A stretch of 64,000 bases of DNA, taken from contig DAOPBR010000007.1 of assembly GCA_035395685.1 (NCBI GenBank), positions 918 to 64,917 on the forward strand. Reading direction: 5' to 3'. The position numbers were made by a program, and so were the translations under genes. Of the stretch, positions 1-64,000 are shown in pieces (position 1 is the stretch's first letter; the number at the start of each line of letters is the position of its first letter). The notes beneath the pieces were generated by a model. That model made no database searches and was not told the origin of the DNA. It was given only the letters and a program-made list of their open reading frames with translations. The stretch comes from Spirochaetota bacterium. GTDB taxonomy: Bacteria; Spirochaetota; UBA4802; JAFGJZ01.

Positions 1-8070: not shown

Positions 8071-9439
8071 AAAAAATTTTATCGACAGGGAAAAACTTTA
8101 CGCCCTTTCGGAAGTAAAATATACAGATTCAGAAATCGACTCTATTTTAAACAAGGCTCTAAAACTCAAGGGAATTTCAGTCGAAGAAGCAGGCAAGCTT
8201 ATCAATGTAACTGACAGCAGCAACATGACTAAAATCATGAGCGCCGCCGGCAAAGTCAAGGAACTCATCTATGGAAGACGACTCGTTCTCTTCGCTCCTC
8301 TTTATGTAGGAAACAAATGTTCAAACAACTGTCTTTACTGTGCATTCAGAAAAGATAATAAAGATATCAAGCGGATTGTTCTTTCTGAAAGTGAAATAAT
8401 AAAAGAAACTGAACTTCTTCTGAAGGAAGGACACAAACGCGTTCTTCTAATCGGAGGTGAAGCCGGAGAAACCCGGCCTGGCTATTACATCGATGCCATG
8501 CGTGCGATTTATTCCGCAAAATATGACAAACATACCGTACGCCGCGTTAATGTTGAAATCGCACCGATGGAAGTCGCTGAATTCGAAAAATTTGCAAAAG
8601 AAAAGATCGGAACTTATATCTGCTTCCAGGAAACATATGATGAAGTCGTTTACAAGGAAGTTCATCCTTCAGGCAAAAAGAAAGATTTCAACTGGCGTCT
8701 TTACGTCATGGACCGCGCGCTTCAGGGCGGGCTTAACGATGTTGGAATCGGTGCACTATTCGGTCTCGCGGATTACCGTTTTGAAACCCTTGCCCTTCTC
8801 ACTCATGCGAATCATCTCGATGAAACATTCGGAGTCGGCCCTCATACCGTAAGCGTTCCGAGAATAGAACCTGCAACAAATGCTCCTCTCTCTTATCAGG
8901 TTCCTCATCCTGTAAGTGATGAAAATTTCAAGAAAATTGTAGCTGTCATACGGCTCGCGCTTCCTTATACGGGAATCATTTTAAGCACACGTGAAAACGA
9001 AACTATCCGCAAGGATCTATTTCATTACGGTATCAGTCAGATAAGTGCCGGAAGCAGGACTAACCCTGGCGGTTATTCCGACAACAGTTCGGAAGCACAG
9101 TTCTCTCTCGGAGATCACCGCTCGCTTGATGAAGTCATTTCATCATTAATCGATGACGGTTACATTCCTTCATTCTGCACGGGATGCTACAGAAAAGGAC
9201 GCGTCGGAAAAGATTTTATGGATATCGCAAAACCGGGACTCATCCACAAATTCTGTATGCCGAACGGTCTTTTTACTTTCAAGGAATATCTTGAGGATTT
9301 TGCTTCAGAAGAGACTAAAACAAAAGGAGAAAAACTTTTAACTAAACTCATCTACGAAATTGAAGATGCCAAGGTAAAGGCGAAATCCGAATCAGTCATA
9401 TCACAAATATCAAACGGCGAGAGGGATATTTATCTTTGA
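8048..9439 (+). CDS. hydG: [FeFe]-hydrogenase maturase HydG (radical SAM tyrosine lyase)
   Basis: CSNNCLYC radical-SAM motif plus a C-terminal Cys cluster (FCTGCYRKGR). 463 aa. Confidence 0.9.
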   Translation: MKMTQSAEKNFIDREKLYALSEVKYTDSEIDSILNKALKLKGISVEEAGKLINVTDSSNMTKIMSAAGKVKELIYGRRLVLFAPLYVGNKCSNNCLYCAFRKDNKDIKRIVLSESEIIKETELLLKEGHKRVLLIGGEAGETRPGYYIDAMRAIYSAKYDKHTVRRVNVEIAPMEVAEFEKFAKEKIGTYICFQETYDEVVYKEVHPSGKKKDFNWRLYVMDRALQGGLNDVGIGALFGLADYRFETLALLTHANHLDETFGVGPHTVSVPRIEPATNAPLSYQVPHPVSDENFKKIVAVIRLALPYTGIILSTRENETIRKDLFHYGISQISAGSRTNPGGYSDNSSEAQFSLGDHRSLDEVISSLIDDGYIPSFCTGCYRKGRVGKDFMDIAKPGLIHKFCMPNGLFTFKEYLEDFASEETKTKGEKLLTKLIYEIEDAKVKAKSESVISQISNGERDIYL

Positions 9440-10443
9440 TTAACAATGATAAAAATTACAGAAAACTTTTTCTGGAAGATAAAGAGAGTCTGATAAAAGA
9501 AGCGGATAACATCTGCCGCAGTATTCACGGTAACCGCGTGTATGTGCGGGGACTTATTGAGTTCTCAAATCACTGCTCGATGAACTGTGATTATTGCGGA
9601 ATACGCCGCGGTAATTCAAATGTTCACCGTTACCGGATGCTGCCCGAAGAGATTATTGAAACTGCCGTGAACGCTTTCAAGCGCGGAATAAAGACATTTG
9701 TCCTTCAGGGCGGAGAAGACTCTTCTTTTAACGATGATGTTCTCTGCAAGATAATCAGCTCTATCAAAAATCAGACCAGCGGTGAAGCGGCTCTCACTCT
9801 TTCAGTCGGAATCAGACCGCGAGAAAGCTATAAGAAACTCAAAGATGCCGGAGCCGATAGATACCTGATACGCTTTGAAACCTCCGACGAAATCATATAC
9901 GCAAATCTTAAGTCAGGTCAGAAACTCGAAACAAGACTTAACGCGATCCGCACTATAAAAGAACTAGGCTATGAAACAGGTTCGGGATTCATGGTAAACC
10001 TTCCCGGCGAAACGGATGAAACAGTAATCAGAAACTGCGAGCTCTGCCGCGAGCTCGCTCTTGATATGGTTGGAATCGGCCCGTTCATTCCGCATCCTGA
10101 AACTCCTCTTGCACAGGCTGATAAAAAAGGAATCGAGACTGCGGTAAAAGCAGTGGCACTGACGCGCATTCTTCTGCCATACGCGCATATTCCGGCAACA
10201 ACGGCAGCAGCTACAATCGAACCTATGGGACGCGAAATGATGTTTTCAGCGGGCGCAAATGTCGTGATGCCGAACATAACTCCTGAAAAATATAAAAAGG
10301 ATTATCTTTTATATCCTGACAAGATATGCCTTGATGAAGATTACATCAAATGCCTAGGGTGTCTTTCTGGACGTGCTGAATATGCCGGAAAAACAATCGA
10401 CATGTCAATTGCAAGCGCATTGACTAAAACGGATAATCATTGA
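9436..10443 (+). CDS. hydE: [FeFe]-hydrogenase maturase HydE (radical SAM, BioB-like)
   Basis: CSMNCDYC motif, 335 aa. Start overlaps the hydG stop. Confidence 0.9.
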   Translation: MINNDKNYRKLFLEDKESLIKEADNICRSIHGNRVYVRGLIEFSNHCSMNCDYCGIRRGNSNVHRYRMLPEEIIETAVNAFKRGIKTFVLQGGEDSSFNDDVLCKIISSIKNQTSGEAALTLSVGIRPRESYKKLKDAGADRYLIRFETSDEIIYANLKSGQKLETRLNAIRTIKELGYETGSGFMVNLPGETDETVIRNCELCRELALDMVGIGPFIPHPETPLAQADKKGIETAVKAVALTRILLPYAHIPATTAAATIEPMGREMMFSAGANVVMPNITPEKYKKDYLLYPDKICLDEDYIKCLGCLSGRAEYAGKTIDMSIASALTKTDNH

Positions 10444-11777
10444 TGAAGTACTACTCGCATGAAACGGAAAAAGCGGCGGCTAATTTCGGTATCGGTTTAA
10501 CTGATCCGGTTTTAATCAAGTCATATGCTAAGGTCAAACATGCCTCGCTTTCAGCCGTGCAAAAATGCGAAAAAAGATTTTCGGCTGATGAATTTTCTTC
10601 ACTAACTGAAGCTATACTGGAAATTGAATCTGGAATGATGGATGATTCATTTATTCTTGCGCTCGAACAAGGCGGCGCCGGGACAAGCATCAACATGAAC
10701 ATCAACGAAGTCATCGCTTCCCGCGCATCAGAAATTCTTCTGCAAAAATATAATACCGAAAAAACATTTCATTACATCGACGACATCAACAGATTCCAGT
10801 CAACAAACGACACCTTCCCTACAGCAGTAACGATTGCCGTCCTCGAAAAACTTACGAACATGGAAAGCAAAGTAATTTCATTTCAGCATGCGCTTAAAGA
10901 TTTTGAAAACAAGTATCATGACGTATTATTGACCGGAAGAACAGAACTCCAAAATGCGCTTCCTGTATTTCTTTCTCAAATCACTGCTTCGTGGACGGGA
11001 CCGATCGAACGCGACAGATGGAGAATACACAAGCTGAAAGAACGCTTGCGGACTGTTCCGCTCGGCGGAACCGCAATCGGCACGAGTTTTCCTGCGACCC
11101 GTGATTATATCTTTGAAGCAGAAAAATATCTGCGCGAATATACAGGACTCAATCTTTCAAGAAGCCAGAACTTTTCAGATGACATATCAAATCATGATAA
11201 ATTCGCCGAGTGCGCTTCCGTTATTAAAATTACCGCACAGAATGTTTACAGAATTTGCACAGATATATCGCTTTATACATCATCATTATGCGGTGAGATG
11301 ATTCATCCCGAACTTCAGTTCGGTTCGACTATAATGGCTGCGAAAACAAATCCCGTAATCTGCGAATACGCATCCGGACTTGCGATAGATATTGAATTTG
11401 AATGCGACAAAGTTTCACGCTATTCAGAGCTTTCGGTTTTTCAGCTGAATGCATATCTGCCTTTCATTTATTCATCGCTTTCTAATGCTTTTGAAAAATC
11501 ATCGAATGCTCTAACAGCACTCTCAGAAAAACTTCTTCCGAAACTCGAGATCAACAGAGAAAGAACCGGAGAAAACCTTTATTCGTCGGGAATAATGCTG
11601 AACCTCTTTCTTCCGTACACGGGATATGACAGAATAAAAGAACTCTATCATAAAGCAAAAAAAGCAAAGATAATAAATAGAGATTCTCTCATCGATTTTC
11701 TAAAAAAAGAAGGTATTGATGAAACAATAATAAATGAAGCTCTGAATCCGAATAATTTTACAACTGCCAGGAAATAA
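10440..11777 (+). CDS. Aspartate ammonia-lyase/fumarase-family protein embedded in hyd maturation cluster
   Basis: Class-I lyase fold. The signature loop is GSTIMAAKTNP, versus canonical GSSIMPGKVNP. Overlaps hydE (ATGA overlap). Confidence 0.75.
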   Translation: MMKYYSHETEKAAANFGIGLTDPVLIKSYAKVKHASLSAVQKCEKRFSADEFSSLTEAILEIESGMMDDSFILALEQGGAGTSINMNINEVIASRASEILLQKYNTEKTFHYIDDINRFQSTNDTFPTAVTIAVLEKLTNMESKVISFQHALKDFENKYHDVLLTGRTELQNALPVFLSQITASWTGPIERDRWRIHKLKERLRTVPLGGTAIGTSFPATRDYIFEAEKYLREYTGLNLSRSQNFSDDISNHDKFAECASVIKITAQNVYRICTDISLYTSSLCGEMIHPELQFGSTIMAAKTNPVICEYASGLAIDIEFECDKVSRYSELSVFQLNAYLPFIYSSLSNAFEKSSNALTALSEKLLPKLEINRERTGENLYSSGIMLNLFLPYTGYDRIKELYHKAKKAKIINRDSLIDFLKKEGIDETIINEALNPNNFTTARK

Positions 11778-11780
11778 TAA

Positions 11781-12998
11781 ATGAACACACCTTCATCGGA
11801 ACTTGTAAAAATTGTCATCGCCGGAATTGTGAATGCCGGAAAATCATCGCTCATAAACAGCATCTTTGAACGCGAAATTTCAATCGTAGCCCCGGTTGAA
11901 GGAACTACAACAGACGCCGTAACAAAACGCATAGAGCTCGCCGAAGCTGGCCCAGTAACAATAGTGGATACTGCAGGTCTTGATGATAAAACCGAGTTAG
12001 GATCTCTCCGCATAAAGAAAACACTTCATGAAATCGAAACTGGCGACATCATCATACTCGCGACTCCTCTGAATAAAGCCCCTACAACAACTGAAGATGA
12101 AATTTTATTAAATGCCGAAAGACAAAACAAACAAGTAATAATATGCGCAACATTCTCTGACTTAACTCATAATGAATCAAAAATAAAATGGCTTTCCGGA
12201 AAAAATCACATTAAAACAGATAATAAAGATAATTCTACAGCAGCCGGGATTAGAAAGAAACTAATCACTGCCGCCCAGAAAGCGGAAAAAGAAATAACAC
12301 CGCTCGAAGGAATTGTCCGTGAAAATGACCATATACTTCTTGCCGTTCCGCTGGATCTAGCAGCTCCTAAAGGCAGACTCATTCTTCCTCAGGTTGAAAC
12401 TATTCGCGATGCGCTTGACAGGGACTGTACAGTCAGCATCGCAAAAGACCGCGAACTCAGACAGATGTACGAGAATCTTGTCAACAAACCCGATCTCGTA
12501 ATAACTGACAGCCAGACTTTCAGCAAAACTGCGGCAGATATTGATGCAAATCAAAAACTGACTTCATTTTCAATTCTATTTGCAAGAAAAAAAGGAGATC
12601 TTTCTCAATACCTGAAAGGCTTAGCAGCAATAACAAAAATTCAACCCAACTCAAAAGTAATGATCGTTGAATCATGTTCGCATCATAAACAACCGGATGA
12701 TATCGGCACGGTGAAAATTCCCCGGCTTTTCAGACAAATGATACAGTCCGACACCGAATTCATATTTACTCACGGACTTAAGGAATCTGATGATTACACG
12801 GGGATTACGGCTGCAATAATCTGCGGAGGATGCATGCAGACAAGAAGACAGATGCTTTCGCATCTCAGACGTCTTGAAGAAAATAACATACCAGTTACAA
12901 ACTACGGCATTTTTCTTGCATATGTAAACGGACTTCTTCCGAGAGCAATCGAAGTTTTTTCTGATGAATACGAACTATATATGGAAACTATGAAATAA
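11781..12998 (+). CDS. hydF: [FeFe]-hydrogenase maturation GTPase HydF
   Basis: GIVNAGKSSLINS P-loop. C-terminal CxH…HxxC-type ligand region (ESCSHHKQ … CGGC). Confidence 0.9.
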   Translation: MNTPSSELVKIVIAGIVNAGKSSLINSIFEREISIVAPVEGTTTDAVTKRIELAEAGPVTIVDTAGLDDKTELGSLRIKKTLHEIETGDIIILATPLNKAPTTTEDEILLNAERQNKQVIICATFSDLTHNESKIKWLSGKNHIKTDNKDNSTAAGIRKKLITAAQKAEKEITPLEGIVRENDHILLAVPLDLAAPKGRLILPQVETIRDALDRDCTVSIAKDRELRQMYENLVNKPDLVITDSQTFSKTAADIDANQKLTSFSILFARKKGDLSQYLKGLAAITKIQPNSKVMIVESCSHHKQPDDIGTVKIPRLFRQMIQSDTEFIFTHGLKESDDYTGITAAIICGGCMQTRRQMLSHLRRLEENNIPVTNYGIFLAYVNGLLPRAIEVFSDEYELYMETMK

Positions 12999-15089
12999 TT
13001 ATAATTCAAACCTGATGATATAACCGAAACCGTTGTCTTGAATAACTTCAAGACTGCCGCGTATCTGTTCAGTAAGACTCTTTATCAGCTTCATGCCGAG
13101 TGTCGAGGTTGAATCAAAAACAACATCACCCGGAATACCTTTTCCGTTATCCCGAATCATTACAGTAATTTCTTTGCCGTTTCTTTTCATTGAAATATCT
13201 ATTTTACCCTTAGAATCAGGTTCAAACGCATGCTTGACGGAGTTTTGAAGAATTTCATTTATTAGAAGCGATAAAGGCACAGCCTTATCTATCGATGCAA
13301 CAATAGGATCAGCATCAACCGAAAATTCTATCATTGATGAATCCGCGACTCCGGATCTGGATATTTCAAATACCAGAGATTTTATATATTCGTCATATTT
13401 TATTTCAGCGAGAGAATCCTCTCTGTAAAGTTTTTCATGAACAAGAGCCATTGTAAAAATTCTATTGATGCTCGAAGATAAAACCTCTTTTGTAAATGCG
13501 TCAGGACAAAGACGCATTTTATGATTAAGAAGACTGATTATTATCTGAAAATTATTTTTTACCCGATGATGAATTTCTTTAAGATATGTTTCTTTTTCAT
13601 TGAGCGTTTGCCGGATATTTTCTTCCATGCGTTTTTTTATTATTATATCAAGCATTCCAGAAATAAAAAGATGAAACTGTCTTGAATCCGTCGAATCATA
13701 TTCATGTTTCTTGTTACAGACTATCGCCTTACCGTATATATGATCACCTGATATCAATGAAACGGTCATTGCCCGGTCTATCTTTATCTTCCGGTCAGGA
13801 ATCTCAAGTTCGGTTTTTGCCCTGTTATTGATACTGATTCCGAATGTCGGATCACCAAAAATCTTTTCCGTAGATATGCGCAGATTATTAAACTGATCCG
13901 CATCAAGCTGAAAACAAACTCCGTTTCTGGTACAGATTTTATCGTGCCCTTCAAATTCCTTCTCGTCAAAAAATATCATTCCTATTTCGCTTCCGGTCAA
14001 AGAAAGAATTTCATTCATCGAAGCAGAAATTATTTCATCATAACCGTTAAAATGCTTCATACTGAGATTATACAGAGAATTTAATCTGTCTTCATTCAAC
14101 CGCAAAAGGCGTTCTGATTTTTCCGAAATACTCGCATCGTGAACAATAAAATATATCTGCGTTTTTCCTTCATTATCAAAAGGTATGGGATAAATTTCAA
14201 CCGCACATAAAGACCCATCATATTTTCTGTGTCTTGCAGTATAATAACTGCACTCCCCTTGAATTATTGACTTAAGACGTTTTGCAATTATTTCGAGATC
14301 ATCTGATTCAATATCAGATATGTAACGCGAATCTTTTCTAAAAAGAAGGGAGCCGTAAAACTCCATTGCCGATTTGTTGTTTTCGATAATTTCACCGCTT
14401 TCATAATCGAGCAGAAATTTTACCGCGTTTCCTGATTCAAATATTTTTCTGTATTTATCTTCACTCTTTTCAACCTTTTCACGCATCTTTTGATAATAAA
14501 TGATCATCATACCCAATGCTATAAACAAATTCAAAAGACCGATTATTCCGTATTTTACAGAAAGTAAATTGATAGAATCACCGAAAATCATAAAATCTGA
14601 CTTGATTACAGCCAGAATTAAAAACGATACGCCAACTATATAGCGAGCCGGCGATGACTCATCCATGTATGAGATATACATTATCCCGATTCCTGCATAT
14701 ACTGCTGAAAGAAAAATAAAACCAGGAGAAGGAACGGATGAAGAATGGTTGGAAAATAAAAATGTAGAAACAATCATCCAAAGAATTATTATAAAAACCA
14801 TGAGCCTTGCTGCTCTTGGCAGACTGCATTTAAGGAAGGAAAGAACACCTTCTGCAAGAAAATATGCGCTTAAAATAAGAAAAACCGATTCAAGTGATCC
14901 TAAAATACTTAATCCGAATCCCCACAAATTTAAAGCAGCAAATACTAGATTTACAAGATATAAGAACCATGATATTACCCAGAATTTAAGATAATCCTGT
15001 CTGTCTGAAAAATAGACATAAAGATAGAGACAGAATACCGCAAAGGTATTCACTGCAGTGAAAGTAAGGGATTGCATTAATAAATTCAT
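12999..15089 (-). CDS. Sensor histidine kinase: polytopic membrane N-terminus, PAS/GAF-like region, HisKA_2 (HWE-type) + HATPase_c
   Basis: Multiple N-terminal hydrophobic helices; H-box HRVKNNFQII; C-terminal ATPase G-boxes. Confidence 0.75.
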   Translation of the reverse strand: MNLLMQSLTFTAVNTFAVFCLYLYVYFSDRQDYLKFWVISWFLYLVNLVFAALNLWGFGLSILGSLESVFLILSAYFLAEGVLSFLKCSLPRAARLMVFIIILWMIVSTFLFSNHSSSVPSPGFIFLSAVYAGIGIMYISYMDESSPARYIVGVSFLILAVIKSDFMIFGDSINLLSVKYGIIGLLNLFIALGMMIIYYQKMREKVEKSEDKYRKIFESGNAVKFLLDYESGEIIENNKSAMEFYGSLLFRKDSRYISDIESDDLEIIAKRLKSIIQGECSYYTARHRKYDGSLCAVEIYPIPFDNEGKTQIYFIVHDASISEKSERLLRLNEDRLNSLYNLSMKHFNGYDEIISASMNEILSLTGSEIGMIFFDEKEFEGHDKICTRNGVCFQLDADQFNNLRISTEKIFGDPTFGISINNRAKTELEIPDRKIKIDRAMTVSLISGDHIYGKAIVCNKKHEYDSTDSRQFHLFISGMLDIIIKKRMEENIRQTLNEKETYLKEIHHRVKNNFQIIISLLNHKMRLCPDAFTKEVLSSSINRIFTMALVHEKLYREDSLAEIKYDEYIKSLVFEISRSGVADSSMIEFSVDADPIVASIDKAVPLSLLINEILQNSVKHAFEPDSKGKIDISMKRNGKEITVMIRDNGKGIPGDVVFDSTSTLGMKLIKSLTEQIRGSLEVIQDNGFGYIIRFEL

Positions 15090-15183
15090 ATTCTATCCTG
15101 TATTTAAAACAGAAAAAATAGGCAATGAGCCTGTAGGTAAATTATACACGCTTAATTTAATAATGCAAGAATCATTTTGATGC

Positions 15184-16404
15184 TTAGAGAGTATTCCGAA
15201 TCATCGCTTCAACGATAACAGAAGCATCATCGAAATATAAGCCTGTTGATGCGGAATTCTTTTCAGAAAAAGAATCAACGGTTTTAAATTTTTCTGATCC
15301 CGAAATTCCTTTAGAAGAATAAATAAGGAAAGGCACCGGTTCAGGAGTATGAGTCCTGACTTTAAGGGGGGTTGAATGATCCGGCATTATGATAATTGAA
15401 TAATCAGTAAACTCTGAAGATAAAGCTTCATAAACAGGACCAACTATCAATGAATCGATGTCCTGAATTGATTTAAGTTTGTGCTCAGAGTTTCCTTCAT
15501 GACCTGATTCATCAGGTGATTCCAGATGAATAAAAGCTATATCGCTGCCGCTTCTTAGAGCTTCAAGAGCCGCATCAGCTTTTCCTTTATAATTAGTATC
15601 AATATATCCTGTTGCGCCTTCGACCTTAACCGGATCAAGACCGACTGCCCTTCCTATTCCATTGATAAGATCAACTGCAGAAATAGTCACGCCCTTAAGA
15701 GAAAATCTGTCCGAATATTTTGTTAAAGCGGGTTTTCTTCCGCCGCCCCATATCCAGAAAGAAACAGGATCACCCTTATATTTCTTCATAGCTTCTTTAA
15801 CAACAGAAGAAGCAATAACCGATTCGGATTTCTTCATCAAAGAAAGTATTTCCTCCGAACCGCTTCCGGACGGAAGAAATGAAGAAATATCTTTTCCCTG
15901 AATATCATGAGGAGGAGTCGCTGTTGTAATATCCTTGTATGGATAATTTCTCCAAATGAAAATATTCCGGTAAGATACACCTGTATAAAATTCAAAATCA
16001 GAATTACAGTTTTGGCGGTTAAATTCATCAATAATAACAGAAGAAAGGGCGGTATCAATATGATCAGCGCAAAAATCCTTCATACAGCCGTTTTCAAGCG
16101 TAAGTATATTACATCTGAAAGCTGCGTCTTTTTCACCAAGTTCAAGACCCAGATTGATAGCCTCAAGAGGCGCTCTCCCTGTAAAAAATTTTCGCGGATT
16201 ATATCCGAATATTGAAAGATTCGCAATATCACTTCCGGGAGTCATACCGTCGGGAACAGTTTTAGCGAGTCCGCTCGAACCCATAGCTGCAAGCTTGTCC
16301 ATATTTGGAGTTGCAGCGTATTCAAGAACAGTTTTTCCGCCGAATTCTTCCATCGGAAAATCACTCATTCCATCGCATATTATTACAACATATTTGGAAG
16401 ACAT
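15184..16404 (-). CDS. apgM: Cofactor-independent phosphoglycerate mutase, archaeal type (ApgM; alkaline-phosphatase superfamily)
   Basis: VVIICDGMSD … ATPNMD … PDGMTPGSD pattern of the ApgM/metalloenzyme family. 406 aa. Confidence 0.75.
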   Translation of the reverse strand: MSSKYVVIICDGMSDFPMEEFGGKTVLEYAATPNMDKLAAMGSSGLAKTVPDGMTPGSDIANLSIFGYNPRKFFTGRAPLEAINLGLELGEKDAAFRCNILTLENGCMKDFCADHIDTALSSVIIDEFNRQNCNSDFEFYTGVSYRNIFIWRNYPYKDITTATPPHDIQGKDISSFLPSGSGSEEILSLMKKSESVIASSVVKEAMKKYKGDPVSFWIWGGGRKPALTKYSDRFSLKGVTISAVDLINGIGRAVGLDPVKVEGATGYIDTNYKGKADAALEALRSGSDIAFIHLESPDESGHEGNSEHKLKSIQDIDSLIVGPVYEALSSEFTDYSIIIMPDHSTPLKVRTHTPEPVPFLIYSSKGISGSEKFKTVDSFSEKNSASTGLYFDDASVIVEAMIRNTL

Positions 16405-16709
16405 TACTTAACTTTTCTCTTTGCCATAAATACGTAATGACGGATATATGGCTGAAGTCCTTCGTGATAATGAGATAAATCAATGTTTTGGTGATGCTTT
16501 ATAATGCCGTCAACTTCCGATTTTGTAAAATCCTCATCGGAAGAATCTATTAATATTTTAAAGCGCTTAACGACTTCTTTATCAACAGCGTCGTGGGTGA
16601 GCTTATTCATCACAGAATAAAGCTTTAGAAGATTTGTTTTCTTCTTTATTCTGTTTTTTTTCATGGTCTTTTTTACAGTAGTAGTTGTCGACATTGCTCC
16701 TAGCTCCAT
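16404..16709 (-). CDS. Hypothetical basic protein
   Basis: ORF only. Lys-rich N-terminus. Same strand as, and downstream of, tRNA-Phe. Confidence 0.3.
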   Translation of the reverse strand: MELGAMSTTTTVKKTMKKNRIKKKTNLLKLYSVMNKLTHDAVDKEVVKRFKILIDSSDEDFTKSEVDGIIKHHQNIDLSHYHEGLQPYIRHYVFMAKRKVK

Positions 16710-16868
16710 TCTTAACAGATATAAAATATGACGCTCAAGTGTCCATCAATTTTATTACACAAAAGTTAAAGAACATAAAAAATTATTATTGCATTGAATA
16801 AAAAAAGCAATTAAATAATGAATGATTTTGAGGAGGAAAAGGAAAGGCTGCATGCATTTTGGAGCTAT

Positions 16869-16941
<73 letters not shown>

Positions 16942-17018
16942 GCTCCAATACATGAACGATTACTTTTATAAATTAGAGGCGTTTTCTGTCAACAAAATTT
17001 ATAACATTTTTAATTCTT

Positions 17019-17909
17019 GTGTCAGTTTTTTGCAGATCTTTTTATGCTGAAGAAGATTTTCTTTATTATGAAAGACGCGGAATAATTCAATACAACGAAA
17101 AAATGTATTCTTTCTCGGAAGAATCACTTCAAATGGCCCTGCGGATTAATCCGTCAGCATATATGTCGTTAAATTACCTGGCATTCATAAGTCTTGCAAA
17201 AGAAAACAGGCGGGGAGCAAAAAAACTTTTCAATGATTCCCTCAACATCAATCCGAATCAGTACGAAATACTTAATGCAGTTGCCGATATCGAAGATTAC
17301 TATGGAAACAATTCAATTGCTGAAAAACTTTACTTAAAATCCCTTGAAATACATAATGACAATACAAGGGCTCTGCTCGGCATGGCCAGACTGCTCTATT
17401 TATCTAAAAGAATGGACGAAGCTGCATACTATTTCGATAAAGCAAAAAATAATAATATTACAATAAGCGACTCCTCCCTTAATGAAGCAAGAAATCTACG
17501 TGCTAAAAACAAAATTGAAGACGCAATTGAAATTCTAAAACGCGGAATATCTGCCAACCCGGCCGATGAAAGACTATACTTTGAATTAGATTCAATTCTT
17601 AGATCAAAAAATGACAACCGGACATCACTAAAATATTTGCGTCAAATGACTTACCTAAATCCATGTAATGATAAGGCATATTTTCATATCGCGAACCTCT
17701 TTCTCTCAGGCGGAATACATTCAAAAAGAAACCTTGAACTAGATCTTGGAATCAATGCCGTAAAAAAAGCCATTGAATTAAACAAAAATGAAGAGGAATA
17801 CTGCTTGCTGCTCATAAGTTTCTATAAATTAAAAAAAGATACGATAAACTTTAATAAAGCAGTAGAGAACTGCAACAAAACAATGAAAATAAGTACTGAT
17901 AATAATTAA
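17019..17909 (+). CDS. TPR-repeat protein
   Basis: Repeated TPR-like helices (AYYFDKAKNNN…, ALLGMARLLYL…). GTG start in the ORF track. Confidence 0.55.
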   Translation: MSVFCRSFYAEEDFLYYERRGIIQYNEKMYSFSEESLQMALRINPSAYMSLNYLAFISLAKENRRGAKKLFNDSLNINPNQYEILNAVADIEDYYGNNSIAEKLYLKSLEIHNDNTRALLGMARLLYLSKRMDEAAYYFDKAKNNNITISDSSLNEARNLRAKNKIEDAIEILKRGISANPADERLYFELDSILRSKNDNRTSLKYLRQMTYLNPCNDKAYFHIANLFLSGGIHSKRNLELDLGINAVKKAIELNKNEEEYCLLLISFYKLKKDTINFNKAVENCNKTMKISTDNN

Positions 17910-17971
17910 GTTTTCTGCTTGAAAATAATGGATATTACTGTACTCTGAAACGACACAAGGTAAATTAAAAC

Positions 17972-18913
17972 ATGAGCAAAATACTGATCGTTGATCCTAC
18001 CGATTACCGATATTCGGTTCAATCCGTACTTCTTGCGGAGGGATATAAGACCGAAACCTGCACAACTGCATTTGATGCAATCGCAAAAATTGAAGCAGAG
18101 GACATTTCACTTATAATTTCAGAAGTTGATCTTCCCGGAGATAACTCTTTTGAACTCTATTATTATCTTCAGAAGAATTATCCTTTTCTCCCCATCATCA
18201 TGCTGACAGACAGAAACATGGAGGATTTTTTCGACAAGGTGTTCACCGAAGGCATCGGCAACATAATCAGCAAGCCTGTCAACGGAGAAGAACTGATATC
18301 ACTCGCAAAAAAACTTATGTATCAAGAAGACCTCTTTAATCTTGACAACTATATCCAGAAAATAAAAGTTTTAAAAAAAATACGGATCACAGCTTCAAAC
18401 CAGATTATTCCTGCAATAAGAACAGTGACTGATTACATCAACGAGTGGGAGTTCAAGATATCCGACATTTCAATGCTGAACTTAATTCTCAACGAAATGC
18501 TTATTAACGCTGTTTATCATGCTCACGGCCTGACAGAAGAAAAACTTAAACGTCTTCCGGTTTCTCTTGAAGAAGGTAAATTTGTCGATGTCTGCTTCGG
18601 GCACAGCGAATCAAAGCTCGGAATTTCCATAACTGATTATAACGGCAAACTTTCTAAGCAGAAAATTCTTGAGAGCATGTTTAACGTTCTAGCCCAGCGC
18701 AAAAAACTGGATGACGCCATTGAAAAAGGTGAAGATATTTCCAAAATTATAACCGAAACAGGAAGAGGAATTGATCTTGTAAGACAGATTGCAAGCGAAT
18801 TCTATTTTATAATTCACAAAAACAAACGGACAGAAATTATTCTATTATTCGACAAAAACTCCGACTTAAACGGAGTTGCAAAATCATCACTTAAAATCAT
18901 CGAGCAGAAATAA
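17972..18913 (+). CDS. Response-regulator receiver domain fused to GHKL (RsbW/SpoIIAB-like) ATPase domain
   Basis: N-terminal REC domain (LIVDP…EVDLPGDNSFEL…IIMLTD). C-terminal NEMLINAVYHAHG ATPase N-box. Confidence 0.55.
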   Translation: MSKILIVDPTDYRYSVQSVLLAEGYKTETCTTAFDAIAKIEAEDISLIISEVDLPGDNSFELYYYLQKNYPFLPIIMLTDRNMEDFFDKVFTEGIGNIISKPVNGEELISLAKKLMYQEDLFNLDNYIQKIKVLKKIRITASNQIIPAIRTVTDYINEWEFKISDISMLNLILNEMLINAVYHAHGLTEEKLKRLPVSLEEGKFVDVCFGHSESKLGISITDYNGKLSKQKILESMFNVLAQRKKLDDAIEKGEDISKIITETGRGIDLVRQIASEFYFIIHKNKRTEIILLFDKNSDLNGVAKSSLKIIEQK

Positions 18914-18915
18914 AC

Positions 18916-18946
18916 AAAAAGGAGGTTTTTCAGACCTCCTTTTATC
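18916..18946. terminator. Bidirectional intrinsic terminator between convergent REC-ATPase gene and ftsZ
   Basis: AAAAAGGAGGT-ttttcag-ACCTCCTTTTAT hairpin, flanked by A-run and T-run. Confidence 0.55.
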
Positions 18947-18947
18947 C

Positions 18948-20138
18948 TTAATCCTGAAGCCTTCTCATAAATGCAGGAACATTCAGATCCTGATTCAGCG
19001 AATCGTTCGCAACATTTTTTCTCTGAGATTGCTCTCCGTAAGGCGATGAGAAATATTCACTGCGGAAAGAATGGAGTGGAATTCTTTTATCATAGTTTTC
19101 ATTATAATTCTTAATGCCTGATTTAAGCTGTTGCGGAATTTCTTCTCTGACAATTGTCTCTTTTGATTTAAGCATATTCTTCTTTCTATCAAAGCCGGTA
19201 GCTATAACAGTAACGCGGATCTTATCATCAAGAGCAGGATCAATCGTCGTTCCGAAAATGATATTAGCCTCCGGATCAGCCTGAGTCGAAACCATTTCAG
19301 TTACTTCTGTTGCTTCATGCAGGGAAAGATCATGTCCGCCGGCGATGTTTATAAGAACAGCCTTAGCACCTTCTATGCTGGTTTCCTCAAGAAGAGGCGA
19401 ATGAATAGCCATTTTTGTTGCTTCATTCGCTTTATTCTCACCTGAAGCGATACCAACACCCATAAGAGCATCTCCGGTTTCCTTCATGACAGTTTTAACA
19501 TCTGCAAAATCGACATTAACAAGACCGGTTTCCATTATTATATCAGAAATACCCTGGACACCCTGACGGAGAATATCATCCGCTAGTTTAAAAGCCTCTT
19601 CAATCGGAGTTTTTTTATCAATTATTTTAAGAAGAAGATCATTCGGAATTGTAATTACAGTATCAACTTTTTCCTTAAGGTTACGCATACCTTCATCGGC
19701 TCTTTCGAGACGTTTTTTACCTTCAACACGAAAAGGTTTCGTAACAACACCCACAACAAGCGCGCCGGTTTCTTTTGCGATTTCGGCAACTATAGGAGCA
19801 GCTCCCGTACCTGTTCCGCCGCCCATTCCGGCAGTTACAAAAACCATATCTGCGCCTTTCAACAGCTTCTGGATTTTATCTTTATCTTCAAGAGCGGAAC
19901 CCCGTCCTACTTCAGGGTCAGCACCGGCGCCGAGACCTTTGGTCAGCTTTGAGCCTATCTGGATTTTGTTTACTGCAAGAGACTGATTCAGCTGTTGAGC
20001 ATCGGTATTTACTACAATAAAATCGATACCCTCCATTCCAGTAGAAATCATACGGTTTACCGCATTTGTTCCGGCTCCGCCCACTCCAACTACCTTAATT
20101 ACTGTAGTCAATGGTTTGTCTTCTTCCAGTTTGAACAT
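18948..20138 (-). CDS. ftsZ: Cell division GTPase FtsZ
   Basis: GGGTGTG tubulin signature and NTDAQ motif. 396 aa. Confidence 0.95.
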
Positions 20139-20289
20139 ATTTTCCCCCGTTGAAAGTGAACAAACTTTACATATTATGTCTCATTATGTCATCAACAAAA
20201 TGTATTTTCTCTAAATTTTTTTTAACATCAATTAATCACTATTAATAAATGAAAATTAATTGAGATTAATTGATGCGATTAATGACTTT

Positions 20290-20805
20290 CTACTTTATAA
20301 TATTCCTTATTTTGACTTCCGACATCGGAATATTTATCACACCGCCGACTGTTACAATCGTATATTTTTCCGCATCATTCTGTATCACAGCACCCGTATA
20401 TACTTCGCCGCTGAATAGATAAACCGTCTCAATTTTACCGTATTCCTGTTTAATCTCATCATTGTTTTTAAATCCGGACGTCTTTTTGAATTTATCCTTT
20501 TTAACGGTTTTAAATGATTTTTTATCAGTTTTAACTGTTTTCACTTTTTTCGAATCAACTGCAATTACAGATGACTTCATTTCTTTCTGCAGACTGTTAT
20601 CCGCGGACGATTCTGCCGCTTCCGATGTGCAAGCGAATTTCTTCATGAGAATAAAGGTCAAAAATACAACAAAAATAGAGATTAAAACAAAAACTATTAC
20701 ACACCGGACAACCGATCTCCTGTTCATCACCGACTCCATACACATATTTATTAACTGCTGATGCAGCTCATATATGTAGTGCGGTAAAACAGTCAAAATT
20801 AACAA
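20290..20805 (-). CDS. Hypothetical membrane-anchored protein, Lys-rich linker, upstream of ftsZ
   Basis: One TM helix (VIVFVLISIFVVFLTFIL). The true start is probably internal (MNRRS…). Confidence 0.35.
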   Translation of the reverse strand: MLILTVLPHYIYELHQQLINMCMESVMNRRSVVRCVIVFVLISIFVVFLTFILMKKFACTSEAAESSADNSLQKEMKSSVIAVDSKKVKTVKTDKKSFKTVKKDKFKKTSGFKNNDEIKQEYGKIETVYLFSGEVYTGAVIQNDAEKYTIVTVGGVINIPMSEVKIRNIIK

Positions 20806-20863
20806 ATTAATCTAATTTTTTTCGAAAAAAGGAAAATTCCGGCAATTTACGTCGAGATACAGA

Positions 20864-21703
20864 CTATATCGTAAACGTTTTACCTGCACAGAAACTTTCC
20901 AGGCGGTTTCCCATATGCAAAATCATTTCCGCATATCCCTTCAATCCCGTGCAATGACCGGTATAATACTTTTCAACCCCCAACGAAAGAAGCTCATCAG
21001 CAAAAAGATGAAGCGTTTCCCGATCTTCAGATAATTCATCTTCACGGGGCCTTGAAATGTGAAAACCGCCGAAAAAAGCTGAAATTCTTCTGCCGGGAAA
21101 TTTTTGATTCACACTTTTAACGGCATTTCCAGCACCCTGATGAGAGCATCCGCAGAAAACTGCCAGAGAATCCCCGGTATCTGCGACAAAAATCAATTCA
21201 TGTGAAAAATCGTCTTCAACTACTCCCGATTCCGTTTCAACTAAAAGATTTTTATTACCCGAAGGCTGGAATCCGCCGTGATTTCCATTTTTAACAATGA
21301 ATGAAAAAGGAAATCCGGTTACATCATGTTCTATTTCAACAAATCTGTCTGAATATTTCCTTCTGAGTTCATTATCCATTCCTATTTGACGTATTTTGCC
21401 CGTATTCAGAGAAAGATGATTGTCCCACGCTTTTTTGTGCAGAAAAACTTCAGCCTGAGTATTGTTCGACAAAAAATAACCGAGTCCGCCGGTATGATCA
21501 TAGTGCCCATGTGAAACAACAGCAAAATCAGCCTCTGAAATATCAACCGAGAGCTTAGCGGCATTCTGGCTGAAAATTTCACCCTGACCCGCATCATAAA
21601 GTATTTTCTTTCCGTCAAATTCAATCCATAACGAAAGCCCGTGCTCTGTTGTCAGCAATCCACTGGGATCCGGACTATTATCAGATAATACTATTACCTT
21701 CAT
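20864..21703 (-). CDS. MBL-fold metallo-hydrolase
   Basis: HGHYDHTGG motif. Confidence 0.7.
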   Translation of the reverse strand: MKVIVLSDNSPDPSGLLTTEHGLSLWIEFDGKKILYDAGQGEIFSQNAAKLSVDISEADFAVVSHGHYDHTGGLGYFLSNNTQAEVFLHKKAWDNHLSLNTGKIRQIGMDNELRRKYSDRFVEIEHDVTGFPFSFIVKNGNHGGFQPSGNKNLLVETESGVVEDDFSHELIFVADTGDSLAVFCGCSHQGAGNAVKSVNQKFPGRRISAFFGGFHISRPREDELSEDRETLHLFADELLSLGVEKYYTGHCTGLKGYAEMILHMGNRLESFCAGKTFTI

Positions 21704-22344
21704 AATTTTTTCTCCGCAAAAACAAATACATCCTTGGTAATACTTCCGTCAGCTTCAGCATAATCCTGACTGAACCTTTTTACAGCGCGCAAACCGTTTT
21801 CTTCCATAACCTGTATTATTTCATTTTCGTTATGATAATGGAAATATATTTCATCATCTGAAAAACTCGTTTTTTCAAAACCGTCAATTTTCCCTTCCAT
21901 GAAAGAAATATAAAGTAAACCGCCGCTTTTTAGAAAACACGAGGATTTTTCAATAATTGATACTGCTTCATCCCGATCCAGATGAACTATACAGAAAGAC
22001 AGGAGGACTGCATCAAATTGAGCTTCATCAAACTCAGCCTCAAGAATATTCATGCATTTGAAATCACCCTTTGGAACAGCTGCTTTTGCCAAATCAATCA
22101 TCGATGATGAAATATCGACTCCGGTAATTTTTGCGCCGTTGAAACGGAAAGCTATCCGCGAGCTGAAACTTCCGGGACCGCATCCAAGATCAAGACAGGA
22201 ACAATCGTCTTTCAGCAATTTTAAAAAATCATCCATAGCATTGAGATATGGTTCGAAATCCGCAAATCTTGAAGCGAACTTTGAGGCATTTTTATTATAG
22301 GCTTTTATATTTTGAGTTGTTTTATCCATGAAGACATTAAGCAA
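21700..22344 (-). CDS. Class I SAM-dependent methyltransferase
   Basis: LDLGCGPGSFS motif I. Confidence 0.7.
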   Translation of the reverse strand: MLNVFMDKTTQNIKAYNKNASKFASRFADFEPYLNAMDDFLKLLKDDCSCLDLGCGPGSFSSRIAFRFNGAKITGVDISSSMIDLAKAAVPKGDFKCMNILEAEFDEAQFDAVLLSFCIVHLDRDEAVSIIEKSSCFLKSGGLLYISFMEGKIDGFEKTSFSDDEIYFHYHNENEIIQVMEENGLRAVKRFSQDYAEADGSITKDVFVFAEKKL

Positions 22345-22369
22345 AACTTATTATCCGGGTCAATTAAAA

Positions 22370-23209
22370 TCATAACCAGGGAACGCCGCCGAAACTTTCA
22401 GCAGCTTCTCTTCCGGCAGAAGCGCCTTCGAGCAATGCTTTTTCAATATTCTTCGATCGGAAGTATTCATTCGTAAAAGATGCCTGAAATGCATCGCCGC
22501 ATCCAGTAGTGTCGATTACCTTATCAATTTCAAAAGCATTCTGCTTAAACATTTTACCTCTGCTGAAGGCAATGCTTCCGTCACTGCCGAGAGTCAAAAC
22601 GATAATGCCGGAAAACTTCTCTGAGAATTTCAACAGCTCCGGACTCTGTTTTTCTGTGCCTCCGAAATAAGCTATATCAATAGAATTAAATCCGGCTTCA
22701 AGAAGATCATATGTATCGAAATGAAGAAAATCAACTGCAAGAAAATTCTTTTCTGTTTTTCTGCGCAAAGTTTCGGCATAATTCGGGTTATTTGCATGAG
22801 TAGACCAGACATCAAAGCCTGAAATAAATTCCCAATCCGACTCGCGAAGCATAAAATCTCCGTAAACTCCGTTATTCCAAGCGCCTTCAACTCCGAAGCG
22901 TTCACCGCGCGAGTCATTAACAATTTCGTTTGAAGCCGTGGGACCCTGTATCCGGTAGAGATGCGAAACATCGACGTTCTTTCGAAGAAAAAGAGAATAA
23001 ATTCTTTCTCCGGCATCATCCGTTCCGACTGCGCCTATAAACGCGGTCTCATTGCCGAGATCCTTGAAACGTATGGATTGATTCAGCGAGTTACCGCCCG
23101 CAAAGTATTCATTTCTTTGAGGAAAATAATCCATTGCCGCGACGGTAAAACATGCTGCTTTCATTTCATTATCCTTTAATCTACTTACTAGAAATTTTTG
23201 TCGGATCAA
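22370..23209 (-). CDS. PfkB-family carbohydrate kinase
   Basis: DTTGCGDAF C-terminal signature. The real start is probably MKAACFT near 23164. Confidence 0.7.
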   Translation of the reverse strand: MIRQKFLVSRLKDNEMKAACFTVAAMDYFPQRNEYFAGGNSLNQSIRFKDLGNETAFIGAVGTDDAGERIYSLFLRKNVDVSHLYRIQGPTASNEIVNDSRGERFGVEGAWNNGVYGDFMLRESDWEFISGFDVWSTHANNPNYAETLRRKTEKNFLAVDFLHFDTYDLLEAGFNSIDIAYFGGTEKQSPELLKFSEKFSGIIVLTLGSDGSIAFSRGKMFKQNAFEIDKVIDTTGCGDAFQASFTNEYFRSKNIEKALLEGASAGREAAESFGGVPWL

Positions 23210-24929
23210 TCACATCAACAAATTTAAGATCGGCCTTGTTAAGAACAAGAATTTTCTTATCCTCACTGTTAATATAAACAAAATCACCGTAAAAAGTCAA
23301 AAATGTATCCTGAGCTATACGTCTTTCGGATTTGGCAGTGAGTTTCAAATCCTTGTCAAAACGGCCGAGAAAATACTGATCCTTATCCTTAACTATCGCG
23401 AAAATAAATCCGTCTCGTATTTCAACAAAACTTCTGTGAAAGATATTATCCGTGCCTGTTTTCAGAGATGTCAGTTTTTCCTTGTCAACAAGCGTCAAAC
23501 GATGTTCAGTATATTCATTATCAACCCTTGTAATGACAACAATGCCTTCGGCAAAAAGGTCATATTTACTTCCGCTGATATTAGGAATGTTTGAATTAAA
23601 AAGTATCTTGCGGTTTGCCGCATCAATCATGCAGAGATCATTATTATAATTTCCGTTTCTTAAGAATTCACGTATTTTAAGATAGTAGATCTTATCTCCG
23701 ATAACGTTTCTGTCAGCCTGATTCTTCTTTAGAGCTTCTTCCTTCTTTTTAAGTTCTTCTTCCTTTTTAGCAAGGTCCTTCTCTTTCTCATTGAGTTTAT
23801 CTACTGCTTTCGGATCGCCTTTTTTTACGTCTTTTTTCAATTCATCATTCGCGATCTCTTTCTTTTCTTCCTTAACTGTTTCTTCTTTCTTGGTTACTTC
23901 ATCTTCCTTTTTCTTTACATCTTCTTCTTTCTTTTTATTATCAGTAACCTGCTGCTCATTTTTCTTTTCTTCCTGCTTAACAGTTTCTTCCTTTTTCTTA
24001 ACTTCTTCTTTTGCCTGATCAACTTTCTTTTTTTCGTCTTCTATCTTCTTGTCTTCCTGTTTTTTCTTCTCAGGATCAGTTATCTTAGCATTTTCCTTTT
24101 TCTTATTTTCTATTTCTTTATCTTTCTCAACAATTTTCTTTTTTTCTTCTTCAATTTTCTTCTTATCATCTTCTATTTTTTTCTTCTTTTCATCATTTAT
24201 CTTTTTTTCTTCTTCAATGCGCTTTTTTTCCTTCTCAATTTCCTGCTTCTCTTTTTCTATCTGCTTTTCTTTAATCTCAACTACCGTTTTACGCGGTTCG
24301 ATATTTCCGTCATCTTTGCGGACTTCTTTAATAACGTCTTTACCTGATATTTCATCCGGATCAATAGTTCCCGAAGCCCCTTCGCTTAGAGGAATCAGAA
24401 TTTTGGTTTTTCCGGGCCATTCGTCATATCTGACAGCAAGTCCGGCATTAGCAGCGTTGATATTTTTCATTACTTCAGTCTTATATACTGTTTTGAGATA
24501 ATCAACATTTCCACGGTAAACAGCATTGTAATATGTTGAAAAAACAGCGAGTGCGTATGCTTCGTCCTTATTGTAACCGAAACGTTTTTCGAAATATGCT
24601 GAAAGAATTTTTCGTATATTGTTAACATGATCGACCTGGGCATCTTTATGAATCGAAAAAATCTCCGCTGAAAGCTTTTCAGGCTCTTTATCCGAAACTA
24701 CACGTTTAACGGAATATTTCATCATAAAACGAGCTTCATCAGCAGAATTCATTTTATCTGCAAGCGAGGAACCAATGCCGCGTACAGCCGATGTCGGATC
24801 ATTTCTTCCGGCGCCGGTATAATTTATAAAATCAATTTTCTTTCCTTTTTTAAGCTCATTTACATCTACATTGAGACCAAAAAGATTGAAGCAAAACACC
24901 GAAACAAATAAAACAACGATTTTTTTCAT
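23181..24929 (-). CDS. Secreted protein with long Lys/Glu-rich low-complexity coiled-coil segment
   Basis: Signal peptide MKKIVVLFVSVFCFNLFG. About 200 aa of KKIEEEKKK-type repeats, flanked by globular N- and C-terminal domains. Confidence 0.5.
   Translation of the reverse strand: MKKIVVLFVSVFCFNLFGLNVDVNELKKGKKIDFINYTGAGRNDPTSAVRGIGSSLADKMNSADEARFMMKYSVKRVVSDKEPEKLSAEIFSIHKDAQVDHVNNIRKILSAYFEKRFGYNKDEAYALAVFSTYYNAVYRGNVDYLKTVYKTEVMKNINAANAGLAVRYDEWPGKTKILIPLSEGASGTIDPDEISGKDVIKEVRKDDGNIEPRKTVVEIKEKQIEKEKQEIEKEKKRIEEEKKINDEKKKKIEDDKKKIEEEKKKIVEKDKEIENKKKENAKITDPEKKKQEDKKIEDEKKKVDQAKEEVKKKEETVKQEEKKNEQQVTDNKKKEEDVKKKEDEVTKKEETVKEEKKEIANDELKKDVKKGDPKAVDKLNEKEKDLAKKEEELKKKEEALKKNQADRNVIGDKIYYLKIREFLRNGNYNNDLCMIDAANRKILFNSNIPNISGSKYDLFAEGIVVITRVDNEYTEHRLTLVDKEKLTSLKTGTDNIFHRSFVEIRDGFIFAIVKDKDQYFLGRFDKDLKLTAKSERRIAQDTFLTFYGDFVYINSEDKKILVLNKADLKFVDVIDPTKISSK
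23729..24314. repeat. Low-complexity purine/pyrimidine-skewed DNA encoding the K/E-rich segment
   Basis: ttctttttcttc-type degenerate repeats on the + strand. Confidence 0.6.
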
Positions 24930-24984
24930 ATTTTTCCCTCAATGAAACAGAAATTGTTCCACAAAATTTATCAACAAATTTTTA

Positions 24985-25752
24985 TTATTCAGTCAAAACA
25001 TATGAATCATTAACAAAACGGCCTTTTCTGACCAGTTTCCCGGCAGAGTCATATTCGGATCCGGTTCCGTTTCTGAAGCCGTCCTTCCATTGACCTATAT
25101 ACTTTTCACCTGATTTGAGCTTCATTTCACCGTTTCCGCTTCTTTTTCCGTCAACAAAGTCTCCCGTATAAATTGAACCGTCAGTATAATATTCTTTACC
25201 TTTTCCGTTATAATATCCGTTTTTCCAGGGGCCGTTATAATAGCCGCCTGATTTAAACTGATATTTACCAAATCCTTCGAATTTATTCTTAGCAAAAAAT
25301 CCTTCATATTTATCGCCGTTGGCCAGGGTCAAAACGCCTTTTCCGCTGAATTCATCATCCTTCCAGAGTCCCTTGTAAACTGCTCCGTCGGATGAACGGT
25401 ATTCACCTCTTCCGTTACGCTTATCATTAGACCATGAGCCATCGTAAAAATCGCCGTTTGCGTATTTCATTTTTCCCGAGCCTGAACGAAGATCAGCTTT
25501 CCATTTACCTTCATACTTTGATCCGTCGGAAAAAGTCATCACTCCGTAACCGTGCCTTTTGTCGTCGAACCATCTCCCTTCGTAAACCGCACCGGTAGCA
25601 TGAACAACCGTTCCCTTACCATTGCGTTTTCCTCTGAGCATCTGGCCTGTATATTTGTCTCCGTTAGGAAAAGTATAAACACTCATTCCGCCCGTAACAC
25701 AAGATACTGCGAATAATGCGAGTAATGCCGTATATAATCCGGTTTTTTTCAT
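24985..25752 (-). CDS. MORN-repeat secreted protein
   Basis: Signal peptide plus about 9 tandem YxGxWxxDKRxGxG MORN-like repeats. Confidence 0.75.
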   Translation of the reverse strand: MKKTGLYTALLALFAVSCVTGGMSVYTFPNGDKYTGQMLRGKRNGKGTVVHATGAVYEGRWFDDKRHGYGVMTFSDGSKYEGKWKADLRSGSGKMKYANGDFYDGSWSNDKRNGRGEYRSSDGAVYKGLWKDDEFSGKGVLTLANGDKYEGFFAKNKFEGFGKYQFKSGGYYNGPWKNGYYNGKGKEYYTDGSIYTGDFVDGKRSGNGEMKLKSGEKYIGQWKDGFRNGTGSEYDSAGKLVRKGRFVNDSYVLTE

Positions 25753-25861
25753 TTATCCCCCGAAAAAAAAATTATCACTTATCAGATAAATCGGTATTTT
25801 TCACGAAAAAATTACTCATAAATTCGTAATAGACTATAATACTAATTATAGGAGTAATTAC

Positions 25862-26212
25862 ATGAGCATCTCAAATTCGGCAACAGTGGAAGGATTTACA
25901 ACAAATGATCCGGTGCTGAAACACACAAAGACAGGCAAAAATGTCTGCAATTTCGCACTAACCGTACGCCATCATTCGGAAGGAGGCGGCGATCCGAAGG
26001 TTTCATTTATTGACATCGAATCATGGGGAAACCTTGCTGATTTCTGCTCAAACAACATTCACAAAGGAATAAGGCTTCTCGTCAGCGGAGCGATGCGCCA
26101 GGACAGATGGGAGGGCGAAGACGGAAAATCACGTTCGAGAATAAAACTGATTGCAAAAGATATCCGCTTTCTCGACTCCAACAAAAAAGAAAAAGCAGCC
26201 CTGCCTGTTTAA
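25862..26212 (+). CDS. ssb: Single-stranded DNA-binding protein (short OB-fold SSB)
   Basis: SSB-like OB-fold pattern (TKTGKNVCNFALTV…WGNLADF…RLLVSGAMRQDRWE). Confidence 0.65.
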   Translation: MSISNSATVEGFTTNDPVLKHTKTGKNVCNFALTVRHHSEGGGDPKVSFIDIESWGNLADFCSNNIHKGIRLLVSGAMRQDRWEGEDGKSRSRIKLIAKDIRFLDSNKKEKAALPV

Positions 26213-26215
26213 CTA

Positions 26216-26247
26216 AAAGACGCCGGTTAATTCCGGCGTCTTTTTTT
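26216..26247. terminator. Intrinsic terminator shared by convergent ssb and dus
   Basis: AAAAGACGCCGG-ttaatt-CCGGCGTCTTTTTTT. Confidence 0.65.
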
Positions 26248-27193
26248 ATTTATCGATTATTCTTTCAACGGGATTTCTTTCAAAATAAGCTCTTATCAGT
26301 TCAGCAGAAGAAAAAGGATTTCTTCGTATCTCCGTAAAAAGCGCGTGTCCGAACTTGAGATTCTGACAGAAATAGACACAGTATTTCAATATTCTGCTTT
26401 CTCTTATTTCAACAGGAAGGAGCTCTTCAATACCGGATAAAATATTAATAGCAGAATCTTCAATATTGACTGAATAGGATTTTGATTCCGATACAGCATC
26501 AATTTCTGCAAAAATCCACGGCATCTTTACGGCAGCTCTTCCGATCATTATTCCCTCAGGTGAAGATTCCAGCCTCACAAGAGCTTCCTTTGCCGTTTTA
26601 ATGTCTCCGTTTCCGATCACGGGAATTATTTTCTCGGCAACGAGTCTTTCAGTAAGTGACCAGTCAGCACTTCTTTTAAAAGCCATATCCGATGCTCTGG
26701 GATGAAGTGAAACAAAATCCGCGCCTTCGTCCTTCAGCATTTTTACAAAAGAAAAAAGATTATCATAATCGCTTCTTTCGAAACCCGCACGGCATTTGAC
26801 AGAAAGTGTTTTAACTTTTTTTCTGCATTCGCGAACAATCTTTGAGGCAAGAACACGATCCGCCATAAGCGCCGAACCCCAGCCTCTCGCGCGTATTTCC
26901 GGAGCAGAACATCCCATATTGATATCAACAGAATACAGCATGTTCTCTTCGAGTTTTTCCGCCGCTCTAGCCATAATGGCCGGATCATTTCCGATAAGCT
27001 GAAAAGAAATCGGATCATCAAATTCATGTTTTTTAACGAGATAGTCGTTGCGGAGTCCTCCGCGCATAAGCGAAGATGCGCTTATCATTTCCGAAAAAAG
27101 AATGACGTCTTTCGATAATCTGCGTATTTCTCTCCTGAGTGCCGGAGTCGTAAGATCCGCACACGGAGCAAGAAACAATTTATGTGTTTTCAT
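26246..27193 (-). CDS. dus: tRNA-dihydrouridine synthase
   Basis: Dus TIM-barrel pattern (FLAPCADLTT…DINMGCSAPE). Confidence 0.85.
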   Translation of the reverse strand: MKTHKLFLAPCADLTTPALRREIRRLSKDVILFSEMISASSLMRGGLRNDYLVKKHEFDDPISFQLIGNDPAIMARAAEKLEENMLYSVDINMGCSAPEIRARGWGSALMADRVLASKIVRECRKKVKTLSVKCRAGFERSDYDNLFSFVKMLKDEGADFVSLHPRASDMAFKRSADWSLTERLVAEKIIPVIGNGDIKTAKEALVRLESSPEGIMIGRAAVKMPWIFAEIDAVSESKSYSVNIEDSAINILSGIEELLPVEIRESRILKYCVYFCQNLKFGHALFTEIRRNPFSSAELIRAYFERNPVERIIDK

Positions 27194-27945
27194 CTAATAG
27201 CTTTTATTCTGAAGTTTTTGAGTTTTTCCATTCTCGATGCGAAATCAATCGGCGGCGGCATGTGCTTTTTCAGATTGTGATACGAAAGTGCAATATATTG
27301 ATTCGGGCTGTCATTAAATGGAAGTGCTGAATCGACTATGATCCACTTACCTCCGTAATAAGCTTCGCACCACATATGGAAAACGAATACATCCTTTTGT
27401 TTACCGAATTCTTTCGCATAAACAACTCCGGCAACACCCACAGCAGGAATTTTCATCGCTCTTAAAACCGCCCCTGTAAGAACTGCATGTTCGGTACAGT
27501 CTCCAGCCTTCAGCTTCAGAATATCTTTAGCCTTAAGGATAGGAAAACCGGACGTCTTCTTCACTATAATCTTAAAGACAGAATCTTTTACCGCACGCAC
27601 AGGATCGTCAGAACCAAGACAATTCTTTGCTGTTTCCGCTATCTGCTGATCATTTATTGTGAGTAGCGGCGTATTTTCAATCATGGAATTATCCGGAAGC
27701 TTAGGGAATGAACGGTTAATTCCTGTTTTGATATAATAAGTTTTGGTCTTACCTTCAAACTTCATTCCCGTTATCTTCTGATTTGATGTTTCATCAACCG
27801 CGAAAAATTCGTTGTCGCTTGAAAGTTCAAACTCCGTTGCATCCGCCATATCGCATTCGCCTTCAGGTTTGATTACCGAAAATTTTTCTGAAAAAGTAGC
27901 CGAAAAGACAGCAAGCGGAAACAGCAGAAAAAGAATTTTTCTCAT
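27190..27945 (-). CDS. Secreted transglutaminase-like cysteine-protease-fold protein
   Basis: Signal peptide. GDCTEHAVL Cys motif followed by H…D. Confidence 0.6.
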   Translation of the reverse strand: MRKILFLLFPLAVFSATFSEKFSVIKPEGECDMADATEFELSSDNEFFAVDETSNQKITGMKFEGKTKTYYIKTGINRSFPKLPDNSMIENTPLLTINDQQIAETAKNCLGSDDPVRAVKDSVFKIIVKKTSGFPILKAKDILKLKAGDCTEHAVLTGAVLRAMKIPAVGVAGVVYAKEFGKQKDVFVFHMWCEAYYGGKWIIVDSALPFNDSPNQYIALSYHNLKKHMPPPIDFASRMEKLKNFRIKAIR

Positions 27946-28646
27946 TTGTCAAGAACCATTTTGACCTTAATATTCATTATCTCATATTTAATTATGTAAT
28001 TTATTCCGGCATCGTCGCAGTAAATCACCGTTTCATTGAAATCCTTAAACTTCATGACGAGCTTGTTAAGAAGAATATCCGTTCCCTTGTAGCTGACTTT
28101 TTCCTTACCAAGCGACTCAATGGTCATGCTCGCAAAACCTTCGGAATCAAGCGAAGGATCAAGAACGACAGCCGTATGTTTGGCGCCTTTTTGGAATTTG
28201 CTTTTTATCATCTGATGAGTCAGAATATCCGAACCAAAATAAAACTTCTTTGACGGAGTAATAAGCCTTTCCTCTCCGTCGTCAATCATACGTATCTCTT
28301 TGCCGTTAAAAGATATTTCGATCAGCGACTTAGTTGAAAAATCCCCTTTCTGCACAATAGTTTCTGAAACTGATTTTACAGGAGAAAAATCCTTCTTCTC
28401 TGTAATTGTCTGATTCATATTCATTTCAACACCATTGATGCTGAACTTTATGACTGAATCCGAGACAAACATCCCGTCTTCTTCTTTCATAGTGAAAACA
28501 GCAGTGCCGAGCGATTCAAATGAATTTTCCTTTTCCATGGAAACGGAATACTTATAAGTACCCTTCGGGAAAAAGCCTTCCGGTTCATCCGCTGCTGTCA
28601 GAGCCAAGGAAAATAAAAAAACAAAACTAAACGCAATTCTTTTCAT
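27942..28646 (-). CDS. Hypothetical secreted protein
   Basis: Signal peptide. Overlaps its neighbours by 4 nt and 20 nt. Confidence 0.35.
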   Translation of the reverse strand: MKRIAFSFVFLFSLALTAADEPEGFFPKGTYKYSVSMEKENSFESLGTAVFTMKEEDGMFVSDSVIKFSINGVEMNMNQTITEKKDFSPVKSVSETIVQKGDFSTKSLIEISFNGKEIRMIDDGEERLITPSKKFYFGSDILTHQMIKSKFQKGAKHTAVVLDPSLDSEGFASMTIESLGKEKVSYKGTDILLNKLVMKFKDFNETVIYCDDAGINYIIKYEIMNIKVKMVLDK

Positions 28647-30084
28647 AAGCGGAATTGATCCTCATTTTAATTTTTTCAAAACCTATCAGTTTAAGCATCT
28701 CGGCAAGATCGGGTCCGTGAAGAACCGAAGTAAGCAAAGCCCTTACCGGCATAAAAAGATTCTTGCCTTTCAGACCGGTCTTTGCTTTTATCATATTGGT
28801 AATTTCTGTGAAATTATCAGAATTTATTTCATCCGAATCGATAAGCTCTTTCGCTGCAGTTAAAGCAGTTTTGCCTTCAGCAGAAGCAATCATAGCAGTA
28901 GCTTCTTCATCAGCAGTAGGAACATCTTCCGCGAATATAGGAAAAAGTTTCGCGATGTCGGAAAGAAGTTCACAGTTTCCTCTCACGGACGCAATGATTG
29001 TTTCAATATAATCTTCATCGAATTTAGAAAGATCGTATCCCGCTTTTTCAATAAACGGTTTGAAGAGCGAAGTAATTTTTTTGAGATCATAATTTCTTAT
29101 ATAAGCGGCATTCATCCATTTGAGTTTAACGAAATCAAAAACGGCACTCGATTTTCCAAGTCTGTCTATATCGATCTGACGGATGATTTCTTCAAGAGGA
29201 AGAATTTCTTCTCCGCTTTCACTCGACCAGCCGAGAACTGCAATATAGTTCATGAGAGCTTCAGGAAGATAGCCTTCCTGCTTGTAAAGATCCACTGAAG
29301 TGATTCCGTGACGCTTCGAAAGCTTCTTTTTGTCGGGACCGAGAACGAGCGGAAGATGCGCGTATTTCGGTGTCGGCATGTCCAAAGCGCGGGCAATCAT
29401 AACCTGCTTCGGAGTGTTAGGAAGATGATCCTCGCCTCTGATAACATGGCTTATTTCCATGAGAAGATCGTCGATAACGACTATGTAATTATAGATTGGA
29501 ACTCCGTCGCTTCTTACAATTATAAAATCTCCGCCGATATTGTCTGACTCAAATACGACTTTGCCTTTAATTCCGTCTTCTATTTCGATTTTTTCACCGT
29601 CATTGACTTTAAAACGGACTGTCGGCTTTCTGCCTTCTGCTTCATACTGCTTTTTCTTTTCTTCTGAAAGATTGAGACATGTGCGCTTATATGTGAAAGG
29701 AATACCCTTCGCTTCAGATTCGGCTCTCTCGGCATCGAGTTCTTCCTGAGAACAGTAGCAGTGATATGCTTTTTTTTCTGCAAGAAGCTTGTCTGTATAT
29801 TTCTGATATATTTCAAAACGCTCGCTCTGACGGTACGGACCATGACCTTTATCTATATCGGGTCCTTCTGTCCATTCAATGCCGAGCCATTTAAGATCGG
29901 CTATGATTGATTCTTCCGACTCTTTTGAACTGCGTTCCATGTCAGTATCTTCAACACGCAAAAGATATTCTGCGTTGTGTTTTTTCGCTATGATGTAGTT
30001 GATAATAGCTGTTCTCGCGTTTCCTATATGAAGAAAACCCGTCGGGCTTGGGGCAAATCTGACTCTCATTAAAACCTCGGTCAA
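28627..30084 (-). CDS. gltX: Glutamyl-tRNA synthetase
   Basis: HIGNARTA (HIGH) and KLSKR (KMSKS) motifs. 485 aa. Confidence 0.95.
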   Translation of the reverse strand: MTEVLMRVRFAPSPTGFLHIGNARTAIINYIIAKKHNAEYLLRVEDTDMERSSKESEESIIADLKWLGIEWTEGPDIDKGHGPYRQSERFEIYQKYTDKLLAEKKAYHCYCSQEELDAERAESEAKGIPFTYKRTCLNLSEEKKKQYEAEGRKPTVRFKVNDGEKIEIEDGIKGKVVFESDNIGGDFIIVRSDGVPIYNYIVVIDDLLMEISHVIRGEDHLPNTPKQVMIARALDMPTPKYAHLPLVLGPDKKKLSKRHGITSVDLYKQEGYLPEALMNYIAVLGWSSESGEEILPLEEIIRQIDIDRLGKSSAVFDFVKLKWMNAAYIRNYDLKKITSLFKPFIEKAGYDLSKFDEDYIETIIASVRGNCELLSDIAKLFPIFAEDVPTADEEATAMIASAEGKTALTAAKELIDSDEINSDNFTEITNMIKAKTGLKGKNLFMPVRALLTSVLHGPDLAEMLKLIGFEKIKMRINSAYEKNCV

Positions 30085-30314
30085 TAATTATATAGATTAA
30101 CGGAAGGACGCCCGGTTACTATTTCTGAAGAATCGCGTTTAATTCTGCCGACAAGCTTTTGAATCTTTTCAACAGTTTCATCGCTGAAAAGAACCTTACC
30201 GCACCTGGTGCATTTATAAGCCGGTATATTATCAAGAATAAAGCAGAAATTGTCTTCGCTGACACGGTAACTGCTTTTGCCTTCTGTTACCGCACCGCCG
30301 CAGCTGCATTCCAT
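30081..30314 (-). CDS. YgiT/MqsA-N-type zinc-finger protein
   Basis: CSCGG…(22)…CTRCG zinc-ribbon pattern. Start overlaps the gltX region. Confidence 0.5.
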   Translation of the reverse strand: MECSCGGAVTEGKSSYRVSEDNFCFILDNIPAYKCTRCGKVLFSDETVEKIQKLVGRIKRDSSEIVTGRPSVNLYNY

Positions 30315-30401
30315 CCGTCACCTCTATGGAAAAATCCAACTGAAACACCTCTGTGTCAAATCTTTTATTTGACGTGAGTCTGACCGGTCTGTGCGGGGAA
30401 A

Positions 30402-31067
30402 TTATATCTTCACCGCAAGTCCGAATAAAACAGTAACTTCTCCGTAAAGAAGATCGATATCTCCGTTAACCGAATATAAACCGTTTAGACCCAAGTCGGC
30501 CGTGCAGTAAACACTTTCAGTAATAAAATATCTCGTACTTGCTGAAATTCCCAAACCAAAACAAAAATCGCTGTAACTGACTTTTTTTTCAGTTGAATAT
30601 GATGCCGTAAACTGGGGGCCGACGCAGAAATTGAAACCGCCGGATTTAAAAATCGAAACATATCCGCATCCGGTAACATTAAAATATTCCAAAACATTGT
30701 AAGTTTTATTCGAATAAGTAACTTCAGTAGAACCGTCAGGAAAATATTCCGTCCGTCTTTTCTTTTTTTCTATTTCGCCAAATCCAAAACCGGCAATTAA
30801 CCTGAAACTTTTACTATCAGGATTAGGATCAGTATCCACAAACAAACCAAAACGCAGTTTCTTATAACTTGAATGTTCATGCTTACTGAAATCATTATCC
30901 GGACCGAGAATTGGATCGCTTTGCTCTTCCTTATCGGTTGACCCTGCCGCACTTGAGCCCGCAATAAAACTGCCGATTCCAAAAGCAGAAAGTTCAGTAA
31001 ACGAAAAAGCAGCAAATAGACACAACAAAATTACAATCTTAATTCTTTTTTTAAGCACATCAATCAC
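30402..31067 (-). CDS. Hypothetical outer-membrane beta-barrel-like protein
   Basis: Signal peptide and alternating hydrophobic beta-strand pattern. Confidence 0.35.
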   Translation of the reverse strand: MIDVLKKRIKIVILLCLFAAFSFTELSAFGIGSFIAGSSAAGSTDKEEQSDPILGPDNDFSKHEHSSYKKLRFGLFVDTDPNPDSKSFRLIAGFGFGEIEKKKRRTEYFPDGSTEVTYSNKTYNVLEYFNVTGCGYVSIFKSGGFNFCVGPQFTASYSTEKKVSYSDFCFGLGISASTRYFITESVYCTADLGLNGLYSVNGDIDLLYGEVTVLFGLAVKI

Positions 31068-31321
31068 CCTTTCTTTTTTTTAATGTCATATTCTTATATC
31101 ATTATAAAACATTATAAGAGAGAAATTGTCGACCTGACTTCCAAGTCAAGACATGTTTAGCAATTTACAATAGATATAACTCCCATGCCGCAGCAATCGG
31201 AATACATTTTCATATTAATTATTTCATTTTCTGAATTTTTGATAATTTAATGAAAATAACGGCGAAAACAACGTATATATTATTGACACAGCCAATAATC
31301 AGGAATAGATTGAGGTGAAAA

Positions 31322-31915
31322 ATGAGCGTAGCAATGGAATTGACAAAAGAACAGCTCGAACAGATAGGTTCATACATTGAATCAAATTTTGACCGATTCA
31401 GCGCTAAAAGTAATATCGTTCAGCTTCGTCCCTATGACATTCAGCTAATTGAACGCATGACGCGCATCGAAGAAGAACTCAGAAGCCAGCGCGAATTATT
31501 TCTAAAACAGAATGAAACGATACAGTTCGGCTTCGTCCAGATGGATAAGCGTTTCGAACAAGTTGAGAAACGCTTCGAACAGGTTGACAAACGCTTCGAA
31601 CAGGTTGACAAACGCTTCGAACAGGTTGACAAACGCTTCGAAGCAATGCAGAAACAGATGGATGAACGGTTCTCTGCTGTTCAGAAACAAATGGACGAAC
31701 GTTTTACTGCAGTCGACAAGCGCTTCGAAATGATACAGAAAAACATGGACACCCGCTTTGAAGCTGTACAAAAACAAATGGATGTACGTTTTACAGCAGT
31801 AGACAAACGGTTTGACGACATGAGCAAAAAATTCACCATGATGATGTGGATGATGAGCGCAGGTTTCACAATCATCGCATCTGTTATAACACTTCTGACT
31901 ATATTCGCGAAATAG
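31322..31915 (+). CDS. Tail-anchored coiled-coil protein built from DKRFEQV heptad and QKQMDERFxAV 11-mer repeats
   Basis: Five tandem 21-nt repeats. C-terminal TM helix MMMWMMSAGFTIIASVITLLTIF. TTGACA-17-TAGATT promoter and GAGGTG ribosome-binding site upstream. Confidence 0.5.
   Translation: MSVAMELTKEQLEQIGSYIESNFDRFSAKSNIVQLRPYDIQLIERMTRIEEELRSQRELFLKQNETIQFGFVQMDKRFEQVEKRFEQVDKRFEQVDKRFEQVDKRFEAMQKQMDERFSAVQKQMDERFTAVDKRFEMIQKNMDTRFEAVQKQMDVRFTAVDKRFDDMSKKFTMMMWMMSAGFTIIASVITLLTIFAK
31544..31648 (+). repeat. 5 tandem copies of 21-bp unit GACAAACGCTTCGAACAGGTT (in-frame heptad DKRFEQV)
   Basis: Read directly from the sequence; three copies are identical and two are variant. Confidence 0.9.
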
Positions 31916-31924
31916 AAACAATTA

Positions 31925-33109
31925 ATGGATATCAACTTAAACCTTATCTTCGTTATCATATTTGCCGGCGGGTGGATTTTCTCGAAACTGTTTTCGAAAA
32001 TCAAACTTCCTGCAGTTCTCGGAATGGTCGTATTCGGCATTCTCTGTTCTGTTTTTATCAAAGACAATTCACCGGATATTCTCTGGGAGCTTTCACCGTT
32101 TTTAAAATCTTTCGCACTGATTGTAATTCTTTCACGTGCAGGACTCGGCATCAGCAAATCGGCTCTTAAAAAAGTCGGAAAAACCGCCATTCTCATGTCA
32201 TTCGTTCCGTGCATAATCGAAGGATCGGCACTCACTTTTCTTTTCCATATTCTTTTCGGTTTCAGTTACGAAGTCAGCGGACTTACAGGATTCATGCTTG
32301 CCGCCGTATCTCCAGCAGTCATCGTTCCTTCAATGCTGAACCTAAAGGAAAACGGCAGAGGCAAAAAAAACGATGTTCCAACTATTATTTTAGCAGGAGC
32401 TTCAATCGATGATGTTTTCGCGATAACCATTTTTTCAGTTTTTCTGGGGCTTTCACGCGGAACTTCTCCTGATATCATCAAAACAATAGTATCGGTGCCT
32501 TTATCAGTTACAGCAGGAATCGCCTCAGGAATCATATGCGGATTTCTCCTTTCATTATTTTTCAAAAAGTATCATTCATCCGTGCGGGCAACAGAGAAGG
32601 TTCTCATAGTGCTTATTTTCGCAACAGCCCTCGTACGTCTCGGTGATGCTCTCCATTTCGCAGCACTTCTGGGAGTCATGACCTGCGGTTTCATCATTCT
32701 CGAAATGCATGAAAAAATTGCGCATGAACTTTCTGCTAAATTATCCAAAATCTGGATCTTCGCAGAAATTATTCTATTCGTTCTCATCGGATTTTCTCTT
32801 GATATTGAAACCGCGTTCACGGCAGGACCCCAGTCTCTCATCGCGATAACTATCGGACTAATCTTCCGATCTATCGGAGTTTTCATCGCGACGGCGTTTT
32901 CTAATCTCACTATGAAAGAAAGAATCTTCTGTATGATCGCTTATATTCCGAAAGCTACCGTTCAGGCGGCACTCGGCGGTGTTGCTTTGAGTTACGGAAT
33001 CGAAGGCGGTGATACAATACTTTCAATTGCGGTAATTTCCATTCTTTTTACGGCACCTCTTGGACTGATCGGCATACGCACAACCGAAAAATATCTTCTG
33101 AAAAACTAA
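31925..33109 (+). CDS. Cation:proton antiporter-family membrane protein
   Basis: About 11 predicted TM helices. CPA-type N-terminus. Confidence 0.55.
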   Translation: MDINLNLIFVIIFAGGWIFSKLFSKIKLPAVLGMVVFGILCSVFIKDNSPDILWELSPFLKSFALIVILSRAGLGISKSALKKVGKTAILMSFVPCIIEGSALTFLFHILFGFSYEVSGLTGFMLAAVSPAVIVPSMLNLKENGRGKKNDVPTIILAGASIDDVFAITIFSVFLGLSRGTSPDIIKTIVSVPLSVTAGIASGIICGFLLSLFFKKYHSSVRATEKVLIVLIFATALVRLGDALHFAALLGVMTCGFIILEMHEKIAHELSAKLSKIWIFAEIILFVLIGFSLDIETAFTAGPQSLIAITIGLIFRSIGVFIATAFSNLTMKERIFCMIAYIPKATVQAALGGVALSYGIEGGDTILSIAVISILFTAPLGLIGIRTTEKYLLKN

Positions 33110-33126
33110 ATTAATATTTTATTTTC

Positions 33127-33157
33127 CCGACCTCGATGCTATATTGAATCGAGGTGG
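33127..33157 (+). promoter_or_regulatory. Hairpin pairing the GAGGTGG ribosome-binding site of the next gene (ACCTCGAT / ATCGAGGT stem)
   Basis: 8-bp perfect stem with a 10-nt loop. The 3' arm contains the Shine-Dalgarno sequence, 4 nt before the ATG at 33161. Confidence 0.35.
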
Positions 33158-33160
33158 TTT

Positions 33161-35599
33161 ATGTCAAAATTTTTAATTATCGGCGGCGTTGCCGGAGGAG
33201 CAACAACTGCGGCACGCCTCAGAAGAATCGATGAAGAAAGCGAAATTATAATTATTGAACGCGGAGATTACATTTCATACGCTAACTGCGGACTTCCCTA
33301 CTACATCGGCGGAACAATTGAAAAACGCGAATCGCTCTTCGTTCAGACTCCTGAATCGTTTTTCAAAAGATTCAATGTAGACGTCAGAATAAAATCAGAA
33401 GTCATATCAATAAACAGAGATAAGAAAACAGTCACAGTAAAGGAATCATCCGGAAAAACATACGAAGAAAATTATGACAAACTGGTTCTTTCTCCGGGAG
33501 CCGAACCCATAAAACCCATGATTGACGGAATTAATGATCCGGCAATCTTCACCTTGCGTAGTGTTCCCGACACAGATAAAATCAAAAAATACATAAATGA
33601 TAACAGGCCAACATCTGCAATTGTAATCGGAGGCGGCTTCATAGGTCTCGAAATGGCCGAAAATCTTCACGCACTCGGAATAAAAGTATCTATCGTCGAA
33701 ATGGCTGATCAGGTAATGACGCCTGTTGATTACGAAATCGCGGCATATGCCCATCATCACATCAAAACCAAAGGTGTAGATCTTTTTCTCGGCGACGGCA
33801 TAGCTTCATTTTCACGAAACGGAAATTCCGTTTCGGCAAGGCTCGCGAGCGGCAGAGAAATTGTTTCCGACATGATAATTCTTTCAATAGGAATAAAACC
33901 TGACACCGCATTTCTGCGGACTTCCGGCATTAATCTCAGCGATAGGGGCGCAATTATCGTTGATGAATTTCTGCGCACAAATGACGAAAATATTTATGCT
34001 GTCGGTGACGCAGTAATATTCACAAGTCCGGTAACGAATAAACCCCTGCCAGTATTTCTCGCAGGACCTGCGAACAAGCAGGGAAGAATCGCCGCTAACA
34101 ATATAGCGTTCGGAAATACGGAGAAATACAAAGGTTCGATTGCAACGGCAATAGCAAAAGTTTTTGATCTTACTATTGCTTCATGCGGTCTTTCTGAAAA
34201 ATTTCTAAATGCTCAATCTATCAAATGCAAAAGTTCAATAACAATCAGCGCTTCTCATGCGTCATATTACCCTGGCTCGACTACCATGACAATCAAGCTT
34301 GTTTTCGATCCTGACAACGGAAAAATCCTTGGAGCACAAATAACAGGCTATGATAATGTCGAATCAAAGATAAACATGATTGCGGCTGTGATGGGGATGA
34401 ACGGAACAGTCACCGATCTAAGAAACATTGAACATGCATACGCACCGCCTTATTCTTCAGCAAAAGACGCTGTGAACATCGCGGGCTTCACAGCAGAAAA
34501 TATAGTAAAAGGTGAAGTTCAAACTCTTTCATGGAATGATGTAAAAAGCATTTATCCTTCAGACTGGCAAATAATTGATGTAAGAACTCCGGCAGAATAC
34601 GAGCTCGGTTCGATTATGAATTCAATCAACATTCCGATTGATTCTCTCCGTTCAAGGATTGATGATGTCAGCAAGGACAAAAACATACTGCTTTACTGCG
34701 CGGTAGGATTGAGAGGATATGTTGCGCTTAGAATATTGAAAAACAAAGGATTCAAAAACGTTTATAATCTTTCAGGCGGATACAAGTTATATTCAACTGC
34801 ATCACAAAAGATCGAAGACGGAATAACCCAGGAATGGACAGGAAATGATTCAGGCGAAAAAACAAAAGACAATACCACTGCTGAAGGAAAATCTTTCACA
34901 GTTGATGCCTGCGGACTTCAGTGTCCGGGTCCTGTTATGCGGCTGAAATCAGAAATAGAGAAATTATCAAGCGGAGATATTTTAACAATAAGAGCAACAG
35001 ATGAAGGTTTCATGCGCGATGTCGGCGCATGGTGCCTGATGACAAAAAACACACTTCTTTCAGTAGATAATGAAAAAGGTATCGTCACTGCCCGCATACA
35101 AAAGGGAGCAAAATCTTCTATAAGCGGCAGTAGAGACAATAAAACAATTGTAGTTTTTTCTGATGATCTTGACAAGGCTATCGCCGCTTTTGTAATCGCA
35201 AACGGAGCAGCAAGCACAGGCAAGAAGGTGACCATATTTTTTACATTCTGGGGACTGAACGTTATCAAAAAACGCAAATCAAGATCCAAGAAAGATTTCT
35301 TCTCGAAAATGTTTTCATTCATGATGCCGAAGGGAAGCGGTGAACTCGATTTATCGAAGATGAACATGGCAGGCATGGGTCCGAAGATGATAAGATGGAG
35401 GATGAAGAAAAAAAACATTGATTCTCTCGAAGCAATGATTCAGTCTGCCCTCACGAACAATATTGAATTTATGGCATGTCAGATGTCAATGGATGTAATG
35501 GGAGTTAAAAGAGAAGACTTGATTGACGGAGTTACGATCGGCGGCGTAGCGGCATATCTCAACGAAACCGAGTCAAGCAGTCTCAATCTGTTCATATGA
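33161..35599 (+). CDS. Four-domain CoA-disulfide/persulfide reductase: FAD/NAD(P) oxidoreductase (CoADR-like) + rhodanese + TusA-like + DsrE/DsrF-like
   Basis: SYANCGLPY redox Cys; rhodanese active-site CAVGLRG; TusA CPGP motif (ACGLQCPGPVMRLK); C-terminal DsrE-like domain. Confidence 0.75.
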   Translation: MSKFLIIGGVAGGATTAARLRRIDEESEIIIIERGDYISYANCGLPYYIGGTIEKRESLFVQTPESFFKRFNVDVRIKSEVISINRDKKTVTVKESSGKTYEENYDKLVLSPGAEPIKPMIDGINDPAIFTLRSVPDTDKIKKYINDNRPTSAIVIGGGFIGLEMAENLHALGIKVSIVEMADQVMTPVDYEIAAYAHHHIKTKGVDLFLGDGIASFSRNGNSVSARLASGREIVSDMIILSIGIKPDTAFLRTSGINLSDRGAIIVDEFLRTNDENIYAVGDAVIFTSPVTNKPLPVFLAGPANKQGRIAANNIAFGNTEKYKGSIATAIAKVFDLTIASCGLSEKFLNAQSIKCKSSITISASHASYYPGSTTMTIKLVFDPDNGKILGAQITGYDNVESKINMIAAVMGMNGTVTDLRNIEHAYAPPYSSAKDAVNIAGFTAENIVKGEVQTLSWNDVKSIYPSDWQIIDVRTPAEYELGSIMNSINIPIDSLRSRIDDVSKDKNILLYCAVGLRGYVALRILKNKGFKNVYNLSGGYKLYSTASQKIEDGITQEWTGNDSGEKTKDNTTAEGKSFTVDACGLQCPGPVMRLKSEIEKLSSGDILTIRATDEGFMRDVGAWCLMTKNTLLSVDNEKGIVTARIQKGAKSSISGSRDNKTIVVFSDDLDKAIAAFVIANGAASTGKKVTIFFTFWGLNVIKKRKSRSKKDFFSKMFSFMMPKGSGELDLSKMNMAGMGPKMIRWRMKKKNIDSLEAMIQSALTNNIEFMACQMSMDVMGVKREDLIDGVTIGGVAAYLNETESSSLNLFI

Positions 35600-36219
35600 T
35601 AAAAGCGTATTACATAAGACATAAAGGCGGCGGTTTCGAAATGCCGCCTTTTTTTTGCGACAGCTATCACCAGGAGATAGAATCAACCGCAAACAATGCT
35701 CTGCGCAGCATGAAAAGGATGACATCCGCCCTTCTCGCATTTGCCCTATCTGAAGCTGCAATTATTCCGCCGTATGAAATAAAAAGATCCGCGCACGGAA
35801 AACCGTTTCTTCCAAATGAAAAAATTAAATTCTCATACTGCCATACAGAAGGATTATGTGCCGCGGTTATATCAGATTACGAATGCGGAATTGATGCTGA
35901 GAACATTAACAGAAAAGCGTCATTTGAAGAAATTTCATCGCGCTTTTTTACTTCAGATGAAAACGAATATCTTTCTTCAAGAAATTTTTCAAGCAAAGTC
36001 TTCTATGAAATATGGACAAAAAAGGAAGCCTATTTGAAATTTACAGGAAGAGGCCTCGCTGGCGGACTGAATTCTTTTTCGGTTTTATCGCTTGATAAGG
36101 GAAAAACAACATGCGTCATAATAGACGATTTCATAATCAGCGTATACGGGGAAAGCACTGCCGAAATCCGTGAAATAACTCCAGCCGGTCTTTTTATGAA
36201 ACTTGGGGTTAAGCTTTAA
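35596..36219 (+). CDS. Sfp-type 4'-phosphopantetheinyl transferase
   Basis: GKPF…, GIDAE and WTKKEAYLK motifs. ATGA overlap with the upstream gene. Confidence 0.7.
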
Positions 36220-36868
36220 GAGCTTTTCTCATCATTCCGATTGCTTCGGAATATGAAGAAGAACCGAAAATTGCCGATCCTGAAACGAACGTATCGGCTC
36301 CCGCTGCGGCTATCATTGCGATATTCGATGCGGTTATTCCTCCGTCAACTTCAAGACGGATGTCCCTGCCGGAATTTTTTATTTTCTCGCGCACGGTTTT
36401 AATCTTGGCAATCGAAGAATCTATAAACTTTTGTTTGCCGAAACCGGGATTAACGCTCATGACAAGAATCATGTCGACAATATCAATTATGTAATCAAGA
36501 CAATCGGGTGATGTTGACGGATTCAACGATACTCCGGCTTTGCATCCCGAGTCTTTGATAAGACGCAGTGAACGGTCAAGATGCTCAGTTGATTCAGGAT
36601 GTATAGTTATCCAGTCTGCACCGGATTCTGCAAAATCTCCGATAAGACTGTCGCATGGTTTTACCATCAAATGAACATCAATCGGAGCCTTTATCCCGTA
36701 TTTTTTCAGCGATGAACATACAAGCGGTCCTATAGTAAGGTTCGGAACATAATGATTGTCCATGACGTCAAAATGTATCCAGTCGCCGCCGGCTGAAATA
36801 ACATCTTCGCACTCTTTTCCCAGACGGGAAAAATCGGCAGAAAGTATCGAAGGCGCAATCACGTACAT
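36209..36868 (-). CDS. rpe: Ribulose-phosphate 3-epimerase
   Basis: Rpe TIM-barrel pattern ([17 protein letters not shown]…). Confidence 0.9.
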
Positions 36869-36928
36869 AAATCCTCGCTTGTGATCAGTTTTATGAAAAT
36901 ACGTAAAGGCGTCAAATATTTTATCGAA

Positions 36929-37432
36929 TCAGCCGCAACGTTCAATCAGCTTTTCAGATATCAGATACGCAGCCGGGCAATAAAGCGTATTCTGAGCTAG
37001 ACGGGCAAGTTTAGGCTGCATATTTTTTTCGTCGGTATGCGGATATTCACGGCAAGCCCGCGGTCGTATCTCATAAACAGAACAAAGATTGTCTTCAAGA
37101 GCAAACGGACACGGCATCGACTTAAACACATGATCTCCGTCTTCATCCATGCGCAGATATTTTTCAACAAAATCTTTTCTGCGAAGTCCGCAGTGAGACG
37201 ACATCTTTTCAATATCTGTTTCATTAAATAGCGGCCCGAGCTTTCTGCAGCAGTTCGCGCATTTAGTGCAGTCTATATTTTCAAATACTTCCGCATGAAT
37301 CGACTGAAGAATTCTGTCAAATGACTTAATGCTGCGCTTGGACAAAATGCTCATTGATTTTTTTGTCTGATTATAGCGCGACTTCGCCTTTTCGAGAATG
37401 AGCAGGTATTCTTTTTTCATATTACACCACAA
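36929..37432 (-). CDS. YkgJ-family (PF03692-like) Cys-cluster protein
   Basis: CTKCANCC … CPF … C pattern. Confidence 0.65.
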   Translation of the reverse strand: MWCNMKKEYLLILEKAKSRYNQTKKSMSILSKRSIKSFDRILQSIHAEVFENIDCTKCANCCRKLGPLFNETDIEKMSSHCGLRRKDFVEKYLRMDEDGDHVFKSMPCPFALEDNLCSVYEIRPRACREYPHTDEKNMQPKLARLAQNTLYCPAAYLISEKLIERCG

Positions 37433-39551
37433 GTATTATTCCGTTTTCACGAAGGAATGACCACTCCGAACTTTCAGTAAACGGAGCAAACCGCATATCT
37501 TTTTTGATTTCTGATAAAAGTATTTTTTTTCCGGAAAAAATATCAGCTTCATGCACGATATGCATAATTAATTCTGAATTTGATTCAGAGAATTCTATCG
37601 AGTCCGAACCCGATTTATCAGTCAACACAAGAAAATTTCTGCCGCGCTTTTTTTCAATTTCCAGTACACCCGACAAATTCCATAAAATATATTTTCCTTC
37701 CAGAGGAAAATGATCTTCTGATTCATAAATTCTTTTAATTGAGCCTGGTTTAATTCCGGGCTTCTTAACTGCAAAATCAAAAAAAGATGATACGGTAGTT
37801 TTTATTTCTGAATACATATTATAACAGTTTAGCGCTGCACGTAAACCGTTTGAATATAATGAATAATCGCAGATATCACCCGAATATGCCGTTTCATTAT
37901 TTGCAAAAGGATTCATTTTACCCAGAGCCTTCACGCCATAATCTTTTGAATTCATTCCCGAATCACTGTGAACTGTCATCGCATATCTGTGAAAATATGC
38001 AGACGTCAGATATCCGTTTTCAAACATCTGTCTCACGGTCTCAAGAGAATCTGAAACCTCCTGCTCTGTCTGCGTAGGAAAACCGTATATAAGATATGAA
38101 TGAACCATTATTCCGGCATTTGTAAAATTAGCGCATGTTGTAATCGCTTCTTCAAGAGCAACACCCTTTTTCATTAATTCAAGAATGCGCCTGTTTGCCG
38201 CCTCAAGCCCGCCGCTTACACCGATACAGCCTGCAACAGAAAGAAGTCTCGCCATATCCATTGTGAAACTTTTTTCAAAGCGGATATTGCCCCACCAGCT
38301 TATGGAAAGTTTTCTGCTAATTAATTCCAGTGACAATTCGCGCAGCAAAGCCGGCGGCGCGGCTTCGTCTGTAAAATGAAAAGAATTTATTCCGGTTTCT
38401 TTGACAAGTTTTTCTATTTTATCCGCCGCACCTTCTGATGTTTCCGGTTCAAACCGGCATATATAATCAAGTGAGGTATCACAGAATGCGCATTTCTTCC
38501 AGTAACATCCGTGAGCAAGAGTCATCTTCAGATAAAAGTCCGAATTCCACATCGAAAGCATCGGATTGGCATTGTCCGAAAGCATAAGATACCTAGTGGT
38601 ATCTATATCCGAATAATCTGCATAAAAACCTTCATATATCTTTGCATCGGCTTCGTCCGAATCACGGAATACTATTTTCTCATCCTCAATAAAAAATGTG
38701 CGCTTAAACGAATAAGATTCGCCGCGCGCTTTTTTTATGATATTGAGAAGAGGCTTCTCGCCGTCATCAAGCGTCATATACTGAGCATAGTCAAAAAACT
38801 TCTTCTCTCTGATATTTCTAAGTTCGGTATTGACGAAACCTCCCCCGGCGCATCTTGTAATTTCCGGATAGTTATCCCTGACAAAACGGAGGGCTCGAAG
38901 TGCATTAACAAGTGTACCCGGGAAAGGTATGCTGACAGCAAATATATCAGGATTGTATTTTTCAATTTCAGCGCGCAAAAGACTGTAATACATTTCTGTG
39001 ATAATATTATCTTTAAGTACTTCATCTTCAACGGGAGCAAAAGTTTCAGCCGATACGGAAATTCTTTCGGCATACTTCGCAAGAGCAAATGAAGAATCTA
39101 CTGTTTCTGAAATGAATCTTGCCATATCCGCAAGAAAAAATGTGCACATAATTCTTGCCCGCTCAATATCATTATCAGAAGAAACGCCTGAAAGAATAAT
39201 CTGCGCACGTTCTCCGCTTTCAGGCAGAATACCTCCTCTGACTATTCTTCTTGCTGAAGCGGTGTTGCTTCGCTGCAGAAAATCCATTACAAAATCAGCC
39301 GAATCGGTAAAAGAATCTTTTACAATAAAAATCTTTTCGGAAAATTTTGTGCTGATGAATTGTTCAGCCGAATCAAATATTTTCCTCATTCCACCAGAAG
39401 AAAATACTTTATGAGCAAGCATGATACTCATATCAGCCTGATGCGCAGAATATCCAATCGATTTCAGGTAGCGGAGAAGATATCCCGCTGCTGGATACGG
39501 GCAATTAAACTGCGTAAACGGCGGCGTAATTATTAAAAGATCAGAACTCAC
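37422..39551 (-). CDS. Large radical-SAM-like protein with B12-binding-like N-terminal domain and CX4CX2C cluster
   Basis: HGCYWKKCAFCD. 709 aa. Overlaps both neighbours. Confidence 0.5.
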   Translation of the reverse strand: MSSDLLIITPPFTQFNCPYPAAGYLLRYLKSIGYSAHQADMSIMLAHKVFSSGGMRKIFDSAEQFISTKFSEKIFIVKDSFTDSADFVMDFLQRSNTASARRIVRGGILPESGERAQIILSGVSSDNDIERARIMCTFFLADMARFISETVDSSFALAKYAERISVSAETFAPVEDEVLKDNIITEMYYSLLRAEIEKYNPDIFAVSIPFPGTLVNALRALRFVRDNYPEITRCAGGGFVNTELRNIREKKFFDYAQYMTLDDGEKPLLNIIKKARGESYSFKRTFFIEDEKIVFRDSDEADAKIYEGFYADYSDIDTTRYLMLSDNANPMLSMWNSDFYLKMTLAHGCYWKKCAFCDTSLDYICRFEPETSEGAADKIEKLVKETGINSFHFTDEAAPPALLRELSLELISRKLSISWWGNIRFEKSFTMDMARLLSVAGCIGVSGGLEAANRRILELMKKGVALEEAITTCANFTNAGIMVHSYLIYGFPTQTEQEVSDSLETVRQMFENGYLTSAYFHRYAMTVHSDSGMNSKDYGVKALGKMNPFANNETAYSGDICDYSLYSNGLRAALNCYNMYSEIKTTVSSFFDFAVKKPGIKPGSIKRIYESEDHFPLEGKYILWNLSGVLEIEKKRGRNFLVLTDKSGSDSIEFSESNSELIMHIVHEADIFSGKKILLSEIKKDMRFAPFTESSEWSFLRENGIILVV

Positions 39552-42391
39552 AGTTCTACTTTAATTCCGTAATAGAATTCTTTCTGACCGTACTTGTCGA
39601 ATCCGTTTGCAAAACCGGCATACACGGTATGGTTGAGAAAATATCCAGTTGTCATATCAAACATAATTTCACAGCCGGCGCTTCTATAATACTTTTTATC
39701 TTTTGAATCCTTCGAAGCGCTTGAATAAAGACGCGCCGCTTCAAAAAAAGGCCGGATATAATTTACATGATTAAAAACCGGAATTCTGTCAAACCCGTTA
39801 TTCAGCCTGAAAAGAGGCATTATATATTCTGCCGTAATTGACTGATAGCGGTTGCCCCACACCTTGTCTTTTTCATATCCGCGTATACCGTCTTCCATAT
39901 TGTCAAGACTGTTTGTGAAAACTTTTTTTGAACGGGCAAGGGAAAACGGCGAACTGAAATATTCATCAGCATTTGAATGACCGAACTTTCCGGTAAATGA
40001 AAAACAGTGATTATAAATAAATGAAGGAAGCCTTAATGAAAGTGCTCCGAAATAATTTTTAAGTTCAGAATCATCACCGAACTTCTTAGAATAATTTTCC
40101 GCATAACCGTGGAAAAAAAATCCGCGTTCTTTCGTAACTGAATAAGTAAACATCTCTGAGGTATTAAAGTCTAAAACAGCTTTTACTACACCCTTCTTTC
40201 CTTCAATCTCATAAACAACACCGTTTCTGTTATATTCCCAGAATGTTTTCCCCCGGGTATAATATAATCCGAGATTCGCCTGATATTTCATTTTCATATA
40301 CGGAATCATAAGAATTCCCGAATATGAGTTTTCTGTTGTCCGTTTAGTATCCTCTTCAATATCATACGGAAAATCATTTTCTTTCCAGAACAGACGTTCA
40401 TTCAGATATGATGCTCCGAGTGTAAACAAATGATTAAAATTATAGAGATATAATGCTGATACAGTTGATCTTTTCTGAGAAAAATCGTTAACAGAAAACA
40501 ATGACAGATTGTGAATCAAAAGAGTATCGGAAAATTGGAAATAGGAATAAAGCGTATTATTATAGCCGCTCTCATCAGAAATTTTTTCACCCTGAAGCGA
40601 GAAAAGAAAAAGCCACATCCATGGAGAAACATTAAACAATGAATAATATTTTTTTTCTTCAAAAACCGCTTCAGCAGCATTATCACTTTCGATTGAATTA
40701 TCAGCAGAAAATGATTTCTCCATGGGAAAAGATTCAGCAGCCGCAGGATAATTCATTATCCCCACTCCGTATCCGCCGTCTCCGAAAACAGTAAATGCCA
40801 GCTTATTGCCGTTTGGTGAAACATCGGATGAAAAAGCTCCGGTAAGCAGGTTGGTAAGCCTTGATGCCGTTCCTGATTTTATTTTTAACTCATAAAGATT
40901 AAAAATACCGGTTCTATCGGATGAAAAGACCAATTCAGAATCATTCTTCCATGCCGGAAACATGCAAAATGATCCCCTAATTGAATATTTTGACACCTTT
41001 AAATCTTCAATATTCAAAACTGCGATTACGGTCTTTCCCTGATTTTCTTTATCACGCATCGAATACGCAATTTTTTTACCATCGGGCGAAAATCTGCAAT
41101 GGGAAATCTGAACGAAAGATTCTAATAATATTTTTTCATTTTTAAAATCACTGCCGCATACTGAAAGAACATACTTCCCTGCATCCTCGCTTATCATACA
41201 GACTTTGCCGTTTTTAACATCAATCCATGACGAACGTTTTTTCCGGACTGAAGCACTTTCTTTGCCTGACTTTTTTAAATCATAATACAATCGGCTGTTG
41301 CCGTATAATTCAAGCGAGTTATAGTAAAGATTCCCATCCTCTCCGGCAAAAGACTGACAGTACACAGTGTCTTCAATTTTTTTATCATAAAGAAATTTGG
41401 AATTCAGCTTGCGAAACCTTATTGATTCGCCCGTGTGAGGAGAATCTTTTACATAATACAAAGCGCTATCCGATTCAAACCGCGGATTTCCTGAATTAAA
41501 TGAATATGGACAAACCAGATAAAACTTTGAAATTCCGGCAGATTCAATTTTTGCTTTTTCATTTGTAAACTCAGCAAGCTGAAACCTTTTCCATTCATCC
41601 CATGTATCCAGAAGAGACGCGCCGTACTGTTTACGGAAATTTCCGTACATCTGAAACGGAAAAATATTATGAGCATTAATTTCGAACTGCTCAGCGAACT
41701 GACCCTTTTCAAAATATGCCGAGTTCATATAATTTACAAAATACGCACCGTAGAGATAGGCTATGTTTCCCCCAGGCCATCCGGCATGCGAATTTGCTGC
41801 TTCAGAAAGTGAACGGTCATTGCCGGCAAGAAAATCAGTACGCACAATCATTCTTGCAAGAGAGCTTGAAAGTCTTCCGGAATTTTCGAGCTGTGATTCG
41901 CTATATACTGCGTTGCCTTCAAGCTGCCAAAGAGGAACAATAGCATTAGGAAATGCAACAAATCTTCCGGTAAAAATATATATAAATCTCCAGAAGCCGT
42001 ACCGTTTATCCATATTCAGAATATGGGTGAACTCATGAACAAATACAGACTCAAGCCAGTTATTCATATTACCAATAGTATCTTCGGGCTGAGGCGACTT
42101 GAGATATATTCTTATAATATTATCAGGTGAAGGTGTAGCATAACCGTTTGAAATATCCATATCATCTGTCAGAACAATTTTAACTTTTGAATAAGGAATC
42201 CATTTCTGCGATTTCGTCAACGCGGGATAATGCTTCTCGGATATCAGAGCAAGTCGTGCGGCATACTTATAAAGATTATCCTCATAGATTATTTTAAAGT
42301 GATCAGTCTCTATATACTTATAACTTGCAGCATGAATTACTCCGAATGAACAAATCATGAAAAAAGCCGCAAACATTATTTTTCTAAACAT
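39548..42391 (-). CDS. Secreted HExxH zinc-peptidase-like protein fused to TolB-like (PD40) beta-propeller repeats
   Basis: Signal peptide; HEFTHILN…E; repeated FSPDGKKIAYS and VSPNGNKLAF motifs. 947 aa. Confidence 0.45.
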   Translation of the reverse strand: MFRKIMFAAFFMICSFGVIHAASYKYIETDHFKIIYEDNLYKYAARLALISEKHYPALTKSQKWIPYSKVKIVLTDDMDISNGYATPSPDNIIRIYLKSPQPEDTIGNMNNWLESVFVHEFTHILNMDKRYGFWRFIYIFTGRFVAFPNAIVPLWQLEGNAVYSESQLENSGRLSSSLARMIVRTDFLAGNDRSLSEAANSHAGWPGGNIAYLYGAYFVNYMNSAYFEKGQFAEQFEINAHNIFPFQMYGNFRKQYGASLLDTWDEWKRFQLAEFTNEKAKIESAGISKFYLVCPYSFNSGNPRFESDSALYYVKDSPHTGESIRFRKLNSKFLYDKKIEDTVYCQSFAGEDGNLYYNSLELYGNSRLYYDLKKSGKESASVRKKRSSWIDVKNGKVCMISEDAGKYVLSVCGSDFKNEKILLESFVQISHCRFSPDGKKIAYSMRDKENQGKTVIAVLNIEDLKVSKYSIRGSFCMFPAWKNDSELVFSSDRTGIFNLYELKIKSGTASRLTNLLTGAFSSDVSPNGNKLAFTVFGDGGYGVGIMNYPAAAESFPMEKSFSADNSIESDNAAEAVFEEKKYYSLFNVSPWMWLFLFSLQGEKISDESGYNNTLYSYFQFSDTLLIHNLSLFSVNDFSQKRSTVSALYLYNFNHLFTLGASYLNERLFWKENDFPYDIEEDTKRTTENSYSGILMIPYMKMKYQANLGLYYTRGKTFWEYNRNGVVYEIEGKKGVVKAVLDFNTSEMFTYSVTKERGFFFHGYAENYSKKFGDDSELKNYFGALSLRLPSFIYNHCFSFTGKFGHSNADEYFSSPFSLARSKKVFTNSLDNMEDGIRGYEKDKVWGNRYQSITAEYIMPLFRLNNGFDRIPVFNHVNYIRPFFEAARLYSSASKDSKDKKYYRSAGCEIMFDMTTGYFLNHTVYAGFANGFDKYGQKEFYYGIKVEL

Positions 42392-42412
42392 AAAATTCCC
42401 CGTTATCTCAAG

Positions 42413-43198
42413 TTAAATCCATGGAGTAACATGAAAACATCTTTGATTGCCTTCATATATTATCATAATCTTATTTTCACGCTGAAGCTCAACAAGAGTC
42501 TCAGAGAGAATAGTCTTAAACTGACGGCGCAGAGAATCGCCGATCAGATAACCGGATCTTCTTCTTACGGATGATGCTTCTTCTGCCGACAGCTCATTAA
42601 AAGAAAAATCCGGAAGTGCATAGTAATCATCAAAAAATATATCAAAACTGACACCGTAGCTGTGTGTCGATTCATTTATGGCATTAACATTTGTTTTCTT
42701 CAACTCAGTTTGATAATCAGACACCCGAAGAGCTGAAGATACAGCAAAACTGACGCTCCCCTTTATATTTCTTTTTCTCAGATTCAAATCAAAACGTTTA
42801 CAAATCAAATCAAGCGCCGATGCCGCTTCTTTCGTCAGATAACGGTTTTCCTTACTGACTCCGTAAAAATAATACTTCTGAGGAATAAGCTCGATATAAT
42901 CCCCGTTTTTAATAAATGCTTCAGCCTGAGTCCTTGACTGCGAATGAAAACCGTATTTTTTCGCAAATGCCGCATGGCGCGGATATGAGCTCCTCATTTC
43001 AGCAATATCAGATCCCTTCCAGTCGTCAAATATCGGCGTCGAATCAATGACAGAATTCTCAAAAGCTCCGATATCATCCATAAACTCATTGACTTCCGAA
43101 ATATACGCCTTCCGTTTCTCATACAGACGGAAAGATACACCGATTGACACGGCAATCATTAGAACAAATATAATAGAGACAGTTACAGCTTTTTTCAT
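42413..43198 (-). CDS. Membrane-anchored M15/VanY-like D,D-peptidase
   Basis: N-terminal TM helix. STHSYGVSFD matches the SxHxxGxAxD motif. Confidence 0.45.
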   Translation of the reverse strand: MKKAVTVSIIFVLMIAVSIGVSFRLYEKRKAYISEVNEFMDDIGAFENSVIDSTPIFDDWKGSDIAEMRSSYPRHAAFAKKYGFHSQSRTQAEAFIKNGDYIELIPQKYYFYGVSKENRYLTKEAASALDLICKRFDLNLRKRNIKGSVSFAVSSALRVSDYQTELKKTNVNAINESTHSYGVSFDIFFDDYYALPDFSFNELSAEEASSVRRRSGYLIGDSLRRQFKTILSETLVELQRENKIMIIYEGNQRCFHVTPWI

Positions 43199-43299
43199 AA
43201 AACACCCCGCACTTTTTTAATAGACTTGCTTTTTTTGGCAACCATGATTCGTTAATTATTGTCTCTCTGCATATAAGCGGATTTCCGCACAGTTAAGGA

Positions 43300-43650
43300 G
43301 TGTTTATGAATACATCATCACAAGCCGCACAAGTGGTAATTGCGGTGATCCCGATTGCAGGGATAATGATGGGAGGAGCCGTGGCGCTTTTGTATCTCAT
43401 CTATGCGCATAAGCAAAAAATGCTTATGATTGAAAAAGGCGTTTTTAAAAAAACAAGAATCGATCTCCGAGGTATCGTTTTCTTTTCGGGATTTCCATTA
43501 AGCGCGACAGGATTGGGACTCACGCTTTTTTTTGCAATAAAAGACGGAATCAATTACGGAATGCTGAGCGGTCTTATCCCGCTTTTTATCGGCATCAGCT
43601 TTATTATTTATAATTTTCTCAAGCATTCAACAACTTCGGACCGGGGATGA
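43300..43650 (+). CDS. Small membrane protein (3-4 TM), first gene of ECF sigma operon
   Basis: Hydrophobic profile. Stop overlaps the sigma-factor start. Confidence 0.35.
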   Translation: MFMNTSSQAAQVVIAVIPIAGIMMGGAVALLYLIYAHKQKMLMIEKGVFKKTRIDLRGIVFFSGFPLSATGLGLTLFFAIKDGINYGMLSGLIPLFIGISFIIYNFLKHSTTSDRG

Positions 43651-44201
43651 ATCAGCTTTCAGACGAACAGATAGTAAATTCAGTTTTAAACGGAGATACC
43701 GAGGCCTTTTCTGAACTGATAACAAGGTACAATAACCGTGTGTTTGCAGTCGGAATGAGGCTTTTTAAAAATCAGGATGATGCCGGCGATTTTACGCAGG
43801 AGGTTTTCATCCGCGCATTCGACAAACTCAGCTTATTCAGCTTTATATCGCCGTTTTCTCACTGGCTTATTAAGCTCGCGTATAATTACGGAATAAACCT
43901 GCTGAAGAAAAAAAAGAAGGAAATTCCTTCAGATAAAATAGAAATTACATCTAAGGAAGATCAAAGTGAATCGTATTCAAAAAAGGAGCTCGCGGAACTT
44001 GTAAGAAGCGCCGTCGATACCCTTCCTGAAGACTATAGAATATGTGTTGATTTGTTTTTTTACTGGGACATGAAACTCACTGACATTTCGGCACTGACGA
44101 ATAAACCGCTTAACACGGTTAAATCAAACGTGCGCAGGGCAAAAATAATACTGCGCGACAAATTAAAAGGAACAATCGCGGAGGAGTACCATGAACTGTA
44201 A
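43647..44201 (+). CDS. ECF (sigma-70 family) RNA polymerase sigma factor
   Basis: Region 2 (FTQEVFIRAF) and region 4 helix-turn-helix (LTDISALTNKPLNTVKSNVRRA). Confidence 0.85.
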   Translation: MNQLSDEQIVNSVLNGDTEAFSELITRYNNRVFAVGMRLFKNQDDAGDFTQEVFIRAFDKLSLFSFISPFSHWLIKLAYNYGINLLKKKKKEIPSDKIEITSKEDQSESYSKKELAELVRSAVDTLPEDYRICVDLFFYWDMKLTDISALTNKPLNTVKSNVRRAKIILRDKLKGTIAEEYHEL

Positions 44202-44670
44202 TGACGCAACACGTATAATCGACTACATAATAACAGGAAAAGAAAGCAAATCTTTCATCAGGCATATTGAAGAATGCCCGGTCTGCGCTAAAGAATACCA
44301 TGAATTTATGAAAATAAAAAAGATGGCATCGGAAGAAGATCTTTTTATTTCAAATGTAAAACCCGAAAGCATAATGGATAAAATAAAAGTCAGAACAAAG
44401 GAAGTATCTTCATATCCATGGGCGATAGCAATCATCGTGTCTCTGATCGGCATCATGCTGGTTTCGCCTATTACACATGAACTTCAAAACAGCTACCCTG
44501 ACGCGGGAAGTTTTTCAATAATCCTGAATCTTGTATTCGGTCTTTTGATCAGTTGTTTCATATTCATGTACATGTACACGCATCATGATAAATCGAAACG
44601 CATTGCGCAGTTTTTAAAGAGAGAGCATCATCATTTGATGCATATAGCAGACAGGTCGTTGAGGAGATAA
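44191..44670 (+). CDS. Zinc-binding (ZAS-type) anti-sigma factor with TM segment
   Basis: HIEECPVC HxxxCxxC motif plus a TM helix. Confidence 0.65.
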   Translation: MNCNDATRIIDYIITGKESKSFIRHIEECPVCAKEYHEFMKIKKMASEEDLFISNVKPESIMDKIKVRTKEVSSYPWAIAIIVSLIGIMLVSPITHELQNSYPDAGSFSIILNLVFGLLISCFIFMYMYTHHDKSKRIAQFLKREHHHLMHIADRSLRR

Positions 44671-45260
44671 TCCTCGACTATCTTTACATTCGAAAATGAG
44701 AATTTTTTGATTACGTTCTCTACATCACGTATTGAATAATAATGATATTTTTCTTCTTTATCATCCGAACGCTCACTTAGAAGATTGAATACTATATATT
44801 GCGATGAAAGATCCGAAAAAACCCTGAGAGCGTTTTCAAGAAACTCAATATTGTTTCCGAGATTGAGATTAAAAATTCCTGAACTGAAAACAACATCAAA
44901 AACTCTTGATGAAAATAATTCCGGTTCAGAAAAAGCATCTCCGTGAATAATTTCAATTTCCGGAAATCTTTCGCGTGCAGCAGACGCCATTTGAGGAAGA
45001 ATATCTATTCCGGTATATTTAGTGCGTATTCCATGTTCAGAAAGAAAAGCATACAAATCAGCAAGACCGCATCCGACATCAAGAAGTGATTTTCCGGGAA
45101 GAGGAACATACTCGCTCAATACTGCAAAACGTGAATGCTGGGCTTCCATGCTTTCCCAGTCAAGAATCTCATGGTTAAGCCGGTCGGTTCCGAATTTGGG
45201 AACATAATGATCGCGGATAATTTCTATTCGAGAACGTTTATTTGGAGATATGCAATTCAT
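44631..45260 (-). CDS. Class I SAM-dependent methyltransferase
   Basis: LLDVGCGLADL motif I. Confidence 0.65.
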   Translation of the reverse strand: MNCISPNKRSRIEIIRDHYVPKFGTDRLNHEILDWESMEAQHSRFAVLSEYVPLPGKSLLDVGCGLADLYAFLSEHGIRTKYTGIDILPQMASAARERFPEIEIIHGDAFSEPELFSSRVFDVVFSSGIFNLNLGNNIEFLENALRVFSDLSSQYIVFNLLSERSDDKEEKYHYYSIRDVENVIKKFSFSNVKIVEDYLLNDLSAICIK

Positions 45261-45464
45261 GTGACCGGTCTATTCCTGCTTATTATTATTTCAATACTTT
45301 TTTATTAACAAAATATATAAAATCCCGAAGCAGAATCAAATCAAAAAATAACCGGAATAAAAAACCGGTTGTCCGGAAGAAAATGAATAAATATCTCAAA
45401 GGAGAAAAAAAATAACCATCTTTTTGAAATCTTTTTGTTGCCGTTTCGCGAATTGCTGGATATC

Positions 45465-45486
45465 ATATACCCTAGGGGGGTATACT
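45465..45486 (+). promoter_or_regulatory. CsoR-type operator ATACCCTAGGGGGGTAT, overlapping the csoR ribosome-binding site/start
   Basis: GC-cored palindrome, closely resembling as I recall it the B. subtilis copZA CsoR site; immediately 5' of the csoR ATG. Confidence 0.6.
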
Positions 45487-45488
45487 AG

Positions 45489-45797
45489 ATGCCGAAACAC
45501 TCATGCGACAAATGTTCCGAAAAACTTGCACATCATTCATCCGAATTAAAATCCGATATAGACAAAAGAATATCCAAAATCGAAGGTCAGATAAGGGGAA
45601 TACGAAAGATGATTTCCGAAGACAAGTACTGCGATGACGTATTGAATCAGATTACGTCCGCGCAATCAGCATTAAACAGCGTCAGGATCATGCTTCTTGA
45701 AAACCATATTAATTCATGTGTCGCAGAACAGCTTGCTGAAGGCGATAAGTCCGTTATTGACGAGTTAATGAAAACAATAGCGAGAATGGTGAGGTAA
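45489..45797 (+). CDS. csoR: CsoR/RcnR-family copper-sensing repressor
   Basis: DUF156 pattern with YCDDVLNQ … H … C ligand set. Confidence 0.85.
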   Translation: MPKHSCDKCSEKLAHHSSELKSDIDKRISKIEGQIRGIRKMISEDKYCDDVLNQITSAQSALNSVRIMLLENHINSCVAEQLAEGDKSVIDELMKTIARMVR

Positions 45798-45859
45798 TAA
45801 TGAATCCAGACGTCTTCAGCGGAAGCGGCGGATCGATGCACGGAATGTAAGGAGATTAT

Positions 45860-48004
45860 ATGAAACAGTCGGAATTTATCATTACAGGAATGAGTTGTGC
45901 AGCATGCAGCGGACGCGTTGATAAAAAAATCTGTTCGCTTCCGGGGGTGCAAAGCGCAAACGTGAATCTGGCAACAAACAAAGTTATGGTAACATATAAC
46001 GAAGAGACTGTCAGAGTTGATGATATAATTTCGGCTGTACGCTCCATCGGATTCGGCGCGGAGGAATTTCAGGAGAATACCGCCGAGAAATCAAGACTTG
46101 ACGAGTTAAAGTCGCATAGACTTTCCTTCATAGTCTCCGGCATACTTTCCTTTCCGCTTCTGGTTTCAATGATTCTTATGCTATTCAAAACCGGACCCGA
46201 TTTCCTTCACAATCCGGTTTTTCAGTTCATTTTGGCAACTCCGGTTCAGTTTATCATCGGCGCCAGATTCTATAAAAAAAGTTTCATAACATTAAAAAGT
46301 CTTTCTCCCGGCATGGACATTCTCGTCGCGCTGGGAACGAGTGCTGCGTATTTTTACAGCGCTTTTAACACCTTTATACGTCCGGATCATTTCCATATAT
46401 ATTATGAAGCCGGAGCAGTAATAATAACCCTTGTTATACTCGGAAAATATCTCGAATCACGCGCTAAATACAAAACATCATCTTCAATCAGAAAATTAAT
46501 TGATCTTAAACCGAAAACTGCCCGCGTTATACGGGAAGGAAAAGAATATGAAATAAACAGCTCCGAGATAATTATCGGGGATGAAATCATTGTACGACCA
46601 GGAGAAAAGTTTCCTTCGGACGGAACGGTAATCGGCGGTGAAAGCTCCGTTGACGAAAGCATGATTACCGGCGAAGGAATACCCGTTTATAAAAATGCCG
46701 GAATGAAAGTCCTCAGCGGATGTATAAATATCGACGGTGTAATACATTTCCGTTCTGAAAAAAACGGCAAGGATACACTTCTTGCCCAGATTATTTCAAT
46801 CGTTGAAAAAGCCCAGAACTCGAAAGCACCGGTGCAGGATCTCGCAAACAGAATTGCCGGAATTTTCGCGCCTTCAATAATCATAATATCAATAATAACG
46901 TTTTTTGCATGGTTTTTAATTACTGGTGACTTATCAAACGCAATTATCAATTCAGTAGCCGTTCTTGTAATAGCCTGCCCATGCGCTCTTGGACTCGCGA
47001 CTCCGACAGCCATAATGGTCGGAACAGGAATAGGAGCTGAAAGAGGAATATTAATACGCGACGCGGAAGCACTGGAACGCGGTGAACAGATCAACGCTGT
47101 AGTTCTTGATAAAACAGGAACCATAACTGAAGGCAAGCCTTCCCTTTCATCGGTAGTCAGCATTAATGAAACTCCGGTATCTGATCTGGAATTGATACGA
47201 AAATGCGCATCCCGTTCGGAACATCCTTTATCGAAAGCTGTTTCTATACCTATCGAAGATATGTTAATTGATTCTTTCACATCTTTTCCCGGAAGGGGAT
47301 TCAAAGCAGTTAAATCCGGAAAGAGTGTCATTCTTGGAAGCATGCGCTTTTTGGAATCAGAGGGAATCGATACCGGCATATTTGAAAATCATATAAATGC
47401 TTACAGAGGTTCTTCCATCGTTGCAGCAGCGATTAACAATAAACCTGCCGCATTGTTTATACTAAACGATAGGATTCGCCCAGAATCGGTTGAAGCTGTT
47501 AAAGTCCTTCAAGAAAGATCAATAGAAGTATACATAGTCAGCGGAGATTCACGTGAAGCCGTATTGGCTGCCGCTGACAGCCTTGGCATTCTCCGCGACA
47601 ATGCAGTCTTTGAGGCGCTTCCGTCCCGGAAATCTGATTTCGTAACGTCACTTAAAGACAATGGCAAAAAGGTTCTTTTCGCAGGCGACGGAATTAACGA
47701 CGCTCCCGCGCTGGCAACATCTGATCTTGGAACTGCACTGGGAAGCGGAACTGACATAGCTATTGATTCGGCACACATAGCCCTTATCCGTCCGGATCTG
47801 CGGGCAATAATAACCGCGCTGGATCTGTCAAAGGCAACAATGAAAAAGATCCGCCGTAATCTTTTTTGGGCTTTTTTTTACAATTCATGCGGAATTCCGA
47901 TTGCGGCAATGGGATTTCTGAATCCTGTAATAGCCGGAGCCGCTATGGCGCTTAGTTCGGTATCAGTTGTTATGAATTCATTGTCTCTAAAAAGATTCAA
48001 GTGA
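45860..48004 (+). CDS. copA: Copper-translocating P1B-type ATPase with N-terminal HMA domain
   Basis: GMSCAACSGRV, CPC (ACPCALGLATP), DKTGT and GDGINDAP motifs. Confidence 0.95.
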   Translation: MKQSEFIITGMSCAACSGRVDKKICSLPGVQSANVNLATNKVMVTYNEETVRVDDIISAVRSIGFGAEEFQENTAEKSRLDELKSHRLSFIVSGILSFPLLVSMILMLFKTGPDFLHNPVFQFILATPVQFIIGARFYKKSFITLKSLSPGMDILVALGTSAAYFYSAFNTFIRPDHFHIYYEAGAVIITLVILGKYLESRAKYKTSSSIRKLIDLKPKTARVIREGKEYEINSSEIIIGDEIIVRPGEKFPSDGTVIGGESSVDESMITGEGIPVYKNAGMKVLSGCINIDGVIHFRSEKNGKDTLLAQIISIVEKAQNSKAPVQDLANRIAGIFAPSIIIISIITFFAWFLITGDLSNAIINSVAVLVIACPCALGLATPTAIMVGTGIGAERGILIRDAEALERGEQINAVVLDKTGTITEGKPSLSSVVSINETPVSDLELIRKCASRSEHPLSKAVSIPIEDMLIDSFTSFPGRGFKAVKSGKSVILGSMRFLESEGIDTGIFENHINAYRGSSIVAAAINNKPAALFILNDRIRPESVEAVKVLQERSIEVYIVSGDSREAVLAAADSLGILRDNAVFEALPSRKSDFVTSLKDNGKKVLFAGDGINDAPALATSDLGTALGSGTDIAIDSAHIALIRPDLRAIITALDLSKATMKKIRRNLFWAFFYNSCGIPIAAMGFLNPVIAGAAMALSSVSVVMNSLSLKRFK

Positions 48005-48013
48005 AATATGGAA

Positions 48014-48050
48014 ATCAGCTGAAGAACTTTTAAATCGCTCTTCAGCTGAT
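48014..48050 (+). terminator. 12-bp hairpin after copA (terminator-like, weak U-tract)
   Basis: ATCAGCTGAAGA-(13 nt)-TCTTCAGCTGAT. Confidence 0.35.
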
Positions 48051-48415
48051 ACTCCTCTTAATCTCAAATATTGCCGGCATTATTTAATCAGCACTGCAGC
48101 ATGAATACAAAGTAATGTTGCTAACTCGCTTTTTTTATTCCTTCTTATTCATAATATTTTTCAGAAAATACACAGATCGATGATTCAGAGTAAACTTAAT
48201 ATATTTAGTTCCGCTTATCCGGAAAATGTTATTATTTAACCTGAAAACAGCATTTTGATTTCAAAAACATCATATTAGTCTATTTTGTATATCATTTTCG
48301 GTCATTATTTAACATCCAGTTATTAATAGACCGTTTGTTTTTCTTGCTTAAAAACACTTAAAACGAAAAATGAGTTATACTGAAGGGTGAAACAAGATTC
48401 GGCGAAGGAGGCAAT

Positions 48416-48781
48416 ATGAAACTTTTAATTGTTGATGACTCTAACATAATGCGGCGTGCAATAGAAAAATACTTAAGCGCCTTCAATCTCGAAATTGTCG
48501 GAAATGCCGGAGACGGAGAGAGTGCACTTGCAATTTTTTCCGAAACTCTGCCTGACATTGTAACACTGGATATAACAATGCCGCGCATGGACGGGCTGTC
48601 ATGCCTCGATAAGATAATGCAGATAAAACCCGACACCAAGGTAATAGTAATAAGCGCTCTCAAAGATCCCGCTACGGGCATTCAGGCTATAAAAAAAGGC
48701 GCGAGAGGATTTCTTTCAAAGCCGTTTTCACAGGAAGAGATTATAGAAGAAATGAAAGCATGCCTTGAAGATTCCGAATAA
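48416..48781 (+). CDS. CheY-like single-domain response regulator
   Basis: REC pattern (LIVDDS … DITMPRMDG … SALKD). GGAGG ribosome-binding site. Confidence 0.85.
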   Translation: MKLLIVDDSNIMRRAIEKYLSAFNLEIVGNAGDGESALAIFSETLPDIVTLDITMPRMDGLSCLDKIMQIKPDTKVIVISALKDPATGIQAIKKGARGFLSKPFSQEEIIEEMKACLEDSE

Positions 48782-48792
48782 GGAGAAATAAA

Positions 48793-49239
48793 ATGACTGA
48801 ACTTGAAATCAAAGGATTCATAAAAGTTTTAACCGATTACTTCTTAAGCGTTACAGGATCTCCGGCCAACATGGGAGTTCCTTTTATAAAAGAAAACAGC
48901 ACTGAAGTTTTCGATTACGTCGCTGTCATAGGAATTTCCGGCTCGCGAAAAGGCGGAGTATATTTTACTGCAAACAGACCGCTGCTCGAAGAAATCGCCC
49001 GTCATATTTTAGGCGAAACCGGTCTTGATGATGCAACGCTTTATGATCTAATCGGAGAAATGACAAACACAATATCCGGAAACATGAGAGAACTTTTCGG
49101 AAGCACCTTTCTGATATCCGTTCCCATAATTCTCAAAGGCAATATTGACGAAGTTGTGCTCAGGCTCAAGCCGCCTGTATACGTTATTCCAATAGAATGG
49201 AACGGACACAAATCGCATTTGGCAATAGGACTGGAATAA
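48793..49239 (+). CDS. CheX/CheC-family phosphatase-like protein
   Basis: GEMTNTISGN E-x2-N motif. About 148 aa. Confidence 0.55.
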   Translation: MTELEIKGFIKVLTDYFLSVTGSPANMGVPFIKENSTEVFDYVAVIGISGSRKGGVYFTANRPLLEEIARHILGETGLDDATLYDLIGEMTNTISGNMRELFGSTFLISVPIILKGNIDEVVLRLKPPVYVIPIEWNGHKSHLAIGLE

Positions 49240-49240
49240 A

Positions 49241-51970
49241 ATGGAAAAGAGCACCATTGACATACTGTGGATCATCATCGCTTCGACCCTTGTTTTCATT
49301 ATGCAGGCGGGCTTTGCGATGGTTGAATCGGGACTAACCCGTTCAAAGAACAGCATCAATGTAGCTATCAAAAACCTTACCGACCTCGGAATATCGACTC
49401 TGTGTTTCTGGGCATGCGGATTCGCAATGATGTTCGGCGCATCAGCTTACGGTTTTATCGGCAGTGACAATTTTCTGTTTCATCCAGTAAGCATATGGGG
49501 CGCAGTCTTCTTTCTATTTCAGGTAATGTTCTGCAGTACATCCGCAACAATTGTTTCCGGAGCTGTCGCCGAAAGAATGAAATATTCATCATACATAATT
49601 TCAACCGCTCTGCTTTCGGTTATCATATATCCCATATTCGGTCACTGGGCATGGGGCGGTTTTATGGAGGGCGTACCAAGCGGCTTTCTCGGAAAACTCG
49701 GCTTCATTGACTTCGCGGGCTCAACAGTCGTTCATTCCGTCGGAGGCTGGGTCTCTCTCGCAGTACTTTTGATCATAGGTCCGAGAAGCGGAAAATTTGC
49801 AGAAGACGGAACATCCCGCCAGATAAACGGGAGCAATATTCCCATAACAGTACTTGGTGTAATGATACTCTGGTTCGGCTGGTTCGGATTCAACGGCGGA
49901 AGCACTCTCGCCATGAATGAAACAGTTCCTTCAATAATTCTCAACACTACTCTTGCCGCATCAGCAGGAATGATCGGATCGCTTATGGTCGGTTGGCCGA
50001 TACTTAAAAAACCCGACATACTTCTTGTTCTAAACGGTTCGCTTGCCGGTCTTGTTGCAATAACTGCATCATGTTTCGCAGTAACTGAAATTGAATCGGT
50101 CATAATCGGATTTGTCGGAGGCGCCGTAATGCTCGCCGCGACAGTCATCCTTGAAAAACTTAAGATTGATGACGCGGTCGGAGCAATTCCAGTGCATCTT
50201 GTTGCGGGCATATGGGGAACAATTGCCGTTGCTGTTTTCGGCGATCCCGCGATATTAAATACCGGTCTAGGATTCATAGGTCAGCTCAAGATTCAGTTAA
50301 TAGGAATTGCTTCATGCGGAATTTGGTCTTTCGGCGTTGCTTTTTCGGTGCTGTTTATAGTTAATAAAATATCACCTCTAAGAGTTTCAAAAGAAGACGA
50401 ACATACGGGATTAAACAAAACCGAGCACGGTGTTACAACTGAAATATTTGAATTATTTTCCGTACTCGAAGCACAGTCAAGAACAGGCGATCTTTCTCTT
50501 CGCGCACCGGAAGAACCCTTCACTGAAATCGGCCAGATTGCAAAAATGTATAATTCTGTAATGAGAAAACTCGAATCCGGTACTGTCGAAAAGGGAGAAT
50601 ATCTTAATATTCTTGATAATGTTTCCGATGGACTGATACTAATCGATAGAAGCGGAACAATTTCTCAGTATCATTCCGCTTCGATGAAGAATCTTTTTTC
50701 AACGGAATTAATTTCCGGAAAAAACTTTAAGGACTTGTTAAGCTCGCGCATTCCCGAAAACGTATTAGCTATACTTGATGAATTTCTTGAAATCGCGTTC
50801 GACAAAAAGAAAAGCTTCCGTATTGTCGAGAAGATGAATCCGATTCCCGAAATAGAACTGTCTTTTGATAATTTGAACGGCGGTTTTAATGTTAAGTATT
50901 TTCAATTTATATTCAAGCGTATTGTTAAAAATTCCGAAGTATCAAGACTAATGATTGTAATACGCGATATAACAAGACAAAGAGAGCTTTCGCAGGAGGT
51001 TGAAGAAAACAGAAAGAGAACATCAGTTGAAATGGAACTCTTCTATAGAATTCTTCATGTGGAACCGGCATCAATGCGCGACTTTCTGACATCGGCTGAA
51101 ACTGATTTATCTGAAATCAATTCCGTGATGTCGGAATCACAAACAGAATATTATGAAAGACTAAATGAAATATTCAGACGCATTCATGCCGTAAAGGGTG
51201 ACGCCGACATGCTCGGCCTGGACTTTATTGCAGAAAAAGCGCAGATTATGGAAACGAATGTCGCTGAAGCATTAAGAAGCGAATCACCTTCAAATGAAAT
51301 ATTTCTATCGCTCGCTCTTAAGCTCGGGGAGATAAGGGAGTTGCTCTTTAAAATAGATTCTCTTATGAAAAAATGGAAGACCATGCATGCTGAAATTTCT
51401 GATGACAATAGATCATTTCTTCCAAGAGCACTTTCAGATCTTGCCGCACGGCTTTGCGAACGACATAAAAAAAGCGTCAAAGTAGAATTTGATTCCGGGA
51501 ATACTGAGGAAATTCCATCCGCCGTATTCAAACACGTGAAGGATATTCTTGTTCAGCTTGTCAGAAATTCTGTTTATCATGGAATAGAAAATCCCGAAGA
51601 AAGAAAGAAACTCAACAAAGACTCAAGCGGAAAAATAGCGATTAAAACGCATAAGGAAAACGGAAAACTTATTATAAAATATAAAGACGACGGCTCGGGT
51701 CTAGACAGCGATAAAATAAAACAAACGGCATTGGCTAAAAAGCTAATTACCGAAGATGATTCTTCCGCTTTAACGGAAAAAGACATATTCGCTCTGGTTT
51801 TCAGACCTGATTTCTCAACATCAGATTCTGTAAACAAAACCGCCGGGCGCGGAGTCGGAATGAATCTTGTAAAAACTCTCATAACCGGGCTAAAAGGCAA
51901 AATCGCACTTAGATCAAAAAGAGGCGAATCGCTTGAATTCGAAATTCATATTCCAATCGAGGCAAAATGA
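49241..51970 (+). CDS. Ammonium transporter (Amt) fused to PAS, Hpt (CheA-P1-like) and CheA-P4-like ATPase domains
   Basis: Amt signature DFAGSTVVHSVGGW and 11 TM helices. HAVKGDADMLG Hpt. LVRNSVYHGIE…DDGSGLD…GRGVGMNLV CheA-type catalytic domain. No P5/CheW-like domain. Confidence 0.7.
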   Translation: MEKSTIDILWIIIASTLVFIMQAGFAMVESGLTRSKNSINVAIKNLTDLGISTLCFWACGFAMMFGASAYGFIGSDNFLFHPVSIWGAVFFLFQVMFCSTSATIVSGAVAERMKYSSYIISTALLSVIIYPIFGHWAWGGFMEGVPSGFLGKLGFIDFAGSTVVHSVGGWVSLAVLLIIGPRSGKFAEDGTSRQINGSNIPITVLGVMILWFGWFGFNGGSTLAMNETVPSIILNTTLAASAGMIGSLMVGWPILKKPDILLVLNGSLAGLVAITASCFAVTEIESVIIGFVGGAVMLAATVILEKLKIDDAVGAIPVHLVAGIWGTIAVAVFGDPAILNTGLGFIGQLKIQLIGIASCGIWSFGVAFSVLFIVNKISPLRVSKEDEHTGLNKTEHGVTTEIFELFSVLEAQSRTGDLSLRAPEEPFTEIGQIAKMYNSVMRKLESGTVEKGEYLNILDNVSDGLILIDRSGTISQYHSASMKNLFSTELISGKNFKDLLSSRIPENVLAILDEFLEIAFDKKKSFRIVEKMNPIPEIELSFDNLNGGFNVKYFQFIFKRIVKNSEVSRLMIVIRDITRQRELSQEVEENRKRTSVEMELFYRILHVEPASMRDFLTSAETDLSEINSVMSESQTEYYERLNEIFRRIHAVKGDADMLGLDFIAEKAQIMETNVAEALRSESPSNEIFLSLALKLGEIRELLFKIDSLMKKWKTMHAEISDDNRSFLPRALSDLAARLCERHKKSVKVEFDSGNTEEIPSAVFKHVKDILVQLVRNSVYHGIENPEERKKLNKDSSGKIAIKTHKENGKLIIKYKDDGSGLDSDKIKQTALAKKLITEDDSSALTEKDIFALVFRPDFSTSDSVNKTAGRGVGMNLVKTLITGLKGKIALRSKRGESLEFEIHIPIEAK

Positions 51971-53064
51971 AAGGAGTAAATCTAAACTGCGAAACTAATT
52001 GTCGCTTTTTCAAGTTTTACAAAAATTCGAGAGAAGCTATGTTCATCACGAATATCGACGGAACTTATTTCGATGTAAATAAAAGCATGGAAAAACTTCT
52101 CGGCTATTCACGTGATGAATTCCTTTCAATGAAAGCCGCCGATACTTACTTTGACCAGTCCGAACGCTCGGCTTACAGAAGCATGATTGAAAAAGACGGA
52201 GTGGTTCACAATTATCCTATAACACTCAAGCGCAAAGATACCTCGCCTCTTCCCTGCCTAATAGATGCAGTAACATGGGAAGAAGACGGAGTTCTCAAAG
52301 GATATCACGGCATAATAAAAACCCGTGATGACGTAATGGATTCATTTCAGAATCTTTTTCTGAAATTAAAAAATGAAGAAGAAAAGCTGAAAAATGAAAG
52401 ACGTAATCTCGCAAACGACGCCAAACTTCTGATGCAGTATGTTTCGGATGATCTGATACGCCACATTCAGGACACGGGAGAGAATCCGCTTTCAAGCACA
52501 AAGAAAAAAGGAACGATGATGTTCTTTGATATCAGAAATTCTACCGCAATAGCCGGGAAACTTCAGCCTGATGTTTTCGCGTCATTGCTTTCGGATATTT
52601 TTACTGACACGATGGATCTCATATACGGCAACAGCGGCTCAGTTAATAAACTCGTCGGTGACGGATTTCTGGCGACTTTCGGATGCCCGGTTTCATGCGG
52701 AAATGATGCTGAAAATGCAGTCAGAAGCGCACTTCAGATAATGGAATATTTGAAAACATTCAACGATGTCAGACCTGATTATCTTGCAGAACCTATAAAA
52801 GCCGGAATAGGAATCGCGACCGGAACGGTTTTTTCGGGCGTTATAGGTTCGGTAAGACGGCAGGAATATACCGTTCTAGGAGATGCTGTAAACATTGCAA
52901 GCAGGCTTGAGTCATTTACAAAGAACGTCAATTTCAATATAATAATTGATGAAAACACATACCGTGAAACTTCTGAAATATGCAAGTGGGGAAAAATAGC
53001 AAACGTGATGCTGCGCGGCAAACCGGACGCGTTTACTCTGTACGGTTACAACAGCTTAGGGTAA
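51967..53064 (+). CDS. PAS-domain class III adenylate/guanylate cyclase
   Basis: MFFDIRNSTAI … VGDGFLATFG cyclase motifs. ATGA overlap with the upstream gene. Confidence 0.75.
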   Translation: MKGVNLNCETNCRFFKFYKNSREAMFITNIDGTYFDVNKSMEKLLGYSRDEFLSMKAADTYFDQSERSAYRSMIEKDGVVHNYPITLKRKDTSPLPCLIDAVTWEEDGVLKGYHGIIKTRDDVMDSFQNLFLKLKNEEEKLKNERRNLANDAKLLMQYVSDDLIRHIQDTGENPLSSTKKKGTMMFFDIRNSTAIAGKLQPDVFASLLSDIFTDTMDLIYGNSGSVNKLVGDGFLATFGCPVSCGNDAENAVRSALQIMEYLKTFNDVRPDYLAEPIKAGIGIATGTVFSGVIGSVRRQEYTVLGDAVNIASRLESFTKNVNFNIIIDENTYRETSEICKWGKIANVMLRGKPDAFTLYGYNSLG

Positions 53065-53163
53065 AACATCCTGATTAGTCAGTCTTTTCTTTGGCATAGG
53101 ATTTTCATCAGGATATTCCATCGAAAGTAATGAAGCCGCACTGATGTTATCTCCAATGATAAT

Positions 53164-54006
53164 TTAATAACTGATTTTACTTTTTAAAAATGTTCCATTA
53201 TCCAAATCTTCAAAAGCCTTAGCAAGCTCTTCTCTCGTATTCATTACAATGGGACCGCCCCATGCAACAGGTTCATTCAGACGTTTTGAACTTATCCACA
53301 AAATCTGACAAGGACTCCCAGCTGATTTAATAATAACATTATCGCCTTCAGATAATTTAACAGCAGTCTTTTCGCTGATGTAATCTTTCCCGACAACAGC
53401 ATCACCGGTCAGAGTAAAAACAGTCACAGACATTTCGGCTTCTGTATTAATTGAAATTGAACCTTCTGCTTCGAGATGGATATCATAATAGTCAAGCGGC
53501 AGATACTTGCTCATAAAACCTTTATGTTCTTTATACGAACCCGCGAGCAATCTAAGCATACCATTCGGTATTGGAATTTCCTGAATATCAGAATTTTTAA
53601 CTCGATGATATTCCGGAGGCGACATTTTATTCCTTGCCGGCATGTTAAGCCAAAGCTGAACGCCGAGAAGTCTTTCTGAAGCCGGCAGATTTTCTTCATG
53701 CAAAATTCCCGAACCTGCGGTCATCCACTGCACTTCACCGTCACCGATTGTATCTTCATTTCCGAGACTGTCCTTGTGAGACATTTTACCCTTGTAAACA
53801 TAGCTGATAGTTTCAATTCCGCGATGAGGATGCATTGGGAAACCGGCGATATAATCATTCGGATTAGTGCTGTCGAAGGAATCAAGAAGCAGAATCGGAT
53901 CATATTCATCAACTGTTGTATTTCCAAGAACTCTCACCAGATTAACTCCGGCTCCATCTACGGTTCTGAAACCTGTAATAGTATTCGATATTTTACGTTC
54001 CATCAC
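53164..54006 (-). CDS. Pirin-family cupin protein
   Basis: MHPHRGIETISYVYKG metal-binding motif. Confidence 0.85.
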   Translation of the reverse strand: MMERKISNTITGFRTVDGAGVNLVRVLGNTTVDEYDPILLLDSFDSTNPNDYIAGFPMHPHRGIETISYVYKGKMSHKDSLGNEDTIGDGEVQWMTAGSGILHEENLPASERLLGVQLWLNMPARNKMSPPEYHRVKNSDIQEIPIPNGMLRLLAGSYKEHKGFMSKYLPLDYYDIHLEAEGSISINTEAEMSVTVFTLTGDAVVGKDYISEKTAVKLSEGDNVIIKSAGSPCQILWISSKRLNEPVAWGGPIVMNTREELAKAFEDLDNGTFLKSKISY

Positions 54007-54239
54007 ACCGCCATTATATCAGATCTATTGGATCGAATAATACTATAACTCCAATTCCTTATAATTTCAATATTTCTTTTTTATTTCAGAATCAGAACTT
54101 CTTCGATAGAATAATATTTTTTAAAGTAAACAGCAAAGAGTCCTATTGTAAAATATGTTGAAAGTATTATTTCTATTAAATGTAACACCGTAGATACAAG
54201 GTTATCAGAAAACCAATCTTTAAGTTATATGGCTTCATG

Positions 54240-54289
54240 CAATAGTTCCTTAGTAGATTAACTATAATTCATCTACTAAGGAACTATTG
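54240..54289. repeat. Perfect 19-bp inverted repeat (CAATAGTTCCTTAGTAGAT … ATCTACTAAGGAACTATTG), 12-nt loop, overlapping lipoprotein stop codon
   Basis: Read directly from the sequence. Confidence 0.8.
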
Positions 54290-55083
54290 AAACTTTTGCC
54301 TTGTTTTTCATCATGTCGGTTGCAGGGTATTGAGTCGTAGATGCTGTTGGATCGACAGTATTTAAATATTTTGCATCTGTCTGAAGAACGCCTGCCGGTC
54401 TGCTGACACCGTCTATGGTAACTGCAGAATACGGAGTCCAGCCTGCAAAATCAAACTCAACTTCACCGCTTGCAGGAAAATTATCAAGATCAATAACTGC
54501 TTTATAAAGAATAGACGGCTGATCACTAAAATATTGATTAGCATCGAAGGAATGTTCTATCTCAAAATAAACCGTGAATTCTCGCAAATCACCGGATATA
54601 CTTTTGGTAACGGTAAATCCGCCCCTCCCCCGTGAAACATTTGCACCAATCGGAACAGCTATCTGCTTACCAACTTCATTTCCTGAATTCGCAGCCGGGA
54701 GATTGGGAGTCGCGGAAGTTACTGCGTCAATGCCCGCTGAAGGCAGAGATGCTTCCATTACAGTCTTTTTGTTTAAACGCCAATAAGCAAGAGATGAACC
54801 GATTTGTCCGAATGGATTTCTAGACCTTCCCGTAATCAGTATTGGAAGGATTGTATTATCAGTATTGCTTTCAAGCCAGATACAGTATATCTGAGAACCC
54901 GCCCACACAACACCTTCATTATAAGTTATTTTGATTACTGTGTCTTCCAATGGATTAGGATCTTTCGGTTCCGGATCATCACTCGAACCGCCGCCAGAAC
55001 CGCCGCAAGCCGGAAGCCGGAAGCAGAAGTCCCAAGACTAATGCGGTCATGAGACTACCGAATTTTGCTCTTTTGTTTTTCAT
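54276..55083 (-). pseudogene. Lipoprotein gene interrupted by +1 frameshift at a 7-bp tandem duplication (AAGCCGG x2)
   Basis: The ATG at 55083 gives MKNKRAKFGSLMTALVLGLLLPA…, then a stop after 34 aa. Removing one AAGCCGG copy restores LLLPACGGSGGGSSDDPEP… (lipobox + Gly/Ser linker), fused to the long ORF 54276..54950, whose ORF-track TTG start is artificial. Confidence 0.5.
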
Positions 55084-55417
55084 ATTTAATAATACCCTGG
55101 GAATTATCTTTTATTATCAATTTTGAATGTCAAGGATATTTAGTTCTATTAGTAATTCATATTAGCGGTTTAGCAAAAATTACAAATTAAATCCATATCT
55201 AAACATATATAATCGCAACCAAATTGCCGCATTACTGAAAACACTTTATTGCCGGACAATGTTTCGAAAATACATCGCATATTAAAATCCAGCCGATTAC
55301 ATGGTTTCAGAAGGATATAATCCCAGATGTTCACCTTTTACCGTATTCCAATATAATAAAAACATTGATATTGTAATTAACGAATAGACTATATCGGTGA
55401 TACAATCACGTAAGGAT

Positions 55418-56080
55418 TCAAAAACTAACATATGACAGACCCAAATTGAATTCGTGACCGACTGCATCGGTGCAGGAATTCTCTCTCATTTTCGAATAAC
55501 TGCCGTAGTAACTTAAAAATATCCCGAATCCAGAATATTCACCAATACGGAAATCATAACCCAACTTTATTCCAAGACCTGCACCGTACTTTGATGCACA
55601 ATTAATACGATCGCTGCCGTAAGTTGCATCATTAAAATACAACGCTTCAGACACATAAACATTTGTGTCCAGCAGATATGACAAAACTCCTATTCCGATT
55701 GATGAAGAATCATAAATAAGACGCAGTTGTCCTTCGTCATAGGATTTACCGTTTAATCTTGTATTATAAACCGGACATATCGAAAACCTTAAATCGGCAA
55801 ATGGAACTAGTGAACCTGAGAATGCATATCCGCAGGAAACAGCAAGCAAATATGATTTTCCTGAAATTATATATTTACCTTCATCAGACGAAACTGAACC
55901 TGACATAAAACCGTAACCGGCAGAAATCCGCAGATTGAATCCTTCAGGTTCGATTATCGGGCTGATGTCAGCAGTATTATCATAATTTAAAGTATCATTT
56001 TCTCCGGCAAAGAAAACACCCGGCAATAACAGCATCAATGTGAAGAAGATAATTTTCCCCCATAAAGGAAATAGACCCAT
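55418..56080 (-). CDS. Small outer-membrane beta-barrel protein
   Basis: Signal peptide; amphipathic strands; C-terminal …YVSF. Confidence 0.45.
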   Translation of the reverse strand: MGLFPLWGKIIFFTLMLLLPGVFFAGENDTLNYDNTADISPIIEPEGFNLRISAGYGFMSGSVSSDEGKYIISGKSYLLAVSCGYAFSGSLVPFADLRFSICPVYNTRLNGKSYDEGQLRLIYDSSSIGIGVLSYLLDTNVYVSEALYFNDATYGSDRINCASKYGAGLGIKLGYDFRIGEYSGFGIFLSYYGSYSKMRENSCTDAVGHEFNLGLSYVSF

Positions 56081-56496
56081 CTGCCGCTCCTTTACAAAAG
56101 AAAAACTAATTTATATAAGAAATAATAAATCATCTTAAACTGAATCCGTTTATCCTGACATCTTTAATTGAATTTGTGCACAATTTATTAATATTTTCAT
56201 CTCCACGCAAGTCAATATAAAATCAATCCAGCATATTGGACAACTCAAATCATATTACAATAAACATTAGACATACTATTATTTCAAAAAGTAATAATAC
56301 TCAAATCCATTATGGCAGAGGAAACATTTTTTCTAATTCTTTAACATATTTAATTAGTTTATTTTTTGACACTTTGATACTAAAAATATTAAAAAAACAT
56401 CTTTCCAGAATGGCCTATGTAGCGGGAAAAGACATTATCCTGATAACGATATCGAAAGTGAGCGTTATCAGGATAATTCATAATTAAGAAGAAATA

Positions 56497-58392
56497 CTAT
56501 TCAAAACTCAAAGTGCTGTGCTTATCGTTGCCGGTTTCTTTCTGGTATTTCGCAAAATCAGCTGCAGTAGATTTGTAACTATCGCCGATCGGATCATTAG
56601 TCCATAGCATAAAATCCTTATTTTCAGGCTGAATATATGTATTATTGTCAACAACGATCTTTTCAAGATCATTATACAACTGCTGTCCGCCCCATGTATC
56701 AATTATAAGTGACCGCGCATTCTTAAAAGTATTACCGGTAAAAAACATATTTTTTATCTTCGCGGTACTTTTGAACATCAGAATATGACAACCCCACAGC
56801 CACGGATAATGATTCTCTTCGTTGCCTGACCAGCCGTATCCTGAATCTTCAAGAAGATTATTTTGGAAGTATATATTCTCCATAATGCAGTTTTCGCCCT
56901 GACCCCATACTTCATAAGAGGCTTCACAATTAAAAATATGATTGTTGCGGATGATAATATTACGCTGAATTACTCCGTCAGTTCTGCTTTGATTGCTTAT
57001 TCCGGTATCGAAACATTCACTAACCGAACATCCTTCAATGAGACAATCGCTTGCATTATTCCAGAATTCAATTCCATTGCCGTATCTTCCGCAATGTGTC
57101 TGAAATGCACCGCCTATATAACTGACATCGCAGTCTTTGATAATAATATTTTTTGTTTCACCGCCGCCGATGCCGTGAGCACCGCCGTGCATAAGTTTCA
57201 GATTCGAGTACTGAACATAACTTACGTTTTCCTGCTGAATGATGTTTCTGCGCTGTGAAAGCTCTATGCTTTTATATAACTTCGCTGGATTATCAGAAGA
57301 TACGACCTTCACTCTTTGATTTTCTGCATCATAAATGAAGTCATTCTGTTTATCCAGCTCATACTCATAGAAACATTTTTCTTTAGATGATGTTTTATCA
57401 AACATAATGTTGCCGATATCAAAAACCAACGGATCTGACTCGAGTTCTTTGAAACTTATATCATCGAAGTATACAGTCGAACCGCTTGGGATGCTGTCTC
57501 CCATGAATAAATCAAATGATGCATCTGATGCCGTAGTTGTTGCTTTGAAGTTATATGTGAAACGCGTCCATGTATCCGTAATTGCAGATGAAAACTGAGT
57601 CGATTCAAAATATTTCATCGCATTCGACGCATCTCTTTTGTCGATAACACCATATGGACGGAAAGAACTCGTAGCCTTTGCCATGAAACTCAACTGATAA
57701 TTTTTTCCGGCAACAATATTGATATCACTGCTTGAAATATATATATCCCACGAGCTTAGACCGATTTGATCTGCTTTGATACTCAAACATGCAGGAGCAC
57801 TGTAATATTCATCAGTATTTCTTATGTACGATCCTTCTGCATTGCCGGATTTTTTTATCTGTATTATCCAGCCGCTAAGATCGGAGTCAAAGGAACCGTT
57901 AGTAATAAGTTCTGAAGCACTCGACTTAATTTTATTTGCAGTACTCCAGATGTTTCCGCCGATATTCTCCCAGTCACTTTCATTGTTCTTTGAAACTGAT
58001 CCAAGAATAAGAGGCTTGTCTCCGTCTCCGTAAGATGTATAGTGAATCAGCGCGGAAGAATTGCCGCTCTTCGGTATCAGCTGACCACGCCATACACCGC
58101 CGCTTTTAAATTTGATTACATCTCCCGGCTTGAATTCGAATGAATTTACTTTATCAAGAGTTTTCCATGGAGAGTTTATACTCTTTCCGCTATTCTCATC
58201 ATTTCCGTCGTTGCTTACATAATACGTTGTTCCGGTTCCAGTCGTAAAAACAATCGAATCCGTGGGATTCTTCGGACTTTTCGGATTCTTCGGATCGTCA
58301 TCGTTGAAAACATTGTCCGAATCACTTCCGCCGGAAGAGCAGGAACATAGAAGAGAAGCCGTTAAACAAAAAAGCGCAAGTTTCTTAATCAT
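56497..58392 (-). CDS. Lipoprotein with CBM4/9-like carbohydrate-binding module and right-handed beta-helix (pectate-lyase-fold) repeats
   Basis: Signal + LLCSCSSGGS. NGSFDSDLSGW CBM pattern. Repeated NNxI/N…C beta-helix turns. Confidence 0.5.
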   Translation of the reverse strand: MIKKLALFCLTASLLCSCSSGGSDSDNVFNDDDPKNPKSPKNPTDSIVFTTGTGTTYYVSNDGNDENSGKSINSPWKTLDKVNSFEFKPGDVIKFKSGGVWRGQLIPKSGNSSALIHYTSYGDGDKPLILGSVSKNNESDWENIGGNIWSTANKIKSSASELITNGSFDSDLSGWIIQIKKSGNAEGSYIRNTDEYYSAPACLSIKADQIGLSSWDIYISSSDINIVAGKNYQLSFMAKATSSFRPYGVIDKRDASNAMKYFESTQFSSAITDTWTRFTYNFKATTTASDASFDLFMGDSIPSGSTVYFDDISFKELESDPLVFDIGNIMFDKTSSKEKCFYEYELDKQNDFIYDAENQRVKVVSSDNPAKLYKSIELSQRRNIIQQENVSYVQYSNLKLMHGGAHGIGGGETKNIIIKDCDVSYIGGAFQTHCGRYGNGIEFWNNASDCLIEGCSVSECFDTGISNQSRTDGVIQRNIIIRNNHIFNCEASYEVWGQGENCIMENIYFQNNLLEDSGYGWSGNEENHYPWLWGCHILMFKSTAKIKNMFFTGNTFKNARSLIIDTWGGQQLYNDLEKIVVDNNTYIQPENKDFMLWTNDPIGDSYKSTAADFAKYQKETGNDKHSTLSFE

Positions 58393-58804
58393 CTTTTCCC
58401 CCTATTAAGATGTTTGATTGTTTTACCAAATCAGTTTATAGGAATTACCATTTCGGAATTTTTATTTTTTATCCGAAACTCGGGTCTTGCCCGTCTACTA
58501 ACCAATTCGGCAAATTGGTTAAATTCATTTTTTATGAAGTTAACCGACGGATGTTATGACTTTGCATATTCTTTTGTCAATACATTTATACAATATTGAC
58601 ATATTAGTTATACGATACATATAATTCATTTTGTTAAAGAAATTTCATCACGTAATGTTGTAAATACCGTAGGTTTATCACGTTTTAAGACTTTGAGATT
58701 GACATCTTATTTATATATATAAAAATATATCAGATTCAGGGAATAAAATAAATTTATATTGTCAGGTTAACACCATCGTTGTACAAGCATACTCATGGCC
58801 AATG

Positions 58805-59152
58805 TTAGAATAAGTCTTTTTCATTAAATGCCATATTTTTTTTAAATAAAATATCTTCAACATCTCTACGCCCGTCAATAATAGTTATGATAACAACAGT
58901 TTTATCCTGAATTCTATACATAATCCGCCATGGAGATTCTATTACTTCACGGTACAGGTTAATTTCAAACTGTTTAAATTCAGGAATGATTCTGCCTTTA
59001 TTCGGCATAGCCGATAATGAATCAGCTTTTCTTTTTATGTTTTGATAAACTTTCTTTGCGCTATTTTGATTTTCGATGGCGATATATTCAATAATTTCTA
59101 ATAACTCATTTTTCGCAGAATCGACCCATATTACTTCGAATTGAGGTTTCAT
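58805..59152 (-). CDS. RelE/ParE-family type II toxin
   Basis: ParE/RelE plasmid-stabilisation-like pattern. 4-nt overlap with the upstream antitoxin. Confidence 0.7.
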   Translation of the reverse strand: MKPQFEVIWVDSAKNELLEIIEYIAIENQNSAKKVYQNIKRKADSLSAMPNKGRIIPEFKQFEINLYREVIESPWRIMYRIQDKTVVIITIIDGRRDVEDILFKKNMAFNEKDLF

Positions 59153-59427
59153 TTAATCCATTTATGCTTATTTTCGATTTCTGCAAAAACATCTTTTTGT
59201 TTGGAGAATTTTCCATTTTTAAATTCTTTTTCGCCAATAGCCAGCAGTTTAAGCATTGTTAATGCCTTCTTCATGTTTTCGAAACTATCCGGATCAAGAA
59301 TTACGGCTTTTGCAATTCCGTTTTGTGTAACATACATAGGTCTTTTTGTTGAATTTACAGTAGAAAGAACTTCTGTTGTGTTGGCTTTAACATATGAAAT
59401 CGGTTTGATGTCCTGAATACTGTTCAT
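59149..59427 (-). CDS. Phd/YefM-family antitoxin
   Basis: Phd/YefM-like N-terminus (PMYVTQNGIAKAVILDPDSFE). Confidence 0.7.
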   Translation of the reverse strand: MNSIQDIKPISYVKANTTEVLSTVNSTKRPMYVTQNGIAKAVILDPDSFENMKKALTMLKLLAIGEKEFKNGKFSKQKDVFAEIENKHKWIK

Positions 59428-59558
59428 AAAAACCTCAATGATACGACTAAATTATGTACATTATATGGTTATGTCAAGTTCTAAATCAGGTAGAGAATTA
59501 TGAAAAGATGAAGCAGCCAAAACTTCAGACCAGCCCAATCCCGTATTGCACCCAGGCT

Positions 59559-60242
59559 TCATCTTTCAACAAAAGATATATATTTACCATAGACCCAACC
59601 GACATCACCGGAATCTGAAACTATTTTATACCAATAGAATTCATCACTTCCAATTTTCTCTTTTGAATCTGATTGCATGACAGAAATGATTTTTACTTTA
59701 TTTGCGATTAAACCTTCTATTTTACTTTTTGAACCCGGTTTATTTCTGATTCTTACAGATTCTCCATTTATCACTCCGATTTTGCATTTTGTAAAATCAG
59801 GACCTTCAATCCGCGTTTGGTTTTCAATTATTACATTATATTTATCAATACTGCCGTTATCTTTGATCATTATACAATCTTCTTTGATCGATCTGATTCT
59901 ATATTTCTGTATTGATCCATTAATAAAATATATTTCAACATCTACAGTGTTTTCATCAATTTGTTTAAATGATTTAAAATTCAAAGCATGCAATCCTGGA
60001 AAATGAAATCTATCGCCAATCGGATCAATTATTGTAAAACTATTTACATAGGTATTAGATTTTCCCCAGCCGAATTCTTTCACATCACAATCTTTACGGT
60101 TTCTCAGATTTCCATAATAATCTGAATTATCCCAAATGCCTGAAATCATTTTAAATATTTCAATATTGAAACCCGGAATATTTCTCGCATTTAACGGAAT
60201 AGCGATTAGCAATAATATAATTATAATAAATCTTTTTATCAT
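59559..60242 (-). CDS. Secreted protein with C-terminal bacterial SH3 domain
   Basis: Signal peptide. C-terminal SH3_3-like segment (IRNKPGSKSKIEGL … GWVYGKYISF). Confidence 0.45.
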   Translation of the reverse strand: MIKRFIIIILLLIAIPLNARNIPGFNIEIFKMISGIWDNSDYYGNLRNRKDCDVKEFGWGKSNTYVNSFTIIDPIGDRFHFPGLHALNFKSFKQIDENTVDVEIYFINGSIQKYRIRSIKEDCIMIKDNGSIDKYNVIIENQTRIEGPDFTKCKIGVINGESVRIRNKPGSKSKIEGLIANKVKIISVMQSDSKEKIGSDEFYWYKIVSDSGDVGWVYGKYISFVER

Positions 60243-60333
60243 TTTACTAACCTTTTAGATAATTTCGGAATAAATTATATTGCTAACATTACTTATTCAT
60301 CTTTGGATGACACAATTTAAAAACATATATCAT

Positions 60334-63300
60334 TTAACTGAAAAGATCCATTATATCATCGCCTGAAAGCGACTTGAAAAATGATGCTTCTTCTGTAATC
60401 AAGTCATTGACCAGCGCTCGTTTTTTATCCTGAAGAGCTAATATTTTTTCTTCAATTGTGTCTTTAACAATCATGCGGAATGCCGTAACCTTTTTAGTTT
60501 GACCGATACGGTGTGCTCTGTCTACAGCCTGAGCTTCCAGCGCGGGATTCCACCATGGATCAAACAATATGACGCAGTCTGCCGAGGTGAGATTGATTCC
60601 GACACCGCCGGCTTTTAAACTTAAAAGAAAAATGTTGATATCATGATTATTCTGAAATTTATCAATTTCCGCGCCGCGGTTTTTCGTAGATCCGTCAATG
60701 TAAGAAAACGGCAGTTTTCTCTGTTCTATTTCTTCTTTGATTATATTAAGCGATTGAACGAACTGCGAAAAAATCAGAACTTTGCGCCCTTCCGAGACCA
60801 AGTCGTCAAGCATGTCCTTAAGCATCTCAAATTTACATGACGAGACATTCTTAAACTGCTCTGAAGCAATTACCGGAAACAATGCTATCTGCCTCAACCT
60901 GAGAAGCGCTTCAAAAATTTCAATCGCGGATTTATCTTTCCCTTTTTCTTCAATAGTCTTTTTTATTTTTGTGCTGAATTCTTTACGCAGAGTTTCATAA
61001 ACCTTTTTCTGATCGGCATCCATTTCGCTGAAAACTGTGATCTCTTCTTTTTCCGGAAGTTCTTTAGCAACCATATCCTTTTTTCTTCTCAGTATGAACG
61101 GAAATATAATCGAACGCAGTCTCGCGGCAGCATCCTTATTGCCGTATTTTTCAATCGGATTGGCATAATTTTTTTTAAAGCTGTCTTTATTGCCGAGAAG
61201 ACCGGGGTTCAGAATATCAAACAGAGCCCAGAGTTCACCTGTATTATTTTCAATCGGCGTGCCGCTCAAAGCCAGCCGGTGTTTTGTCCTTATTTCTTTT
61301 ACAGTTTTAAATGCCTGCGATGAAGCGTTTTTGACATTCTGCGATTCATCAAGCACCATAATGCTGAATTCCATATCAGAAAAAATACTCATATCAATCC
61401 GAAGCGTATGATAGCTTGTAATAATTATATCATTCGTAATTATTTCATCACGATCACTCTTTCTGAACTGCCCCAGATGCCGGATAAATTTTAACGAAGG
61501 AGTAAAGCGCTTAATTTCATTTTCCCAATTCGGCACTGTTGAAACAGGCACAATCAGAAGAGCCGGACGGAGTTTTTTTTCTTCCTTCATTTTTTGCAGC
61601 ATAGCAAGAGTCTGCACAGTCTTTCCAAGCCCCATGTCATCGGCAAGACATCCGTTAAGCGAATGCTCGCGTAGAAAATTAAGCCAGTTATAACCTTCAG
61701 CCTGATAATCTCTCAGCTTTCCATTGAATTTCTGCGGAAGTGAATATTTTCCGATTCCGCTAACGGTTTTCAGTTTAGAATATATTGCTCTAATCTCTTC
61801 AACTTCCCGGTTTTTAGCGGATGAAGTTTCAGCGGATATCATTTCAATAGCAGGAAAATCAAGGCGGTTGATTTCAATTTCACCGCGATTATTCATTCCG
61901 CGGTTTTGAAGCTGATTTATCTTTTCTATATCCTTCTCAGAAATATAAACATAAGAGTTCTTTGTTTTTAAGAAACCGCTTTTCAAAAGACTGTAATCTA
62001 TTTCAATATCTTGTTTGCTGTTGTCATCATCGATGTATTCGGCTTTTGCGCTGAACCAGTCAATTCCCGGCTGTATTCTGAAAGCTACTTTGCCGCCCGC
62101 ACTTCTGATTTTAACACCGTCTTTCTTTAGTCTTAAATTTATATCGGCATCAAATAATTTCTTTCCGCATGAAAATAAAAAATCATGCAGATTAACAGAA
62201 ATATTTATTGAATCAGTCGGCGGAGAATAACGGTAAAAAGGCTGCTGGTGTTTTGACACCTCTATACCTGCTTCATTGATTACAGCTTTTATATAATTGC
62301 TGATACTGTTTTCATAATCCATGTTACGTTCATAAACGGTAAAAGTATCACCGGTTTGTTTCCGCACAGGATTCAGAATTATTTCCCGTCTATCATGCGG
62401 AAATTCTCTTCCATTATAATCGAAGAAAAGCTTTAAGGAACATGAATTGTAAGAATTTTCTATTTCAAGCAGCGGACTGCCGGAAGCTTTGATAACTTCG
62501 AGTTTTTCCGCCTCAAAATTTATTTTTAGATTTGATCCGGGATGATTCAGAGAATATTCCTTATAACTTTTAATTTCTCCGTAAACCGATTTACCTGATC
62601 TACTCAGATGATTTTTTATAAAAGAATTCAACTCATAATTGCCTGTGCTGTAAAAATACATGCCCGATTCATCACGGCATACAGTTGAATAACCGTCGGA
62701 TTGAATTATATTCAAAGGCGTATCTGAAGTTTTACCATTAATAATAACACGAAGCTCAGGAATAAACTCCGGGTAATTATTATAAAGAGAACCGAGCTTA
62801 AACGAAATTTCAACTCCTTTAAACGGCATAAACTGAGTATCTGCTTTTTTGTTTGTGAACGCATCAATAAAAGCTATTTTATTGACCCGCTTAAGATACG
62901 GGATTATTGACAAAACAGTAATTTCAGCATTCTGAACATACATCGGCATCATCAATAGAAGCTTAAGTTCATCCTCGTTCAGCTGTTCGGTTATCTTGTG
63001 ACGTTCATATTTTTCGGTTCGGCCGTAAGTGCCGTCTTTTTTCAAATATCTGCAGACGGGTTTTAACGCGATAAGATTAGGATCACTTTGACTGCGCCTG
63101 ATTTCAAAAGCAATCGAGAATCTTTCATTCTCTTTCCGGGATGCAAGATGTGCCTCATTCTTTAGCTCATGATAATCAAAAGACGCGGATGAATTAAGAG
63201 CTATTGTTGTTTTTCTGTCATCTGCAGGTTTTTCAGGAAGAACAAGGACTTTATCTGCATTGTAGATATCACAAACCCGCAGAAGAAGAGCTACAGCATG

Positions 63301-63567
63301 CTTGCAGTTTATTTCGTAAGGGCAATTGCATCTGCCGATACCCTTTTCCAAATCAAAGAATGTAACATACGGCTTACTCTCTGAGCCCTTCACTCTACCG
63401 GAAATAAAGTTTTCATAAATTTCAGCATCAACAACGTATCCCAGCTTATAATAATTCAAGCCTCTATCATAAATCGTCTTATCAAATAAGGAACGTATTA
63501 TTTCGGGATTTAATTCATTTATGCTCAATTTCAATTCAGTCACCGTACAAAATTGGTTTATGTTCAA
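60334..63567 (-). CDS. SNF2-family helicase with N-terminal SWIM zinc finger
   Basis: CNCPYEINCKHAVALL SWIM motif; DDMGLGKT Walker A; DESQNVKN; C-terminal helicase motifs (LILFDPWWNPA…QAVDRAHRIGQ). Confidence 0.85.
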   Translation of the reverse strand: MNINQFCTVTELKLSINELNPEIIRSLFDKTIYDRGLNYYKLGYVVDAEIYENFISGRVKGSESKPYVTFFDLEKGIGRCNCPYEINCKHAVALLLRVCDIYNADKVLVLPEKPADDRKTTIALNSSASFDYHELKNEAHLASRKENERFSIAFEIRRSQSDPNLIALKPVCRYLKKDGTYGRTEKYERHKITEQLNEDELKLLLMMPMYVQNAEITVLSIIPYLKRVNKIAFIDAFTNKKADTQFMPFKGVEISFKLGSLYNNYPEFIPELRVIINGKTSDTPLNIIQSDGYSTVCRDESGMYFYSTGNYELNSFIKNHLSRSGKSVYGEIKSYKEYSLNHPGSNLKINFEAEKLEVIKASGSPLLEIENSYNSCSLKLFFDYNGREFPHDRREIILNPVRKQTGDTFTVYERNMDYENSISNYIKAVINEAGIEVSKHQQPFYRYSPPTDSINISVNLHDFLFSCGKKLFDADINLRLKKDGVKIRSAGGKVAFRIQPGIDWFSAKAEYIDDDNSKQDIEIDYSLLKSGFLKTKNSYVYISEKDIEKINQLQNRGMNNRGEIEINRLDFPAIEMISAETSSAKNREVEEIRAIYSKLKTVSGIGKYSLPQKFNGKLRDYQAEGYNWLNFLREHSLNGCLADDMGLGKTVQTLAMLQKMKEEKKLRPALLIVPVSTVPNWENEIKRFTPSLKFIRHLGQFRKSDRDEIITNDIIITSYHTLRIDMSIFSDMEFSIMVLDESQNVKNASSQAFKTVKEIRTKHRLALSGTPIENNTGELWALFDILNPGLLGNKDSFKKNYANPIEKYGNKDAAARLRSIIFPFILRRKKDMVAKELPEKEEITVFSEMDADQKKVYETLRKEFSTKIKKTIEEKGKDKSAIEIFEALLRLRQIALFPVIASEQFKNVSSCKFEMLKDMLDDLVSEGRKVLIFSQFVQSLNIIKEEIEQRKLPFSYIDGSTKNRGAEIDKFQNNHDINIFLLSLKAGGVGINLTSADCVILFDPWWNPALEAQAVDRAHRIGQTKKVTAFRMIVKDTIEEKILALQDKKRALVNDLITEEASFFKSLSGDDIMDLFS

Positions 63568-63731
63568 ACTGAAAAATTATTTCAAAATGTCAATCGATTC
63601 ATTTTGAATTATTTCAACAGGCGTTCAATGAAAAAATGTTAATCTTTGCAGCGAGGGTGCCGCCGCAATACGCCGATCTGGGTATAAACGGCGGGAAACC
63701 TGACAATAATCCAGCGGCAACAATACGGATT

Positions 63732-63944
63732 TCATTTCATTAATTCATCAAAAGTTACAAACCTCGTTTTTTTATTTTTTGATTTTTCCTCAAAAGATTC
63801 AATGATTTCCTTGTCTTTCATGTCTTCATACAATTCAAACAATGATTTTTTAAGAAGAGTTGATGAATCACAATGAAAATGATTTTTCAAATAATTTAAA
63901 ACTCTTTCTTCATTTTCGTTTAATCTAATTGATGTTACTGCCAT
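63732..63944 (-). CDS. Ribbon-helix-helix (RelB/DUF6290-like) small protein
   Basis: SIRLNENEERVLNYLKNHF N-terminus typical of RHH antitoxin-like proteins. No cognate toxin within the window. Confidence 0.4.
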   Translation of the reverse strand: MAVTSIRLNENEERVLNYLKNHFHCDSSTLLKKSLFELYEDMKDKEIIESFEEKSKNKKTRFVTFDELMK

Positions 63945-64000
63945 AAATCATAAACCTCTTCTCTTTTACCTATATAGATAACATAGATATCATTATCATC

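Follow-up and report, generated by a model that had tools for sequence, protein, structure and literature searches.

A tail-anchored coiled-coil protein with a stalk of variable repeat number from an uncultured spirochaete appears to represent a widespread unnamed family

The window analysed here is a stretch of 64,000 nucleotides from a Spirochaetota bacterium, and it contains an open reading frame that is rich in short tandem repeats. We asked what kind of protein such a frame encodes. A preliminary description of the sequence had proposed a long amphipathic helix with a single membrane anchor, of an XhlA/holin-accessory-like or membrane-tethered type, encoded directly upstream of a cation:proton antiporter gene. 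Our analysis leads to the conclusion that the ORF at 31322-31915 is a real gene, which encodes a small protein in the shape of a rod, held at the membrane by its tail. A non-coding or spurious origin was considered and dropped because the sequence is conserved. Two ORFs on the minus strand, 31502-31921 and 31681-32235, are explained as shadows cast by the repeat-rich frame. The gene is divided as follows.

31322 to 31915, plus strand: coding sequence, ATG to TAG, for a tail-anchored coiled-coil protein of 197 aa (GenBank HOF32619.1, HOR43191.1 and HPK55582.1, named 'hypothetical protein')
31322 to 31543, plus strand: head, aa 1-74, delimited with alignments A1 and A2, phmmer and the AlphaFold2 model
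31544 to 31648, plus strand: five 21-bp units, (D/E)KRFEQV four times and DKRFEAM once, read in frame
31568 to 31642, plus strand: an exactly 21-periodic run of 75 nt, 3.57 units of AAACGCTTCGAACAGGTTGAC, the site of strain-level 21-bp indels
31649 to 31834, plus strand: part of the stalk that mixes 11-mers and 7-mers, aa 110-171
31835 to 31906, plus strand: transmembrane anchor TMMMWMMSAGFTIIASVITLLTIF at the C-terminus, aa 172-195, with AK and the stop codon behind it, from hydropathy and flank-charge analysis

The five 21-bp units encode, in this order, DKRFEQV, EKRFEQV, DKRFEQV, DKRFEQV and DKRFEAM, and Tandem Repeats Finder assigned a period of 21, 4.3 copies, 97% matches and a score of 166 to the array. 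Three of the units had been described as identical at the nucleotide level. This holds for the register AAACGCTTCGAACAGGTTGAC (31568-31630), whereas in the codon register D-K-R-F-E-Q-V just two units are identical and the unit before them differs by 1 nt. Downstream of the array, four 11-mers (QKQMDERFSAV, QKQMDERFTAV, QKNMDTRFEAV and QKQMDVRFTAV) are interleaved with 7-mers up to aa 171; the exact tandem heptads and the 11-mers that had been claimed were thus both recovered within the ORF. Over the whole stalk, the spacing from one phenylalanine to the next follows the pattern 7777BB7BB77 (B = 11). In 113 parsed close homologs, this spacing was either 7 (332 times) or 11 (261 times), and the sole exception was one parsing miss. 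The same 7/11 rule holds across the wide family, in which 76 proteins contain DKRFEQV a total of 121 times. The core positions of the stalk are occupied by F/V in the heptads and by M/F/V in the hendecads. A search for a second copy of the gene inside the 64-kb window found none.

Recent expansion of the array and a variable copy number had been predicted, and comparison of the repeat count between assemblies supported both: the count was not invariant, and alleles with 5, 4 and 3 heptads were detected. A second assembly (L001), which carries 4 heptads, aligned with the window over 12,594 bp with 0 mismatches; the only gap spans exactly one 21-bp unit. Relatives with about 90-98% identity carry 3 heptads. 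The exact 5-heptad allele was present on 13 contigs from different samples, which argues against hypermutability of the array over short periods. The count of 4 heptads was seen in a single assembly and may stem from a mixed population or from a choice made during assembly. The heptad array can serve as a strain marker for these spirochaetes, which are uncultured and come from digesters and sediments.

The proposed long helix with a single C-terminal anchor was also borne out. In the AlphaFold2 monomer model, aa 37-196 form one continuous helix, and the head is modelled with low confidence (pLDDT 54-73). By hydropathy, the hydrophobic segment lies at about aa 172-195. The anchor is near-invariant among close homologs, and the tail behind the transmembrane core has a median length of 2 residues in 77 family members. 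In the same 77 proteins, the 15 residues before the transmembrane segment contain 3.6 K/R, compared with 0.65 after it, and an N-terminal hydrophobic segment or signal peptide was not found in the window protein. According to the positive-inside rule, the N-terminal part would therefore face the cytoplasm. In the stalk, F is found at position 'a' and V at position 'd'. Weak matches of the full-length profile to PDB sequences were obtained exclusively with designed coiled coils and influenza HA2, a trimeric coiled coil. The F/V placement and the HA2 matches are compatible with a trimer but no proof of one. A Foldseek comparison of the monomer model with the PDB gave no match.

The head starts with a helix at aa 9-29, followed by a loop, the beginning of the long helix with ERMTRIEEELRSQREL, an extra heptad, FLKQNET, which is subfamily-specific, and a QFGF junction. 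It carries the family head motif LExIGxYh ... ERhVRVEEELKxQRELM..GF, which spans about 60-70 aa. Residues E44, R45, R48, E50 and Q56 are invariant in alignments A2 and A3, and E51, E52 and R57 are likewise invariant in A3. When the head alone was compared with 1.84 billion sequences using phmmer, 42 cluster representatives were retrieved, all of which share the head-stalk-anchor architecture, with the exception of one repeat protein of 1173 aa. The head alone had no match in Pfam or PADLOC, and none below an E value of 0.25 among the PDB sequences. The heads of the paralogs are 85-97% identical at the protein level, yet only 0.6-0.8 of their third-codon positions are identical. This divergence at synonymous positions argues for purifying selection, and gene conversion as the source of the near-identical heads was dropped. 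The head is the part of the protein under the strongest purifying selection, and presumably it forms a binding surface.

Head motif, a stalk composed purely of 7- and 11-residue units, and a transmembrane segment with a 2-residue tail are all present in the window protein. On the evidence of the sequences, we assign it to a widespread unnamed family that is defined by the ERhVRVEEELKxQRELM head-stalk-anchor layout. The family comprises at least 439 loci in species-representative genomes of Spirochaetota, Chromatiales and Desulfobacterota. Several paralogs, which differ mostly in stalk length, are typically found per genome, and at least 4 are encoded in the MAG from which the window derives (locus tags PK624_). 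The stalks are 17-161 residues long; with about 0.15 nm for each residue, this amounts to roughly 2.5-24 nm. No membership in a curated family was found among Pfam, NCBIfam, PHROGs, PADLOC and PDB sequences; scans of the whole protein against the first four yielded generic coiled-coil noise or repeat-only matches to unannotated PHROGs. Matches to Exonuc_VII_L, Sec3_CC, SMC/Rad50, JetC, ZorA tails and tape-measure proteins were discarded as such noise. The precomputed Pfam labels on homologs were dropped too: MJ0349 was faint, and FAM81B is coiled-coil noise. Some family members carry misleading automatic labels (RmuC, CorA, TOPRIM nuclease). A text search of a collection of papers for DKRFEQV and VRVEEELK found no mention of either.

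The preliminary description had also assigned the gene a consensus promoter of its own. The upstream region contains the following elements.

31274 to 31283, plus strand: TATATATTAT, an alternative -10-like box directly 5' of and overlapping TTGACA, from paralog conservation
31283 to 31311, plus strand: promoter-like TTGACA-17 nt-TAGATT, the pair of boxes named in the preliminary description, with 10/12 matches in a consensus scan
31312 to 31317, plus strand: GAGGTG, Shine-Dalgarno-like, 4 nt 5' of the ATG, read from the sequence

The -10 box TAGATT ends 10 nt 5' of the ATG and abuts the Shine-Dalgarno sequence; transcription starting about 7 nt downstream of the box would thus leave the Shine-Dalgarno sequence outside the transcript. 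For this reason the promoter was initially doubted, but conservation at the paralogs made it a candidate again. TTGACA is invariant in 13 paralog upstream regions, TA(G/A)(A/T)TT follows at a distance of 17 nt in the 13 paralog loci (16 nt in two), and the GAGG of the Shine-Dalgarno-like site is retained in 12 of 13. The block ACGTATATATAA-TTGACA is conserved in the 13 upstream regions as well. The TATATATTAT box reads TATAAT in most paralog loci and occupies the same position as a conserved TATACT/TATAGT box in other clades. Two conserved boxes thus compete for the role of the -10 element. The conservation of the proposed pair supports a candidate promoter, whereas its geometry is ambiguous.

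The gene downstream of the coiled-coil gene is an antiporter gene, as had been noted.

31925 to 33109, plus strand: Na+/H+ exchanger gene, 394 aa (Pfam Na_H_Exchanger, E 1e-43)

Its ATG is 9 nt from the preceding stop codon, no terminator-like site was found between the two genes, and the antiporter gene lacks an obvious Shine-Dalgarno sequence. Co-transcription at this locus may occur. In relatives with about 90% identity, the adjacency is retained. These features would fit a protein encoded in the same operon as the Na+/H+ antiporter and dedicated to it as an accessory subunit or regulator, but in those same relatives a gap of about 320-340 bp separates the two genes, a HepT/MNT pair takes the place of the antiporter gene behind the syntenic ortholog in L002, and paralogs in the same and in other genomes have unrelated gene contexts. 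Neighbour clustering over 80 loci did not reveal any recurrent partner. The functional link implied by the adjacency is thus not upheld by orthologs or paralogs, and we regard an antiporter-specific role as extremely unlikely. A function as an XhlA-like holin accessory or lysis protein assisting a prophage holin/endolysin pair was suggested by the minimal layout of XhlA, a short coiled coil with a single transmembrane helix at its C-terminal end. A distant member (P0141) aligned with the full 67-position Pfam XhlA model (E 3.9e-5, 24.2 bits), another (P0131) reached 23 bits with DUF2951, and phrog_25947, 'hol-like chemotaxis', matched with E 4e-5 in the repeat region only. However, both Pfam scores are below the respective cut-offs of 34.7 bits (XhlA, PF10779) and 26.7 bits (DUF2951), XhlA is not among the matches listed for the window protein, which extend to E values of about 0.07, and when 38 members were scanned at E 1e-3, it did not figure among the 25 most frequently matched families. 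The conserved 60-70-aa head has no counterpart in XhlA, and the several paralogs per genome each have a conserved promoter region. XhlA and DUF2951 are small prophage-encoded proteins with a coiled coil and a transmembrane segment, whereas the window locus lacks a lysis cassette: its neighbours are gltX, dus, ssb, the Na+/H+ exchanger gene, a CoA-disulfide-reductase-like fusion, ACPS and rpe, largely housekeeping genes, and phage, holin or endolysin genes were not found nearby. The proposed affiliation with XhlA was therefore abandoned, and a role in lysis is very improbable.

A parallel within the phylum is the Bdr family of Borrelia, of which the protein might be an ortholog in free-living spirochaetes. 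Bdr proteins consist of an N-terminal domain, a variable number of 11-residue KID repeats and a C-terminal hydrophobic tail, and the window protein shares the hydrophobic anchor and the variable repeat number. Bdr repeat number varies between paralogs and between strains (PMC3303823), and the proteins are associated with the inner membrane and have an unknown function (PMC10016077). A tblastn search against plasmids retrieved Borrelia genes with E values of 2e-6 to 4e-3, including one that bears the annotation 'Bdr family protein', and the homologs of reptile-associated Borrelia follow the 7/11 grammar (DKQFDTV; EKNMDIKFGKM+DDQIDSL). Moreover, the family profile aligned with a protein on lp25 of RT1S with 97.4% probability (hhalign, E 1e-11). 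On the other hand, the canonical Bdr of B. afzelii, which as a control scored 91.6 bits on NF040499 (Bdr_N_group1) and 73.5 bits on KID (PF02524), showed no similarity to the family profile (hhalign E 0.41), and the head profile from A2 matched the whole protein with a probability of 0.6%. Neither the Bdr_N models (NF040499 / NF040500) nor KID are among the matches listed for the window protein. Repeats and anchor account for the weak matches to Bdr. The repeats of canonical Bdr proteins are 11-mers of the (T/S)KIDxVE type, in contrast to the DKRFEQV 7-mers of the family. Bdr genes reside on Borrelia plasmids and cp32 prophages, whereas the window gene is chromosomal and not part of a cp32-like element, and the family extends beyond spirochaetes. 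We thus consider orthology with Bdr unlikely; by sequence comparison, the window protein fails to qualify as a member of either the Bdr or the XhlA family. In-frame tandem repeats that change in copy number at the strain level, in a multigene family, are also reminiscent of a contingency locus, or of a variable antigen that is exported or displayed on the surface, with repeat changes that would help to evade recognition by phages or a host. Yet a signal peptide is lacking, the charges flanking the anchor favour a cytoplasmic N-terminus, the repeats are strongly conserved rather than diversified (DKRFEQV occurs across phyla), and the 5-heptad allele is identical on the 13 contigs, which come from different samples. 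An antigenic function is therefore hardly credible.

The reading that we favour, and judge to be probable, is a cytoplasm-facing, oligomeric tether of head, stalk and anchor, the length of which is tuned by gain and loss of repeats. The C-terminal transmembrane helix with its 2-residue tail would hold the protein in the cytoplasmic membrane, and the chain from about aa 37 to the membrane would be a single continuous helix. Because successive core positions are spaced by 7 or 11 residues, the helices are expected to assemble into a parallel homo-oligomeric coiled coil that is almost straight; by analogy, a trimer seems the likeliest state. The conserved head would present its binding surface at the membrane-distal end, and the stalk would act as a spacer of quantised length, so that the protein could be a membrane-tethered spacer or scaffold. 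Units of 21 bp and 33 bp could be gained or lost in frame by slippage or unequal recombination with the coiled-coil register intact, and each would alter the stalk length by about 1.0 nm or 1.6 nm, respectively. At this locus, such a change was very recent (the 5-, 4- and 3-heptad alleles). In the longer term, gain and loss of units would have generated sets of paralogs with nearly the same head and anchor and different stalk lengths. More speculative, and in our estimation doubtful, is the extension that the family represents genetically length-tunable 'molecular rulers', whereby each of the several paralogs in a genome would set its own fixed distance between the inner membrane and one conserved cytoplasmic binding head, and slippage would adjust these distances in register-preserving steps.

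To our knowledge, bacterial tail-anchored proteins have been little studied, and we know of no molecular function assigned to bacterial DUF1640, Bdr or XhlA-like proteins. The locus gives access to a cleanly defined, widespread and unannotated family. Testable predictions follow from three of its features: the strong purifying selection on the head, the strict quantisation of stalk length in steps of 7 and 11 residues, and a natural series of allelic and paralogous lengths, in which two genomes that otherwise agree differ by one heptad. Should stalk length prove important, the selected trait would be the distance from head to membrane, and a direct search for the binding partner of the head becomes possible. 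In practical terms the benefit is modest: a family name and a model would allow hundreds of 'hypothetical proteins' to be annotated consistently.

The window protein varies an already known architecture. In E. coli, ElaB, YqjD and YgaM (DUF883) consist of a small helical cytoplasmic domain and a C-terminal transmembrane tether, and several paralogs are present per genome. DUF883 proteins do not have a repeat-built stalk, so the analogy is one of topology alone, and DUF883 is absent from the Pfam matches listed for the window protein and the 38 members. Much closer is the likeness to bacterial DUF1640 proteins, a type of family that had been suggested for the window protein. Members of both groups are small (about 95-200 aa) and combine a head at the N-terminus with a helical stalk and a transmembrane anchor at the C-terminus, and in both several paralogs and length variants occur per species. 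Stalk units of 7 and 11 residues of the DxRFxxV type, with an Rx-F core motif, are common to both (DQRFAQV and DKRFAEV(RGEL) in the DUF1640 proteins of Xylella and Burkholderiaceae), the anchor starts with a conserved W (..LLKWMLGV.. versus ..MMMWMMSAGF..), and the junction 'M..GF.Q.D.RF.QV' can be aligned. The Xylella proteins in particular share DxRFxQV units, tail anchor and length variation with the unnamed family; their genes are prophage-borne, whereas the window gene lies among housekeeping genes.

Comparison of stalk and anchor with the bacterial DUF1640 profile yielded a probability of 96.9% (hhalign, E 2e-10), a score to be read with the caveat that coiled-coil and transmembrane segments inflate profile scores; reversed and column-shuffled controls gave E values of at least 0.1. 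The anchors alone matched with 40% probability (E 3e-4). In contrast, the heads are unlike at the sequence level (hhalign E 0.38). The DUF1640 head FDTLKF..AGV..AEAEAEA and neck ATKxDL are absent from family alignments A1, A2 and A3, and LExIGxYV ... ERhVRVEEELKxQRELM is found in their place. PF07798 is neither among the matches listed for the window protein nor among the 25 most frequent families in the scan of the 38 members at E 1e-3; its gathering score is 33.5 bits, and the Xylella protein used as a control scores 26.1 bits. One family member is named 'DUF1640 domain-containing protein' in UniRef. The suggested DUF1640 affiliation thus applies to stalk and anchor, which resemble those of bacterial DUF1640/CCDC90-like proteins and may be related to them, and not to the head. 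The mitochondrial proteins MCUR1 and CCDC90B, eukaryotic members of PF07798, are reportedly trimeric head-neck-stalk-anchor proteins. Should the resemblance of stalk and anchor to DUF1640 reflect true homology, the family described here would consist of head-swapped bacterial cousins of MCUR1 and CCDC90B, and it could reveal the original job of this scaffold architecture.

The coiled-coil gene was found exactly where the preliminary description had placed it; the feature is real and had been described accurately. The gene and its repeats comprise the following elements:

31322-31915, forward strand: coiled-coil ORF, ATG to TAG, 197 codons
4 nt 5' of the ATG, forward strand: GAGGTG, Shine-Dalgarno-like as read from the sequence
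31544-31648, forward strand: five in-frame 21-bp units encoding aa 75-109 (DKRFEQV, EKRFEQV, DKRFEQV, DKRFEQV, DKRFEAM)

Tandem Repeats Finder reported the array with period 21, 4.3 copies, 97% matches and a score of 166, and exact 21-nt periodicity of the DNA spans 75 nt (31568-31642). Three of the five units had been called identical, which is true in the register AAACGCTTCGAACAGGTTGAC; in the codon register, two units are identical and the one before them differs by 1 base. The array follows a head of 74 residues and opens the stalk, which continues in aa 110-171 with four 11-mers (QKQMDERFSAV and variants) alternating with 7-mers (DKRFEMI, DKRFDDM). The window protein is the longest among the close homologs, with the stalk pattern 7777BB7BB77 (B, 11-residue hendecad). 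Core residues recur with a 7/11 periodicity (F and V in heptads; M, F and V in hendecads), and the e/g-type positions are charged (D, K/R, E). Residues 172-195 are hydrophobic and are followed by 'AK' alone. The AlphaFold2 monomer comprised a helix at 9-29, a loop and an unbroken helix at 37-196 (mean pLDDT 76, the head lower), in agreement with the proposed long helix ending in a single C-terminal membrane anchor.

Next, repeat numbers were compared across assemblies, as the array had been proposed to be recently expanded and variable in copy number. The identical 197-aa protein is found on 13 contigs of ENA, JGI and NCBI assemblies, 3 of which are 100% identical to the window across 6.6 kb. 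In GCA_029554345.1, 12,594 bp were aligned with 0 mismatches and one gap, which removes one 21-bp unit and yields a 190-aa protein with four heptads. Three heptads were present on three more distant contigs, one 95-98% identical and two about 90% identical (GCA_020047475.1 and MAG OH_SDB_63). The number is therefore not invariant, and these alleles indicate that the array grew from 3 to 4 to 5 units in the lineage of the window, the 4-unit allele coming from a single assembly and all alleles being read from contigs. Rapid switching is argued against because one 5-unit allele recurs across many samples.

The window protein gave nothing above threshold in Pfam, NCBIfam, PHROGs or PADLOC, only coiled-coil noise or repeat-only matches, and the head alone had no match in Pfam or PADLOC. 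A search of 5.8 billion proteins retrieved more than 100 close homologs of 111-197 aa with near-invariant head and anchor, and nearly all with an organism name were from Spirochaetota MAGs. Successive core F residues in these homologs are spaced by 7 (332 times) or 11 (261 times), bar one parsing miss, and the stalk consists purely of heptads and hendecads joined end to end. A head-only phmmer search against 1.84 billion cluster representatives returned 42 clusters. The sequences read from them were small proteins of one design, some truncated or frameshifted, with the exception of one 1173-aa repeat protein. This design consists of a head LExIGxYh ... ERhVRVEEELKxQRELM..GF, DKRFEQV-type units and a C-terminal TM helix.

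A scan with one genome per species yielded at least 439 family loci. Among the best 80, the majority were from Spirochaetaceae and Leptospirales; Desulfobacterota and Chromatiales also occurred, the latter including the cultured Halochromatium salexigens, Lamprobacter modestohalophilus, Rhabdochromatium marinum and Ectothiorhodospira shaposhnikovii. Several genomes contained more than one of these loci, and tandem copies exist. Across these phyla the consensus heptad is DKRFEQV, which occurs unaltered 121 times in 76 proteins. RefSeq labels family proteins 'hypothetical protein', and UniRef names one member DUF1640. In H. salexigens, an ORF with N-terminal TDRKFQ(D/E) heptads (L062, 3315-3755, reverse strand) adjoins three tandem family members; it represents another protein type with nearly the same heptad, and its N-terminus is a putative DUF3782-type coiled coil.

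The MAG of the window (protein locus tag PK624_00155) encodes at least three further paralogs of 158, 169 and 126 aa. Paralog heads share 85-97% protein identity, but only 0.6-0.8 of the synonymous third positions are identical, which rules out recent gene conversion as the cause of the similarity and argues that the head is kept by purifying selection. At another locus (L019, 4366-4833, forward strand), the gene in third position of a tandem array combines this type of stalk (DKRFDDLIHYV 11-mers) and anchor (QWTIGIGFTV..) with a different, Pro/Ala-rich head, which suggests that heads are exchangeable modules on the stalk-anchor.

The flanking genes are housekeeping neighbours:

Upstream, opposite strand: gltX, a transglutaminase-like gene, dus
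Downstream: Na+/H+ exchanger, Pyr_redox-rhodanese-TusA-DsrE fusion, ACPS, rpe

The antiporter does lie directly downstream: its start is 9 nt past the stop codon, and the gap between the two genes holds no terminator-like site; co-transcription is therefore plausible at this locus. However, the link is not conserved. A HepT/MNT pair follows the syntenic ortholog (L002), a spacer of about 320-340 bp separates the two genes in the ~90%-identical relatives, paralogs are located in unrelated contexts, and neighbour clustering over 80 loci revealed no recurrent partner except tandem paralogs. The feature is not tied to the antiporter.

Several neighbouring ORFs deserve mention. At 31925-33109 (forward strand), gene callers differ on 100% identical DNA (L001, L092-L094): GCA_035377685.1 has a 394-aa exchanger, and other assemblies have instead a 166-aa fragment together with an ORF of 89 aa on the minus strand. 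The 394-aa call is correct, because the Pfam match spans residues 13-379. The 812-aa product of the gene at 33161-35599 (forward strand) joins a pyridine-nucleotide-disulphide oxidoreductase to rhodanese, TusA and DsrE-like domains and is a multidomain protein of the sulfur-carrier type. On the reverse strand, a 77-aa ORF (30081-30314) shares 4 nt with the start of gltX and contains two CxxC pairs in a zinc-ribbon-like manner; it has no Pfam match, and its synteny is kept in L001, L002 and L091. A 221-aa ORF (30402-31067, reverse strand), divergent from the coiled-coil gene, begins with a hydrophobic, signal-like stretch and likewise lacks a Pfam match; the close strains (L001, L090, L092-L094) carry it, but no gene is called there in L002 or L091.

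A consensus promoter had also been proposed, and two boxes compete for the -10 position:

31283-31311, forward strand: TTGACA-17-TAGATT, the promoter candidate of the preliminary description
31274-31283, forward strand: TATAAT-like box, TATATATTAT, overlapping TTGACA; alternative -10

In a single-sequence scan the candidate was unremarkable (5 sites versus 5.8 expected). Yet in 13 paralog upstream regions TTGACA is invariant, TA(G/A)(A/T)TT follows with a spacing of 17 nt, or 16 nt in two loci, GAGG is kept in 12, and a ACGTATATATAA block just 5' of TTGACA is common to all. The arrangement ACGTATATATAA-TTGACA-N17-TAnnTT-GAGGTG-N4-ATG (31220-31321 in the window) is kept upstream of paralogs at unrelated loci (L002, L003, L008-L017, L091, L095), and these putative expression signals were therefore duplicated and conserved together with the gene. 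The geometry is odd: TAGATT ends 10 nt 5' of the ATG, so that a normal start would exclude the conserved GAGGTG and leave 3-5 nt of leader, making a near-leaderless mRNA possible. The TATAAT-like box is the alternative candidate -10; it matches in position the conserved TATACT/TATAGT box of other family clades, which is followed by GAAGCA and lies about 45-50 nt upstream of the ATG.

With no signal peptide and 3.6 K/R before the TM versus 0.65 after it across the family, the N-terminus would be cytoplasmic. The helices would form a nearly straight parallel homo-oligomer, most likely a trimer, judging from the analogous CCDC90B and from trimeric coiled coils with an F/V core, such as HA2, which the family profile matches weakly. 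The stalk would set the head-to-membrane distance. From the QREL motif to the TM there are about 117 residues in the window protein versus 17-161 across the family, giving an estimated distance of about 17 nm here and 2.5-24 nm family-wide (at a rise of about 0.15 nm for each residue of helix). If 21- or 33-bp units are gained or lost through slippage or unequal recombination, the distance would shift by two or three turns of the helix while the coiled-coil register stays intact. Neighbours, regulators and solved structures gave no lead on a putative head ligand.

An XhlA/holin-accessory-like nature had been considered, but XhlA was absent from the matches listed for the window protein, one distant family member scored 24.2 bits against a cut-off of 34.7, and no lysis genes lie near the gene; the resemblance is an analogy of shape only. 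Borrelia Bdr proteins have the same layout, are inner-membrane associated with function unknown (PMC10016077), and their repeats vary between strains (PMC3303823). Weak matches to Borrelia were also obtained by tblastn. However, the Bdr_N and KID models did not match the window protein, and in profile comparison a canonical Bdr resembled neither the family (E 0.41) nor its head. Membership in XhlA or Bdr was therefore rejected. 'Hypothetical' proteins adjoining replication/maintenance genes on plasmids of reptile-associated Borrelia (L005, 1474-2052; L006, 1342-1854) follow the same 7/11 grammar, with DKQFDTV 7-mers and an 18-residue unit (11+7), and look intermediate between canonical Bdr and DKRFEQV-type stalks.

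The comparison with DUF1640 was closer. The best phage match was the DUF1640 protein of Xylella phage Xfas53 (E 1e-9; L088, 2827-3339; homologs P0161-P0233), which has DQRFAQV units and a tail anchor and is encoded between helicase and polymerase genes. Bacterial DUF1640 proteins share the stalk units and the W-initiated anchor. In Xylella fastidiosa they form a length series of 94-189 aa with DQRFAQV and EKNIDQRFAQV units, which is the same kind of length variation that the window family shows. Profile-profile comparison gave 96.9% and E 2e-10 across the stalk-anchor junction, versus E >= 0.1 for reversed and column-shuffled controls; anchors alone gave E 3e-4. The stalk-anchor module is thus probably shared, whereas the heads differ (E 0.38). 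The window protein falls outside PF07798 as that family is defined; it appears to be a head-swapped variant of this kind of protein.

Together, the feature is a previously unnamed, widespread variant of head-stalk-anchor tail-anchored coiled-coil proteins. Its stalk grammar is strictly 7/11, its paralogs form a length series, and genomes that are otherwise identical differ by one heptad, all of which lend themselves to testing. Coiled-coil stalks of variable length have precedents in DUF1640 and Bdr, and trimeric adhesins also have them.

Follow-up and report, generated by a model that had tools for sequence, protein, structure and literature searches.

The stretch of DNA analyzed here, 64,000 nt of a Spirochaetota contig (the window), carries on its forward strand a coding sequence (33161..35599, stop codon included) for an 812-aa protein made of four modules. 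The first is a CoA-disulfide-reductase-type (CoADR) FAD/NAD(P)H module (aa 3-445; 33167..34495; TIGR03385, PDB 3ICR) with the invariant redox residue Cys43 (codon 33287-33289). It is followed by a rhodanese domain (aa 468-545; 34562..34795) with Cys513 (codon 34697-34699) in CAVGLRG, by a TusA domain (aa 580-648; 34898..35104) with Cys588 (codon 34922-34924) in CPGP, and by a DsrE2-type domain (Pfam DrsE_2, aa 660-811; 35138..35593) with the invariant Cys773 (codon 35477-35479). A Pfam scan identified Pyr_redox_2 (aa 3-285, E 3.5e-61) and Pyr_redox_dim (aa 331-433) in the first module, and Rhodanese (aa 468-545, E 1.5e-17), TusA (aa 580-648, E 2.4e-19), and DrsE_2 (aa 660-811, E 2.5e-57) in the others, which confirms the composition that an earlier, sequence-only reading of this DNA had proposed. 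The motifs SYANC43GLPY, LLYC513AVGLRG, C584GLQC588PGP, and FMAC773QMS were all read in the translation, including the three (CoADR redox Cys, rhodanese CAVGLRG, and TusA CPGP) that this reading had named. Dinucleotide-binding motifs are GGVAGG (aa 8-13) and VIGGGFIG (aa 155-162). The four cysteines, one per module, were invariant in 81 of 81 aligned homologues; judged by these residues, no module lacks its key cysteine and all are catalytically intact. Upstream of the gene, a conserved element on the same strand (33130..33157) contains an extended -10-like box (TGcTATATT, 33137-33145) and a hairpin (ACCTCGAT / ATCGAGGT) overlapping the Shine-Dalgarno sequence GAGGTGG of the fusion gene; any function of this element is conjectural.

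The stop codon of the fusion overlaps the start of a second forward-strand gene (35596..36219), which encodes a 207-aa 4'-phosphopantetheinyl transferase (PPTase). The overlap, as previously read, is an ATGA at 35596..35599 (ATG at 35596-35598 over TGA at 35597-35599); the junction reads ttcATATGAtaa and no Shine-Dalgarno-like sequence was found upstream of it. The protein presents an ACPS domain (aa 97-178, E 3.3e-16, 59.8 bits against a cut-off of 25 bits) and the motifs HGKP, GIDAE, and WTKKEAYLK. Its best NCBIfam matches are the group-II (Sfp-type) families AusB, HetI, AcpT, and EntD, all below their equivalog cut-offs. The assignment to the Sfp type stands: the ACPS domain and the motifs HGKP, G-I-D-x-E, and W-x-x-K-E-x-x-x-K are those of Sfp, AcpT, HetI, EntD, and AusB, and a length of about 207 aa is consistent with a two-lobed enzyme of some 200-240 aa in which the latter two motifs bind Mg2+ and CoA. 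Unlike these references, the PPTase belongs to a small subfamily of only 13 clusters whose nearest outsiders are at most 45% identical. At its other end, the gene overlaps by 11 nt the 3' end of a convergent ribulose-phosphate 3-epimerase gene (rpe; 36209..36868, reverse strand).

No other sulfur-trafficking genes were found within ~12 kb of the fusion gene, nor were sulfur importers, a persulfide dioxygenase, sulfide:quinone oxidoreductase (SQR), or CstR-type regulators. A CsoR-family repressor at 45489-45794 was considered as a CstR-type regulator and was read as a copper regulator because it adjoins a copper-type P-type ATPase. The organism is a fermentative anaerobe and carries an [FeFe]-hydrogenase maturation cluster. 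Rfam identified no known RNA near the locus; its only match is a tRNA at 16869-16941.

The Four-Domain Family and Its Putative Function

The protein search matched the fusion to at least 8000 protein clusters. Precomputed Pfam annotations show the four domains in all of the best 120 of these, whose names are CoA-disulfide reductase or FAD-dependent oxidoreductase, and Bacteroidales homologues are 51-59% identical to the fusion over its full length. We found 467 relatives in GTDB species genomes and inspected 80 of these loci, all of which encode proteins covering all or nearly all of the fusion. One member has been studied genetically: BF638R_0572 of Bacteroides fragilis, a BmoR-regulated pyridine nucleotide-disulfide oxidoreductase (Sci Rep 2018; PMC6158253). 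By comparison of domain tables, this protein of ~825 aa presents CoA-disulfide reductase, rhodanese, TusA, and DsrE/DsrF/DrsH-like domains in the same order as the 812-aa fusion, and the four-domain type as a whole measures about 810-830 aa. BF638R_0572 is controlled by the MarR repressor BmoR, is de-repressed 50-fold in a bmoR mutant, and its deletion renders the cells sensitive to diamide (PMC6158253). The four-domain architecture is thus already described and widespread, and the fusion is not new.

The MarR repressor adjoins the gene in B. fragilis, whereas the lineage of the window lacks such a neighbor: no MarR gene lies within ~12 kb of the fusion gene in the window, and in this lineage the fusion gene is preceded by a Na+/H+ exchanger gene and followed by the overlapping PPTase. 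Elsewhere, a MarR gene is the commonest neighbor (23/80 loci), with ArsR-like and thioredoxin genes coming next. An adjacent MarR repressor is a common accessory of the family and not a defining feature.

The mechanism that we propose is extrapolated from two-domain relatives with known structures and assayed activities: CoADR-RHD of Bacillus anthracis (3ICR), Npsr of Shewanella loihica (3NTA), and CoAPR of Enterococcus faecalis (8A56). These enzymes align end-to-end with residues 1-548 of the fusion (E 1e-140 to 1e-178), with 3ICR matching residues 3-547 at E 2.7e-178 and 3NTA and 8A56 matching residues 1-548 at E 5e-160 and E 7e-140, respectively. They share with it the class-I pyridine-nucleotide-disulfide oxidoreductase module, the dimerization domain, the single redox cysteine (Cys42-44) in S[FY]ANCGLPY, and the rhodanese cysteine. 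All three end after the rhodanese domain, whereas the fusion continues for ~265 residues comprising TusA and DsrE2, each with an invariant cysteine; the DsrE2 domain matches PDB 3PNX (E 4e-29). The TIGR03385 match (E 6.9e-146) reaches 486.5 bits, below the equivalog cut-off of 578.8 bits, so that a strict equivalence with CoA-disulfide reductase is not established. We found no biochemical data on any four-domain member in the literature that could be searched, and the substrate and relay direction given below are for this reason extrapolated.

A swinging-CoA mechanism is described for E. faecalis CoAPR, and for this enzyme only are the redox cysteine and the rhodanese cysteine both known to be needed for turnover. 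By analogy, the FAD of the fusion would be reduced by NAD(P)H and would in turn reduce a Cys43-S-S-CoA mixed disulfide, while a tightly bound CoA would swing between Cys43 and a persulfide on Cys513, such that the sulfane sulfur would leave as H2S. Candidate sources of this sulfur are CoA-SSH, polysulfide, or protein persulfides. Rhodanese, TusA (Cys588), and DsrE2 (Cys773) form the same three-domain set as CstA of Staphylococcus aureus, a likeness based on the published description of CstA. According to a paper citing Higgins et al. (2015), the persulfide of CstA moves from the rhodanese cysteine to the TusA cysteine. CstA lacks a flavoprotein reductase, and its operon, controlled by CstR and devoted to sulfide oxidation, also encodes a persulfide dioxygenase (CstB) and SQR. 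In the fusion, TusA and DsrE2 most probably serve as an internal relay, which would gather sulfane or thiosulfonate sulfur and pass it on to the rhodanese cysteine. Physiologically, the protein would maintain the homeostasis of thiols and sulfane sulfur in an anaerobe that is fermentative and CoA-based.

Alternatively, the fusion might serve chiefly as an electron sink in catabolism and not in detoxification, namely as a cytoplasmic NAD(P)H-dependent reductase of polysulfide, elemental sulfur, or thiosulfate comparable to Npsr or Thermotoga Nsr, to which TusA and DsrE2 would deliver imported thiosulfonate or sulfane sulfur. The close similarity to Npsr and the fermentative, hydrogenase-maturing host are compatible with such a role. 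Thermotoga maritima also combines an NAD(P)H polysulfide/thiosulfate reductase with a yeeE/dsrE/tusA cluster, and thiosulfonate is carried by DsrE3A and TusA in Metallosphaera (PMC4175335). However, no YeeE-type importer or other sulfur-respiration gene was found nearby, either in the window or at the 80 loci; the usual partner is a stress regulator of the MarR or ArsR type, and the B. fragilis phenotype is sensitivity to a thiol oxidant (PMC6158253). We consider this role rather unlikely and retain thiol and sulfane-sulfur homeostasis as the putative function.

The PPTase Start and an Internal Hairpin

An intrinsic-terminator-like element lies within codons 10-20 of the PPTase gene (35623..35656, forward strand), with the stem AAAGGCGGC / GCCGCCTTT followed by T8. 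It begins ~26-27 nt past the stop codon of the fusion (26 when the count starts at the T of TGA). Terminator-like hairpins were found downstream of the fusion gene at 35 of 81 loci, against a background of 2.9%, and the hairpin in the window occupies the position of the fusion gene's terminator in other lineages. Within the lineage of the window, the hairpin has undergone one compensatory change, from A-T to T-A. A deeper relative that also carries the gene pair (the L088 lineage) presents a different and very stable hairpin (z -4.0) without a T-run, which shows one uncompensated change in L092. Comparison of these sequences is suggestive, and only suggestive, of selection on the hairpin as a conserved RNA structure.

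The location of this element raises the question of where the PPTase begins. The gene might not be translationally coupled to the fusion but have a transcript of its own, on which it would start at an internal ATG (M16, 35641) or at a later position; the ATGA would then be an artefact of the open frame upstream. The JGI gene call of a 74%-identical homologue does begin at the equivalent of M16 (188 aa), the sequence GGCGG 7 nt upstream of this ATG is a possible weak Shine-Dalgarno sequence, a promoter-like match is found at 35655-35683, and the relatives include shorter PPTases of 159-161 aa. Yet the promoter scan was overall at chance level (16 matches against 18.4 expected), and the M16 ATG (35641-35643) spans the boundary between the end of the hairpin loop and the 3' arm, of which it includes the first base. 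More directly, codons 2-7 have changed in the pattern of coding sequence, with five synonymous third-position changes and one non-synonymous change among five haplotypes. In addition, the N-terminal strand M-x-K-[AV]-[FY]-[FY]-x-I-x-H is common to the PPTase of the window and to that of L088 (34% identical), which has no Met at the equivalent of M16 and no other start from which a full-length protein could be made (its next in-frame Met is residue 44). An uncoupled start is quite improbable given these observations. Judged by sequence conservation, the PPTase very probably begins at the ATGA; the changes in codons 2-7 and the shared N-terminal strand were also the grounds for rejecting the idea that the terminator makes this start spurious.

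Conservation of the Gene Pair

We searched for the PPTase around the fusion gene at the 80 species loci using tblastn and then, for all ORFs of at least 60 aa, a profile HMM of 65 homologues. Both approaches identified it at only three loci, all of them 89-95% relatives from one clade; it was absent beside the fusion at the 77 others, those of other Spirochaetes included. The deeper L088 relative also presents the pairing, with a fusion 62% identical and a PPTase 34% identical to those of the window and the same TTTATATGA junction. Both PPTase sublineages carry GIDAE and WTKKEAYLK unchanged, and the pairing spans genomes of 39% and 57% GC. The shared synteny of the flanking rpe points to common descent of the two pairings. 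Indeed, rpe is found at the same position in every lineage with the pairing and is retained as faithfully as the PPTase. Related PPTases overlap the ends of unrelated genes (metK and an AMP-ligase gene), and others adjoin coaD and an acyl-ACP thioesterase gene. The adjacency of the CoADR-type fusion and the PPTase, which the sequence-only reading had proposed to look for in other genomes, is largely confined to one lineage.

That reading had also linked the detoxification of CoA persulfide or disulfide to the activation of carrier proteins. In its developed form, the fusion and the PPTase would constitute a module protecting 4'-phosphopantetheine thiols, in which the reductase keeps CoA, and perhaps the arms of holo-carrier proteins, free of persulfide and disulfide, so that the co-translated PPTase would be supplied with clean CoASH with which to activate carrier proteins. 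It is consistent with such a module that both enzymes bind CoA, that one related PPTase adjoins coaD, and that the ATGA overlap and the N-terminus of the PPTase are kept across two deeply diverged sublineages; the survival of the pairing over this large divergence could reflect selection rather than interlocking. Nevertheless, the 77 of 80 fusion-bearing lineages without the PPTase, the unrelated rpe that is conserved equally well, and the unrelated genes overlapped by related PPTases all argue against a functional link, as does the terminator-like element that closely follows the junction and lies in the 5' part of the PPTase gene. We detected no carrier-protein (PP-binding), NRPS, or PKS gene among the ~58 ORFs of the window that were scanned, a few small ORFs lying outside the scan; a 77-aa ORF at 30084-30314 has the size of an acyl carrier protein but no Pfam match. 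The literature searched contained no paper that mentions a PPTase together with a CoA disulfide reductase. The proposed tie is unsupported by these results and a protective module is very doubtful. Most improbable of all is an adaptive pairing that would slave PPTase synthesis to expression and translation of the reductase in this spirochaete lineage, in which only ribosomes terminating at the UGA of the fusion and reinitiating at the overlapping AUG would trail the polymerase closely enough to suppress the hairpin in codons 10-20; if true, carrier-protein phosphopantetheinylation would rise exactly while the CoA pool is being cleared of persulfide, and holo-carrier proteins, whose 4'-phosphopantetheine thiol is identical, might be further substrates of the reductase.

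Proposed Explanation and Significance

Our preferred explanation is a joint one, to which we assign a probability of about 0.7: the fusion is a member of the widespread CoADR-rhodanese-TusA-DsrE2 family, and the PPTase is a passenger gene rather than a pathway partner. The overlap of the PPTase start with the stop codon of the fusion and of the PPTase end with rpe may interlock the three genes, and the arrangement may thereby have been frozen in one lineage. The PPTase is probably produced at a low level, from transcripts that would read through the fusion gene's terminator in codons 10-20 and by translation that would proceed through termination-reinitiation at the ATGA. The overlap is a gene-order quirk of one small bacterial lineage and reveals no new pathway. 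At most, the locus illustrates a gene for a low-abundance enzyme whose 5' coding region holds the terminator of the upstream gene.

The value of these observations is that of the four-domain family as a whole and not of this locus. The family is very abundant in anaerobes of gut and sediment, among them Bacteroidales, Cloacimonadota, Spirochaetes, and Clostridia, and a clean assay of any one of its proteins would reveal how anaerobes with a CoA-based thiol system dispose of sulfane sulfur.

Domain architecture and catalytic residues

The fusion gene (window 33161–35599, forward strand) is an ATG-initiated ORF of 812 amino acids and is followed by the 207-aa ORF of the 4'-phosphopantetheinyl transferase (PPTase; 35596–36219, forward strand). 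Every motif quoted in the sequence-only reading was found in the translation, and a Pfam scan agreed with its four sulfur-trafficking modules on one protein: Pyr_redox_2 (aa 3–285), Pyr_redox_dim (aa 331–433), Rhodanese (aa 468–545), TusA (aa 580–648) and DrsE_2 (aa 660–811), all scoring far above their gathering scores. Residues 1–548 aligned end to end with the CoADR-RHD of B. anthracis (3ICR, E = 2.7e-178), Npsr of Shewanella loihica (3NTA, E = 5e-160) and the CoA-persulfide reductase of E. faecalis (8A56, E = 7e-140), with the redox cysteine (SYANC43GLPY) and the rhodanese cysteine (LLYC513AVGLRG) in register with all three. The C-terminal domain resembles the structural-genomics DsrE protein 3PNX (E = 4e-29). 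In an alignment of the fusion with 80 homologues taken from GTDB species genomes, four cysteines and no others were invariant in all 81 sequences, namely C43, C513, C588 (TusA CPGP) and C773 (DsrE2 ACQMS); the remaining four were variable. Because these active-site residues are invariant, the modules are predicted to be catalytically intact, in line with the original proposal.

The assignment of the second protein to the Sfp-type PPTases was also borne out: an ACPS domain was detected at aa 97–178 (59.8 bits against a 25-bit cut-off), and the best NCBIfam matches were the group-II PPTases AusB, HetI, AcpT and EntD, although each fell below its equivalog cut-off. The overlap of the two genes is genuine, the PPTase ATG and the fusion TGA sharing a classic ATGA at the junction ttcATATGAtaa.

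The fusion family and its likely mechanism

The fusion architecture is common and has been published before. In a scan that took a single genome for each species, 467 relatives were identified, and the 80 homologues that were kept (51–95% identity over the whole or nearly whole protein) come from Bacteroidales (including Bacteroides, Parabacteroides and Prevotella), Cloacimonadota, Spirochaetes and Clostridia. A protein search returned at least 8000 clusters; the best 120 of these all carried the identical Pfam set and were named 'CoA-disulfide reductase' or 'FAD-dependent oxidoreductase' at the source. The same architecture is found in B. fragilis BF638R_0572, for which TIGR03385, rhodanese, TusA and DsrE/DsrF/DrsH domains have been tabulated; when BmoR, a MarR regulator encoded next to it, is mutated, this gene is de-repressed 50-fold, and deletion of the gene increases diamide sensitivity (PMC6158253). 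In agreement with this adjacency, the commonest fusion neighbour was a 120-aa MarR-family gene (23 of 80 loci), followed by ArsR-like and thioredoxin genes (7 of 80 loci each). In the window, a 51-nt spacer separates the fusion from a Na+/H+ exchanger gene. This spacer contains, at 33130–33157 (forward strand), a conserved box (TGcTATATT) resembling an extended -10 element and a hairpin (ACCTCGAT / ATCGAGGT) that overlaps the fusion's Shine-Dalgarno sequence and whose pairing is preserved by G-U in the variants of relatives. Together, these elements suggest that the fusion has its own promoter.

The CoADR-type family is described as consisting of single-cysteine FAD reductases that reduce di-, per- and polysulfides by means of a tightly bound CoA (PMC6026696). 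EfCoAPR requires both C42 and the rhodanese C508; a swinging pantetheine arm spans the ~27 Å that separate them across protomers, and persulfidation in cells occurs on the rhodanese cysteine only (PMC9405070). S. aureus CstA is described as a rhodanese, TusA and DsrE fusion in which the persulfide passes from the rhodanese to the TusA cysteine. The window fusion resembles a CoAPR in which the rhodanese is also part of a CstA-like relay. By analogy with these relatives, the most economical route would run from NAD(P)H through FAD and Cys43-S-S-CoA to Cys513-SSH, with sulfane or thiosulfonate sulfur fed in by Cys588 and Cys773. Alternatively, it is possible that the fusion is a catabolic electron sink for polysulfide or thiosulfate, as Npsr or Thermotoga Nsr; its host is a fermentative anaerobe with an [FeFe]-hydrogenase maturation cluster (window 7798–12995, encoding a TM1266-like regulator, two HydG/HydE-like radical-SAM proteins, an aspartase-family lyase and HydF).

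Distribution of the fusion-PPTase pairing

By tblastn, the window PPTase matched only three of the 80 loci (L001–L003), close relatives whose fusions are 89–95% identical to that of the window. A profile HMM built from 65 homologues and run on all ORFs of the 80 loci, with 6-kb flanks, recovered the same three, and neither approach detected a PPTase near the fusion within these flanks in the other 77. Metagenome and look-up searches added further members of the window clade, all with an identical junction. The pairing was also present in one deeper relative (P0070/L088), whose fusion is 62–63% identical and whose PPTase is only 34% identical to those of the window (GC content of 57% vs 39%). 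Its junction, TTTATATGA, is identical to the window's and a convergent rpe (ribulose-phosphate 3-epimerase) gene lies downstream as in the window, with different genes upstream; three short contigs (L092–L094) confirmed this arrangement. When the two PPTase types were combined in one profile, the search delimited a paired subfamily of only 13 clusters, beyond which the score falls from 265 to 115 bits. The fusion P0085, also from Spirochaetes, has a MarR gene upstream and no PPTase. The adjacency on which the sequence-only reading had relied is therefore lineage-restricted, which indicates long-standing synteny within a single lineage rather than a recurrent association.

The PPTase reads as a passenger gene beside the fusion. 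The convergent and unrelated rpe keeps its position as faithfully as the PPTase does, and the 3' ends of these two genes overlap by 11 nt in the window (36209–36219) and by 18 nt in L088 and L092–L094. With an ATGA overlap at one end and a 3' overlap at the other, the three genes interlock physically, and this may have made their arrangement difficult to dissolve. The nearest PPTases outside the pairing overlap unrelated gene ends (metK by 4 nt, an AMP-binding ligase by 1 nt), and another adjoins coaD and an acyl-ACP thioesterase gene. Overlap with the tail of another gene seems to be typical of this PPTase group and not the sign of a shared pathway. On one unrelated metagenome contig (L090), the overlapping metK-PPTase pair occurs twice (2817–4654 and 7045–8654) with an integrase gene between, the second metK copy being broken into two ORFs.

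The surroundings are of a housekeeping nature (gltX, dus, ssb, a P83/100 homologue, rpe and ftsZ). Among ~58 scanned window ORFs we found no PP-binding, NRPS or PKS genes, and no sulfur-trafficking gene other than the fusion lies within about 12 kb. Within the literature library that was searched, no paper named a PPTase together with a CoA-disulfide reductase. Adjacency is all that supports the suggested tie between clearing CoA persulfide and activating carrier proteins, in a lineage-restricted pairing with no carrier-protein gene among the scanned ORFs.

Several other window features were recorded. A CsoR-family metal-sensing repressor gene adjoins that of an HMA-domain P-type ATPase (45489–48001), a pair that probably serves copper efflux rather than including a CstR-type persulfide sensor. 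A conserved minus-strand block (36929–42391), syntenic in L081 and L082, encodes a CxxCxxCC protein, a 709-aa radical-SAM protein and a 947-aa PD40/Tricorn-like protein. Finally, a 909-aa Amt ammonium transporter fused to Hpt and histidine-kinase ATPase domains (49241–53061) is directly followed by a PAS-adenylate/guanylate cyclase gene, possibly forming an ammonium-sensing signalling pair.

A terminator-like hairpin within the PPTase gene

A strong hairpin followed by T8, resembling an intrinsic terminator (35623–35656, forward strand; stem AAAGGCGGC / GCCGCCTTT), begins 26 nt past the fusion stop, counted from the first base of TGA. Of 81 loci, 35 had a terminator-like hairpin 3' of the fusion, usually 20–40 nt past the stop, against 2.9% of random segments of the same loci, which indicates that transcription units normally end with the fusion. 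In the window, the putative terminator lies within PPTase codons 10–20, at the offset seen in other lineages. Five haplotypes keep the hairpin; a single compensatory change, A-T to T-A, occurs in the L003 group, and the stem codons GGC GGC / CCG are invariant. At the same place in the PPTase gene, L088 (10479–10504) and L092–L094 possess a different, perfect 10-bp hairpin (GAAGCACCGG-AGATAT-CCGGTGCTTC, z -4.0) without a T-run and with one uncompensated synonymous change in L092. The case for selection on the window hairpin itself is thin.

A terminator inside the PPTase 5' end casts doubt on the ATGA start, and for a homologue of 74% identity the JGI gene caller chose the internal Met16 as the start. 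However, across the five haplotypes codons 2–7 carry a single non-synonymous change and five synonymous ones at third positions, the N-terminal strand M-x-K-[AV]-[FY]-[FY]-x-I-x-H is common to the window and the 34%-identical L088 PPTases, and the latter has no Met at the equivalent of Met16, its next in-frame Met being residue 44. On these sequence comparisons, we favour ATGA as the PPTase start. No Shine-Dalgarno sequence precedes this ATG, which fits termination-reinitiation. In our model, the two genes would form a bicistron whose leaky terminator sets the balance, with the reductase abundant and the PPTase made in trace amounts. A deliberate gating of PPTase synthesis by reductase translation, acting through the embedded terminator, is unlikely, with a probability that we would place below one in ten. 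If true, such gating would couple the supply of 4'-phosphopantetheine to persulfide clearance.

Follow-up and report, generated by a model that had tools for sequence, protein, structure and literature searches.

Gene organisation of the locus

The window analysed here, a 64,000-nucleotide stretch from an uncultured member of the Spirochaetota, carries on its minus strand four closely packed open reading frames, all of which lie where a preliminary description of this DNA had placed them. They encode, in this order, a DUF5715 protein (gene 1), a protein with an HExxH motif and a PD40-type propeller (gene 2), a radical SAM (rSAM) protein (gene 3) and a YkgJ protein (gene 4). Genes 1 and 2 are separated by a gap of 21 nt, and the two following junctions measure -4 nt and 1 nt. 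At the second junction, the GTG start codon of the rSAM gene and the TGA stop codon of gene 2 share the sequence GTGA (39548..39551, minus strand). This 4-nt overlap had been noticed before, and we found it unchanged in three relatives (L081, L084 and L086). Moreover, the GTG start is required if the rSAM protein is to retain the N-terminus LLITPPFTQ, which is conserved in its family. The overlap of 11 nt that had been proposed for the rSAM and YkgJ genes exists only if the latter begins at TTG 37432, which would give a protein of 167 aa. The start is most likely ATG 37420 instead, placed 1 nt past the TAA stop codon of the rSAM gene (TAA-N-ATG) and yielding the 163 aa recorded for nearly all public copies.

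A scan of the region found no terminator-like site in any intergenic gap; across the region such sites occur near chance level (12 found, 7.9 +/- 2.8 expected from shuffled sequence). Judged by this arrangement, the four genes are probably co-transcribed, and the co-translation suggested earlier is borne out in so far as such close packing implies co-transcription and a translational coupling that appears real in this lineage. A search for RNA elements at the locus returned none. We also looked nearby for a small precursor-peptide ORF, as the preliminary description had advised, and found none that would fit the gap of 21 nt within the operon or those of 60 and 101 nt on its two sides.

Downstream, the gene for ribulose-phosphate 3-epimerase, rpe (36209..36868, minus strand; TIGR01163, 4.3e-89), starts 60 nt after the YkgJ gene. 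This gap, too, is free of terminator-like sites, and by its position rpe is possibly a fifth gene of the same transcription unit. A promoter-like site (TTGAAC-16-TAAAAT, 36945..36918, minus strand) lies ahead of rpe, and sigma-70-like matches in the region are at chance level (25 found, 25.7 expected). Upstream, genes for a DUF6249 membrane protein, an ECF-type sigma factor and a putative anti-sigma factor (43300..44670, plus strand; Pfam DUF6249, Sigma70_r2 and Sigma70_r4_2) run divergently, 101 nt from gene 1. The arrangement is retained in close relatives, and the trio may be considered a candidate regulator of the operon.

Proteins encoded by genes 1 and 2

Gene 1 (42413..43198, minus strand) encodes a protein of 261 aa, named 'DUF5715 family protein' by NCBI, that matches Pfam DUF5715 with 4e-25 and 88.9 bits (cutoff 26.8). 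Its N-terminus (MKKAVTVSIIFVLMIAVSIGVSF) is a hydrophobic anchor or signal. The protein had been called VanY-like, and to the eye it does show the sequence STHSYGVSFD (42670..42641) and a C-terminal His (CFH, within CFHVTPW), which together form a possible motif of LAS-type zinc hydrolases; BLASTP gave an E-value of 0.05 with one VanY. However, VanY/M15 profile, PDB and PHROG searches were all without a match, and DUF5715 was the sole profile matched.

For the 947-aa protein of gene 2 (39548..42391, minus strand), the preliminary description had foreseen secretion, an HExxH motif and a beta-propeller. Its hydrophobic N-terminus (aa 1-21) is signal-like; secretion, however, leaves out a C-terminal barrel of the Omp85 type. 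According to its AF2 model (pLDDT 84.3, pTM 0.86), the protein is predicted to be an outer-membrane WD40-Omp85 protein, in which a gluzincin-like domain (aa ~24-285, 42322..41537) with the motif HEFTH (42037..42023) is followed by a TolB/PD40-like beta-propeller (aa ~290-562, 41524..40706) and a BamA/TamA-like beta-barrel (aa ~580-945, 40654..39557). The HExxH motif and the propeller were hence rightly recognised: Pfam PD40 is matched with 32.4 bits (cutoff 20.9), and TolB entries of the PDB are matched by sequence and by fold, while the Pfam TolB match is sub-threshold. In Foldseek, the model matched TolB as well as the barrels of BamA/TamA, with E ~1e-9 to 1e-7, and its own barrel (residues 580-945) reached a TM-score to target of up to 0.62 with the latter. 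The window's protein itself has no direct match to Pfam Omp85; its full-length homologue P0148 passes with 42.8 bits (cutoff 24), and some homologues carry the NCBI label 'BamA/TamA family outer membrane protein'. No POTRA domain was matched by Pfam.

A WD40-Omp85 subfamily of the Omp85/TpsB superfamily has already been described (Heinz & Lithgow 2014, PMC4104836). The 947-aa protein resembles it in that an N-terminal TolB-like propeller is joined to an Omp85 barrel of the 16-strand type and POTRA domains are missing. Beyond propeller and barrel, the 947-aa family has an N-terminal domain of ~260 aa with an invariant HExxH...E; the paper on the subfamily (PMC4104836) nowhere uses the word 'peptidase' in its main text. 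Across 30 sequences of the family, H119, E120, H123 and E158 are invariant, and E158, which lies within WxxEG, is the putative third zinc ligand. A profile of the N-terminal domain matched the M1 aminopeptidase 3CIA (E 0.005) in the stretch that covers the xEG motif, and the Pfam matches of family members to BSP, Peptidase_MA_2 and M48 were weak and all sub-threshold. The BAM-associated quality control of E. coli comprises the BamA barrel, the BamB propeller and the M48 metalloprotease BepA. The same three kinds of module (barrel, propeller and zinc metallopeptidase) would be united in the 947-aa polypeptide. This is a functional analogy only; homology to BepA is not demonstrated, the best profile match is to an M1 aminopeptidase and POTRA domains are lacking.

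Proteins encoded by genes 3 and 4

Gene 3 (37422..39551, minus strand) encodes a class-B-type rSAM protein of 709 aa. Its proposed assignment to the radical SAM enzymes is supported by Pfam Radical_SAM (PF04055), matched at residues 345-504 with 2.6e-12 and 47.7 bits (cutoff 29.5). In the AF2 model (pLDDT 89.7), a split Rossmann domain precedes the radical SAM core, which is followed by a C-terminal alpha/beta domain (aa ~620-709). The core, folded as a partial TIM barrel, matches rSAM structures and carries a SAM-binding motif of the GGE type; this motif, GGLE, lies at aa 447-450, and G447, G448 and E450 (GGxE) are invariant in 50 sequences. The B12-like N-terminus that had been proposed is seen in the model as a Rossmann domain of the B12 type, interrupted by a helical insertion of ~160 aa, whereas the Pfam B12-binding profile remains below its threshold (17.8 bits, cutoff 32.1).

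The SAM-binding [4Fe-4S] cluster is canonically bound by three Cys spaced as CX3CX2C. This spacing is absent from the rSAM protein, which has CYWKKCAFC (CX4CX2C; C349, C354 and C357; 38507..38481, minus strand) with a Cys triad that is invariant in 50 family members. The non-canonical spacing had thus been read correctly; it is, however, not exclusively Elp3-like, as OxsB carries a functional CX4CX2C cluster motif too (PMC9204698).

The top Foldseek matches of the model were OxsB, TsrM, MgmA/QCMT, TokK and AprD4, with E-values of 1e-11 to 4e-13 for OxsB, TsrM, TokK and QCMT; like OxsB, TsrM, TokK and QCMT/MgmA are class-I B12-rSAM structures. The domain of AprD4 that is homologous to cobalamin-binding Rossmann domains is not known to bind cobalamin. 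Since AprD4 is also among the matches, the fold alone would be no proof that the rSAM protein uses cobalamin. The best match was OxsB (PDB 5UL2-4; E 4e-13, TM ~0.43), a cobalamin-dependent enzyme of oxetanocin A biosynthesis. Both proteins have ~700-730 aa, and in both a Rossmann-type domain precedes the radical SAM core. In contrast, they are only 13-14 % identical in the structural alignment, and a search of the PDB with a profile of the rSAM family did not retrieve OxsB at a threshold as loose as E <= 10. The rSAM protein has no separate N-terminal domain I, because its Rossmann domain, which the insertion splits, already begins with residue 3, and its C-terminal domain is alpha/beta, with the OxsB-type helix bundle absent. 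Moreover, no natural-product cluster or oxetanocin-type context (OxsA partner) is found at the locus, where the neighbours are unrelated. Membership of the OxsB family was rejected, given that detectable sequence homology is lacking and that both terminal domains and the gene context differ.

SPASM/twitch or RRE-type domains were matched neither by Pfam nor by NCBIfam; such domains are not universal among class-B peptide methyltransferases. The similarity to NCBIfam models of RiPP C-methyltransferases is weak and far under the cutoffs, and that to models of lipid-modifying B12-rSAM enzymes (TIGR04072, 1e-12; HpnJ, 6e-9) is likewise weak, generic and far below cutoffs. Taken at 50 % identity, the rSAM family numbers about 2,000 representatives (E <= 1e-30).

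Gene 4 (36929..37420, minus strand) encodes a clear member of the YkgJ family, as had been proposed: the 163-aa protein matches Pfam PF03692 with 7.4e-13 and 49.4 bits (cutoff 23) and contains the Cys cluster CTKCANCC (CxxCxxCC). Orthologues in Streptococcus are 52-54 % identical and bear the NCBI name YkgJ family, and those of other spirochaetes (55-59 % identical) follow the gene of a DHH phosphoesterase or that of an argininosuccinate lyase. The contexts of the orthologues are unrelated to the present one, and the position directly after an rSAM gene is atypical of them.

Conservation of the neighbourhood and interpretation

The preliminary description looked to conservation of the three- to four-gene cassette in other genomes. 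We compared neighbourhoods over flanks of 5-10 kb, using tblastn, phmmer and searches for motifs, a design from which very divergent or distant partners could escape. The four-gene cassette was encountered solely in relatives with 80-96 % identity in the cassette proteins, and such collinear relatives retain the entire neighbourhood rather than the cassette alone. At none of 80 genome loci that carry an rSAM homologue (36-46 % identical; Bacteroidota, Nitrospirota and some Spirochaetota) did the fetched flanks (up to 10 kb) contain a DUF5715, 947-type or YkgJ gene, and a YkgJ-type ORF, sought by the motif C..C..CC or by tblastn at E <= 0.01, was not found near the rSAM gene in them either. No conserved neighbour is common to the rSAM loci, the largest shared cluster, present at 15 of 86 loci, being made up of generic two-component proteins whose position varies, and an envelope-gene neighbourhood was not seen around the family elsewhere. 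A same-strand ORF lies within 100 nt downstream of the rSAM gene in 12 of 77 loci and upstream in 17. Overall, the rSAM gene is mostly solitary in the loci examined in these three phyla. Likewise, DUF5715, rSAM-709 and YkgJ genes were not found at about 76 metagenome loci with distant Omp85-family homologues of the 947-aa protein (22-33 % identical; around 80 homologues, flanks of up to 8 kb).

The four genes belong to separate, widespread families, each of which is found elsewhere apart from the remaining three. Therefore, we regard the cassette as a local arrangement and not as a dedicated radical-enzyme maturation system, and consider it likely that a lineage-specific polycistronic operon joins two unrelated modules under one promoter. 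The first module would serve the cell envelope. One of its components would be the DUF5715 protein, anchored in the membrane and possibly acting as a zinc hydrolase of the LAS type on the peptides of peptidoglycan; the other would be the WD40-Omp85 protein, the barrel of which would carry the TolB-like propeller and the gluzincin-type HExxH peptidase domain where POTRA would stand. The HExxH domain is probably periplasmic and may bind or trim envelope proteins or peptides. The second module would be cytoplasmic and combine a class-B-type rSAM enzyme of the OxsB/TsrM fold, with its CX4CX2C motif, and the small, broadly conserved YkgJ protein as a Zn/Fe-S protein. Since genes of this rSAM family are mostly solitary, the enzyme most likely has a housekeeping role, modifying some molecule that is common in cells. 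The GTGA overlap, conserved in the clade, links the gene of an exported protein to that of a cytoplasmic rSAM protein; this speaks against two separate modules and is compatible with a functional link.

The preliminary description had been reminded of maturation systems, in which a radical enzyme modifies a partner or substrate. At this locus the rSAM enzyme, helped by YkgJ in Fe-S or electron transfer, would post-translationally modify the 947-aa protein, the DUF5715 protein or an unseen peptide before export. Such a role would suit the tight coupling conserved within the clade. Modifiers of proteins and peptides exist among the class-B rSAM enzymes, some peptide C-methyltransferases being of this class, and a weak similarity to models of RiPP C-methyltransferases was noted above. 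RiPP and protein-maturase systems also have rSAM genes translationally coupled to their neighbours. In contrast to these systems, the locus lacks a precursor ORF, for which the gaps are too small, SPASM/twitch or RRE-type domains and conserved co-occurrence of neighbours; assignment to such a cassette was rejected on account of the missing small ORF and the absence of a conserved neighbour across the 80 loci. Moreover, the genes lie together only in the 80-96 % identical relatives, the rSAM and Omp85 families are each widespread without the other nearby, and YkgJ orthologues are present in streptococci, which are Gram-positive and have no outer membrane. The lack of an rSAM profile match, or separate transcription together with a lack of synteny elsewhere, had been named beforehand as evidence against maturation. 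The profile is matched; the genes are not syntenic elsewhere, which leaves this claim unsupported and, in our view, highly improbable.

A narrower link could exist between rSAM and YkgJ alone, with YkgJ as a redox or metal-cluster partner, e.g. a reductant or cluster donor, and the envelope genes as bystanders. Both are predicted to be cytoplasmic metal-cluster proteins. The sole intermediate relative available (L083) keeps the order rSAM-YkgJ (52 % identity for rSAM, 60 % for YkgJ over the 83 residues on the contig) and the near-abutting junction, although its upstream gene differs (DUF2628); therefore the pair may be functional. However, it is the sole independent rSAM-YkgJ locus, on a contig that breaks off within the YkgJ gene, the 80 other rSAM loci have no YkgJ-type ORF nearby, and YkgJ orthologues are located elsewhere in other spirochaetes and highly conserved in streptococci. 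We consider this pairing rather unlikely.

An envelope-stress regulon was also weighed, in which the ECF sigma and anti-sigma factors would control the four genes and the rSAM enzyme would modify a lipid or lipoprotein handled by the Omp85 and DUF5715 proteins. The divergent sigma operon, the two predicted envelope proteins among the four products and the generic similarity to TIGR04072 and HpnJ would fit. Against it, the sigma-70-like matches are at chance, the sigma trio is tied to the cassette in collinear close relatives only and the rSAM family has no envelope-gene neighbourhood elsewhere, which makes such a regulon quite improbable. We give similarly little credence to the broader idea that the GTGA-coupled WD40-Omp85, rSAM and YkgJ genes reflect a real link and that the CX4CX2C class-B family modifies some molecule related to the envelope, be it a lipid, a lipoprotein or the Omp85 protein. 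If true, this spirochaete clade would be unique in having captured the gene beside its functional partners, and would give a first handle on the substrate.

As a local arrangement of two modules, the operon is a cautionary case: a functional system does not follow from overlapping start and stop codons, nor from products that are oddly mixed as to compartment. As it stands, its significance is small, apart from two by-products. The first is the rSAM family, which is sizeable, well-conserved, uncharacterised and usually solitary, with an invariant OxsB-like CX4CX2C, and is a reasonable target for enzyme discovery. The second is the WD40-Omp85 family, whose invariant gluzincin-type HExxH...E domain suggests a barrel-tethered periplasmic protease. 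Around homologues of this Omp85 protein we observed isolated echoes of the present neighbourhood, which weigh against a purely local arrangement, namely an unrelated canonical B12-rSAM gene with MurJ divergent from the homologue at two loci (L087 and L088) and a divergent VanY gene at a third (L089).

Organisation of the operon and its flanks

The four same-strand ORFs of the preliminary description were recovered on the minus strand, and the profile searches proposed there confirmed its radical SAM and YkgJ assignments. They comprise a DUF5715 gene (43198..42413; 261 aa; Pfam 88.9 bits), the gene of a 947-aa protein (42391..39548) with PD40 and sub-threshold TolB matches in Pfam/NCBIfam, a 709-aa radical SAM gene (39551..37422; Radical_SAM 47.7 bits, cutoff 29.5) and a YkgJ-type gene ending at 36929 (CxxCxxCC/YkgJ 49.4 bits). 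The motifs reported for the two large proteins, HEFTH (HExxH) and CYWKKCAFC (CX4CX2C), respectively, are both present. GenBank Spirochaetota MAGs already hold all four proteins under consecutive accession numbers, named 'DUF5715 family protein', 'hypothetical/PD40 domain-containing protein', 'radical SAM protein' and 'YkgJ family cysteine cluster protein'.

The first two genes are spaced by 21 nt. Of the two overlapping junctions described earlier, the 4-nt one (GTGA) between the 947-aa and radical SAM genes holds and has the same sequence in three relatives, whereas the 11-nt overlap at the YkgJ gene holds only for translation from a TTG; starting instead at the ATG located 1 nt past the radical SAM stop gives a 163-aa product, as in nearly all public copies. 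No terminator-like site was found in the intergenic gaps, and promoter- and terminator-like counts across the region are at chance level. A small precursor-peptide gene, suggested earlier as something to look for nearby, was not found: the intergenic gaps hold no ORF of precursor size, and an Rfam scan of 35000-46000 gave no element. A sub-threshold L20_leader match at 35569..35661 (+) (23.2 bits against 58.7, E 0.6) is most likely due to chance.

Downstream, the ribulose-phosphate 3-epimerase gene rpe (36209..36868, minus) follows the YkgJ gene after 60 nt. A 4'-phosphopantetheinyl transferase gene (35596..36219, plus) converges on rpe, the 3' ends overlapping by 11 nt; its start shares 4 nt with the stop of an 812-aa fusion (33161..35599, plus). 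The latter joins a pyridine-nucleotide-disulphide oxidoreductase (CoA-disulfide-reductase-like) to Rhodanese, TusA and DsrE-type domains and is a multi-domain sulfur-trafficking protein.

Divergent from the operon lies a compact plus-strand unit (43300..44670; 4-nt and 11-nt overlaps) of a DUF6249 membrane protein, an ECF-type sigma factor and a 159-aa putative anti-sigma factor that has no Pfam match. This unit may control the operon. That the genes constitute an ECF-controlled envelope unit is improbable in our judgement. Further along, at 45489..48004 (+), a CsoR/RcnR-like ORF (102 aa) precedes an ORF of 714 aa that resembles P-type heavy-metal ATPases and carries an N-terminal CxxC motif, both read from translations only.

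The 947-aa protein

Among MAGs of Nitrospirota, Myxococcota-type, Aminicenantes, WOR-3 and KSB1, full-coverage homologues of the 947-aa protein (22-30 % identity) are common. Several of them carry a BamA/TamA family annotation, and one passes Pfam Omp85 at its C-terminus. An AlphaFold model built from 30 sequences (pLDDT 84, pTM 0.86) comprises a helical domain (residues 24-285), a propeller (290-562) and a large beta-barrel (580-945). Since Foldseek matched the propeller to TolB and the barrel to BamA/TamA, the protein is predicted to be an outer-membrane member of the Omp85 superfamily and falls into the 'WD40-Omp85' subfamily of Heinz & Lithgow 2014 (PMC4104836). It had been described as secreted; the model and the Foldseek matches point to more than a secreted protein, namely an outer-membrane barrel.

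The N-terminal domain appears to be a gluzincin-type peptidase domain. H119, E120, H123 and E158 are invariant in 30 sequences, and the domain profile matches an M1 aminopeptidase over the stretch containing WxxEG (E 0.005); all MA-clan Pfam matches in the family are below threshold. The putative peptidase domain is probably active and periplasmic.

The radical SAM and YkgJ proteins

At least 8,000 clusters (90 %) match the radical SAM protein at E <= 0.001. The best 120 of these matches are about 710-750 aa long or short forms of about 625 aa; all but six close relatives have 37-44 % identity, and the named members are mostly Bacteroidota. Searching 1.84 billion representatives with a profile gave 2,003 matches at E <= 1e-30. 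Invariant positions include the Cys triad C349/C354/C357, a GGLE motif and numerous loop residues in the N-terminal Rossmann domain. Long members (800-920 aa), examined for domain fusions, contain no extra Pfam domains. The short forms (~624-630 aa; P0007, P0009, P0040; loci L173, L174) are without the C-terminal alpha/beta domain of about 100 aa. The 154-aa ORF after the short form in L173 was considered as the missing domain or as YkgJ and is neither.

The AlphaFold model (pLDDT 89.7) is nearest to OxsB, TsrM, MgmA/QCMT, TokK and AprD4, which points to a class-B architecture. The B12-like N-terminus proposed earlier is thus consistent with the model, but the B12-binding profile remains sub-threshold (17.8 against 32.1). 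The CX4CX2C spacing had been likened to Elp3. The same motif is used by OxsB (PMC9204698) and therefore is not specifically Elp3-like. No sequence-level relation to OxsB was detectable in PDB profile searches, which returned nothing at E <= 0.01 and marginal generic radical SAM matches at E <= 10, and the flanking domains of the two proteins are unlike. The protein belongs to a separate, uncharacterised family, on which we found no literature.

For DUF5715 and YkgJ, PDB and PHROG searches gave no usable match, and no paper in the literature search mentions DUF5715. Full-length YkgJ orthologues with 52-54 % identity occur in Streptococcus mutans and other streptococci (P0254-P0360); for an uncharacterised protein, this conservation between phyla is high.

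Gene order in other genomes

The cassette is retained in relatives with 80-96 % identity in its proteins, but these are uninformative on synteny because the entire surrounding region is kept as well. Conservation of the cassette in other genomes, the check suggested earlier, was not borne out. Around 80 radical SAM homologues from GTDB genomes (Bacteroidota, Nitrospirota and few Spirochaetota; 36-46 % identity), no DUF5715, 947-type or YkgJ gene was found (tblastn E <= 0.01, fetched flank up to 10 kb), nor were the other three cassette genes present around the ~76 distant of 80 metagenomic Omp85-family loci. The preliminary description had likened the operon to maturation systems, in which a radical enzyme modifies a partner or substrate, and had itself listed absence of synteny elsewhere among its refuting conditions; with the partners absent from these loci, we regard such a system as very unlikely.

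As a rule the radical SAM gene shows no obvious operon context: a close same-strand gene lies downstream in 12 and upstream in 17 of 77 loci, and no neighbour is conserved. Neighbour clustering around the 80 loci gave generic two-component proteins at variable positions as the largest shared cluster; the others are genus-level housekeeping genes, which we take from the sequences to be atpC/atpD, cysteine synthase, ribF, bshC and a biotin-carrier protein.

A functional pair of radical SAM enzyme and YkgJ is a somewhat better candidate than the maturation system, although still unlikely. The order of these two genes is retained in L083 (radical SAM 52 % identical, YkgJ 60 % over 83 residues on the contig), although a DUF2628 gene stands upstream there. 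This is the only such locus; ORFs within 6 kb of the radical SAM homologues contain no CxxCxxCC motif, and YkgJ orthologues in other spirochaetes (55-59 % identity) come after unrelated genes.

The account with most support is an operon specific to this lineage. In it, DUF5715 and the peptidase-propeller-Omp85 protein, as an envelope pair, would be joined to a cytoplasmic metal-cluster pair, the class-B-type radical SAM protein and YkgJ. Neither pair appears to depend on the other. The minority options share elements with this account and should not be read as exclusive rivals. All components belong to known families and have annotations in public MAGs already, and the arrangement is local to the clade. 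The residual interest lies in the unstudied CX4CX2C radical SAM family and in the putative zinc-peptidase domain, with its invariant residues, of the WD40-Omp85 proteins.

Clustering of neighbours around the Omp85-family loci gave as its sole pattern a lineage-level adjacency to one gene run, which we take from the translated sequences to be frr, pyrH, tsf and rpsB. In one group of distant homologues (L110, L139, L158, L167 and about eight other loci) the WD40-Omp85 gene is convergent to it. This block lies near bamA in many bacteria. Divergent from the WD40-Omp85 gene, two related loci of one lineage carry MurJ and a canonical CX3CX2C B12-binding radical SAM gene (L087 6257..7858, L088 6272..7897; 533-541 aa), and a single locus carries a VanY gene (L089 6906..7673). 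This canonical radical SAM gene was rejected as a counterpart of the operon's own, being a non-orthologous member of another family (21 % identity) with CX3CX2C spacing in one lineage. Because a rough estimate predicts 2-4 radical SAM neighbours among ~150 flanking genes in anaerobes, the neighbours in all three loci are compatible with chance.

Follow-up and report, generated by a model that had tools for sequence, protein, structure and literature searches.

The window that we analysed is a stretch of 64,000 nucleotides from a Spirochaetota bacterium, and positions 48416-53064 of its plus strand form a tight operon of four genes, encoding a CheY-like receiver, a CheX protein, a sensor kinase of 909 amino acids, and a PAS-class III adenylate cyclase (Table 1). 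The receiver and CheX genes are separated by 11 bp and the CheX and kinase genes by 1 bp, and the kinase and cyclase genes share 4 bp at the stop codon of the kinase. A ribosome-binding site (GGAGG, 48408-48412) lies 4-8 nt ahead of the receiver ATG, within a leader that had no match in Rfam. A first-pass annotation, made by reading the sequence, had described an ammonium transporter (Amt) fused to a CheA-type kinase in such an operon, and this description was confirmed: all four open reading frames, and all of the motifs that it quoted (DFAGSTVVHSVGGW, HAVKGDADMLG, LVRNSVYHGIE, and GRGVGMNLV), are present in the translations, and coordinates and Pfam bear out the receiver and CheX upstream as well as the overlapping PAS class III cyclase downstream. 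Its overall interpretation is partly supported, in that the reading of the domains holds, but the cyclic nucleotide output and the four-gene core need to be qualified as described below.

Table 1. Features of the operon and its leader (positions in the window; residue numbers are those of the kinase).
Feature	Positions	Strand	Evidence
Intergenic leader, 5' of the operon	48005..48415	+	Sequence read
CheY-like single-domain response regulator, 121 aa	48416..48781	+	Pfam Response_reg 6e-29
CheX-type CheY-P phosphatase, 148 aa	48793..49239	+	Pfam CheX 2e-15
Amt-(HAMP-like)-PAS-Hpt(P1)-HATPase(P4) sensor kinase, 909 aa, whole gene	49241..51970	+	Pfam, NCBIfam, PDB, AlphaFold2
Amt module, residues 1-395	49241..50425	+	Pfam Ammonium_transp 8e-118
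HAMP-like two-helix linker, residues 396-445	50426..50575	+	Sd-Amt1 alignment, AlphaFold2
Cytoplasmic PAS fold, residues about 464-576	50630..50968	+	AlphaFold2, weak Pfam
Hpt / CheA-P1-type four-helix bundle, residues 609-715	51065..51385	+	Pfam Hpt 3e-8
CheA-P4-type ATP-binding kinase domain, residues 726-909	51416..51967	+	Pfam HATPase_c 3e-12, PDB, Foldseek
PAS-class III adenylate cyclase, 365 aa	51967..53064	+	Pfam Guanylate_cyc 7e-24, PAS_9 3e-11

The kinase is identical to NCBI entry HOF32636.1, "ammonium transporter [Spirochaetota bacterium]". The domain scan that had been suggested as a check matched its C-terminal region to Hpt and HATPase profiles, using Pfam, NCBIfam, and the PDB. 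In the AlphaFold2 model the Hpt bundle consists of helices 609-631, 637-657, 661-679, and 686-715, and His649 (codon 51185-51187) aligns with H48 of E. coli CheA P1; H649, K652, and G653 are invariant. The ATP-binding domain that follows carries an N box (Q772, R775, N776, H780, G781, and E783), a G1 box (D816, G818, and G820), and a G2 box (G869, G871, and G873), all of whose residues are likewise invariant. This domain resembles that of CheA specifically: in NCBIfam it scored 6.5e-45 with CheA_Halo and 6.8e-35 with E. coli CheA, a PDB search aligned it with residues 335-507 of E. coli CheA (6s1k, 3.6e-31), and comparison with CheA P4 structures in Foldseek gave TM scores of 0.8-0.88 with an rmsd of 2-3 Å.

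The rest of CheA is missing. In every family member 123-142 residues separate the His from the N box, no more than 63 residues follow the G2 box, and a P3 profile found no counterpart in the family (hhalign probability 0.1%); the window protein itself ends after P4. The CheW-binding P5 domain is therefore absent, as the first-pass annotation had said, although it missed that P2 and P3 are absent too. Because P2, P3, and P5 are all missing, we regard the 909-aa protein, on the strength of its sequence, as a CheA-derived kinase built of P1 and P4 only rather than as a CheA.

CheA normally autophosphorylates in trans, inside its P3 dimer, and spirochaete che operons are arranged cheA-cheW-cheX-cheY. 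This operon order, the CheA-like P1 and P4 domains, and the presence of the classical chemotaxis genes for CheY and CheX could suggest an ordinary CheA that is coupled to MCP/CheW arrays encoded elsewhere, the Amt fusion being incidental. We consider this highly improbable, as P3 and P5, both lacking here, are found in 100% of the CheA proteins surveyed (PMC10782961). Moreover, no cheW or mcp gene was found in the individually scanned flanks of the window (about 33-64 kb), in the list of 25 families for its remainder, or adjoining the cassette in eleven other loci, which were checked by Pfam annotation of the neighbours or by searching them with the five proteins of the cassette. Within these regions the cassette does not look like a part of a normal che operon, and its flanking genes are unrelated and differ between genomes. 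Nor does the fusion appear incidental, as it is shared by more than 120 clusters (90% identity), which are labelled simply "ammonium transporter"; it is not rare, but common in spirochaete genomes. Among 23 non-redundant loci, from Spirochaetota wherever a taxon was given, the receiver and CheX genes lie upstream of the kinase in all 19 that could be assessed. This linkage, together with the family-wide absence of P5 and P3, backs the earlier claim of a self-contained system that is independent of chemoreceptors.

The Amt module appears to be of the receptor type. Its closest solved relatives are two ammonium receptors, Sd-Amt1 of Shewanella denitrificans (8qj3, 8e-121) and Ks-Amt5 of 'Candidatus Kuenenia stuttgartiensis' (6eu6, 4e-98), well ahead of the transporters Af-Amt1 (3e-62) and AmtB (1e-38). 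The ligands of the receptor-type N1/N2 site, as defined in PMC11152129, are present as Q22, E29, N45, D48, T103, and S106; they are invariant in alignment A1, and the set is retained in 113 of 120 family members. The module departs from the literal published pattern, having Leu49 where F/T is given and a spacer of 53 residues against 54-60. K44, Y118, and N265 are also conserved, the last being the counterpart in the alignment of Asn269, which narrows the exit of Sd-Amt1.

The pore residues are intact as well: the twin His pair H165/H319, D157, and the conserved GWFGFNGGS, which we placed by eye at the Phe-gate/Ser region of AmtB, do not vary in alignment A1. Some of the cluster-2 Amt proteins that carry the N1/N2 motif are proven transporters, plant AMT1 being an example (PMC11152129). 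The protein might for these reasons be a working transporter (a transceptor) whose kinase tail reports or regulates flux, instead of a sensor with a dead-end site. We think this unlikely, because both of the closest solved relatives are receptors that bind ammonium without transporting it (PMC5764959, PMC11152129), because Asn265 matches the exit-narrowing residue, and because no glnK (P-II) gene was found in the scanned flanks of the cassette.

Between the Amt module and the kinase lie two further elements. The alignment with Sd-Amt1 extends past the Amt domain, to residue 439, through a linker that corresponds to the segment named HAMP by the authors of that structure (PMC11152129). In the AlphaFold2 model this linker, with the motif GDLSLRAPEEPFTEIGQIAKMYNSVMRKLE, forms helices 397-415 and 429-445 at a pLDDT of 63-75. 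The Pfam HAMP model has no match on residues 396-445, and we therefore call the segment HAMP-like, on the basis of homology to Sd-Amt1 and a model of moderate confidence. The first-pass annotation had read the remainder of the architecture correctly but omitted this linker. Its PAS-like segment is weak in Pfam (PAS_4, E 0.018; PAS, E 0.067; one family member reaches 7e-6 with PAS_4), whereas a PAS fold is clear in the AlphaFold2 model, with a five-stranded sheet at a pLDDT of around 90.

The two upstream proteins of the operon look functional. The top PDB matches of the receiver are CheY proteins (6er7, 3e-27; 1tmy, 5e-25; and Borrelia CheY3, 3hzh, 2e-18), and its predicted key residues are the D7/D8 acid pocket, the phospho-acceptor D52, S80, F99, and K102. 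CheX has the catalytic motif GEMTNTISG (E89 and N92), aligned with GEVTNMISG of the CheX structure 3hm4 (9e-12), and all of the CheX proteins from the cassettes (20 of 20) have the GExxN signature with the catalytic Glu and Asn. The cyclase, whose PAS domain spans residues 13-117 and whose cyclase domain spans residues 180-351, retains the metal-binding Asp residues (FFDIRNST, VGDGF), the Lys (NKLVGD), the Thr (EYTVLGD), and the Asn/Arg pair (AVNIASR), and in the PDB it is matched best by the adenylyl cyclase OaPAC (1e-20).

The fourth position of the cassette is variable. In 16 assessable cassettes it is occupied by an orthologue of the window cyclase, immediately after the kinase, in 11 and by a CBS-PP2C phosphatase in three, and it is absent in two. 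Because the cyclase is replaced or missing in 5/16, the proposed four-gene cassette reduces to a conserved core of three genes (receiver, CheX, and kinase). A cNMP output of the cassette is plausible.

The Hpt-P4 core is also found behind other sensors. In other spirochaetes it is fused to MASE6, GAF, PAS-GAF, HAMP, or Reg_prop/Y_Y_Y domains, one example being WP_420069782.1 of Rarispira pelagica, and the Amt module is present in just 8 of 118 representatives with a contiguous core among the best 150 matches. These Spirochaetota kinases resemble the window kinase in a contiguous core that ends at the C-terminus (31-38% identity) and differ from it in their input domains. At five such loci without Amt, the receiver adjoins in all five and CheX in four. 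Because the same core recurs with CheY, and usually CheX, behind varied sensors, the data suggest that spirochaetes have a broad class of "mini-CheA" cassettes that operate independently of chemoreceptors. Our literature search found no paper describing this class and no description of an Amt-CheA-type hybrid, in agreement with the suggestion that the latter had gone undescribed.

These loci bear on the possibility that the cyclic nucleotide is the only real output, with the cyclase switched by CheY~P or by direct contact with the kinase, and with CheY and CheX acting for the most part as a tunable sink for phosphate. Translation of the cyclase is coupled to that of the kinase, its gene is kept in most Amt cassettes, and members of the same subfamily, 48-50% identical to the window cyclase, follow two of the five non-Amt kinases. 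One of these, which is 48% identical and comes after a GAF-Hpt-P4 kinase, bears its own REC domain, and in that cassette CheY and CheX would compete for phosphate. Cyanobacteria, furthermore, fuse a like Amt module directly to a PAS-cyclase. Even so we find this account rather doubtful. CheY and CheX are universal, but the five Amt cassettes noted above lack the cyclase or carry PP2C instead, and 3/5 non-Amt cassettes lack it as well, so that a receiver-only output must exist. In addition, the window cyclase has a PAS domain and, by Pfam, no receiver, so that its sequence gives no link to the phosphorelay.

We favour, and hold to be reasonably probable, the view that the operon encodes an ammonium-responsive, chemoreceptor-free phosphorelay made of chemotaxis parts, with CheY~P as its conserved output. 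The 909-aa protein would be an ammonium receptor of the sensor Amt kind, expected by homology to form a membrane trimer, in which occupancy of the N1/N2 site would act through the HAMP-like linker and the PAS domain on a minimal CheA-type kinase. P4 is predicted to phosphorylate His649 on the P1 bundle next to it. Because P3 and P5 are missing, the Amt oligomer would assume the roles of the MCP/CheW array and of the P3 dimer. The phosphoryl group would then pass to Asp52 of the co-transcribed receiver, and dephosphorylation by CheX would keep the signal fast and reversible. The conserved output would be a protein-protein contact of CheY~P, for which the likeliest predicted target is the flagellar switch, resulting in ammonium taxis. 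A second branch, leading to cAMP, would be added in this lineage by the PAS-adenylate cyclase, the translation of which is coupled to that of the kinase; sister lineages carry a CBS-PP2C phosphatase instead of this cyclase.

Sensor Amt proteins are already known as a kind; here the Amt is fused to a mini-CheA beside its own CheY, CheX, and adenylate cyclase, an arrangement that, if our reading is true, could relay an ammonium signal with no need of a chemoreceptor array. Canonical CheA (P1-P2-P3-P4-P5, as in E. coli and T. maritima) shares with the window kinase a P1 in register, the sequence and fold of P4, and CheY/CheX partners, but the window kinase lacks P2, P3, and P5 and has Amt and PAS sensors of its own. 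Surveyed CheA proteins are without a sensor domain and leave sensing to dedicated chemoreceptors (PMC10782961). Receptor-type Amt modules also occur fused to PP2C in SAR11 and Leptolyngbya, and to MCPsignal domains in Leptospira sp. (locus L043), L. perolatii (locus L046), and three metagenome loci (L110-L112), in which they come right after a canonical cheA. The MCPsignal fusions, partly from the same phylum, likewise feed a receptor-like Amt into a chemotaxis-type pathway, but they do so through a conventional MCP domain, CheW, and a full CheA, whereas in the window protein the sensor is fused to P1-P4 itself.

Ks-Amt5 (PDB 6EU6; PMC5764959) is, like the window protein, an Amt fused to a histidine kinase with the same concept of an N1/N2 site, and phosphorylation of its kinase has been shown to be ammonium-dependent (PMC5764959). 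It is an Amt-DHp-CA protein, whose classical dimerising DHp (HisKA-type) kinase is attached with neither HAMP nor PAS in between, and no response regulator has yet been assigned to it. In the window kinase, by contrast, the phospho-His lies on a monomeric CheA-type Hpt bundle, and the receiver and phosphatase genes adjoin. Because of this monomeric bundle, the dimer-versus-trimer mismatch of Ks-Amt5 may be avoided. Sd-Amt1 (PDB 8QJ3/8QJ4; PMC11152129), an Amt-HAMP-GGDEF receptor, shares the N1/N2 ligands, K44, Y118/119, the exit-narrowing Asn, and a C-terminal cytoplasmic transducer; the window Amt has Leu rather than Phe at position 49, and its loop ahead of T103 is shorter by one residue. 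The transducer of Sd-Amt1 is a diguanylate cyclase, whereas that of the window protein is a PAS-Hpt-P4 kinase, from which the phosphoryl group is predicted to pass to a separate CheY that CheX would reset.

Pfam searches of all four proteins confirmed, far beyond chance, the reading proposed in the first-pass annotation, in which a CheY-like receiver, a CheX-type phosphatase, an ammonium transporter (Amt) fused to a CheA-like kinase, and a PAS class III cyclase are encoded as one operon; every motif quoted there was found in the translations. The genes are closely packed: 11 bp separate the receiver and CheX genes, 1 bp separates the CheX and kinase genes, and the kinase and cyclase genes share a 4 bp overlap. 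A ribosome-binding site (GGAGG) stands ahead of the first ATG of the receiver gene. The 909-aa fusion protein is identical to the deposited entry HOF32636.1 ("MAG TPA: ammonium transporter [Spirochaetota bacterium]"), and a spirochaete source is further indicated by a Borrelia_P83 homologue encoded elsewhere in the window. Coordinates of these and other features are collected in the table.

Features of the window and of the comparison loci (L-numbers; positions are those within each locus)
Sequence	Coordinates	Strand	Feature	Length
Window	16869-16941	-	tRNA gene	
Window	33161-35599	+	Pyridine nucleotide-disulphide oxidoreductase, rhodanese, TusA and DsrE-like domains	812 aa
Window	43647-44670	+	ECF-type sigma factor (Sigma70_r2/r4_2) and overlapping ORF	
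Window	45489-45797	+	CsoR-type metal-sensing repressor	
Window	45860-48004	+	P-type ATPase with heavy-metal-binding domain	
Window	48416-48781	+	Receiver	121 aa
Window	48793-49239	+	CheX	148 aa
Window	49241-51970	+	Amt-kinase	909 aa
Window	51967-53064	+	PAS-cyclase	365 aa
Window	56497-58392	-	Carbohydrate-binding module and beta-helix region	631 aa
Window	60334-63567	-	SNF2-family helicase with N-terminal SWIM zinc finger	1077 aa
L003 (uncultured Treponema MAG)	4164-5939		Amt-HAMP/PAS ORF	591 aa
L004 (cyanobacterium)	7557-10757		Amt-PAS-PAS-class III adenylate cyclase	
L008 (cyanobacterium)	8046-11330		Amt-PAS-PAS-class III adenylate cyclase	
L018, L019-L035 (Leptolyngbya, SAR11)			Amt-PP2C, often two tandem copies in SAR11	
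L005, L013 (proteobacteria)			Amt-PAS-GGDEF-EAL	
L009 (Anaerolineaceae)			Amt in PAS-GAF-HisKA-HATPase-REC hybrid kinase	1673 aa
L043 (Leptospira sp. MAG)	7959-10241		Amt-MCP	
L046 (Leptospira perolatii)	7872-10229		Amt-MCP	
L110 (metagenome contig)	2253-7140		Amt-MCP	
L111 (metagenome contig)	4068-8558		Amt-MCP	
L112 (metagenome contig)	4980-9473		Amt-MCP	
L170 (Leptospiraceae MAG GCA_033762425.1)	3186-6949		Receiver, CheX, GAF-Hpt-P4 kinase, REC-class III cyclase	
L088 (Rarispira pelagica), L089, L171, L172			MASE6/GAF/HAMP/Reg_prop/Y_Y_Y-Hpt-P4 kinases without P3 or P5; receiver nearby, usually CheX	

Directly upstream of the cassette, the CsoR-type repressor gene lies ahead of the P-type ATPase gene, and the pair is probably a copper-export operon; downstream, on the opposite strand, is a pirin gene (Pfam). 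The flanks that were scanned individually (about 33-64 kb of the window) yielded no cheW, mcp, cheB, cheR or glnK gene, and the 25 families recorded for the window's other large ORFs include none. A promoter scan returned 17 promoter-like sites, not clearly above the 12.6 +/- 3.6 expected from shuffled sequence, and no clear promoter was assigned. The terminator scan returned 2 terminator-like sites against a shuffled expectation of 5.1, with none after the cyclase gene. The sole Rfam match in the window was the distant tRNA, and no regulatory RNA was assigned to the cassette.

Several other genes in the window deserve mention. The 812-aa multidomain protein looks like a fused sulphur-transfer/reductase enzyme, and a 159-aa ORF without a Pfam match, which overlaps the ECF-type sigma factor gene, may encode its anti-sigma factor. 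The helicase and the carbohydrate-binding protein are both encoded on the reverse strand. The remaining large ORFs matched mostly housekeeping families (FtsZ, NadA, class I Glu/Gln-tRNA synthetase, HydF and the Borrelia_P83 homologue), along with one HisKA_2 histidine-kinase family.

Residues 1-395 of the 909-aa protein form the Amt module (Pfam Ammonium_transp, 8e-118), and its closest solved structures are the two characterised ammonium receptors, Sd-Amt1 of Shewanella denitrificans (8QJ3, E 8e-121) and Ks-Amt5 of 'Candidatus Kuenenia stuttgartiensis' (6EU6, 4e-98); transporters are far weaker matches (Af-Amt1, 3e-62; AmtB, 1e-38). The receptor class has been defined through the residues that bind ammonium at two sites inside the protein, N1 and N2; in Sd-Amt1 these ligands are Q22, E29, N45, D48, T104 and S107 (PMC11152129). 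By alignment, the window protein carries the equivalents Q22, E29, N45, D48, T103 and S106, together with the switching Lys44, Tyr118 and the exit-narrowing Asn265; across 18 homologues all of these positions vary hardly or not at all. The published AmR signature, Q-X6-E-X15-N-X2-D-[F/T]-X54-60-T-X2-[S/T] (PMC11152129), fails if taken literally, with Leu49 in place of F/T and a spacer of 53 residues, one short; position 49 is not among the ligands given for Sd-Amt1 in that source. Of 120 family members, a single one conforms to the strict signature, and 113 keep the N1/N2 set under a relaxed pattern of the ligand residues alone. With a cytoplasmic transducer fused to the C-terminus of the Amt module (residues 396-909, comprising a HAMP-like linker, PAS, Hpt and P4), the protein has the sequence hallmarks of a sensor Amt, and we predict that it is an ammonium receptor.

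The canonical Amt pore residues are also present and invariant, namely the twin His, D157 and a GWFGFNGGS segment, which we placed by eye on the Phe-gate/Ser region of AmtB. The 909-aa protein could thus be a real transporter with a reporting tail, as its pore residues are intact and transport is known for some Amt proteins that carry N1/N2; we consider this unlikely, and it would in any case be compatible with signalling.

The transducer begins with a linker (residues 396-445) that aligns with the segment of Sd-Amt1 termed HAMP by its authors. Because the Pfam HAMP profile finds no match there even at E<=10, we call the linker only HAMP-like. Residues 396-909 were modelled with AlphaFold2 on the basis of 84 sequences (mean pLDDT 85.6); the model renders the linker as two helices with moderate confidence (pLDDT 63-75), followed by a PAS fold (464-576), a connecting helix, an Hpt four-helix bundle (609-715) with His649 on its second helix, and an alpha/beta kinase domain (726-905). 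The Hpt domain (Pfam, 3e-8) aligns with P1 of E. coli CheA, placing H649 opposite H48. The HATPase_c domain (Pfam, 3e-12) is specifically a CheA P4, as judged by NCBIfam (CheA_Halo, 6.5e-45), by comparison with CheA in the PDB (3.6e-31), and by fold (Foldseek TM 0.8-0.88 against CheA P4). Because His649 and every catalytic box are invariant across the 84 sequences, down to 34% identity, we rejected the reading of this protein as a pseudogene or inactive kinase.

The Hpt domain and CheA-like catalytic domain without a CheW-binding P5 domain, as recognised in the first-pass annotation, were borne out, and P2 and the P3 dimerisation domain are missing as well. Pfam found no P3 (H-kinase_dim) in the 909-aa protein, and a P3 profile made from four canonical CheA proteins scored an hhalign probability of 0.1% against the family. 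Only about 10-27 residues connect the last Hpt helix to P4, and the distance from the His to the N-box is 123-142 residues in all 120 homologues. Similarly, Pfam found no CheW match for P5; in the model the protein stops 4 residues past the last P4 strand, and in the 120 homologues no more than 63 aa come after the G2 box. According to a survey of CheA architectures, all CheA proteins contain Hpt, P3, P4 and CheW, and CheA itself carries no sensor domain (PMC10782961). By that definition a protein with P1 and P4 and lacking P2, P3 and P5 is CheA-derived, and is not a CheA. The same absence of P5 and P3, combined with the gene context, effectively rules out a normal array-coupled CheA. A conventional che operon, which the first-pass annotation had considered with cheW or mcp genes just outside the window, was rejected on the same grounds, the scanned flanks having yielded no cheW or mcp gene.

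The partner proteins also carry the expected residues. The receiver (Response_reg, 6e-29) has CheY proteins as its closest solved structures (6er7, 3e-27; T. maritima CheY, 5e-25; Borrelia CheY3, 2e-18) and possesses the full phospho-chemistry set of D7/D8, D52, S80, F99 and K102; by a strict regular expression, 16 of the 19 cassette receivers carry this motif. With 57 bits, CheX clears the Pfam cut-off of 27 (2e-15), and its catalytic Glu/Asn pair (E-x2-N) lies in GEMTNTISG, aligned to GEVTNMISG of 3hm4, with the pair kept in 20/20 cassette proteins. It is thus a CheX by sequence, and we predict activity as a CheC-like phosphatase of phosphorylated CheY. The fourth protein carries PAS_9 (3e-11) and Guanylate_cyc (7e-24) domains, and no receiver. 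It is nearest in the PDB to the adenylyl cyclase OaPAC, and the residue-by-residue alignment (the D in FFDIRNST, K-x2-GD, YT-x-LGD and VN-x-A-x-R) yields the class III set of metal-binding Asp, substrate-selecting Lys/Thr, and transition-state Asn/Arg residues. Because of the Lys/Thr pair, specificity is predicted to be for ATP rather than GTP.

A protein search revealed the same full-length architecture in more than 120 clusters at 90% identity, which are 46-95% identical to the window protein, are named merely "ammonium transporter" in the database, and, wherever a taxon is given, belong to Spirochaetota (Treponema, Spirochaetales and similar). A scan of a genome collection with the full-length alignment was unusable for cassette statistics, because it picked Amt motifs and 75 of its 80 loci were other Amt proteins, but it did reveal a range of Amt fusions. 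Repeating the scan on metagenomes with the C-terminal alignment gave 16 further cassette loci. In all we collected 28 cassette loci, of which 23 were left after collapsing at <85% identity.

The receiver and CheX genes lie directly 5' of the kinase gene in all 19 loci with enough upstream DNA, and the flanks are otherwise unrelated between loci. Directly 3' of the kinase gene, 11 of 16 assessable loci encode an orthologous PAS-cyclase, 3 encode a CBS-SpoIIE (PP2C) phosphatase, and 2 have nothing related; one of these last two is the cultivable Treponema brennaborense, which has the receiver, CheX and kinase genes. The conserved core therefore comprises three genes, with the cyclase a frequent but optional fourth, so that the proposed four-gene cassette holds for its core and not for the cyclase as a fixed member. 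We also note the 591-aa ORF in L003, an uncultured Treponema MAG, which occurs without kinase, CheY or CheX; it is probably a truncated (maybe frameshifted) member of the family, or else a separate architecture.

To place the kinase more broadly, the Hpt-P4 fragment was searched against 1.84 billion representative proteins, giving 1651 matches at E<=1e-30. Among the best 150 of these 1651, 118 have a contiguous Hpt-P4 unit that ends at the C-terminus, and only 8 of those 118 contain an Amt module; a tail resembling that of canonical CheA (roughly 150 residues) is present in only 8 of the 150. The other cores are joined to MASE6, GAF, PAS-GAF, HAMP or Reg_prop/Y_Y_Y sensors. These kinases come from Spirochaetia and Leptospiraceae where the source gives a taxon, and are called "ATP-binding protein" or "Hpt domain-containing protein".

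At the five non-Amt loci examined, a single-domain receiver gene adjoins or lies near the kinase gene in every case, and cheX is present at four (twice over in L171); one 975-kb contig bears at least two such cassettes. In L170, a paralogous cassette from a Leptospiraceae MAG, and in a second locus, a cyclase gene lies directly 3' of the kinase gene, and the two cyclases are 48-50% identical to that of the window over the catalytic domain and preceding helix (48% for the L170 catalytic domain). Judged by the matching layouts, the four-gene arrangement recurs in spirochaetes as a cassette whose sensor can be exchanged. The relatedness of the L170 enzyme means that members of this cyclase subfamily can carry a receiver where the window enzyme has PAS, which argues that this subfamily is a true output of Hpt-P4 kinases.

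The other Amt loci that we fetched contain receptor-like Amt modules with the same linker joined to varied outputs. The fusions from cyanobacteria, SAR11 (noted previously for Amt-PP2C; PMC11796062) and Leptolyngbya demonstrate that the enzymes encoded by the separate fourth gene of the cassette, cyclase and PP2C, occur elsewhere fused to the same sensor type. In the Amt-MCP fusions the MCP signalling domain is well matched (PF00015, E 4e-21 to 8e-31), and in the three metagenome loci the gene lies directly 3' of a canonical cheA (Hpt, H-kinase_dim, HATPase_c, CheW). Such a protein would be an ammonium chemoreceptor on an Amt scaffold, and other lineages would thus plug Amt sensing into chemotaxis by the conventional route too.

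The best-supported reading of the cassette is as follows, and we infer everything in it from ammonium dependence onwards. Ammonium at N1/N2 of a presumably trimeric Amt would act through the HAMP-like linker and PAS on P4, which would phosphorylate His649 on P1; from P1 the phosphoryl group would move on to Asp52 in the CheY-like protein, and CheX would reset the signal. The Amt oligomer would stand in for the P3 dimer as well as for the receptor/CheW scaffold. The presence of a dedicated phosphatase implies that signalling is fast, and because the receiver and CheX are universal in the cassette, we take phosphorylated CheY to be the conserved output, acting outside the operon and most likely on the flagellar switch. 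A second, lineage-specific branch would run through the cyclase here and through PP2C in other lineages. A credible alternative, which we judge rather improbable, is that cAMP is the sole output and CheY and CheX act as a phosphate sink; it leaves the cyclase-less cassettes unexplained. We propose, tentatively and with somewhat less than even confidence, that Spirochaetota possess a large, unrecognised class of "mini-CheA" cassettes, each built on a kinase of the order sensor-P1-P4 that needs neither P3 dimerisation nor a CheW/MCP array, with a CheY and a CheX of its own and in many cases a class III cyclase, and that the window member has a trimeric Amt-type ammonium receptor as its input.

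If this is true, the cassette would represent the first ammonium receptor whose entire downstream pathway can be read from one operon, motility (ammonium taxis) and cAMP would be controlled in parallel, and CheA-type catalysis would be shown to run on a non-dimeric scaffold. For the chemotaxis field it would be a natural CheA catalytic core working without P3, P5, CheW or chemoreceptors, and it draws attention to hundreds of comparable kinases that have other sensors and carry no annotation beyond "ATP-binding protein" or "ammonium transporter". Ecologically, it suggests a route by which spirochaetes that live in ammonium-rich anaerobic habitats could use ammonium as a cue to steer or to reprogramme themselves.

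In the first-pass annotation an Amt-CheA hybrid with CheX and a cyclase was not known to be described, and our full-text literature search agrees. We found no description of an Amt-Hpt/CheA-type fusion, of an Amt-MCP fusion, or of sensor-fused CheA-type kinases lacking P3 and P5, although earlier mentions may exist in the 2009 review of Amt fusions by Tremblay and Hallenbeck or among the domain organisations given in Fig. 7B and the supplements of PMC11152129; the survey of CheA architectures makes no mention of ammonium or Amt (PMC10782961). The Amt-Hpt-P4 architecture is already visible in public databases to anyone looking.

The class of sensor Amt proteins was defined recently, and only two of its members have been studied. 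The response regulator of Ks-Amt5 is still unidentified, and in both Ks-Amt5 and Sd-Amt1 a trimeric sensor clashes with a dimeric transducer. The cassette encodes a receiver, a phosphatase and a candidate effector beside the sensor, and its phospho-His sits on a monomeric Hpt bundle, so that a direct test of how an Amt trimer hands its signal to a defined pathway comes within reach. Whereas the transducer of Ks-Amt5 is a classical histidine kinase and that of Sd-Amt1 is a diguanylate cyclase, the window protein has a P1-P4 kinase, and is thus a different transducer design among the known sensor Amt proteins, with a complete pathway encoded alongside it.
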